A stretch of DNA of 63,660 nt, the filler included, from Dugesia japonica (Eukaryota), in NCBI GenBank assembly GCA_001938525.1. It is 7 parts of 7 records of this genome, joined end to end, with 100 filler letters (N's around TTAATTAATTAA, not from the genome) between each part and the next. Parts side by side here need not be neighbours in the genome. Positions count along the whole stretch, not along the records: positions 54,616 to 63,660 come from MQRL01617673.1; 6 more parts are not named here. One strand, written 5' to 3'. The translations under genes were made by a program, and so were the position numbers. Numbering within the stretch: the first letter of the stretch is position 1; each line of letters opens with the position of its first letter. Positions 1-63,660 of the stretch are shown one piece after another. Below the pieces are notes generated by a model. That model was not told where the DNA came from and searched no databases. It worked only from the letters and a program-made list of their open reading frames with translations.

Positions 1-946
1 AAAAAAAACTTTTAAACTTATATCAACTATGAAAATAATAATTTAATTATTGTTTTACTATAAATATAATTTTTATTATTATCAGTTTAATCCTATCTGT
101 TATTATTCCTGTTTACTATAACAATTATAAAAATAAAATATCATTAAAATTTAATAATATCAAAAATAATAATTAATTTTAGATTTACATTTAAATTTAG
201 ATTTAGTAATTTATAATAACCAAAATATTAACAAATTAATATGAAAATTAAAAATAATAAAAAAAATCATACTTTATCATGATTTATGCCCATTGAATTC
301 GTTTCGTTATATTAATAATAAATAATAAATTATATTTAAAATAAAACAAATACTTTTTCCCGCTAACTTCATCTTCGATCATTGTTTCCATTTTCAAAAG
401 TGTGCCTGATATAGAAAACCTTAGCAAAATAGTTTTAAACTCTAAATTATAATTTTTAAAAATACTTCTTTTCTACTTCTTTTTCATAACGTCTTTCCGA
501 TTCTAAAATTATTTCTTTTAATTCTGGTAATCTTAAAATAATTCAAACTTAAAATAACAAATAAAATAAATAAAAAAACATACCTTTTCTCATATTCATC
601 AATTTGGTGTTAATTTTGATTGAAATAAATATTAAATAGTGAAAACTTTTATGACTGCAGTAGCTTAACTATTAACAAAGTTAAAAAGTTGAACTTTTTT
701 AATAGTATACTTCTTCTTCATAATAATACTATGGTGACATAATAAAATTTATGATATAATATTTATTGTTCAAAGTTGAATCTTTATAATTCAAATGTTA
801 CATATTAGCTTTGAACTTATAATAAATAATTTGAACTTTAAACAAATATAGATGACTTTTATGAATGAACCCCTTTACAGTGTTGTGCAATTTTATATAC
901 CTAGGTGTGCACTTTTGTATACTCATGTGTGCATTTTTATAAATAA

Positions 947-1929
947 ATGACTAACAGAAAAGTAAGAAAAGAAATTAACAATCAACTTTATAATGCAATT
1001 TTAACAATGTTTGATTCGGGGAAATATAATATCNNNNNNNNNNNNNNNNNNNNNNNNNNNNNNNNNNNNNNNNNGAGTAATTTAATCAAAAGAAAAGAGG
1101 CTGGAGAAGCATTTATATCATCATCAGACAAAAGGAAGTCCACATGCTCTGAACGTAATTCAACATTCAACCTAGTAGAGCAAACACTATTTAATTCAAT
1201 TTAATGCAACAACTCTCTCGTAGAACCCGAGATGCAGGATAAGATTCGTCAGCAAGCCAGAGTTACCATTTCCCTTTCAACTGTTTCAAGGAAACTTAAA
1301 AAGATGAAAATTACCAGGAAAAGGTTGACTTTAGTTCCTGTTGAACGAAATACTGAAGATAAAATCCATCTAAGAGCCATTTTTGCTTCAGAGTTATCAA
1401 GATGGACTAACGATGATCTCATATACTTAGATGAAACTGGGTTTAATCAGCACACCCGAAGGACATACGGGTATTCTTCCCAAAATTCAAAAGCTTATGT
1501 GTACAATATCGAATGTTGGGATTATTGGTTGGAAGTGTATAACAGGATCTTATAATAGTGAGAAATTTGTTCAATTTATTGAAACAGAGCTTGTTCTCTA
1601 CTTTGTAATGCATCCAAATAAGTTATTGATAATGGACAATGCCAAGTGTCATATATCTACACAATTTCAAACATATTTACGCAACAACAATATAAACTAT
1701 AAATACCTAATTCCATATTCTCCTGAGTTAAATCTCATTGAAGTATGTTTTTCAATGATTGAGAATAAATTTCGTGCTTTGAAATCGAAAAATCCTGATG
1801 CATTGAACTTATGAACTTTTGAACGACATTCTATCACCAAATTTTTATTATTGTGATGAATATGAGAATTTGTTTTGTAATATTAGAAGATGGTTGAAAA
1901 AGCGAGAAGAAAAGAACATTTTATCTAAT
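947..1929 (+). pseudogene. IS630/Tc1-like DD34E transposase, frameshifted
   Basis: ORFs 947-1204, 1232-1555 and 1431-1814 give HTH-like ISLSTVSRKLKKMKITRK, first Asp in YLDETG, second Asp in IMDNAKCH, and PYSPELNLIE with 34 residues between D and E. Only a weak 8-bp inverted pair (ACCCCTTT 869-876 / AAAGGGGT 2171-2178) as possible ends. Confidence 0.85.
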
Positions 1930-2179
1930 AAATGTTTTGTGTAACTTTTAAATTTATTTAATATTAATTTAAACAGTACAATTGTCTTAATTTATNTATT
2001 ATTATATATTAATGTTATGAACAATAAATATATATTAAAATTTGATCTATTTATTTTATGTTCGATGCAAGTCAAACAAAGACATTGCAACCCGAGTGCA
2101 ACTAAAACAAAGAGCATGAGTCATACTTATACAAGTTAACTGCAACAAATACAAGTACTTCTAAGCAAAAAAAGGGGTA

Positions 2180-4170
2180 TTATGTAGTGTTTTTGTATAA
2201 TTTTGAAGAGTTAATAGGGTTTTTACATATTTTTATATATGTATTTTGTATATACTTTTACATAGTTTAATATGATTTCTTTAGGGTTTGTATGGTTTTA
2301 TATGTTATTGTAATGCTTTTTATAACGGCTTTTATAAGAAGTTTAGGTTTATTGTAGAGTAACTATAGGGTTTATATGTTGTTATTATGTTTTTATATGG
2401 TTTATATGGTAATTATTTGTTTCATAAGGTAACCATAAGATTTTGTAGATTAACTATATGCTTTAATATGAGTTTATTGATCAATTGTTTTAAAATTGCA
2501 TAGATTTCATGTAATTATTTCAAAAGATTTACCAGAGATCCGGTTATTATTTTAAAAAGTTACTTGAGATCTTGTAAATATTTCAAAATCTCATAAAAAC
2601 ATAGAGAAAATAATTCAAAACTTTACTAGATGTCTCTAAAATATTGCAAAAAGTTACCAGAGATTAGTTAATTATTTCAAAAAAGTTACTAGAGGTCTGG
2701 TTATTATTTCTTAATATTTACTCTATTTTCCTGAAGCACTTACTAAAGTTATGAAAAGCAATACATTCATTAAATTCAAGCAATAAACCTAATGTTCTCA
2801 ATGAAACAATTAACAGCATACATTCAATAACTGCATCACATAAGCCCAAATAATTCAAAGAAATCTATACATTGAATGTATTCAATGCATTTATACATTT
2901 CTACATGTATATAATTCGATGTGTTTATAATTCAAAGAAATATATACATTAAATGTATTCAGTGCATTTATATACCTATTAATACGTCTAATCTATACAA
3001 TTTACATATCATTTTATTAATTAAATAAAAAATGTTGTATATGGTTTTATAAGATAATTTATGAGTTTTATAAGGTGATTATTTGGTAATTATATGGTTT
3101 CTTTAAAGATTTATATGGTTATTATAGGGTTTTATATGTCATTATAGTTTTTTATAGGGTTTTTTATATAAGCATTTTGATCAAATATTTTGAAATTAAA
3201 TAGATTTTTATGTGATCTTTCCAAACCTAACATAAATGTCAATAGAGTCTAACAAAAAACCCCATTAGAGCTTCATGCACAGTAAACCAATGGATATTAT
3301 ACATACAATACACTCAATAAAGTCACTAGATTCATACATACATTAAACCATGTCGAGTCATTTAATACATACAAGAAATCTAATAGAGTTATATAATACA
3401 CACTATAAACCCAATAAAATTCATAAAATACATATATTAAACCTCATGAAGTCACATAATACACACACATACAATAAACCGTATAAAGTCAAATAATACA
3501 CGTAATTAACGCAATATAGTGTTATAATACACACTTAACATACTCAATATATTCATATAATACGCACAAAATACTCAATAACGTCACTTAAATACACAGA
3601 ATAAACCTAATACATACAAATAAATACATGCAATAAACCAAATATTGTTATATTATATATAAAATAAACTTCATAAAGATATATAATACACATAATAAAA
3701 TAAATACAGTCATATAATACAAAATTTAAATCGGAAAAAACATACAATACACAAAATTAACTAATAGAGTCAATAGATGCACGCAAATAACTCAATTGCA
3801 CTAGTTAAAATCATATCATAAACTCCATACTTACAGTTAAATGCGTATAATAAACTCAATATAGTCATAATATACATACAGAAATCCTCCATAAAGTCAC
3901 TTAAATACACATAAATAACTTCATATCGTCTTATACATAGAAAACCAATTGGTCTTATAAACTAAATCCTATAGAGTTATATAATACATATATTTAATGC
4001 AATAGAACCATATAATAAATCATATAAAGTCAATAAACACACACAATTAACCTAATAGGGTCTTAAAATACACAAAATGTTCTCAAAATTATATTCCTAT
4101 AATAGACATATTTAAACCTCTAGAGTAATACTATACACAATACTATCCAATACTATAAACCTAACTGGTC
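2180..4170. repeat. Degenerate minisatellite blocks (about 31-bp period) with strand-asymmetric composition
   Basis: 2515-2710 has ~6 copies of ATTTCAAAAAGTTACYAGAGATC..TTATT; 3400-4150 repeats CATATAATACAC..TAAAC..AATA.AGT; 2180-2470 and 3040-3180 are G/T-rich blocks of opposite skew. Confidence 0.6.
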
Positions 4171-4229
4171 TTATACAATTAAATAATAATATTAATTATA
4201 ATAATAAAAACAATAATAATAATAATCAT

Positions 4230-6800
4230 TTTATGTGAATTTAGACAAAAGAAAGTTTAGGGTGTGAAGGTTCGCGCTAAAGGTGTGAAAATTCATAGTT
4301 GATATTAATATGTACACATCTGAAAAAGGTAGTGAAGATACAAAAAAGTATTAAAAAAACTTTGAATCTATTTTTTGTTTTTAATAAAAGTTAATTTCCT
4401 TTCTGATCATTCAGGCGTTGAAAATTTCAGTTGAATAAATGAAAGTCAAAAGGTTTCACTATAAAAACAAATACATTATTGAAATAGATATTTGAAATTT
4501 TAATTAAAAAAAATGATTATGATCATTATTTTTTTTAGTAAAATCTCTTATTTCTAAAATTGTTGTATATTATTAATAAATGTCTCTTTATATAAGTATC
4601 AATAAAAATATTTCTTTTAAGAAATAATGAAAAAAGTTAAAAAATAACATTTAAATAATAATATTTCTATATATAGTGAGAATATAAATGAAAATAATGT
4701 GTAACTCTCTAAAATTCTTGCTTGAAGAGATAAAATTCATATACTAATATAAAAGTATTTGAGGCTCATTATTTCACGCGAATCTAATGGAAATTAATAA
4801 GGTATGAAAATTACACGATTAAAACAAATAAATAAATGCATTGTTTACATTAATGTGTGAAATTTTACACCTTAAAAATATTTAAATTAATAATAATAAT
4901 AATAACAATTTCATAGAAAAATGCTCAATGCGTAACACTTTAAATCTTTCACGAACTCATATTTGAAGTGTAATAATTCACATGCAAAACAACAAATATA
5001 CACGCAAAGATGTAAAAATTCACATTTAAAAAATTCACGCATTTAAATAATAAATAATATGTGAAGTTTTAGACGCCAATAAAAAATTATGGTTTTTATT
5101 TGACGCTTTTAATTTTTAATGAAAAAATAATGTGTAAAATATTTTATATAAATTAAAACAATAAAAAATAATTTGATAAAAAAAATTTTGAGTCTCATCA
5201 TATTTTCATTTAAGGTTACGTTATGAAAGTTCACGCCAAAGGTGTGAAAAATCACAGTTTACATTAAAGTGTGAAAGTTCACGTCTAAAAAATGTACATT
5301 TAAGTAACAATAAAAAACAGTGATATGTTTTTGTAATATTCACATGACAATTAAAAACATAATAGAATAATTTTCATTTTTTAGATTAAGGTGTAGCAGC
5401 TCACACCTATAAAAAACATTTAAATAACAATAACAGCAATGATATGTTTTATGAATATTACCACGTCAATAAAAAATAATTAAATAATTTTCTTTTGTTT
5501 AGATTAAAATTTTTAAGTTCATGCCAAAGGTGTGAAAATCCACCCCCATTAAAAACATTTTAATTATATTAATAAAAACAATAATGTGTGAAATTTAAAT
5601 AAAAATAAAATATAAAATCTTTGTTTGCAATTAGGTGTGAAATTCACTGTTTATATTCACACCTTACATAAAAATATTTTATTAACAATTACAAAAATAA
5701 TGCCAATAAATATTCTACGCTTATGAAATTTAATTTGTTTGTATTAAAATGATGGATAAAAGTTCACTCTTTAAAAAGTACATTTAAATAACAATAATGA
5801 TATATTTTTTAATATTCCCACATCAATACAAATGATTAAATTGTGAAAATTAACACCCATAAAAAACATTTTAATAATAATAATAAAAAATAATGTGTGA
5901 AAATTTATATGCCGATAAAAAGAATCATTGTTTACAATTAGGTGTGAAAATTGACACTAAAAAATATTTTTAATAATATTAATAATAATAATAACAGTTA
6001 TTTTATATATTAATGTATTTTATATATAGTAATGCTCAATGTACAATGCTTTTAATTTTTAATAAAAAATTATTTATGATTTTTTTCATGGTAATTAAAA
6101 CAAAAAATTAATTTGAGGTCAACTAAAGTGTGAAATTAAAAAAATGTTTTAATAATAATTATAAAAAATTTATAATCACGGAGATTATTGTGCATTTAAA
6201 AAAGTTTAAAACTCTGTGTACATTACCTGTCATCATGTAAATAGAAATTTCTTTTGTTACTTTTAGTAATTAATAATAGTATTAATAATAATAATTATTA
6301 TTTTTATTTTATTTTTTTAAATAATATTTGAGGCTCTCATTTTTTATGAAAAATAGTAAAGGTTAGAATGTGAAAGTTCATGCCAAAGTTGCGAAATTTC
6401 ACAGTTTACATTAAAATGTGAAAGTTAAAGTCATAAAAACATTGTAATTATACGGTTTCATATATAAATCCTCAATGCGCAACGCTTTAAAGTTTTTATT
6501 TTGAACTCATATTTTGAAGTGTGAAAATTCTAATGGTAATAAAAAAATATTTCATTGTTTACTTTCCAATGTTTTAAACAAATAATTAGGTGTGAAAAAT
6601 TCCACATGAATAAAAAATAATTAGGGGTGAAATTTCTCACATTCAAAAAAACAATAAATAATATAAATGTAAAATCCATTGTTTACAATTAAAGTGTGAA
6701 ATTTAGCGCCAAAGGTGTGAAAATTCACACCTATTGTTGTTTACATTGTGAGGTGTGAATTTTCACAGCTAAAGGATAAAGTTCATGGTTTACATTACAC
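4230..6800. repeat. Degenerate repeat region rich in AGGTGTGAAA / TTCACACCT and TGTTTAC motifs, upstream of the GPCR
   Basis: Exact AGGTGTGAA at 4281, 5240, 5528, 5633, 5940, 6588, 6713, 6751; reverse TTCACACCT at 5656 and 6724; many one-off variants. Confidence 0.75.
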
Positions 6801-7727
6801 TGTAATAAGAAATAAATATTTGTAGTGTTAAAATATTTTAAAAAGTAATATGTAATTGATAGGTGTTAAACAAAAGAAAAAAAGATAAATAATTTAATCT
6901 ATGTATACTAATAATAGTAACGAAAATATATTATGTAACATAGTAATTTTGTAATTCCAAGTTCCATGAGGGTGATAACGTAATAGGTTATATGTCATGC
7001 TTATTGTGTGTGTTGATTATGTAAGAAACCAAATTTCACAAGTGAGCCAGGGTGAATGCTTCCCTCTACTGAAATGTATAATATTGGTGTCTAATCTGTT
7101 GTTAGAAAATATAATAAAACATAAAAAAGATATCATATACATGAGATGAAAGTTCAATCAGAAAATGTCAAAAACCTTATTAAACATGTTATATAAAAGT
7201 TCCCAAATGGTTAAAAGGTTAAAAATGTAGCTCCTGAGTAGCATGAATTATCATTATCCAAAATACTACACATTAAAATGGTCTGCTATCATATTTCGTT
7301 TTAAACATTTTGTTATTTTTCCTTAAGGAGAATTATCTCTCAGGGAAATTATCTAGTTTTCTTATTTTCTGCCAATTTAAAATGTTTTTACAGTATTGTA
7401 TTCTGTTAAGACTTTATTTAAAATAATTGAAAATTTCGTGAAATTTTATTAGTTTCTACTAATAAATTTGTAAGGTTTAAATGTATTTTTCAGTACTTAA
7501 TTGTTTGATATCTTACTAATTACTAATAAAATTTTAATTGAATTATGTATAGAAAAATCACAATTTTGTGCAAAATATTTTGTATTATTTTGTTTAAAAT
7601 GTAATATTTCACTATTTTTAATAATATGACAATTTTTATAGCACTTTTATCATTGGTTAATAATTTAAATGATTTTATTTGGTTAAGTTTATTATAAATT
7701 TAATGCTAAATTGGCTAAAATTTAATA

Positions 7728-8822
7728 ATGTTTTCATTTTCTGTTCTTAGAGACAAATTTCCTTTATTAGACACTCCTTATGATTTACTTTATGCATGTG
7801 AAGAAGCCACTAAAAACGAAACGAATATTTCTTTGTTTAATACTCTATGTATTCTTAGTCAAATAATGGGTATTTGGTCTTCATATGCATTTCCATTTAT
7901 TGGAACTTTTGGCATTTTTAGCAACGTAATTATTATTTATATATTTTCATTAAAATATAAACGACGAAATAGACAAAATATATTATTAATAGGGTTATCA
8001 ATTACAGATATCGGGTATTTATTGTCTTATGGATGGTTATGGTGTTTTGTAGCCAAAGGCTTGCCATATGCTACAAATGGGAAATTATATTTGTTTATCA
8101 AATATATAAATACCACGTCATGTATCGTATATCGCTTTGCTTATATGTATACAGTTTCAGTTGGATTTTATATATTTTTAGGAATTTGTATTGATCGATG
8201 TTTAGCAATATTTTTTCCAATCAAAATGATGAAATATGGAGGAAATTTCGCAAAAATAATAGTGGGATTCATTTACATTTTTACAGGATTAGTTGTTGGT
8301 TTTATTTGTATTTTTACAAAATTAGAAAATACTAGTGGAAAGCTTGACTGTAGTAATTATTATTTTAATAATTCATATTTGGAAAAGATTGTTCAATTTA
8401 TAAGAACAGCGTTTACTATACCTGGACTAGTTCCGATATTTAGCATCATTTTAACAAATTTTTTATTAATTTACAAATTATGGCTATCTAAACATAACAC
8501 AAAAAGGTTGTTAATTTTATCAATTCAAAACTCGAATTTTGATAAAACACGAAAAGAAATTAAATCTGTTGTTTTTGTTTTAATTTTATCATTCATATTC
8601 ATTCTTGGATCCATTCCACATATTTCAGTTTATATATGGTATTTAATAATAATTAATCAACGACCACTAGAATATTTAGATACTTTAGTTATAATATTCA
8701 ATATTTCAGATATTGGTTGGGAATTTTTTTTTATTCAACAATCAGTCAATATTTTTGTATATTACTTTCAAATGAAAAAGTTCAAACGACATATGCAGGA
8801 TTTTTTAGGAATGACAAAATAA
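7728..8822 (+). CDS. Intronless rhodopsin-family (class A) GPCR, peptide-receptor/srw-like, resembling the flatworm-expanded PROF1-type receptors
   Basis: Intact 364-aa ORF with seven hydrophobic segments; TM1 GIFSN, TM2 LSITD, Cys at the top of TM3, IDRCLAIFFP (DRY-like), TM6 GSIP, TM7 SVNIFVY; N-terminal sequons NET/NIS; AATAAA at 8932-8937. Subfamily call is from recall of the KGLPYATNG loop and is less certain. Confidence 0.92.
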   Translation: MFSFSVLRDKFPLLDTPYDLLYACEEATKNETNISLFNTLCILSQIMGIWSSYAFPFIGTFGIFSNVIIIYIFSLKYKRRNRQNILLIGLSITDIGYLLSYGWLWCFVAKGLPYATNGKLYLFIKYINTTSCIVYRFAYMYTVSVGFYIFLGICIDRCLAIFFPIKMMKYGGNFAKIIVGFIYIFTGLVVGFICIFTKLENTSGKLDCSNYYFNNSYLEKIVQFIRTAFTIPGLVPIFSIILTNFLLIYKLWLSKHNTKRLLILSIQNSNFDKTRKEIKSVVFVLILSFIFILGSIPHISVYIWYLIIINQRPLEYLDTLVIIFNISDIGWEFFFIQQSVNIFVYYFQMKKFKRHMQDFLGMTK

Positions 8823-9107
8823 TATTGCAAAGTTGAGTCGCACAATTAATCTTGCTTATTGTAATTAGATTATTTCACAACATGAACGAAGTTACATTGA
8901 TTGCACAATATTTTAATGAATTTTGTTATATAATAAAGTTTTATTAATTTTAGAATTTTGTAAATTTCCGGATATTTATTAACTAACGTTTTTCTTAACA
9001 ATTTGATTTGATAAAATCTAAAAAAGTAATGTAAATTGCAAAATAAATAATAAAAAAAGAAGTAAAAATGTCAAAACATGAATATCTTAGTATTAAGATT
9101 TTTGTCT

Positions 9108-9207
9108 NNNNNNNNNNNNNNNNNNNNNNNNNNNNNNNNNNNNNNNNNNNNTTAATTAATTAANNNNNNNNNNNNNNNNNNNNNNNNNNNNNNNNNNNNN
9201 NNNNNNN
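9108..9207. other. Artificial scaffold linker (44 N + TTAATTAATTAA + 44 N); same at 17523-17622, 25967-26066, 35216-35315, 45170-45269, 54516-54615
   Basis: Six identical 100-bp units; the 12-mer has stop codons in all six frames. Confidence 0.97.
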
Positions 9208-10864
9208 ATATTCCTTGGAGGCTATTAACATGATTATTATGTTTGACAGGGGGATAATCAAATATTAAAGTTGTCTAGGGAAACATCTAATATCTATTCG
9301 TAAGGAGAAATAAGTCTTTATGTATATGATTCTAAGGATTCTCTATGGTTTTTATTGAATTTTATAAAGTTTCTAAGACATATTGAATTACATAGAATTG
9401 TATAAGATTTTAAAGATTTTATAAGACTTCTATGGAATTTTATAGGGTTTTTATAAGAGTTTTATAAGATATTCTGGATATTTTAGGGTTTTAGAGGGTC
9501 TTATTTGGTTTTATATTGTATCTATGGAGTTTTAGGAATTTAATGGATTATAAAAATTTAATAAATATTAAAAGCAAAAAACAATTTCATTAAGTGTATT
9601 AATCATTTCATTAAAATAAGCATAGATTTCAATAAAATATATACTTATTTTTTATAACTATACTCAAGTCTTAATATGTTACTAAAACATATAAAAATAT
9701 GTACTAAAACGATAGGTATATGGTAATTTCATACACATTTAATCAGATATTTGAGAAAATGTAACATAAATTCATTAAATTAATAGAATCTCATACAGAA
9801 AACCAATACAGTTTTATATAATACGTCAATAGAGTTAACAGTTAAATACATTCTTTAAACTTAGAACATTCATTTAACCAATATAAACATTATATTCTAT
9901 AGTATAGAGTCTATACATTCATTAAACTCAGTACGGTTAAAAATCAAGTACATCTTTTTATTAAACCCATAAAAATAATGCACTAATTAAACTAAACACA
10001 ATCAAGAATCTAGTACACTCATTACATTCAATATTTTTATTTATTAGTTAAAATGTATCAAACATTACATATACGCGNTAAGGCTAAAAAGTCATTAGAC
10101 TCTACCAGAAATAATGAAGCGAACTAAAAAAAGTTTTATTAACAATAAATTTACATTCATAGACCTCATTTCTGGACATAATCCCAGTGTAAAGCATTGA
10201 GGGTAGCCTTATTTAATTTTTTATGTCTACTTAAAACTATTTTGATTTAATTAATTTTATTTATTTATTTTAATAAAGGCTGTTGTGTTTGTGCGGAGAA
10301 TTTTTAAGCCTCAAGAGAGTCACCAGAAAAATGTGTAGGGACACTTGGGTGTTATGCTGTGTTAAATAATTAGACTATTAAATTATTAATTATTTTATTG
10401 TTTATACCCTGAATAAAAATATAAAATTCAAATCAACAAAACTTTTTAACAAATTTTATTAACAATTTATGGAAATTTACTGTTTTTTCTTTAGACATGG
10501 GACAACTAAATTTGGATTTGCATCTATTTTGTTGCCTTGTTTAACAATCAACCCACAATTACAAATCCATACATCGTCGTTGAAATTCCAAATTTTTCTA
10601 CCAATAATTCTAATAATCCAAGGTTTTCTGTCTTTTAATATTTAATCGGCGGTTGCCAAGTATTCTGCTTATTTTATTTCCAACTTTCCAAATTTGATTT
10701 CAATTTGTCTTCTAGCTGTTACCAAGGAATTTTTATAATTTTTAATTTCAATTTAAATTTTTGTCTTTTATGTCTTCTTTAAGAATTTAGCGGTTGCCAA
10801 GAAAAAGCATATTTCATTTCAATTAAAATTTAATTTGTGCGATCAATACTATTAGTATTGAAAG

Positions 10865-11085
10865 AATATTTTAAGTAATATTCTTTGTATAAATTTATTT
10901 TTACTAAATTTTAATTGGTTAATTTTAATTTTAATTTAATTATTATAAATTATATTTATTTTAGGATTGTTTTCTTTAATTAGTGATTCTTCATGTTTTT
11001 TTCTATGTAGTGTAGAAATGTAGCCTGTACCTAGTGTTTTCCATGTAATGTGATGTTTTTCTGGTGAAATCCATAATTTGTCTAT
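10865..11085 (-). repeat. Direct repeat of the 3' end of the Penelope-like ORF (matches ~12065-12280)
   Basis: Near-identical ~200 bp including TAGGATTGTTTTCTTTAATTAGTGATTCTTCATG...GTAGCCTGTACCTAGTG; encodes the GIY-YIG C-terminal ESLIKENNPKIN on the minus strand. Confidence 0.85.
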
Positions 11086-11229
11086 ATTAAAATTTTCTTA
11101 TAATTTAATTTTTGTTAATGCTACACACAAGTATATACATACACTCACGTGTGTATGTGTATACTCTAAAAATTACATTTTAAATAAAGAAAATAATAAA
11201 TTAAAATAAAAAATAGCATAACACCCAGT

Positions 11230-11635
11230 TTACATTGACACACTTCTTTCAGCAGAGCCCATTTCAAATAAATTTTGATCCTTCTGCACGAAGAATTTCG
11301 TCACGTTGTCGTTCATATCATCTTTTGAAACAAACTTATGTTTTCGCCTATGTTTCTTCAGATGATTGAACAACCAGGAATCACTTGATGCAAGATCTGG
11401 ACTGTGTGAAAGATGATCCAGCTGCACAAATTTTTAGTGTTTTCTTGAATATGTGATAGGAGCGTTATCATGGAGCGTGGCTTACATCGGATGGTTTAGG
11501 TTTTAAGTATGGAATTACTGTAGTAATCCGATTTTATGATTTCTTAAGTAAAATTTAGCTTCGTGATACCATTTCTATTCGAAAAGACGGTCAACATGGC
11601 ACATTTTCGACGTGAGATTCCTAGATTCAAGACCT
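11230..11635 (-). mobile_element. mariner transposase C-terminal fragment
   Basis: HDNAP (11458-11472, minus) and HSPDLASSDSWLF (YSPDLAPSD-like), frameshifted. Confidence 0.8.
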
Positions 11636-11959
11636 TGGATAATACTAATAATAATAATTATATAAAATAATAAAAAATATGGCTGACAATTAATTATTTT
11701 AAAATTATTATAAATAAATATATGAATTTAATCTGTTTGGCCATATTAATTAAAAAAATATAAATGTCATTAGATTCTAGAACATTCTAGTGTGTAATGA
11801 CACGGAAAGTATATGTGTATCGATTACATCATCGATAGTATACAAGCAAGATGTGTGGTAGCACAAAGATACTATATATACAAAATATATTCATTTACAA
11901 TTGCAATTATTGGGAGAATAATTGTTGGACATAGCCATTGATCGTTTTACAGAATTCAT

Positions 11960-13435
11960 TTAAAATAAAAGCTTCGATCAACATTTTTGTTTTTTTTATT
12001 GATATTTGATAACAATTTGATTTTTCGACCTTGTTTTCTTCAAGAATTGACTTTTTTATTGATTCAATATTTATTCTTAATATTCTTTAGATAAATTTAT
12101 TTTTACTAAATTTTAATCGGTTAATTTTAATTTTTATTTAATTATTAAAAATTATATTTATTTTAGGATTGTTTTCTTTAATTAGTGATTCTTCATGTTT
12201 TTTTCTATGTAGTGTAGAAATGTAGCCTGTACCTAGTGTTTTCCATGTATTGTGATGTTGTTCTTATGAAATTTTATGCTTGTGTTGAAAGTGTTTGAAG
12301 ACTTCACTTTCTTTTTGTTTCAAATGTTTCTTAATTCTTGTTCGGATGGTTCTGCATGTTTCACATATATATGTTTCTTGAGAAATGGCGCATGTTATTT
12401 TATAAGTGACATTGCATATATTTTTTTTATCATAAATGCATTTGGGACCACAAAAAGTTGGCCTTGGTTTCTGTAATTGGATGCCCAAAGGTGTTTGCGT
12501 TTTGAAAATACTTCTTGGATTGTGTTTCAGTTTAGCATTTGCTATTATAATCTGCATGATTTGGCTACATTTTTCATTAATAAAAGGTAATTTAATAACT
12601 GTGTTGAATTTTGGTTTGATTTTATTTTGTTTTATATTTAAAGATAAATATTTCGATATAATTTTATTTGGATAGTCATTACTTAAAAATTTATTTTTTT
12701 TAAACTTGAGAGAGATCAATTTCATTTCTTCATTTGAAGAAAGTCTCTCAGCTCGAATTCTTTCATCTTTAATTATACCAATTTTTTGACTGATCGTCGT
12801 ATTACTACTCCAAGGTAATATATGTTCACTGTGAAATGGTTTCATATATAATTAAGTAGTATCCCCAGGTTTCTTTTGAATTAAAGTGTCCAGAAAAAGG
12901 ATCTGAAAGTCAATTGATTTCTCTAAAGTGAATTTAATGTTATCATTTATACTGATGGCTAATTCTAAAATGTNNNNNNNNNNNNNNNNNNNNNNNNNNN
13001 NNNNNNNNNNNNNNNNNNNNNNNNNNNNNNNNNNNNNNNNNNNNNNNNNNNNNNNNNNNNNNNNNNNNNNNNNNNNNNNNNNNNNNNNNNNATTATTGCT
13101 AGAATAGAAGATAAATTATTATCCATTGCTAGACCACCTTTTTGTTTAAAAAGTTGTTCACCGATGAAAATGCTATCAAAAAAAGAGACACAAATTGATA
13201 AAACATTTGAAATCATTTTTTGGGATCTCTGGAATATCTGTATGCTCTTTGTATCTTTCAAAGAAGCCACTTACAATATCAATGACATTTTCAGGTCCTT
13301 CAATTGGAATTGATCAATATAGATTTATTACATCTAGTGAACCAAATTCATCTTCACTCTTCCATTCATAATTTTTAATTCGTTCGATAAACTCATAACT
13401 GTTCTTTAAATGTGTTCACTCATAAAAATGAATGC
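11960..13435 (-). mobile_element. Penelope-like retroelement remnant (RT + GIY-YIG endonuclease)
   Basis: FGSLDVINLY (~13320-13350), KQKGGLAMDNNLSSILA, PFLDT, KPFHSEHILPWSS, then NVTYKITC..TYICETCRTIRTRIKKH (GIY-YIG). Confidence 0.88.
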
Positions 13436-14654
13436 GCGTAATATTTGGTTAAAATTATAAGTGTTTTATTTATTAATTAATAATTAAACTTAATACATGA
13501 ATAATCCAAAAACCGAATAATCTATACACGGATAATCGAAAGTCTATTATATATGAAATTTAACTGTCACATTAATATTCAAAACATTAATAAAAACATT
13601 ATTAATAATAATATTTTTACCAAACAAAACTAATAACCATTAAATTAATTAAAAAATTACATTTATATTAGCAAAATTTATTGATAAAACTTAACTATGT
13701 CAAATTATTATTCACAATACGAGCAATATTTTTCAAATATGTCAGTGGATTCTATGAATTGTAACCAGAAACTATAGTTTTAATAGAATCATCTATTCGT
13801 TGATACGTTTTTCGTTTTTTAGCAAGTGGTTGACCAGTTTCAATTTGATTAACGGTTACACGAATAGTTAATTAATATCATTTATATTTTGTCATAATAT
13901 ATTATGTCATGGAGATTCAAATTATAAGTAGGTGTTTATTAAATTAATTATTTGTTTGTATTTTTTTTAGATAATATAAATTTTAATATAATATGCAAAT
14001 AATAGGATAAATTTAAATGGTTTTTATGAAAATACTATTGAAAATGAAATTATGAAAACAGGTCATAATTTATTGATTTTATTTTAAAATTAAAGAAAAT
14101 TTAATGATTTCTTTTAATTTTTTATTTAAAATTATCTATTTCATTAAAATTAAGGAAAAGCTTCGATCAAAATGAAATGTATTTTTATAGAAATTTAAAT
14201 TTTCGACAATTGTCTTTTCCAGGAATATGATGACTTTTTCATAGATTCCAAACGATTATAGATCTTTTATACAAAATTCTTTATATTTTATCAAAACTTT
14301 TATTGATCTATTTTAATAATAAATTTTGATTGTAAATTAAATCTCAAAATCTTTTAATTAAATCGAAAAATCTCTCATATGTTTAATTATTAGTTGGGTT
14401 TTGATTTTTTTATAAAATTTTTTTATATTTGAAATTTTTCAATTACAATTATCATAAATTATTATAATTTTCTCGATTTAATTTTTTATTAATATAGAAT
14501 CTTAAATTATTTTTAAAAAACGTTTTATATAAACTTATTCTTATCATTTTATTAAATTTAGATATAATCTTTAAATATATTTGTTTAAATATTATTGATT
14601 TATTTAATTTCAATTTACTTTGATAAAAACAACTTTTGAGATACAAAATCTAAC

Positions 14655-16850
14655 TGGCGACCATGTAGAAGTTAGTGTCATTACTAGACTAAGGAAAGAA
14701 GAGTGACAAAAGATTTTTAAAAATCTTCCTCTAGCTTCTCAAATAATGCTTATTCCAAAGCCTACATTTTTTATGGCTCTTCAGATACTGCAGAAGATTG
14801 GATCTAAACCACCGAAGAATTTGCCATATTTAATCAAATGGGAATTTATTTTGCATTTGTTATGCTATTACGAGTCGATGCCAAGGAATTGTGGCTAGAA
14901 AAAAAAACACAAATGAGTACTTCAATACAACTGAAAATTTTAAAAGTTGGTTTCGATCAATATTTATAAATGATAAATTACTAGTTGAAATAATTACAGA
15001 TCTATCATCAGTTAAATAAAGGATTGATGAAAAATATCGGAATTTTGAAATAAGAGTAAATAANCTTGTCTACAATGTATTTAAAAGCAAATGATCACCA
15101 GAGAAAATATCAAGAGTTTTTATTCTGAATGAATTAAGAAGTGAAAAGTTAAAAGAGTCCTTTAAACTCCAACCAAATTTAAATGATGAAAAACGTCGAG
15201 AATTGGCTTTAAACCTTGATAAATGTGTAGGAAAAAGTAATGTAAATGTTGTCAACTAAAGCTACGCAAGTGCATTTTAAAACATCAGATTTTGAACGAA
15301 AATATAATAAATTGTGAAGTGATTACAGAAGACAATATTTTCATCACAAAGAAAATAGTCCAAAATAATCTACTATTTATAGAAAACCGGCAAACAATTC
15401 AAGGATTGGTAGCAATATGCAACAATTAAGAGATATAACTGAAGACCAAAGAAAGGAATTTCCAAAGCATTCTCTGAAATATGTAGCAACAAAAATTTAT
15501 AATAGATGTAATGGTAAAGCTACTCCCGTTGCTACAGCCCGTTGCTTGTTTTTGCCGTGGAGAAACAAACTATAGAAGAATAAACTGTTCTTTAAAAAAT
15601 AAGTGTTTATTATGCGATAAAGAAGGCCAAGCTTTCAGAAATTTTGCAATATTACAAAGAGGGCACAGTAATCAAAGAATATTATGTATAGCAGAACAAG
15701 ACTCTTTAAATGAATGTGACTCATTAATTGATTTTGAACATGATGCAATAAATACTTAAGAAACTAATGAAAAAAATGTTCATCAACCCACTGTATCCAT
15801 GTTATCAGTGAGGTTGCATTAAATAATTTCAAAGAAAAAAATCGAGATATCAATAGAAGACCTAATGTTAAGCGGATGTATCAAAAACGTCATGGTAGAA
15901 ATTGAAGCAGTATAAATTGTAATAGAATTAACGTAAAGATGTTATGGGATTCTGGAGCTCTGTCTCAATGATGAGTGAAGAAATTTGGAAGAAGATTGGT
16001 TCACCAAAATTCAATTTTCAAATGTAATTCTAGCTGGAGTATTTTCTGATAAAAGTGAAAAATGTATAGGAAAAGCCAGAATTAAATTATTTTGGAAAAA
16101 AAGCATATGGAGACAGAAATAATTATTGTTAAAGACATTTGTCTAAATATTATTGGTTTTATAAATATGTTGGGTTAGCTGACTCCACAAAGTTAAATTT
16201 AAATGCGTCTACTGAATAGACGTAAATAATCGATTACCCAANNNNNNNNNNNNNNNNNNNNNNNNNNNNNNNNNNNNNNNNNNNNNNNNNNGTATAGCAG
16301 AACAAGACTCTTTAAATGAATGTGACTCATTAATTGATTTTGAACATGATGCAATAAATACTTAAAAAACTAATGAAAAAAATGTTCATAAACCCACTGT
16401 ATCCATATTATCAGCGAGGTTGCATTAAATAATTTCAAAGAGAAAAATCGAGATATCAATAGAAGACCTAATGTTAAGCGGATGTATCAAAAACATGATG
16501 GTAGAAATTGAAGCAGTATAAATTGTAATGGAATTAACGTAGAGATGTTATGGGATTCTGGAGCTCTGTTTCAGTGATGAGTGAAGAAATTTGAAAGAAG
16601 ATTGGTTCACCAAAATTCAATTTTCAAATGTAATGCTAGCTGGAGTATTTTCTGATAAAAGTGAAAAATGTATAGGAAAAGCCAGAATTAAATTATTTTG
16701 CAAAAAAAGCATATGGAGACAGAAATAATTATTGTTAAAGACATTTGTCTAAATATGATTGGTTTTATCAATATGTTGGGTTAGCTGACTTCACAAAGTT
16801 AAATTTAAATGCGTCTACTGAATAGACGTAAATAATCGATTACCCAACTT
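14655..16850 (+). mobile_element. Gypsy-type LTR retrotransposon gag-protease remnant
   Basis: PBS-like TGGCGACCA at 14655; two decayed zinc knuckles (CFCRGETNYRRINC, CLLCDKEGQ); MLWDSGA protease motif at ~15939 and again ~16545 (duplicated across a gap); same architecture as 33356-35215. Confidence 0.7.
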
Positions 16851-17019
16851 TGAAAAAAAAATCTTTATCCACAGTAATACAAACTCGAAAATCCACAAAG
16901 TTTTATTTAAACAAAAAACATCAATTATTAAAAGATAAATCTTCGACCAATTTGGCAAATTTTTGCAAAATTACATTTTTTATAGATGCTTATCATACAC
17001 ACTAAACATCAAATTTATA

Positions 17020-17522
17020 AAGAGAAAAATCCAATAAACTTTTTTATCAAATTAGTTTTTTAATGTGAGCTTTTAAATGTGAAAACTAATTTAATTGAAG
17101 ACTTCACTTTCATTCTGTTTGAAATNNNNNNNNNNNNNNNNNNNNNNNNNNNNNNATGATTCTCTTATATATGTATCCTTACATAAGGTACATGCTATTT
17201 TGTAAGTGATATTTATTTTATTGCATATATTTCTACTATCACAAATGCATTTGGGACCACAAAAACTCTGTCTTGGATGATGTAATTGGTTATCCAAAGG
17301 TGCTTGCGTCTTAAATATAATTCTTAGATTTTGTTTAAGTTTTGATTTTTTTAATAATATTTTGCATGATTTGGCTACATTAATAAATTTCATTTAATTA
17401 TTGTGTTTGTCTTTCGTTTGATCATGCTAAATTTTGTATTCGAGGATAAGTACTTAGATACAACCATTATTTAGACATTTATTTTTTATCAACCTGAGGG
17501 CAGTCAATCTCATTAATTCATT
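17020..17522 (-). mobile_element. Penelope-like GIY-YIG fragment, diverged paralog of 12264-12845
   Basis: FCGPKCICDSRNICNKINITYKIACTLCKDTYIRES aligns with FCGPKCIYDKKNICNVTYKITC...TYICET. Confidence 0.85.
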
Positions 17523-20378
17523 NNNNNNNNNNNNNNNNNNNNNNNNNNNNNNNNNNNNNNNNNNNNTTAATTAATTAANNNNNNNNNNNNNNNNNNNNNN
17601 NNNNNNNNNNNNNNNNNNNNNNAATGTACGCAAATGAGACATTTCATGGTCCAATTTCCTGCAGTTTATAAATAATCCATATTTCGCTGTAGTAATTTCA
17701 AAGACGAATTTTGACATCAATTGTGCATATCTTTTTGGTTTTAAATTTTTACTAGTTTTTCTACGATTTTGTATTAGATTGTTAAAAGAAATAGTGTACA
17801 GAAATGGTGCTTATTTCTGAAAATACATAATACACCAAAACCGATAGGTAAGAAATTAATAATCGCACACATTGTTTATTCCATTCGATCTTTTGGAATC
17901 AAATATAAACTCAATAAATTAATGAAATTAAATATCATTTTAGAATTTTTGCCATTTAGTAAAAATTTCATATTTTCTTTTAATTTCTCTTTACTTTTAC
18001 CTGATAGAAAATTTTAATGTTAATTTATTTATTTGAATTTTATTTATTAGAAATCGTAACATTTAATCATTTGAAACTTGCGAGTGTTGTACCATGTTTA
18101 TTTATGTATAATTTTTTTAACAGAGTTATAAATTTGCGTATTACAGTCAATAAAATATACATGTTCTCACTATTAGTGTGCTTTTATTATGTGTAATAAA
18201 TATTTATTGGTTTTTGAAATGGGTTTAATTTATGTTGAGTAAACGCATTATAATTACAATCATAAATAGGGGAAACTTAATAAAATTATGAAAAATATGG
18301 GACATTTTCTTATTTATATGGCTTGAGATTTTTCATGGAAGAAGAATACGTAACATGTATATATATATGTGTGTGTGTGTGCAATCACTGTATTACATAA
18401 TCAATAAATAGTGATTATAGAAAAAAGTTTTCGCTAAATTTTATCAATTGTTTTGGTAATGATTCACTATAAATGATCATTGAAGTATCGGTTCATTGAG
18501 CTTGTGCAACATATATATATATATTAATTTTGTTTCATTATGTAATTGACGTCATCAATATCGTTTTTACTGCCATCTAGATATTGTTTAACCAGCGATT
18601 TCAATAAAATCACTATCTATATCATAAAAATTGTCATTATTGAAAATTGTTGTCGTAATAACCAAAGATCAATATTTTGAGGATGTTTTGATGTATATTA
18701 AATGACAGTGTTTGAATTGATTCTGAATTCGATTTGTGTTATACAATTAAAATGAGTATAATGAATTACATGACGTTTTGGCATTAGTAAAATTATAGAT
18801 TTATCGTGTATTATTGATAATTATTGTTGATTAAGATTAAAATTTTCCAAATTTCAACATGAATTGTAATATTATTTATTGTAAACACAGAACTTATTGA
18901 TAAATATCATTTATTTCTAAATTGTAAATAAATATTTCAATTTTGAAATATAAAGCATTTCGATTTAATCGATTTGAACTATAATTTACAGTGATGATGC
19001 GAATTGAATTCATTTATCTAATTATTCGACAAATAATTACTCAATTTTAAATTAATAAAAATGGTTTCTAGAATTAAAAGTAAATTGTGGAAAAATTCTG
19101 ATTGAGTATAGATAACTTGAAATAAAAGTCTCTAATTACTGATTGTTTTTCCACTTTTCTGAAATTTTTTACTGAATAAAAAATAGAATTTAATTAACAA
19201 ATATATAATATTAACTTCATGTATCGAGATATGAGAGCTAATTTGAATTAATATGCTTTGTCCTGCACCAACATTCTCAAACAAAGAACTAACAAAATAA
19301 TTGTAAAATATAGGTTGGATTATCTTGATTCTCAAAATATGGTTTTCAATATTTCAGTGTATATGATAATATTTATTGAATTTTAATACAATAAGGCGAT
19401 ACGATGGTTCATTATGCAACATCTAAACTTGTCAGTCATTAATTCAAAATGTATATACTGAAATAAATTTTGTTTGCCGAGGATATAGGTATCAAAGGTT
19501 AATGGGAAACATAATAGTAGATGAAGGTATGATCACTTTGACAATTTTTATTGAAAATTATATGAAGAATAACTTTTCAGTAAAGTCTTATCTTAAACAT
19601 GTAATGATTTTTATTATGCTATAAAAATTTCAAGAAAACATTTTAAATGATAATTCTTATTGGATTTCCTAAAAAATTTCTATTAATTAATCGATTACAT
19701 AANNNNNNNNNNNNNNNNNNNNNNNNNNNNNNNNNNNNNNNNNNNNNNNNNNNNNNNNNNNNNNNNNNNNNNNNNNNNNNNNNNNNNNNNNNNNNNNNNN
19801 NNNNNNNNNNNNNNNNNNNNNNNNNNNNNNNNNNNNNNNNNNNNNNNNNNNNNNNNNNNNNNNNNNNNTATTAATTTTCAGAACATAAAAAAGAAAATTT
19901 TCAAATCATTAAGGTAACACCTGATTTGAATACATCAACTTTATGATTCTCATGTATCATTTGTAATTTTACTACTTTTGTGCATTATTATTTGTAGTAA
20001 CTTGATTGAACCAATATAGTCACGAATATGTTTTTTATCAACAAGAACTTTATAGAAAAAATGGCTATTTTTTCATCTGAATCTAATAAAGAAATTATCT
20101 GTAAATTGCAATTGGTACTAACCGATGTCAACAGAAAATAAGTTTCTCACCAATTAATAATTATTTTAATTTTATGTTGGAGTATCACATTATTGGTGCA
20201 TAACATCAAGTAAACAAACATTCACACAAATATACTATGTAATAAATAATGTTTTATTTATTTTTTTTATTTGTATTCTTTACAAATCTAAAAAATATGA
20301 GTCCAAAAGTTTTTATTTTTTTTCCAAGTTTATCTCATATTGACTTTTATAGCTTTATAACTTTTTGATAACTTGTTA

Positions 20379-20380
<2 letters not shown>

Positions 20381-20416
<36 letters not shown>
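20381..20416. repeat. (TAT/ATA)n microsatellite; also ~25875-25966, 49196-49455, 53995-54185
   Basis: Pure trinucleotide runs abutting N gaps. Confidence 0.95.
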
Positions 20417-21437
20417 NNNNNNNNNNNNNNNNNNNNNNNNNNNNNNNNNNNNNNNNNNNNNNNNNNNNNNNNNNNNNNNNNNNNNNNNNNNNNNNNNNNN
20501 NNNNNNNNNNNNNNNNNNNNNNNNNNNNNNNNNNNNNNNNNNNNNNNNNNNNNNNNNNNNNNNNNNNNNNNNNNNNNNNNNNNNNNNNNNNNNNNNNNNN
20601 NNNNNNNNNNNNNNNNNNTGTCCTTTTTAAATGGCTTTAAATAAATAATTTGTATTACTAAAACTTCAGCTAATTACAATTGATTTAATTTTGCTTGCAA
20701 TATTTGGTGCTAACATTTTCACGTGGGAAATAATCTTTCAGGTAAAATAATGAGTGATAATAACGTCAAAATTCTAAATATTGATTACTTATTAGTGAAA
20801 TTTTGTATTTAAAATTAATTTCATCTAATTTTTATTTTAAATTTTATAATATGTAAAAATAAAATAAGTTTAAAGGATTATTCAAGTTCATTTAAAAAAC
20901 ATTTTTACTACATATGAAAGGCTTTTAGCCGAAGTCAAATGGTATTAAATATTGAGTATTTTACAAATTTGTATTGATTTTAATTATTCTTTTAATAAAT
21001 CTTTCTGTGTACAATTAAAAATTTGAAGTTGACTTTTGTTTTCAAANNNNNNNNNNNNNNNNNNNNNNNNNNNNNNNNNNNNNNNNNNNNNNNNNNNNNN
21101 NNNNNNNNNNNNNNNNNNNNNNNNNNNNNNNNNNNNNNNNNNNNNNNNNNNNNNNNNNNNNNNNNNNNNNNNNNNNNNNNNNNNNNNNNNNNNNNNNNNN
21201 NNNNNNNNNNNNNNNNNNNNNNNNNNNNNAATAGAATTTTACAAATATTTTTTTATAAATATTCAATTTAAAATAACTTTCATTTCGTACAGATTATAGA
21301 ATTTCTAATCTTAAGTAAATAGTAACAATTAAATTTATATTAAATGTTTTGTCAAAGTTGAATTTTTAATTTACGAGTATAATGATAAACTTTTCTCGAT
21401 TTTTATTTTAGGAAATAATGTTATTTAGTGGTTTATA

Positions 21438-22674
21438 TTAGGTGACCGAAAAGTAATGTCGTTTCTGCGCATCTCAATATTTTTTCTACCATTTATAAGC
21501 TCATTATGTACTTTAAAGTCGTGCCGAGGACATTTAAAGGTTAAAGTGACTTGTTTACTTGTAAATAATTAAATCTTAAATTTTCTTTTGCAATTTTAGA
21601 TGAAATAGCCAGCCCAAAACCAGAATAAGTACATATCCGACATTGTATGCTTTTTGAGTTTCACAGGGGTAGTAACTCAACAGTTGCTACGAAAAACATT
21701 TGCAATATTTATCCAAGCGCATTAGATATTTGTAAATGTTTAAGGTGATTTTTAAGTTCAGATCCGGTTTTTTTGATATTTCCAACTCGTTTCGATCAAG
21801 AAGATTAACAACTTTAGACACTGGCGTGTTAAGGACGAAGCGGAAGCAAATCCGTGTTAGACAATCGAGAAACTTTTTAATACTCTTAACCAACCTTGGT
21901 CAATCATTCAAGAAAATTTTCAGCAGATTAGTAAAGTAAGCAGAGCAAGTGTTTTGGTCCCGCATAATCTGTCCAAAGAAAACAAAGTTAATCGATCCAT
22001 CACATGAAACCTATTGCTTCAATCGTACAATACAGAAGCGTTTCTTGATTGCTTGATCATTGGAAATGAAAAATGGATCCTCTATAATAATCCACTATGC
22101 AAAAAACAGTAGCTTTCTGAATTAATCGCCACGAAGTACTGCTAAACCAGTTTGGCGCTTTTGCGTGTTTGGTGGAGTATTCGCAGAATTGTTCATTTTG
22201 AAGTGCTAAAACCTTGATAAACTGTGAATTCAGACCCTTACTGTGAACAACTGGATCGAGTAAATCAATCTTTAATCGAAAAGTTTCCGGCGATTGTCAA
22301 CAAAATAGGCGTTATTTTTCAACACGATTACTACCCAAGTGAACTCTCGAAAAAATTAATGAATTGGGGTGGTAGATAATGCCTTACCCAACATACTCGC
22401 CAAACATTTCACCTTTAGATTTCCATTTATTCCAATAGCTACAACATTTTCTATGTGGCAAAAAATTTGGATAATATCTAAAATGTTATTTTCAGATATT
22501 TTGCTCGAAAACCAATTGATTTTTATCGATTCAGCATTGAAAATTTGTACTCTAGATGGTAAAAAGTTGTTGATAACTAGGGTGATTACATCATTGATTA
22601 AAAATAAAAACTTGTTAAAATTTATTTGTTCGAATTTAATGTAAAGGAATGACATTACTTTCCGGTCCCCTTAA
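21438..22674 (+). mobile_element. Near full-length defective mariner element with TIRs and TA TSD
   Basis: TA|TTAGGTGACCGAAAAGTAATGTCG at the left matches ATGACATTACTTTCCGGTCCCCTTAA|TA at the right; ~1.24 kb; motifs HIRHCMLFEF, LVPHNL (WVPHEL), IGNEKW (TGDEKW), QHD, YSPNISPLDFHLF; many stops. Confidence 0.92.
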
Positions 22675-24379
22675 TATTTTATGATAATAAGAATTGTGGT
22701 GTTGAGATCTTGTATTTCCCAAATTAAATAAAAAAACTATCCAACAATAAAAATGTTTGAATGTTTCATAAGTATATTCAATTATCTAAATATTTCCATA
22801 AAAATTGTATTTTTCTTTTTCATCATTGAATATAAAGCTTTTGCTCGAATTATTACTATTAATAAAAACAGCTTGAATTTAGTATTCTAGTGGGATTATT
22901 TATTTTCTATTCATTATCATGTAGAGCTTTTTACTCTCAGCAGCCATTATATTGATTTTAGTGCTTTTAACCCTTTCACATATACAAAAAATTAATATTT
23001 AGGAAATTATGTTAGTAATGCACGTTTAAAAATTAAACTAAAGTCATAATTCGTATAACTACAAACATAAATCAATACTACCAATATTATTGAATTGGTC
23101 TGCATTAATTTCCACGAGCTTTAGAAATTAATGAAGCTACTGAAGTAGAAAATATATTTGATTCAAATATTTCCTATGCTTTAATACAGTGTTTGTCAAC
23201 ACAACTGATACTGCAAACCAGTAAAAGTTTTAAGCTTATATTGCAGACCACAAAAAAGTTGCATAAAAAATGTAAAAAAGTGCAGGTCTTTTTAGTAATT
23301 CGCTGACTAATTACCTAAATTTTAGGTACAGTATAACAACACCAATTTCATATAACTGACAGAAAGTGCTGGCAAATGTAAACTCTCAATCGTACTAGAT
23401 GAATACATAGGACTTTTTACTTTAAGCAATTACTCGGTGTTTTCAGTTGTATGAATTATTATTGCCATTAAAAAATGTGTAATAATAATTTAAAGGTTGT
23501 AAAGTTATGTTATAAATATAAAGTTCACCACTAAAATTTTTCTGCGAACCATTGCTTTAAAAGGTTAAAGAAACTACATATTCATTTGCTTTTAATTCNN
23601 NNNNTTCTAGTTGTTTTTTAAATTATCGGACAATTTTTACGTAATATTTAAACTTTTTTTTTATTGATTTTCTTTAGAAGATTATTGTCAAAAATTTCTA
23701 AGCTGCTAAACCGAAGTAAAAAGTTAAATAGTATAAATTCTCCAGTATAAATTAGTGATTATTACAAGTTATGGATTCAAATGTATGGTATTTCAATATC
23801 ACTTTGTTATATTATAAATAGACTNCCAACCACTACAAATCAAGTTGATAAAATTGACATTAAATTTCTAATAATTTGTAATAAATATGAATTTCTAAAA
23901 TTTCTACTTTTGCATCATAATTTATTTATATAGCAATTGTTTTTAATCAATTATAAATAAAAAAAATTACCTATTTTTATTATTATAAACTCTAAAACGC
24001 CATTTCAATGTATATTTTTGTAAATCATGTTTTGACAGAATATCTAATCCTTTTAAAAGCGCTTAAATATTAAAAGTTCTGATTGTATAACTAATTATGA
24101 AATTTCTCCAATAAATCAAATTAATAAAAAAAATTCAATAAAGATCTGGAAAGACCTGTTAGAACATTAATTTTTTGATCAATTGATTTATTCATCAATG
24201 GTTCACACATAACTCTCTCCCACCATTATCATTATCATTATTTTTTTCCAATTAAATTCTAATAACATCTATGTATATTTTATTATATGTATTTACATGT
24301 ATTCTATTTAATTAAATGTATTGCGGAATAGTAGCAATAACTTATGTTTAGCTTTAAAATTTATTTTATTGTTTTTTAC

Positions 24380-25260
24380 AATGTTTTCTTTTATGTTTGT
24401 CATACGCGTAAACTAATTTTCAAAGCCTTTCTGCCATAGCAAATAGGTTATTGAAAATATGAGTTTTCAACTCACTAATTTCTTTATCTCGTGTCGATAT
24501 ACATTGCCTTTACAGTCTGTTATTCATACATGGAAACAAAGAAAAATCATTAGGAGCCAAATCAGAATTATACGGCTGGAGAACTCATAATTTTGCTGTT
24601 TTTGAGTTCTTAAAAAACTAATTGTATGCACTGATGTGTATGAGGTTGCATTGTCATAGTGGAGAATGGTCCTGCATCACGCATTGTTTTTTCTTATTTC
24701 TCTAAAGACTTCTGACAAAAAATGGTGTCTTTCAGAATTGACAGTTCCACGAGCTTTTAAAATCACGCTTTCAACAGGTTCAGATTTTCAGTAAACCAGG
24801 TGACAATTCAATTTGAAATGCTTCGGGATTAACGACTTTTGTAGGATTTCGTTCATCTTGAAAGATTTATACAGTCGACTGATGTTTATTTTCTGACTGA
24901 TAATTATTTTAACAATTTTGAACCACCGTAATTGTATATATTAAGTATCTCTGTCAACTAATCCGCATGAGCCTTTCTTATGTGATCGTTAACTTATGTG
25001 GGATTCCACAAGCACAATTTTTTCACGGCGATATATTCGCGTGAAATTGAATTTATGTTAATCATAACACTGCCAAAGTATACCCGAATTTAACAATAAG
25101 TCATATTGCAATCGATCATAATAAGTTCTCGTAAGGCATCAATGTTTGCTGATACCACAACTGATTTGAGACGGTTTTCTTTTAATTCATCCGCCAGTGA
25201 ACTATGACTACGGTTATATATATTTATATGTTTATATCGCGGATCTAGTGTTTCATAATG
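24380..25260 (-). mobile_element. Degraded mariner transposase from a different lineage
   Basis: KSVVVSANIDALRELIM, WIPH-like (~24997-25010), LHYDNATS (~24641-24665), PYNSDLAP (~24553-24575). Confidence 0.82.
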
Positions 25261-25909
25261 AAAATGTTTAGATAACGCGCATTTAATAGATCCTTCACTT
25301 ATTATATAATAGATAGTTGTTTTCGAGCACAATTCATTTTTTTCTTTTAATGAGCTTTTTTGTCTAGATAACTCGCACGTTATCCATTTGAAGTTTTTAT
25401 ATTTTTTTCAATTTAAAAATTGAAAACTTTGATTAATCTTTCATTGGTTCAAATATTTTAATTTGCTAAATTTCTCTGACAAAATTAAAATTTGCAAAAT
25501 TAAAATCTAATTTAACATAAATATAGTTTCATATTTCAAAATTTTGCAGTGTTTTTTTTCTGAAGTCATTTAAAACTTTTTATTGAAATTATTTAAAATA
25601 ATAATTTTTGATAAAATGTAGTTTTCGTAGTTTTTCCAAATTTTGTTGGTTGTTTAACTTTTTAGCTAATTTAAGTTGGTTCAAATATAGATTATTTTTT
25701 AATATGGAAACTTCTGGATTTTCACTAATACAAAAAGGAATAACTTTTTCGTTATTATTATTGAATTTTTTAAACCCAATCATTATTTTCACTATTATAG
25801 TTTTTTAAATTATTTCCGAAATTTTCAAATATATTTTCAAAATTGCCGAATTTGAAATATTTTTAAGTTTCTGTTATTATTATTATTATTAGTTTTATTA
25901 TCATTATTA

Positions 25910-25966
<57 letters not shown>

Positions 25967-26609
25967 NNNNNNNNNNNNNNNNNNNNNNNNNNNNNNNNNN
26001 NNNNNNNNNNTTAATTAATTAANNNNNNNNNNNNNNNNNNNNNNNNNNNNNNNNNNNNNNNNNNNNTTTATATAATTTTGGGTTCAACTTTTAATAAAAA
26101 AAAGTATTTTGAGCATTTAAATTTAGAAAAAATATTCTTAGTATGCGATCGTTGTCAGAAAAAAAGATTGCTGAGCGGCCGTTAATAAAATTTTGCGCAC
26201 CACTGCCTTACGTTAATACAAGTTGAAAGTATGTTAGAATCATTTAATTTGATGTTAAGAATAAATTATCATAATTAAATAATCTGAATATATCATCTGA
26301 AAATAAATTATTATTTTTAAAGAGTGTTAGATGAGTTTGTTACACTCATCGTTGAATTAATAAAACCAACACTTGAAAAGGTTAAAAGCTAACTGAAAAA
26401 AACAAGAAACAAACAAAGAAGAATTCAATAAAGAATAAGATAAAGCAGAAGCATACAAAGAGGAAACATATAACAAAGAAACAGGTAAAGAAACAGTTAA
26501 AGACCGAGTTAAAAAAAACTATCAAAAAGCTTTGGAAAGAAACTTTCAAATGTTATGGAAAATGGGTCAAGATATAAACAATCTCTCTGTTTGTATTTAA
26601 ATTATCATT

Positions 26610-26927
26610 ATGAAATTTAAACAAAGTCTTCCATTTTTTAATATATTGCTAACGGTTCAAAAAGAGTCTACAAGGGAATTGTTACAGTTATTTCCAACAT
26701 TTCTTAGAGATAGTTTGTTAGAGATTATTGTGAATATTGTTTGTGGTAATTTAATTATAAATAAAAAATTAACTAGAATTACAACGACATAGAAAATTAT
26801 TGCTTTCAATTTTAAATACAAAGAATAGAAAATTGATGAGAAAAATAATGTTTAAACACAAGAGTGGATTCCTTGCTGCTCTATTACCAATTGCATTAGC
26901 AGCATTAGGACTAGTATATTTTACTTA
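26610..26927 (+). pseudogene. Polinton small protein ending in GFLAALLPIALAALG
   Basis: Frameshifted ORF; ortholog at 56306-56625 (QKDGFIAALLPITLAALG). Confidence 0.65.
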
Positions 26928-26989
26928 AACAATGGATAAATTGCAATCATTGTCAAGAATTTATCTTAAATTTATATTAAATTGTTGTA

Positions 26990-27925
26990 ATGAACAAAAT
27001 TGAACGAATATGGACAGATCCAAAAAATCCAGCAGGGTTCATGAGAGTGGAAAAACTATGGAAATCAACACACAATTCAAAAACCCCGATGAAAAAGTGT
27101 TTATCGAACCAGCTAGCATACAGTCTGAACAAGCCAATGTTGGAAAGATTCTCAACAAGACCTTTGCTATTGATGATTTATGGCAAATGAATTTGATGGA
27201 CATAATATCTTATTCGAGTATTAATAAAGTATACAAGTATATTTTGACATATGTTGATGTATTTAGTAGATTTGAAAGAGTTGTACCCATAAAATCAAAA
27301 TCTGCTTATGAAATGGAAGCTGTGATCAACAAAATCTTTAAAGAGGGGCATCCAGGTAATTTCCCAACTGATTTGGGAAAAGAATTTTATAATTCAAAAG
27401 TCAAGATTATTATTATTCATCTCAAGATTAATCATTATTCTGTATTGTCTCCCTACAAAGCAGCATATGTTGAAGATTTAATCGAGCATTGAGTGTACAT
27501 TGAAAAATTACTTTGTAGACACTAGTAATAAAACGTGAATACATGTTTTATCGAAATTAATCGATACAAGTCACAAAAGATTAAATGGAGCAAGTTATGT
27601 TAATGTATCAATGAAATTCGATGAAATTATGGCTTTTGAGAAAACAATCAAAATTAATCAAAAAACCAAAATTTGAAGTTGGTGATCATGTTAGAATCTA
27701 AAAAATATCAGCTTCACAATTTATCAAGAATTTCGATAGTAATTGGAGTGATGAAGTGTTCCAAATATCAAAAATCAATACAAAGCAGAATACAATCATG
27801 TATGTGATTAAAGACATTGAAGAACATATCATTATCAGATCAAAGAAAATTGGATAGTATAAACAATTATTTGTAAAGTAGCATGAATTTTAAAAACCAA
27901 GTTGAATATGAGCATCTCAAGTAAT
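26990..27925 (+). pseudogene. Polinton retroviral-like integrase with C-terminal chromodomain remnant
   Basis: DPKNPAGF, DDLWQMNL, YILTYVDVFSRF, TDLGKEF, KPKFEVGDHVR, NWSDEVF, LFVK*. Confidence 0.9.
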
Positions 27926-27951
27926 AAATTAAACAATGAAGAAAATGAAAA

Positions 27952-30900
27952 ATGACCAAAACGAATAATTTCTTTACACTATTACCGAGTAATAGTTGTC
28001 CAAGTATTCATCCCCATAATAAAGCAAGTAGATCCATTGTTGCAAGTGAAAGTCCTATTTACTTGAATAAACAATGATGGACTTTACCCTTATTTATCCT
28101 GCTTTTCAATTATATAACAAATCATATTTCAAATATTTAACAGGTTATGATTATGAAAGATATGGAGAAATCATAATCAATAACAAAAAAAATCATTGTT
28201 GGTTCATGATGTTGGTTTTGAGGTAGTTTATAAGAGGTCATTGTTAATCACATTAAAACATCATAGTTATGTTGTAATATTTGACAATTTAGACCAGTGT
28301 TTCTCAAAGTGATCCTGGAACGATTCATGGGGTCCGTAGAGGAATTTGTCGGAGAAGGAGGNAGGTAGGCGGGGTCCGTGACTAATAAATTATGTTTTTT
28401 GTATTTTTGGTACATTATTTCATTAGTCAATTCCGTTTAGCAAATTTAATTGCTGATGCATATATAGTAGTCTCTTTTATGTGCCTTGTTTTAATAATCA
28501 CCAAACTTTCTGGCACGACTTAAAAAGTTAAATGTTTATTTTTAGATTATATCCTTTTTAATTTTTAACATATGAAGTTCATAACTTCTAAAATGTAATA
28601 GAACGATTTATGATTGTCTAAAAAAAATCTTCAATGTTTAGTCTCCTTAACAGTTTCAAGTCTGTTATTTTATTTTTCATCTACATCAAAAAAATCAAAA
28701 AATTACTATAAATTGTTTGAAAAAAAATTTTAAGTTCAAAATTTTAAAAATATTGAAGAAAAAGACAATTTGAAATTACAAATTATAATATTTTGTTTAA
28801 TTAATGTCGTTATTATCACAAAATTCTTATTTTCCGAGCGTTTTTCTTACCTTAGAACCAATAACAAGCGATATTTTTAAGATACAAAACTATAGCAAAA
28901 ATGATAAGCAAAAGTATGTTATTATGGTTATAAATAAACTTTTATATCTTTTTGATATAAAATTCATAAAAATATGCACTTATTAAAAAAGAAAATGGTA
29001 GAGTAATTTAAATGGTGTTTATTGGGTTCTTTTTGTTTTTGATTGTAAATGTTTTTAAATATATTTTCAAAAACAAAAACTTTAGCTTAATTTTTTTAGC
29101 CCCAAAAATGGTAGAACAACAAAAAAAAGTAAACAGTATAGGATTGAATATCTTATATATGGATTTAAAAGATCGTCAGAAGATCAAAAATTAACTTTTG
29201 TCTTGTTTGTCAAAATGTCTTATCAAATAGCTCTATGAAACCGTCAAAATTATTAAAGCATTTGACAAAAGTTTATAAGATAAAGATGTTTTTTTTCAAG
29301 AACTTAAAAGAAAATATGTAAACCAACCTAAATTGAAAGATCTATTTTTAACTGGGTCAAAACAAGATAATAATGGCTTACGTGCATAATATAACATATC
29401 GTTATTGATTGCTAAAACTGGAAAGCCTTATAGTATCGGTGAAAAATTCATTCTTCATGCGATTTGTGAGGTAATAAATATAGTGATAGACAAGCTGGCT
29501 TCATGCATTATTAAGAAAATACCCCGAGTACAGTTCAAAGTAAAATTGATGACATGGTTCAGGATGTTGGTTTTTTTCTATATGAATATTTAAAAAGATC
29601 TTTCTTTTCCTTACTATTTGATAAGTAAACACCACCTGGTAATGATGCCTTACTTTTGACTTATATTCGATACATAAAAGATGAAAGAATATGTCAGGAA
29701 TTGCTTTTCGCCAAAAATTTGGAAACTGACACTAAAGAAGAATCTTTATTTATTGTTTTGATGAAATATATTGACAAGAAAGGAATACAGTTAAATAATA
29801 TTTTAACAGTCGCTACATTTAGCTCCGGCGATGATAGATCGTCATAAAGGGCTTATAGCTTATCTCAGAAAATTAATTCCAAACATTATAGCTATTCATT
29901 GTGTCATTCAACGACAACATCGTGATGCCAAAAACTTAATTACGCAGTTACATAAATCACTGGGTTATGTAATAAAAGCTATAAATAGAATAAAAAGTAG
30001 CTCACTTAATTCGACGAAAACGACGAAGAACTTAATCATTTATGTTGTTACTGAAATTTTTTGGCTCTAGAAAGGTTCTTGTCTTGATAGGTTTTATTGT
30101 CTCTATAATGCTGTTAAAATATTTCTTGAAAAACAAATTATCAGTTACAACAGAAATTGACTGAATTAAGAACTGATATTTAAATTTAACAATATTAATC
30201 TGAAACTTCAAGGTGATGATTTAAACTTGATAAAAACCAAATCAGTTATATCTGGATTTGTTGAAAAGATTGACTGAAAAGCGGACTGACCAGTCGTTAC
30301 GTTACATGTGAAAGAAAATCATAAAAACTGTTTTGGTGAGCGCAATAACGTTTATAATTTGATATTTTATTGATAAACATGTGAGTCACCAACTTAAACA
30401 TACCGTCTGAAATGTTTTGTTATTTAACAACATATACACAATAATGAAAATAGAAAACTCAAACATTTAATTTTTAATTAATTAAGATTTTTATTTGTAT
30501 TAGATACGCATATCTTTGGTTCATAAAAGTTAAAAATATAATAAGGGGTCAATAAAAATTTCAAATCTTCAATTTGAAAACAGTTTGAGAAACACTGATG
30601 CCAAAATATTATAATTTAGTACTTTAAGGAATGATACAAATACGGATTCTATCATAAAATATCAAGACTTTAAAAACGATTATTCGATTGATGTTATTAA
30701 AATAAAATTAGTGATTTCAATAGAAACTAATACATTCATATCTTTACAAAACGAATATTACATGTCGAATTTGATCAGTTTGGTCGTTTCATCACAAAAA
30801 TTTGCAAGTATTATTTCCAAACACTTACTAAAAAAAGGATGAAGCATTCCGATTTTCGTTGTTGGAAAATGTTAAAAGAGTTACAATCGACAAGTTCTTG

Positions 30901-31262
30901 GCAAAATCATTGGGACAAAAATATACTCGTGATTATAGAAATCTAATTCATACAGAATTCATTGGTGTTAAAATTAATCACTAATCCTCACCAAATGTTC
31001 ATATATAGTAATATTGTTGAACATATAATTATTGGTGATGTTAATGTTCTTTTGTTCAAATCTTTATGGTTGGAGAATTATGAAGATGATCAAGTTGCTT
31101 AAATAATAGTCAAGAGTTCAATGTATTAACCAGTTGCAACTTTGTGTATAAACGATATAGATAAAAACGATATAGAAATCAATAAACGAAGTGACAGTGG
31201 AGAATTAATCAACTTTGCTCAAGACTCAAAAACTCATTTAACTCTACATTTTCAAAAACTAA
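27952..31262 (+). pseudogene. Polinton minor capsid (penton-like) gene split by a hAT insertion
   Basis: N-terminal NFFTLLPSNSCPSIHPHNKAS (F-x-x-LPSN motif); after the hAT, MFIYSNIVEHIIIGDVNV and DIEI..SGELINF..LTLHFQK C-terminal motifs. Confidence 0.8.
28295..30597 (+). mobile_element. hAT Buster/Charlie-type DNA transposon, defective
   Basis: 17-bp TIRs CAGTGTTTCTCAAAGTG / CAGTTTGAGAAACACTG (one mismatch); transposase motifs CLVC..SNSSMKPSKLLKH, IAKTGKPYSIGE, HCVIQRQH. Left flank ATTTAGAC fits nnnTAnnn but is not duplicated on the right. Confidence 0.9.
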
Positions 31263-31600
31263 ATGTTTAATCCTGATACTATTAAGCTTTATAGTACTAG
31301 TCAAACTGGTGGAGAATTGCCGTACTTTGAACGAAAACAGTTTCGATATGGATGGTTGCAAACAATTGGTCGATTTGCATTGCCTATTCTTAGACTTAAA
31401 AGAGCACAGGATGTAATAAATAATAAAGCAAAAATTTTACCCTCTCTCAAAACAAATGCTGACTGAATTCAAAGAAGTAACGAAAATAATACCAAAAGAC
31501 AACAGTATAAATGAATTAAAACGAAAAGGTGCTGGAATAAAGCGTAAGCATTCAAGTATAAACAAACAAATGAATGGCTATAGAAATATGTTTGAAAAAT
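31263..31600 (+). pseudogene. Polinton small basic protein with QTGG motif and amphipathic helix
   Basis: SQTGGELPYF..KQFRYGWLQTIGRFALPILR; partial ortholog at ~57855-58110. Confidence 0.6.
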
Positions 31601-32789
31601 GATTTGTGGAAAAACTGAATTATTTATTTTTGATTATCCAACTCCTGAAGATGTTATTGAATATGATTCATCTGAAAATATGTTTCCAATGAATTCAATT
31701 TCTGAAAGTAGAAAGGATTTAGAGTTTTTTATAAATGAATCACAAACTGACTATCTGGATTTGAATGATGCTTTATTGTATGTAAAAGTAAGAGTTGTTG
31801 ATAAATTTGGAAATAATTTCAGTAAAACGTCTGATATAATACCGAGCAACTGTGTTTTATACTCTGTTCAAAGATGTTGCCCTTCCATTCAACAATAACG
31901 AAATCGAAGGGGGTGATGAAACTTATATTCAAAAGACAATGATTGAAACTATTTTGAATTATAATGGAGATAGTAAGAATATTTGTCTTGCAGCAATTGG
32001 TTATGAAGATAAAGATGACAGATAAAATTTGATTAAATTATCAAAGTCATTGTCTCTATGTGGTTCTTTGCAACTGGATTTCATGGATCAACCAAAATAT
32101 ATTATTCATGGTGTTAATGTACACATTCAATTGAAAAGAGCAACACATAGAATGGGTTTAGAATCTGTAACTGAAGAACCAAAATTTTTATTGCTTGATG
32201 CCAAATTGATTGTTAGAAGAGTTTGAGTTGAATCATCTGTACTAACGGGTCATCAAATAGAATTTGGTAAACAAAATACAGTTTATCCAAGGAAATTATA
32301 GTTTATGCAATCAGTCAAATAGTACAGCGTTTTATAAGGAGCAAATCTTTGGAGGTCGTCGATTACCAAAAGTTTTGTTAGAAACATTACAAAGTAAAAT
32401 CGATAAAATGGACATTTTAAAACATCAAGCTTGAATTTTAATCGTTTCAATATGAAATTTATAACTCTTTCAAAAAACAGTGATTATAGAATTATATGCT
32501 CAAGAATTTGAAAATGATAATTATAACACATCATGCATGCAATCAATAGTTAGAAAAATGAGATATGAATTGTGGAATTACATTTGATGAGTTTAAAAAC
32601 GAATATCCATTCTTTACCTTTGTACTTGCTCCAGATTTTGATATTAATCAGAGTCAATTGCTCCAACATGGAAATATGAGATTGGATATCAAATTTGAAA
32701 ATGCTTTGAGTACACCAGCATATGTAATAATCTATGGAGTATTTGTAAATGAAATCCAAATTACATCTGACTGAGCAATATTAGTGTAA
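31599..32789 (+). pseudogene. Polinton major capsid protein
   Basis: CGKTELFIFDYP, DYLDLNDALLYVK, LQLDFMDQPKYI, FTFVLAPD, GNMRLDIKF, VIIYGVF..EIQI; several frameshifts. Confidence 0.88.
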
Positions 32790-32894
32790 AAAATTTCAAT
32801 ATCATGAAAATAGTTGACCAAAATGAAGTAAGTTTTGATTATTACTTTGATATTGCTTTAATAGTTCAATTCAGATAAATTAAATTGCTACAAA

Positions 32895-33175
32895 ATGGAT
32901 TGGATCAGAGTTTCTTGGTGTCAAGCTTCCATTTATTCCAGTCAATAAAGCCATAATTGTCAATACCCAATCATCAAATCTCAGTAAAGAACATTGGTTA
33001 GCAGTATAAAACAAGCCAGAAAATATACTGGTATTCCATTCATTTGGATTTTATTATTCACCAATGTTGTTCTCACAGCTGTCAAGATTATTAAAGCTTA
33101 TTGTATTCAATAGAGTTTGATTTCAAGAAACATTTACTACAACCTGTGGACAGCATTGCTTATTGTTATATGAAA
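32895..33175 (+). pseudogene. Polinton adenain-like cysteine protease
   Basis: IIVNT..EHWLAV, FHSFG, Q.....TTCGQHCL. Confidence 0.8.
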
Positions 33176-33355
33176 TAAATGTTTTAATCAAAAATTATGT
33201 TTTATATTGATTTGTTGTTATTTACTGGAGTTAGAATTACTAACACTTTGTTTTAATATTATGTAGAAATTGTGTAATTTTGATTTATAATAAATATTTA
33301 AATGAAATATGATTTTGAAAGTATATATATTAACTGCGCTAAAATGTTAATGTAT

Positions 33356-35215
33356 TGGCACGCAAACCACAAAAATTATTTTTAGAAGCTATGCCTAAGA
33401 AGACTCGCGAGCTTATTAATTCTAATATAAAAAATATGATGGCAAAGATGCTTCAGAAGCTACAGTATGGCTGAAAGAAATCGAAGAATTGGCTCAATTT
33501 GAATGATTTGGGATTGATGGGAATTTTTGATCTCTTGTTATCAGAGGAAGCTGGAGTTTTACGGAAAAATTCTAAGTGGGGTGGAATTTCGAAAGAAGAG
33601 GCAAAAAAGTGGTTTATAGACATTTTGACAATAAACAAATCTATCAAGGAAATGATAATGGAGCTTGCAACAGTTAAACAAAATCAGAAGAGATATTTGC
33701 TACTTTCTAGATACGAGTCAGAAATTTAGTTGACTGTGTATTGAATTCAGGGTTAAATTATGACGAAATTGTAAATGATGTACTGACAAAGAAAGTCAGG
33801 AATCAAAATTTGTGAAAGACGCTTACAATAAGACCAGATATAAAGATAAAGAACATTTACAACGCGTTGCTGGAAATGAAGATATTTATGCAATACAGAG
33901 AAAGATTTATTCAAATGTGTTAAAAGGAGACCGAAGTAATCATTATAAACAAGCTCAAAACCAGCCGTAAATTAGTTTTAAAACCAATAATAATGTAAGA
34001 TTTGAAAAACGAAGAACAGAAATGTCAATGTATCAGAGAAAATACGAGAGGATGTCACAACCGGTGATTACAGTGAACAGAACACAGAGTTTAAGTAGGA
34101 AACCAACAGTTTCGATGAAACAGATTGCAATATGTCATTTTAACAGATATAGATGATAACTTGAACCACAAGAGAAACGATTACAAGAACAATGTTATTG
34201 TTGCGGAGAACATGGGCACATTCGTAATCAGTGTCTATTAAAAGATATATGTTTGATATGTGAGAAAGCTGGACACAATTTCCGGCAATGATATCTTGTG
34301 CATGGTCTATCTAATAGAAGATTAAGAGGTGCAAACTGACGAAGATGAAAGCTTTGAAATGCATGATATTGTCAAAGAAAAAAACCAGAACTCCGTTACA
34401 TACATTTCGTCAGTGAAGTTAGTTTAAGAAGGGATCATTTGAATCGAAATAATGTAGACAGAAGAGAGATGTATGAAAAAGAAGACAGGAGTGAGTGGAG
34501 CAGAGTAGACGTGAATGGATTAAAATTGAAAATGTTGTGGGATTCGGGAGCATTGATTACAGTTATGAGCGAAGAGTACTAGTTGAAGGTAGGAAAATCA
34601 TCTTTGTTAAGTTGCAACGTCATATTAAATGGGGTATTTTTGAGCAGTGGAGAGAGGTTGTTAGGATGTGTAGAACTGAGCGTTAAATAGAATAATAAAA
34701 TTAGAGTTATTAAAATCATAATAGTTAAAAAAGGTACAATTTTATTGGTGGGATAGATGCAATAAAAAGTTTCGGAATAAAACTAATAGAAGTTAATAAC
34801 ATTGAAACTGAATTTTTGGGAAGAAACCACTCAATGATAGAAAGAATTGAGCATTAAATGTCTTCAAAGAAAAAAAATAACAAAGATCTAAATGATCTCA
34901 TTTCGAAGCTTGGTGAAATATTCAGGACACACAAAACACGTAATACGCGAAATAAATGTATTTGGGCATCCAATTGTTCAACATCCCCGGAGACATGCGA
35001 TGCACTTGGAAAAGAATATTGACAAAATGGTGCAGAATTTAATTCTTATTGGAGTAAGTAGCAGATGTCAATGTCCGTGAAATTCACCTTTAGTAATTGT
35101 TGGGGAAAAAATGGTTCGATGAGAATATGTGTCAATTATCGACAACTGAAAATGATCACTGAAAAAGTTTCATTTCCGATGCCAGACATCCAGTTATTAT
35201 TGGATTGCTTAGTAT
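33356..35215 (+). mobile_element. Gypsy LTR retrotransposon 5' part (gag, protease, start of RT)
   Basis: PBS-like TGGCACGC at 33356; zinc knuckles CYCCGEHGHIRNQC and CLICEKAGH (~34195-34290); MLWDSGA (~34532); KNGSMRICVNYRQL..FPMP RT motif; cut by the linker. Confidence 0.88.
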
Positions 35216-36725
35216 NNNNNNNNNNNNNNNNNNNNNNNNNNNNNNNNNNNNNNNNNNNNTTAATTAATTAANNNNNNNNNNNNNNNNNNNNNNNNNNNNN
35301 NNNNNNNNNNNNNNNTTTTGTGCTAATTAATTAAAAATTATAATAATGATAATGATAATTAATAATATATAATAATAATAAAATAATAACTATAATAATA
35401 ATTATAATATAATAATGTTGATTGGCTCGACAACTGTGCTCCAGCCCAACTAATTACTCTGGGGTTTCAGAAAAATTCCGTCCCGGAATTCTTATTCCGA
35501 CATTAACAATATTCGTTCCAGAGTTTATTTTTCGTTTCACTTCATTTTTCATTTACTGTTCTTGTCCATTTATTAATTGTCCCCCGACTCTCATTTATCT
35601 CTTCATTTTTCCAGTTGGTTATTCTCCAATCCCTGCTTTATATCCTCTGATTATTATTTACTATTTACTTGCTCAATTTGATATCTTCCGATCATCTCCT
35701 ATTATTACTGTAAATCATTGTAATATCTTTCAATTCTAAATATTTATTCTACCCGTTTCTTTCTCCTTTCCTCCCTTCTTCCTTTTTGTTTCCTCCTTTT
35801 TTCTCTCTCTTCTTTTTCCCCATTTAGTAATTTCTCCCTTTTGTTTACTTTTTCATTAAACTTGTTACCAACTTGTATTCTCTAACTCTCATCTTATCAT
35901 CAGTTCTCACAAAAGAACACGTCTAGTTTACAAACCACTTTTCTTCTGTCTCTCATTTCGAAGCGCTTTTCTTTAATTTTTTCCCTAACTCTCCACCCTT
36001 ATTTTACCTCATTATAGTCATTTACTCCTTATCATCTCTTCCGTCTTACTTTACCAACAACTCACTATCTCAGGTCAACAGATTCCTTAGCAGACAAGAT
36101 AGCTGATAGGTCAATAAATAACACAGAAAAGAAAAGGAAAAAAAATAAAATTGTTGTACATAAGTTGTAGTCTACTACATTTTATAAATTCACTTCAAAC
36201 ATTCATATAATCAATTGTTTTAAAATCAATAATCAGTTATCATTTGTTTGGATCATAATAAAAGTTAAATTCAATAAAAGTTACTTGATTTATTTCTGCA
36301 TAGAATCGAACTGCGTTGAATGGATTTGGATTGGATTGTAGAATGTATTCCAACGGTTGGTCTGTAAGCAACACTGTGTTAAATACCAGTACAAACAAAT
36401 TATCAAATAAGTTGCAGCATAAAATTGCTCAAAAAAAATAAGTTGCTTAATTCGCAGCATAATACTGCTTGAAATCAAACCAAAGGGTGCAGCTTAGAAT
36501 TGTAAAAATGAAAACAAAATGTCCAATTCGCAGAATAGAACTGTTTAGAAATAAGGTGCAGTATAGAACTGCCAATGTACACAAATAAATGGCGAATATT
36601 GATTTATTGATTTATTGATTCCAAAAATACAATTTCATCATCCCTCGAATATGGCCATTTCCAAATTTCTGCTTGTCTTCGTGAGTCTTTTATGCAATGA
36701 AAATCTCTTTGGGTAGTGTCTGGAT

Positions 36726-37382
36726 TCATAAAGATTGTAGCCGGGGTAGATAATAGAGCTCGTGCACCTGCTCTCTCTCTCTCTCTCTATTGAACAATTG
36801 TGCTCGATAATTTTCCATTGAATTTACGCCTGGTAAGGGCTCTCCGCATTTTTCTCGTAATCGTTGATTTTTGATTTGCAGTTGACGTACTGTATTTTGA
36901 AAATTCTGAAATAATAATTCGTCATCCTCTCGTTTAGCTTTTAACTCTGTTTTATAGCACTCCAACTCATTTTGTGCCTTTGTAAACTCTTTGACCTTTT
37001 CCTCATTTATTTGTTGGCTCTCTAACCTCACAGCGTTACTCCTTTCCAGTGCTTTCTCTAGCACTCGCATTTTCTCTTTGTGCCATTTTAATTCAGTCTG
37101 CAATTCACAAATTTGACCTAGATGTAATCGATCTTGTTCATTACGCTTCCTCTGCATATCCTCCAATTCTTGAGTCTGCTCGAAGCTTCTCTTTCTCCAA
37201 TAAATTAATTTCTCATTTTTATCCTGCCATTTAACTCTTTGCTTTTTCTCTTGTTCTAGCAAATCTTTATTTTCCTTTTCTAACGAGTCTATCCAATGAC
37301 TCATACGGTTTATAATGTCTTCTTTACCTTGCAATATATTTTCTAATCTTTCGATCTCTTTTCTATCAGGTTTGGGTTTCAT
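36726..37382 (-). CDS. Coiled-coil protein of unknown function, probable retroelement accessory ORF
   Basis: Open 218-aa E/K/Q/L-rich frame. Confidence 0.6.
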   Translation of the reverse strand: MKPKPDRKEIERLENILQGKEDIINRMSHWIDSLEKENKDLLEQEKKQRVKWQDKNEKLIYWRKRSFEQTQELEDMQRKRNEQDRLHLGQICELQTELKWHKEKMRVLEKALERSNAVRLESQQINEEKVKEFTKAQNELECYKTELKAKREDDELLFQNFQNTVRQLQIKNQRLREKCGEPLPGVNSMENYRAQLFNREREREQVHELYYLPRLQSL

Positions 37383-37937
37383 GCTTGCATTTTTATGTTT
37401 ATTTCTGTTCTGGGGGTTTTCTGGACATCATTTTCTAAAATTTAATAATTTAAGAATAATTTAATAATAAGGTCTTCATTTATTTATATTAGTAATGTTT
37501 TTGTAATAATTATTTACATTTTACAGGGATTTCAAGATAGATTGATTTAAGTGCAAATTTTCTTTATTTGAAAGTTTTTCTTTGTTTCTTAGTTTAGTAA
37601 TATTGATAATATTTTTCTATTTTATTAACAGTTTACAACCTTCTGATTCCACATACTTTATTTCTGCTTTTATAAGATAAAAGTCTTTGCGTTGCATTTT
37701 TACAGAATTTTGTGAATACTAACTGTTTACACTTGTTGTAAATTTTTGTTATTATATACAATTCAACTGATTAAACATTTCTACCATATCCAAATTATTA
37801 CTAAAATAACTGATCTGATAATTGTTTCATACATTTATTACTTCTAACTACTAATCAATGTCATAGTAAACTAATTTTTCTTACTTTATCCATTTCAAAA
37901 TAATTATTTACAAAAACTCTCATATTACGACTTCATT

Positions 37938-39521
37938 TTAAAAATCATTCCAATCAGACTTTCTTTCTGAGTCGAACACCAATTTAGGTGCATGCAAATG
38001 TCTATCATTTAGATTTAGTAACTCTTTCCGCAATTTTATTCCTTTATATTTTCCTCTTCTGATTTTTAACGCTACTTTTGTAACGAATATTATACAGGCT
38101 GCTGTTATTGCCCTAATTGTTATACCGATAAGTCTTGCTGACCAGTTCCGTTCTTTTCCTATCACGTTTGCAGTAGTTACCACCTGATGTTTCAACTCCC
38201 CGTCCGCTAAAATTTCTGTCTTTGAACTGATCCTTGTTAATTTCTTTAACCATTTATTCATATGTTCCTCTTGTTCCTTGTTTAACACATTCCATTGTTC
38301 CGTATTTGAATCAGTAGTATTGATCTAAATTCCATTTTAATTCTTTTTCCAATTCTGTTTGCTTGTGGTTTCAGAGATGTTTCTGTTAATTCTCTTTTTC
38401 ATAACTGTTTTTAAAACGATGTTCGATTTTCTTGTAATTATTCTCGGTTTATTACTTACTTTATTAGGTTTTCTAGATGATAATTTCTTTTTATTCCGTA
38501 GAAGTACATGCTCGATTTCTAGCCATGGTTCTTTTAATTGAAATAATTTTTTCGTTGTTCCGACAGGTAACTTTAACCGTTTTTTAGCTGACTATTTCTC
38601 TTATACTGCCCAATCTTGGAGATATAAGTATTGTGATACAAACATTTATCGTAACATATCTGTTTCTATTTTGAACTGAAGAACTGGATATCTTAAAATT
38701 CTATCTCGTCTTTTTCTTGGAAAATCTATTTCAATTCGACAGATATCCTTTCCTTCTAATTGAATTATCTTTTGTCTATGCCAATTCTTTAATCCATCAC
38801 TTTCCAATACTAACCCTGTTAATCCAGTAAAATCTATTTTCTAATGTTGTGATATATAAATTACTTCTTGTAATAAGCAATTTCCATTATTGTCTCCCAA
38901 TGTTGGTAGTCTTAATTCCCGAATGACGTATGAAATTTGGATAATTTTGTAATGATAGGTGCTGTAAGCCCTTCTTTCTTTAAATTCCTTTGACTTTGTA
39001 TTGCTTTTCGTTGTCCTAAATTCATTACTCCATACTTCCAATGTCGGTCCGTCATATTGGATTGCATAAAATTGTTGTACTTTATCTGTTACTCCTAACT
39101 TTTCTAATTTCCAATAATTTTTTTCCAGTCTTACTTGTATTGAATGACACTTACTTGATATTGCTGGTGTGATCGTAAATTCAATAGAAAATCTATTATT
39201 ACTAGCACTTCTCGTAACTCTTTCCAACCCTCTTTTCGATACTGTCAATATTCTATTATGCGAGTACCCGATATACATTCTATGTTCCGTAAAAATATCT
39301 TCATAGTCCAGACATTTATCTCCGTTTACAAACTTTAAGGTTACTAAGATTATTATAACATATATCCATTTACTCATCATTTTCAGTGATCGGTTTGCCG
39401 AATTAGTTGTTTTTGTAATTCTCTGTAAATTGTTTTCTTTCCATTCATTCATCGTTGTCATTTTAACTCCCGTATTTGCCAAAAACATTGTGATTAAGAC
39501 CATTAAACATAAGACAAACAT
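37938..39521 (-). pseudogene. Candidate env-like type I membrane protein, disrupted
   Basis: Signal-like MSKWIYVIIILVTLKFVNG; frame continues past the stop at 38841 to RKRR (38706-38717); C-terminal hydrophobic LIGITIRAITAACIIFVTKVAL followed by KIRRGK. Confidence 0.45.
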
Positions 39522-41018
39522 AGTCGTTGCTGTTGTGAAGTATCTAAACCCAGTTGTTCTGTTCCATCTTTGTTTTTGTTTTTTGCCAATTTCTTGAGCA
39601 TAATTTGAGTCAATCTCTTTGCGTTCATTTCCTTGTTTATCTTTTGCTGAAAATTGTAGTAATGCAGAATTTTGTCTTTCTTCTTGTTTCGTTGATCCCC
39701 TTTAAAATCTCAGTTTATCTTCTGATTTTGTCGATTTTTGTTGGGACTTTGTCTTTTGATGTGTCTCTTGCTTTCCAACTCTTCTGCGAGTCCAAGCATT
39801 TCAGATTTTTTCTAAGCTTTTGAGATCTTCCTCTTCAAGGAAAGATTTACAATTTTCAATTTCTTCCATTAGTACTAAAAGTACTTCAGCACATTGTACA
39901 ATTACTTTCTTCATGCTTTTTAGTTTGTCAGAAGAATCTTTTACTGTTGAGTCTATTGTTTCAGGTTGTTGTCGTTTTTTCTCTTCGGCCGATTTCTTGA
40001 TCTTTAATTCCAATTTCTCTCTTGCTTGAGTTGGTTTCCCTTGTCTTTGATTCTCTCTAGATATTGTTGCCATACATCCTCTTTTATTTTTTTCATCTCT
40101 AGTGAATCTGATTCGCTAAAATGTGGAGCACTTCCAGAGTCTTTGCAGTATTCCAAAAACCACTCTTGATTACTACCGTAAAATGCATATCACTGTCTTC
40201 TTCACTTTGTGATATATTATTCCTATATATTTCTTTTCTTTCTTTTTCTTGTAGAATCATACGATTACTTATTTCATCAACTTTCTCTATAGAATTTTGT
40301 AGCGGTCTTTTGTTATTTTTATTTTTTCTTGATTTGTTTAGCGTGCTTTGACTTTTACTCTTCACAGTTTGTTTTTCTCGTTTAAGCGGGCTTTCAAATG
40401 TTCTTTGACATTCTGATCTTTTAATTTATCGAACGTCTGATAATCTTCTTGGTCTAATTTTGCCTCTTGTATTTCTTGTTTATAATCTGGTTAAACCTTT
40501 AATTGTTCCTTTGTTTTCCGTTTAAACTCATGCCATTTTTCTATATTTTCTAACGATTTTAATAATTCTTTTTGATCGCGAATTTCTTGATTTTTGAGAT
40601 AATCTTTCCACATCTGTTTTAGTTGCTGTTTTGTTTCTTCTGTAATTTTAAGATCAATGTTACTTTCTTTAAATTTATCATACAAATGCNATTCATTTTA
40701 CAGTTCTTGTAATGATTTTCCGAGATTTTACTTATTATACATTGGCCATTCTTTAAAGTCGTTTGCTAATTGTAGCGATCTTTCTTGGTTTTGACAGTTT
40801 TGATTTCCCATTTGCTTCCGCTCCATTTTTCTCTTCTCCTTCTAGGTAAATCGACATCCTTGGCGATCCTCCTTTGTTCATTCTTCTTGAATTTCCTTTG
40901 AATTTTCCAAATCTCTGATGATACTTTATCTTCTTCTGCAACTTCTTTATTTTCTATTTCTTGAATTTCTTTGTTAATGTATTTATTTTCTATTTTATAA
41001 ATTTTGTTTTTGATTTCT

Positions 41019-54162: not shown

Positions 54163-54758
54163 TAATAATAATAATAATAATAATAGTAAACGTTTTTAAA
54201 ACCAAAGAATATATTAAAAAAACCATCTTTCAATATTTGTTCAGAAACTAATATCTGCCATTAAATTCTCAATAAATTCTTCATTTCCTTCTGTGCAAAA
54301 AGACATGCACAAATGACGCATATTTGAATACATAACCATGTTGAAGTTTGATGAGCATATTTCACTATGATAATCTTTTAACAAATTAAGATTCCAATAA
54401 GTTTCAAATTTTTCATTTGAATCTTTCAAAATCATCTTCATTTCTTTCTTATCATTATCAATATTTATCGATTGAAAATGATTTTCTCTACAAATTATAT
54501 TTATATTTACTGATTNNNNNNNNNNNNNNNNNNNNNNNNNNNNNNNNNNNNNNNNNNNNTTAATTAATTAANNNNNNNNNNNNNNNNNNNNNNNNNNNNN
54601 NNNNNNNNNNNNNNNGAAAGATATCATGTATTCATCATCATCGTCGATAACAACATCTTGATTAAATAGTTCTATTTCTTTCAACATTTTATTCTGTTTT
54701 TCTGACAGAATTACATCATATATTTTTGAAAAGTGTACAATGCTTACAATAACTTAAT

Positions 54759-55220
54759 TTAAACAATGGCATTTAAATTATTAATTAAACTAATTAATTC
54801 TTTTAATATTTCATCAACAATTGATCGATAATAAAATGTTTTTATTCNAACTAGTACAATCTTTCCACTTTAAAATAAATTAACACATATTGGATCATAT
54901 TTTGAAATTCTTAATACTGGAAATATTTCTGGTTCATAGATACATTTGATTACTTTGTATAATTCATATAAATTAATCATAGTTCTCAAATCATGGATAA
55001 CTGTAAGTGATTGTAATTGAATATTTTGGATATTATACTATAAATCCTTTGGTCTTATTGGTTTCTTACAACCCATGATTCTACAACGTCCTGATTGAAA
55101 GAAAACAAGGGTATACTTGTCTGTTTTCTCTACTACTTGAGCAGGTTTTGCACTGGGAAATCTCATTTTTCTGGTCACTTCCTTATCAACGTTTCTTCTG
55201 TAATTAATATTTGCAATCAT
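54759..55220 (-). pseudogene. TATA-binding protein (TBP)-like gene inside a Polinton, two in-frame stops
   Basis: One frame of 153 codons plus stop: repeat 1 IANI..TLVFFQSGRCRIMGCK; repeat 2 IQNIQLQSLTVIHDL..INLYEL..CIYEPEIFPVLRI..CVNLF*SGKIVLVxIK, matching TBP YEPELFPGL..LIFVSGKVVLTGAK. Confidence 0.8.
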
Positions 55221-55310
55221 TATTTATGAATAATTCTTTGTCAATCGTGTATATATACCTGTATAAACAATATTAATTCAATTGATACGTTTTAACAAGC
55301 ATAAATTATA

Positions 55311-55931
55311 ATGGAATTAAGAAATGATGCTGTATATCAAATTGTTGAACCTAGTGGTAGTGGAAAAACGTGGTTTGTATGTAAATTATTGAAATCAAAC
55401 TTGTTTAAATCGCAATTCAATAAAATATATTAGCACAGAGGTGCAAATGAAGAGCATGGAATAACTCAATCAGCATTTTGCGATATAAAATTGACCATAA
55501 TTAATGGGTTTGATGACAATTGGAGCAAGAGATTGAAAACAGGTGATGTTATTGTTAATGATGATCTGTATCAAGAAGCTAATAAAGAAAAGGATGTTAA
55601 TAATTTATTCACAAAAATTTCAAAACATTGTAGTGTTACTGTAATATTCATTACACAAAATCTATTCCATCAAGGTGGTGATCATAGAACACGTAATTTA
55701 AATGTTCAATATTTGATTATATTTAAAATTCTAAGAGGCTAAACTGTTGTGGATATTTTAGCAAGACAAGCGTATCCAAATAATCGACAATTTCTATTAG
55801 ATTCATTTAAAGATGCAACAGTAATGCCTCATGGATATATTTTTCTGCATTTTACTCAGCAATGTACTGATGATCTTAGAGTTCGAACTGATGTTTTCAA
55901 TCCAAATGGTTTTACAATTTATAAACAATAA
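55311..55931 (+). pseudogene. Polinton A32/FtsK-like packaging ATPase
   Basis: IVEPSGSGKT (Walker A), VIVNDDL (Walker B), VIFITQNLF, HGYIFL; one frame with two stops. Confidence 0.9.
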
Positions 55932-56686
55932 AAGTAATTTGATTATTTCCTTACAAAATGTCTAAATTTTCTTAACTTTTAGTAGATCCTCATACAATTA
56001 AACCGGTTAGCAATCACATGACTAATTAACATGAATATATAAAGATAATATTGTTCCAAACGATATCAAATCGATAAAAAATGCGATCAAGACCTCAATA
56101 AAGAGAACAATAAAGAAGTCTTAAAGAAGTCGATAAAACGACGATAAAGGAAGCATTCAAAGAATGTGAACAAGGATCAAACAAAGAATGTGAAAAAGAA
56201 AAAGACAAAGAAACAGCCAAAGAAGAATGAAAACATAAAGATTCAATCAACTGGTAAATGTTTCAAGCTATAAACAATCTAACCATGGGTTAATCAATAA
56301 ATATTATGGCATTTCAACAAAGTCTTCCTTATTTAAAATTTTTTTAAAGGCTACACAATAGTCTACAGTGAAAATGTTACAGTCATTTACAAAGTTTGTT
56401 ATTGATGATTTATTAGGGATAGTTGTAAATATTGTTCGAGAAAATGCAATTCTCAACCAAGATAAAAAACTTATTTTACAACATCATAAAAAGCCATTGC
56501 TTTAAATTGTTAAAACTAAGATTAAGAAATTAATGAGAAAAATAATTTATAATCAAAAGGATGGATTCATTGCTGCATTATTACCAATAACATTAGCAGC
56601 ATTAGGATTAACAAATTTATTATAAATAATGATTAATAAAGAGTCATTATCACAAATTTATTTGAAATTTATCTCAAACTGTTGTA

Positions 56687-57825
56687 ATGGAAGCAATATG
56701 GACAGACCCAAAAGATTCAGCAGGATTCCAAGGAGTGGAAAAGTTATGGAAAGCGACAAAAAGCTCAAAAAGCGAGACAAAACAGTGGTTATCGAACCAG
56801 TTAACGTACATTCTGAACAAGCCAATGTTGAAAAGATTCCAAACAAGACCGTATAAAACCTATGGGATTGATGACTTATGGCAAATGGATTTGATGGAAA
56901 TGATTCCATATTCAAGAATTAATAAAGNNTACAAGTATATTTTAACATGTATCGATGTATTTAGTAGATTTGCAAGAGCTATACCTATAAAATCAAAATC
57001 ATCTATCAAAATGGAAACTGCAATCCAGATAATGTTTAACGATGGTCATCCAGATAATTTGCAAACTGATTTAAGAAAGGAAATTTATAATTCAAATGTT
57101 AAGAATATTATTAATCATCTAAAAATTAACCATTATTCCGTATTTTCACAACACAAAGCGGTATATGTTGANNNNNNNNNNNNNNNNNNNNNNNNNNNNN
57201 NNNNNNNNNNNNNNNNNNNNNTTATTAATCATCTAAAAATTAACCATTATTCCGTATTTTCACAACACAAAGCGGTATATGTTGAAAGATTTAATCGAAC
57301 ATTGAGAGATGCATTAAAAAAGTACATTGTGCATACTGGTAATAAGACATGGATTCATGTAATTCAGAAAATGATTGACAGTTATAATCATACAAGTCAT
57401 AAAGGATTAAATGGAGCAAAACCCATTGATGTATCATCTGACAATTCAATGAAATTATGGTAATTGAAACAAAAACCAAAAGTAATTATGAAACCTAAAT
57501 ATAAAGTTGGAGATCATGTAAGAATTTCAAAGACATCAGCTTCACTATTTATCAAAATTTTTAATAATTATTGGAGTGATGAAGTATTTCAAATTTCAAA
57601 GATCAATACCAAGCAGAACCCAGTCATGTATGTGATTAAAGATCATGAAGAAAATATTATTGTTGGAAAATTCTATGAACAAGAATTATAAGAATAGAAG
57701 AGCCATAAGTATTTAGAATAGAAAAGATTATAAAGTCAAAAGGAACTGGTAAATATAAACAATTATATGTAAAATGGTATGGTTATGAAAACCTACTTGG
57801 ATATCTTCATCTCAATTAGTTAACA
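56687..57825 (+). pseudogene. Polinton integrase with chromodomain (copy 2)
   Basis: LWQMDL, CIDVFSRF, LQTDLRKE, VERFNRTLR, KYKVGDHVRI, GKFYEQEL, FRIEKII..LYVKWYGY. Confidence 0.93.
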
Positions 57826-58108
57826 ATGAACAACGCGAATAATTTCTATAGAATTAGAACAGTATGTATCTGTATGGTTGCAAACAATTATTCGATTTGC
57901 TTTGCCTATTTTTAGACGTATTAGTGCAATTGGAATGAAAACAGCACAAGATGTAATAAATAATTAAGAAAAATTTTACCATCACTCCAAACAAATGCAA
58001 TGAACGAATTTAACGATTTTTTAGATTCAAATAAGCTTACAAAAATTATCTCAAAACCAAAGGGTGAAGAAATTCTTAAAAGAAGTGGAATAAAACGTAA
58101 TCAGACTA

Positions 58109-58942
58109 ATGATTTGTGGAAAAACAGATTTGTGCATTTTTGATAGACAACCAAGCATTAGATCATCAAAACCATAGTCTTTATGTGGACCTCTAGAACT
58201 AGACTTCATGGATCAACTAAATTATCTTATTCCAGGTATCAATGCTCACATTTGATTGAAACGATCAGAGGCAAAAATGTGTCTAGAATCCAAACTTGAT
58301 GAACCCAAATATAAAATATTGGATGCAAAATTAATGATTAAAAGAGTTCGAGTGAATTCATCAGTACTAACAGTTCACCGAATCGGATTAACCAAACAAA
58401 ATGCTATTTATCCTATAAGAACCAAGGAAATTGTAGCATATGCAATAAGTAAAGAAAGTTCATTATTTTATAAGGAGCAAATCTTTGGANATCGTAGATT
58501 ACCAACTTTTATTCTGGTTACATTTCAAGATGGAGAACGATATAAAGGAATTTATCAAATACGAAGCTCATTTTTCGATAATTTCAATGGTAAATCTTTG
58601 ATATTGTCTAAGAATGTGGATTTTAGAGAGACTTACATGCAAGATTTTAAAAATAATGATTATAGTACAACATATATGGAATCGATAGTTAGAAATATGG
58701 GATATCTAAACAAGAATATTAATTGTGGAATAATACTAGAAGATTTTAAGAACAAATATTCATTTTTCACTTTTGTCCATGCTCTAGACTTTTATATATA
58801 TCAGAGTCAATTACCGGTGCAGGGTAATCTTAAGTTGAGCATCAAATTCGATTTTTCATTAGTGGCACCAGCACATGTAATAATTTACGGAGGGTTTGAA
58901 AACGAGATTCAAATTACTGCCAAGAGACAAATATTGCTTTAA
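58109..58942 (+). pseudogene. Polinton major capsid protein (copy 2, internally deleted)
   Basis: MICGKTDLCIFD jumps to LCGPLELDFMDQ; the 228-aa C-terminal ORF aligns with copy 1. Confidence 0.88.
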
Positions 58943-59056
58943 ACAATCCGCTTTGGTTTAAACAATCTCAATGTCGTGAAAAGTTTAATAAAATGAAGTA
59001 AGATTTTATTATTCAAATAATTAATTTATTTAATTAGTTCAATTCAGATCGATAAA

Positions 59057-59366
59057 ATGGGAAAAGAATGGTTAGAATTAGATTTGATTAGGAGTGTATT
59101 CATTAGACAAGATTGCATATATTCCAGTCAATTGAGCACTAGTAGTCAACACACAGAGCTCAAATCTCGGAGGTGAACATTGTTTAGCACCTGAATATAT
59201 CCTAGTATTTGACCCATTTGGATTTTATTATCCATCAATACTAGTATCGCAGCTATCGAGTTTATCCAAACCTATTACTTACAATAGAACACAGTGTCAG
59301 AAATTACTCGCTACTTATTGTGGTCCGCTTTGCTTATTATGGTTACGAAAACAACATAGCGTATGA
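59057..59366 (+). pseudogene. Polinton cysteine protease (copy 2)
   Basis: VVNTQSSNLGGEH, VFDPFG, Q.....TYCGPLCL. Confidence 0.8.
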
Positions 59367-60199
59367 AGAAATGTTCTGAAAAAGTATCAAATATTCTAAA
59401 AATCAACATGTCGGATGAAATTTTGTATTGAATAAATGTATTGAATAAAAAACGTGTTACTTGTTTAATTTGTTATTTTACTGTGTAAATTTTTAATATG
59501 AATATTTTTTATTGTTAAATTATTTAAATTAATATTTTATTGTATATGAATTAATATTGAATTTTATTTGAATTTATGTTTGAAAAAATTCCATTTGAAA
59601 TAATATTTTATTGTATTTGAATTAATATTGAAATTATCTTTGAAAAATAATTAATTAAATAATTAATAATTTTAATTAATTCATTAAGGAGGACAATAAT
59701 TCTTTTTTTATATTATAATTTGAATTTTTCTTTTGATTATTTTTCAATTTATTATTATTATTAATATTATTCTTTATCAATATTTTTATCATTTATCATT
59801 TTATTATTATCATTATTATTATTATCATTGTCATTATCATTATTATTATCATTACTATTATCATTTTTTATTATCATTATTATTTTATCATTTTATTATT
59901 ATCATTTAATTAATTATTTTAAATTATTATTATTATTCGAACATTTTAAAATATTTGTTAAATTATAAGATATTTTATAAGTTAGTTTTTTCTAGGCCCA
60001 TGACCATTATACCCAAATTATTGCGGTAGAAGTATGCATAATACTGATTGCCATACTGTAATGGAGAAGTATTATGGCCATCATTTTAACAAGGTGGTAT
60101 ATTACATATGTCCCACAGTTTCCACATTAAGCATAGAATGATACACAGATTTCTATAGGATGCATGCACAACATTTAACTGAATTTAATAAGAAAACAT

Positions 60200-63100
60200 T
60201 ATTTTCAAAATTNATGAATGATTATGTTCCTTTATGTAAAAACTAAAATTAGAAATAATAGATATAAGTAACGATGAACCCAAGATTAAGGTTGAGGTAA
60301 CTGATACTCTAGTTGAGATCCAGTTGTCGATCTATCTGTTAATTCAATTAATGATCCTACTGTTGATCTATTAGGTTCTTCTATAAATCTTGTTGCTCTT
60401 GTTGCGGATCTAGTTGTCGATCTATCTGTTAATTCAGTTAATGAACCGACTGTTGATCTATTTGGAGATTCTAAGGTTATTGATGATAAAATAGGAAGTT
60501 TTAAGGTGATTGACTAATGGTCTGATGATGATACTTTTGATAAGGAAATAGGTGATGAAGACGATGTTCTGAATACGTTTTTTCAAGAAAACAAAGTTGG
60601 ATGTTTTCTTAATCTTGATGAACCAATTGTTGAGACAGATTTACGTAAATACTATCGAGTATTAAAATTAGATGTTTTTAATTATAATATGAGAGAAATT
60701 ATGTTTTCTGAAAAATTAATTAAAAAATTATTAACATTAATTAAGGAAATGAAAAATGTAAAAATTTAATTTGGTATTGAAGTTGAATTTGTTAAGAATG
60801 AGGAAATTAAGACTTATAGGCTTTCAAATAGGGCTTTTCCATTGACCGATGATTTCTTTGATGTAGGCATTAAACAATTAAATGAGAAAATAGTATTAAG
60901 ATCTGAATTAGGTAGTAGTTGGATCTTAAACTGAATTTTAGAAATTTTTTTAAATCAACTAAGATAAGTAATATACGTAGACTCTCTGGAAGTAGCTGGA
61001 TTGATACTCCAAAAGATTTAAAAGATAAACTAGCTATAGTTAACGTTAAGATTACTAATGATTTATGTTTCATATATAGTATTATTGTTGTACTTAAGAA
61101 AGAAATAGTAGATAAAAAGCATAGGAATCGTGAGAAACAATATAAAAAATAACTAAGTGAGTTAAATTTGACCATACCGACATGCAAATGAGGTTGTCTA
61201 ATATTCCAAAGTTTGAAAAGGCTATCCCAGGACTTTCTATAAATCTCTTGTCTTGGAATTCTGTTTTTGTTGACGCTTGTAAGGATAATGAGTTGGTAAT
61301 GAAACATCCAAATTTGTATATAATTCACAGAATTAAGGTAGAGGGTGGTCAGAAAATTAATCTTTTATTGTTAGAAAATAAGGATAAGTTTCATTACACA
61401 CTGTAATAAATTTAAATAGGCTAATGAATCGCGATGTTAAAAAGAATGGGACGTGAATTCGATCTACTTAGTGTCCAAACTTCTTGAATGGGTTTAGAGA
61501 TAAGACAGCGTTTAAAAAACATGAACCTCTTTGTGAAAGGATTCAAACTGGTACTACGTTGTATAGAATGCCTGATGAGAAAGAGTTAATATTTAAGGAT
61601 TACTCTAAGATGATCACTCCTCCTCTTGTAATTTACGCTGATTTTGAATCCGTTTTAGCAAAAGATCCAAAATACTTTCAACGACATGAACCGATTTCTG
61701 CTGGACTTTTACTAGTAAATAATTTTACTAATGAAAATAAGTATTATCAATTCATAGGTTATGATTACATTACCGCTTTCTTACAAATGATTGAGGAATT
61801 AATTAAAAACATTGTCCAACCTTATTATGAGAAAAATAGTAAAAAGACAATTATAATTTCACATGATGAGGAAATAAGTTTTAAAAGATCTACGATCTGT
61901 TATTTGTGCAATAAACAAATAATTAATCCAGTANNNNNNNNNNNNNNNNNNNNNNNNNNNNNNNNNNNNNNNNNNNNNNNNNNTTAAAAGATCTACGATC
62001 TGTTATTTGTGCAATAAACAAATAATTAATCCAGTAAGAGACCATAATCATTTTACCAGTAAATATATAGGACTTGCTTCCAAATGTAATGTAAGTAGGA
62101 AAATAAGGTTTGATCTTCCGGTTGTTTTTCATAATTTAAAGGGATATGATCTCCATTATATATATATTGAAATACGGTCTTAGTAATTGTTCAAATTGTG
62201 AGATTTCTTGTATTCCACTTACTTGTGAAAAATTCTTAAGTTTGACTGCACATATATCTAAAGTATCAGTAAAGTTTATAGACAGTTACCAATTTATAAA
62301 CTCTTCTCTTGATGCTGCCGTTAAGACAATAAATTCCACTCCATTAACATCAAAGGAGTTTAATGATAGTAGACTTATTAAGACTAATGGGATTTTTTCT
62401 TATAACTTTGCGACTAGTTTAGAAGTGTTAGAGGAAACATTATCATTACCACCAATTTGGGAAGGAGTTTCTGAGGAAAATTATTTGAAAGCTGTTAAAA
62501 TGTGGGAATTTTCTGGTTGTAAGAATCTTTTAGACTATATGATGGTCTATTTGAAACTTGATGTTTTTCTTTTGACTGATTTCTTTCTGCAATTTTTAGC
62601 TAAATCTTTAGAACATAATATATTAGAATCACTTAATTTCTGCCTTGATGACTTTAAATGAACCAATTGAGCTTTTGATCGACAATGATATGTTACTTTC
62701 TTTGAAGGTGGAATTAGAGGATGTCTTACTTTTGTGAATAAACATTATGTAGCTACAGATGATAATACTGAGCTTCTATACATAGATATTAATAATTTAT
62801 ACGGTTGGGCTTAAAGTCGAAAGCTTCTTTATAAGAACTTTGAATGGATTTATTCTGACTTGGAAAACGTTTTTATCGATTGTAGGACTTTAGACTTAGA
62901 TTCATTGTCTTATGGTTATAGTGTTGAAGTTATTATGTTGATTTTTAACAATTTACATAACAATTTAAGAGATTCGCCAGTTGCTGCTGAAGAACAATTA
63001 GTACGAGGTAAAAAATTTAAAAAATTATTACTTACACATCATCCAAAGAAAAACAACGTAATACATTGGAGATTACTTCAATTGCATTTACAAATTGGGG

Positions 63101-63660
63101 TTGAACTGACTAAAATTCATAGGGCTGTAAAATTTGACCAAGATTATATATTCAAGGCGTATGTAGATAGAAACACTGCATTAAAAAGTAAAAATGAGTT
63201 AGATAAAAATTAATTTAAACTACTCAATAATAGTCTTTACTGTAAGACTGTTGAAAATCTTTAGAAGAGGATGAATCTCCGTCTCTGTAACTCTGATAAA
63301 AAGTGAGTGGCCTATACTTCCAAACCGAGTTTTAGGAAAACATTTAAAATTGATAAAGATTTAATCGCTGTTCAACTTAATAAAGATGTTATTTGTTTGG
63401 ATCGTTCGAGTTAAATTGGAAAATCTGTACTTGATTTATCTAAGCTTAAGATGTATCAGCTTCAGTATATAGATTTAGAAAAATACCGTAAGGAAGAGAA
63501 ATGTTGTATAAATATTGTTGCCGGCTACACAGATAGTTTCTTTCTAGAGGTTAAATATATTAAATTAGAGAAATTGTTATACTTAGTGGTTCAAGATAAT
63601 CTTCTTGACACCTCAAATTATGCTAAAGATCATCCACTTTTCAATAATGACTTGAATTCT
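60200..63660 (+). pseudogene. Polinton protein-primed family B DNA polymerase, degraded, runs off the window
   Basis: VIYADFES (~61628), RDHNHFTSKY..CN, VVFHNLKGYD, FIDSY, YIDINNLYGW (~62779), KLLNNSLY (~63217), YTDSF (~63526). Start position approximate. Confidence 0.93.

Follow-up and report, generated by a model that had tools for sequence, protein, structure and literature searches.

Polintons (Mavericks, adintoviruses) encode capsids but not an RNA polymerase. In beta- and gammaherpesviruses, virion genes are preceded by a TATA variant, TATTWAA, which is read with host RNA polymerase II (Pol II) by a viral TBP mimic (vTBP; ORF24 in KSHV) that keeps the intercalating phenylalanines and has a polar DNA face (PMC12529657). 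At 752 aa, KSHV ORF24 is a long protein that binds directly to Pol II, depends on five further viral proteins and is predicted to be incompatible with TFIIB (PMC12529657). NCLDV TBPs have kept the TBP fold and lost the regulatory signature of the N-lobe (Ravarani et al. 2020, PMC7221094). According to the same source, the basic patch of TBP for TFIIA, TAF1, Mot1/BTAF1 and Brf1 is largely on helix H2 of the N-lobe, TFIIB is contacted by two C-lobe glutamates, and NCLDVs with a TBP mostly have a TFIIB of their own, the contact glutamates (the first acid, in the NCLDV figure) being kept in ~40% of viral TBPs of that kind (PMC7221094). The string "transpos" does not occur in the text of that paper.

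Among the closest known systems is a TBP label on the map of a MELD virus with an adintovirus-like PolB (Fig. 5 legend in Starrett et al. 2021, PMC8502044; preprint 10.1101/697771), i.e., a TBP-like gene on a Polinton-related genome. It stands there as a legend label; the text consulted neither surveys a family nor presents a structure, an analysis of residues or a promoter box, and the labelled gene may or may not belong to the family described here. The original prediction for our locus, made from sequence, knew of no earlier description. This stands for the family, its cut-down lobe and its box, of which we found no characterisation in the non-subscription literature searched; it does not stand for the label itself, which was already in print.

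We describe a TBP-like gene in a dead Polinton from Dugesia japonica. Our preferred reading, which we consider probable, is that it is a dead copy of a minimal Polinton TBP whose intact relatives would act as a one-protein switch for late genes through host TFIIB and Pol II. Such a protein would work much as herpesvirus vTBP does, as a viral TBP mimic reading a TATA variant before virion genes with host Pol II, and yeast positions V122, V161 and L205 are polar in both (PMC12529657). It is not, however, a member of the herpesvirus vTBP family (ORF24/UL87/BcRF1), whose long proteins carry a Pol II-binding N-terminal and a DNA-binding C-terminal domain: the Polinton TBP has ~150 aa and no extra domain, and it keeps the TFIIB acids.

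A broken TBP gene in a dead Polinton

The window, by which we mean the whole stretch of 63,660 nucleotides that was analysed, contains a TBP-like frame of 153 codons from ATG to stop, interrupted by TAG at codon 61 and TAA at codon 117 and with one ambiguous base (N at 54848, codon 125). Its two TBP-type motifs, TLVFFQSGRCRIMG and YEPEIFP...VNLF*SGKIVLV, are present as originally read, and so is the packaging ATPase, whose ATG at 55311 lies 90 bp from that of the TBP gene, head to head with it (Table 1).

With the stops written as X, the window protein matches the Pfam TBP family (PF00352) at 40.1 bits, E 3.4e-10 (curated cut-off, 22.9 bits), and archaeal TBP structures at E 2e-7; the frame is therefore beyond chance. 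A profile built from the window protein and ten relatives retrieved 35 PDB TBP sequences at E 1e-12 or better. The AlphaFold2 model from the same profile alignment (pLDDT 90.1, pTM 0.79) is a two-lobe saddle spanning the whole chain. TBPs headed the Foldseek results for this model (TM by query 0.61-0.74), with only 20-25% identity to cellular TBP. A VIA structure search over 48,161 chains gave five rows at Z of at least 8, all of them TBPs (Z 10.5-12.5, rmsd 2.5-2.9, 144-147 aligned residues; the best at Z 12.5 with rmsd 2.9 over 144), the next row being at Z 6.8. The TBP fold expected of the repaired protein is thus borne out by the model. The proposed repair itself is not: glutamine, suggested as the ancestral residue at both broken codons, is found in only 3/151 and 4/164 aligned relatives.

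The window copy is dead. Its two stops fit general decay, since the neighbouring genes are broken to a like degree: protein-primed DNA polymerase B (pPolB), rve integrase, ATPase and cysteine protease occur together in the window element, and all are broken. The same four core Polinton genes are intact in L004, L006 and L067, three of the related loci described below. The putative capsid gene has two stops and lacks its N-terminal third, and the putative minor-capsid genes of the relatives are absent from the window element. Genes at the capsid positions are conserved (403-429 aa and 338-376 aa) without a Pfam match; the labels capsid, minor capsid, core and DEDD-like are our presumption from size and position. 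In the 90-bp spacer, TATATATA points toward the TBP gene and TATAAACA toward the ATPase, back to back; we infer that the former would be an ordinary TATA box for host TBP.

Table 1. The TBP-like gene and the Polinton features around it (positions along the window).
Feature	Position	Strand	Remarks
~250-bp repeat	52857..53085	.	Opposite in orientation to copies at 51067-51311 and 43532-43732; cut by N gap 52569-52824; may be the inner portion of the left terminal repeat, the right end of the element lying beyond the window
Unassigned frame(s) following the TBP gene	54244..54753	-	Interrupted by N runs; no convincing Pfam family
TBP-like gene	54759..55220	-	153 codons; stops at codons 61 and 117; Pfam, AlphaFold2, structure searches
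TATA-like TATATATA	55250..55257	-	Starts 37 nt upstream of TBP ATG; from sequence
TATAAACA box	55262..55269	+	49 nt upstream of ATPase ATG
Packaging ATPase (A32/FtsK-like)	55311..55931	+	Two stops; 67% to the L004 ATPase, which matches Pfam Pox_A32
TATAAACA inside ATPase 3' end	55920-55927	+	From sequence
Small conserved gene	56269..56622	+	Two stops; homologue of ~113 aa in L004; TATAAACA at 56269-56276, with the gene after it
Retrovirus-like integrase	56684..57789	+	rve 2.9e-9; frame change and stops
TATAAACA inside integrase 3' end	57754-57761	+	From sequence
Small-gene remnant, then C-terminal two thirds of putative major capsid protein	57857..58942	+	Homology to relatives
Adenovirus-type cysteine protease remnant	59088..59345	+	One stop; L023 homologue matches Peptidase_C5
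Protein-primed-type DNA polymerase B	60961..63660	+	DNA_pol_B_2; at least 10 stops, several frame changes; continues past window end

A second decayed Polinton remnant lies at ~26400-33200 of the window (+ strand). Its identity to the first is 68-77%; what remains of integrase, capsid and protease genes is accompanied by TATAAACA at 26573, 27858, 31557 and 33944, with no match to TBP or ATPase. It was set aside as a test of the link between box and TBP, its left part being seemingly lost. Along with an intronless GPCR gene and retrotransposon-like remnants elsewhere in the window, it points to an animal genome rich in AT.

Intact relatives and their linkage to Polintons

Ten homologues of the window TBP were found by word search, the best of them intact (P0002; 153 aa, 84%); identity to intact relatives is 38-84%. 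At a threshold of E 0.001, an HMMER library search yielded 282 representatives, 83 of which reach 1e-10; among the 149 new ones listed, all sequences without genomic context, 143 best match the Polinton-linked group and six best match cellular-type rows. Genomic context came from a metagenome scan with 49 TBP loci. Thirteen of the 31 closest (L001-L030, L033, some of which are near-duplicates, as L002-L004) match an ATPase, integrase, capsid, protease or pPolB, 13 more have only accessory genes common to Polinton-linked loci, and the remaining five, all short contigs (1.1-1.6 kb), gave no match. Among the more distant TBP loci, L035, L036, L039 and L042 also carry Polinton genes, while the other 14 loci look cellular. 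The intact relatives within loci have 144-188 aa and consist of the saddle only.

The TBP gene is found in different arrangements: in L004, L006, L024 and L028 it precedes the ATPase in tandem, in the window, L001 and L025 the two genes diverge, and in L019, L023 and L067 it follows the protease. L067 was retrieved through its capsid gene alone and has an intact TBP of 150 aa; this near-complete Polinton lies inside a bacterial metagenome-assembled genome, most likely as a binning contaminant.

With its pPolB, rve integrase, A32/FtsK-like ATPase, adenain-type protease and putative capsid genes, the window element resembles known Polintons. It differs in carrying a TBP: a search of viral contigs by pPolB gave 15 distant elements, none of which has one in the 4-16 kb examined of each, so that TBP marks a Polinton subgroup. 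Scans of the viral contigs with the close TBP family, L035, L036, the capsid alignment and the ATPase alignment found no relative.

Intact TBP relatives are under purifying selection. In 11 of 13 pairs, which overlap and are not independent, dN/dS is 0.05-0.35; of the two others, one gave 1.14 on two synonymous changes and one had none. A quick tree of 75 rows places the window protein in a Polinton-linked group of 30 rows (SH-aLRT 96). On 38 of these rows, an AU test rejects a grouping of animal TBPs, represented by four rows, with the window protein and the two relatives nearest to it (p 3e-75), and is compatible with a single origin of all Polinton-linked rows (p 0.52). The deep position of the group is unsure because of long branches, and some animal rows may be paralogues.

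These data bear on whether a host TBP retrocopy could have landed once beside a Polinton and then decayed. Such a copy would be intronless and broken, as the window gene is; yet there are intact relatives, linkage to Polintons recurs in different gene orders, dN/dS is well under 1, the AU test rejects an animal placement, identity to cellular TBP is low and every neighbouring gene is broken to a similar extent. Polinton linkage and the tree refute this account, to which we assign practically no probability. The original view of a viral gene rather than a host retrocopy holds, with intact copies beside Polinton genes and no nesting within animal TBPs.

One quick tree places L035 and L042 among eukaryotic rows, the other places them nearer to the Polinton rows. 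At L035:457-963, a near-canonical full-length TBP with six close relatives abuts an ATPase of Polinton type and has a gene with a NADAR domain upstream of it; this TBP is possibly a separate capture. The Polinton-linked contig L042 has two TBP-domain genes in tandem, a divergent one at 2065-2868 (268 aa, E 9e-7) and a near-canonical one at 3043-3582 (180 aa, E 1e-42). Archaeal-type TBP genes are present in the viral-collection contigs L050-L056, L058 and L064, and five of these group together in the tree.

A shortened N-lobe, retained TFIIB-contact acids and an altered DNA face

Cellular TBP and the Polinton TBP share the two-lobe saddle, the YEPExFP and FxxGK signatures and three of the four intercalating phenylalanines. 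The Polinton protein differs in its short or absent helix H2, its short H1, a proline at the F99 position, six changes on the DNA face and its low overall identity.

The first repeat had been described as shortened, and the model agrees. Its strands follow the TBP order, but the stretch joining the last strand of the N-lobe (45-51) to the first of the C-lobe (64-77) contains no helix. The linker G50-Q70 has 20 residues in the window protein and a median of 22 over 141 rows, being 25 or shorter in 93 and at least 31 in 15 of them, as against 33-34 in 22 of the 23 measurable cellular-type or near-canonical rows; more of it is retained in L024, L026, L028, L029 and L036. Helix H2 is short or absent across the family. 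With linkers from 14 to ~34 residues, the family is a natural deletion series of TBP, and can show what a universal transcription factor is able to lose as long as selection maintains its fold and its TFIIB dock.

Both TFIIB-contact acids are acidic in 158/172 aligned rows, 143 of the 172 being rows without genomic context. No TFIIB family match was found by Pfam among 82 ORFs of the elements, a count in which the loci are incomplete and a remote TFIIB-like gene could escape. In both respects the Polinton TBPs differ from those of NCLDVs, with which they share the fold and the loss of the N-lobe signature (PMC7221094).

It is conceivable that the TBP acts with an unrecognised partner encoded by the element, forming an orthogonal system comparable to the late complex of herpesviruses or to giant-virus TBP-TFIIB pairs. 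TFIIB-like genes do occur in almost all TBP-bearing viruses (PMC7221094), and the commonest neighbour of the TBP gene, of ~112 aa (e.g., L007:1503-1838), is found in 13/31 close loci. However, the ORF scan gave no TFIIB, the acids are far better kept than in viral TBPs with a TFIIB of their own, and L023, L036 and L067 have no match to the ~112-aa neighbour. This gene has no Pfam match and no usable ESM Atlas match. We consider an element-encoded partner improbable.

On the DNA-binding side (yeast numbering from Table 1 of PMC12529657, mapped by alignment), three of the four intercalating phenylalanines are kept: F41 (yeast F116) in 141/146 rows, F100 (F190) in 169/172 and F116 (F207) in 166/170. 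The position of yeast F99 is proline in 130/136 rows, and N69 is mostly retained (121/132). The six changed positions are V71 to N6 (98/134 rows, the least conserved), V122 to R47 (139/146), T124 to M49 (162/166), N159 to S/T71 (163/167), V161 to T/S73 (164/168) and L205 to N114 (161/170). R47, M49, S71 and N114 are identical across the ten main-group rows compared; the TBPs of L036 and L039 differ from the main group at five DNA-face positions. A new surface under such strong constraint suggests a new DNA preference rather than decay.

The retained TFIIB acids and the cut-down regulatory lobe would also suit a protein that serves mainly as a decoy, binding host TFIIB or TATA boxes and thereby damping host transcription. 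A decoy would have no need of a new and strongly conserved DNA face, though, and the element-wide box described next would go unexplained. Acting as a decoy therefore seems to us a poor candidate for the main role, and competition with host TBP, raised originally beside the steering of Pol II, is the weaker of the two ideas.

A box upstream of assembly-type genes

TATAAACA was first spotted by eye as recurring in the upstream regions of element genes. Within 120 nt upstream and on the sense strand, ATAAAC precedes 34 of 46 curated starts of assembly-type genes and TATAAAC 26 of them, in a count that uses the loci where the box was first spotted. In antisense, TATAAAC precedes 0/46 of these starts, and it occurs in 3.6% of random windows. 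Twenty-three of the 34 ATAAAC sites lie 32-51 nt before the ATG, the distance of a TATA box plus a short leader.

L067 served as an independent test: its 11 TATAAAC share a single strand, and 6/8 curated starts are preceded by ATAAAC (permutation p 0.002). By automatic gene calls, ATAAAC lies upstream of 36/58 genes (5.9 expected) across six loci with a TBP and of 12/159 genes (10.5 expected) across 15 loci without one. Neither TBP genes nor two classes of accessory genes have the box upstream (0/31 starts). For TBP genes, ATAAAC was found before 0/19 starts, and an ordinary TATA-like box before 12/19, such boxes being common in AT-rich DNA.

Where the box falls within the preceding coding gene, it fixes synonymous codons: Tyr-Lys pairs use the box codons in 7/8 cases near gene ends versus 0/14 elsewhere, and Ile-Asn pairs in 9/15 versus 4/30. 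The C after ATAAA is retained across elements whose ATPases are 37-78% identical. Counted over the whole window, the TATAAACA 8-mer is not enriched (16 versus 11.6 expected). The signal is positional, since over-represented 7-mers at the whole-locus level did not include the box.

None of the eight L036 genes has ATAAAC upstream, and L036 and L039 lack the box. These Polintons with a divergent TBP have TTAAGC at TATA distance before several genes where others have ATAAAC; in L036 it lies upstream of 5/8 genes, which is not significant once the choice among hexamers is corrected for (p 0.18; p 0.064).

Box and TBP gene may simply be co-inherited, since the elements with a TBP form a single group of relatives, from which the controls without one stand far apart. 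The chief rival to our preferred reading is that a host factor, either host TBP or a Forkhead protein, reads the box and that the co-inherited viral TBP acts elsewhere, e.g., at the termini or at a few promoters: the comparison with TBP-less controls leaves ancestry and function unseparated, and binding of the box by the viral TBP is a prediction. The box starts with TATAAA, the canonical start of a TATA box, and lies where a TATA box would be expected. ATAAACA is close to the Forkhead consensus and fits a Forkhead site. Yet a purely host-read box would not be expected to be missing from the TBP gene and both accessory classes, its C is kept across elements of 37-78% ATPase identity and fixes synonymous codons, and the lineage with a different DNA face (L036/L039) lacks it. 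We regard reading by a host factor as rather unlikely.

RNA reads

Three oligo-dT runs from one study, which share their species label with the best-matching DNA run, cover the TBP gene through a related copy, mostly at <95% identity, and a fourth run barely does. Reads without a stop number 15/15, 18/18 and 20/21 at one broken codon and 35/35, 20/20 and 32/32 at the other. The strand bias is the same over the TBP gene, over the spacer and over the ATPase, which points the other way, so the RNA of the TBP region may be read-through. What the reads show is an unbroken related copy, not TBP mRNA. A sequencing-run search returned no RNA run among the matches listed, the best DNA runs sharing about a quarter of the words.

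A possible one-protein switch

Under our preferred reading, the viral TBP gene would first be transcribed with the help of host TBP, acting at an ordinary TATA box. The product would then bind (T)ATAAAC before the packaging and putative capsid genes, as its conserved polar DNA face and the co-occurrence of gene and box suggest, and would recruit Pol II by docking host TFIIB, consistent with the kept acidic pair and the lack of a TFIIB match in the elements. With helix H2 short or absent, it may also escape control by Mot1/BTAF1, TAF1 and TFIIA. The word "late" assumes timing from gene class. The element-wide box lends support to the idea that such a protein might steer Pol II to promoters of the element, and L036 and L039, whose TBPs differ at the DNA face, lack the box. 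The proposed switch reduces to one small protein and a site of 6-8 bp.

More tentatively, we hypothesize that a large group of Polintons has its own early-to-late switch, in which the DNA face of one TBP of 150 residues, pared down to saddle and TFIIB dock and beyond the reach of host TBP regulators, co-evolves with a private box (ATAAAC; perhaps TTAAGC in the sister group); this broader proposal seems to us quite possible, if less secure than the reading of the single gene. If this is true, no viral general-transcription system would be smaller, and TBP and promoter would form an orthogonal pair plugging into host Pol II. A dedicated TBP with its own promoter box would amount to a virus-like temporal programme and would strengthen the case for Polintons as viruses.

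Further observations in the window and in related loci

Direct copies at 43532-44564 and 51067-52566 of the window represent an element end of ~1-1.5 kb with short internal repeats, part of which is inverted at 52857-53085; a further inverted pair is found at 23980-24217 and 45684-45992. A run of ORFs at 36726-43432 (- strand) with weak integrase-related matches is probably a retrotransposon remnant, and 12264-12851 (- strand) has a weak GIY-YIG match. Cargo genes in the related loci include a ubiquitin-conjugating enzyme, a dual-specificity phosphatase, a parvovirus-type phospholipase A2 domain and C2H2 zinc fingers (L004:225-719, L007:4008-4316, L026:36-410, L028:1754-2236). The window also holds an intronless gene of the rhodopsin GPCR family at 7719-8822 (+ strand).
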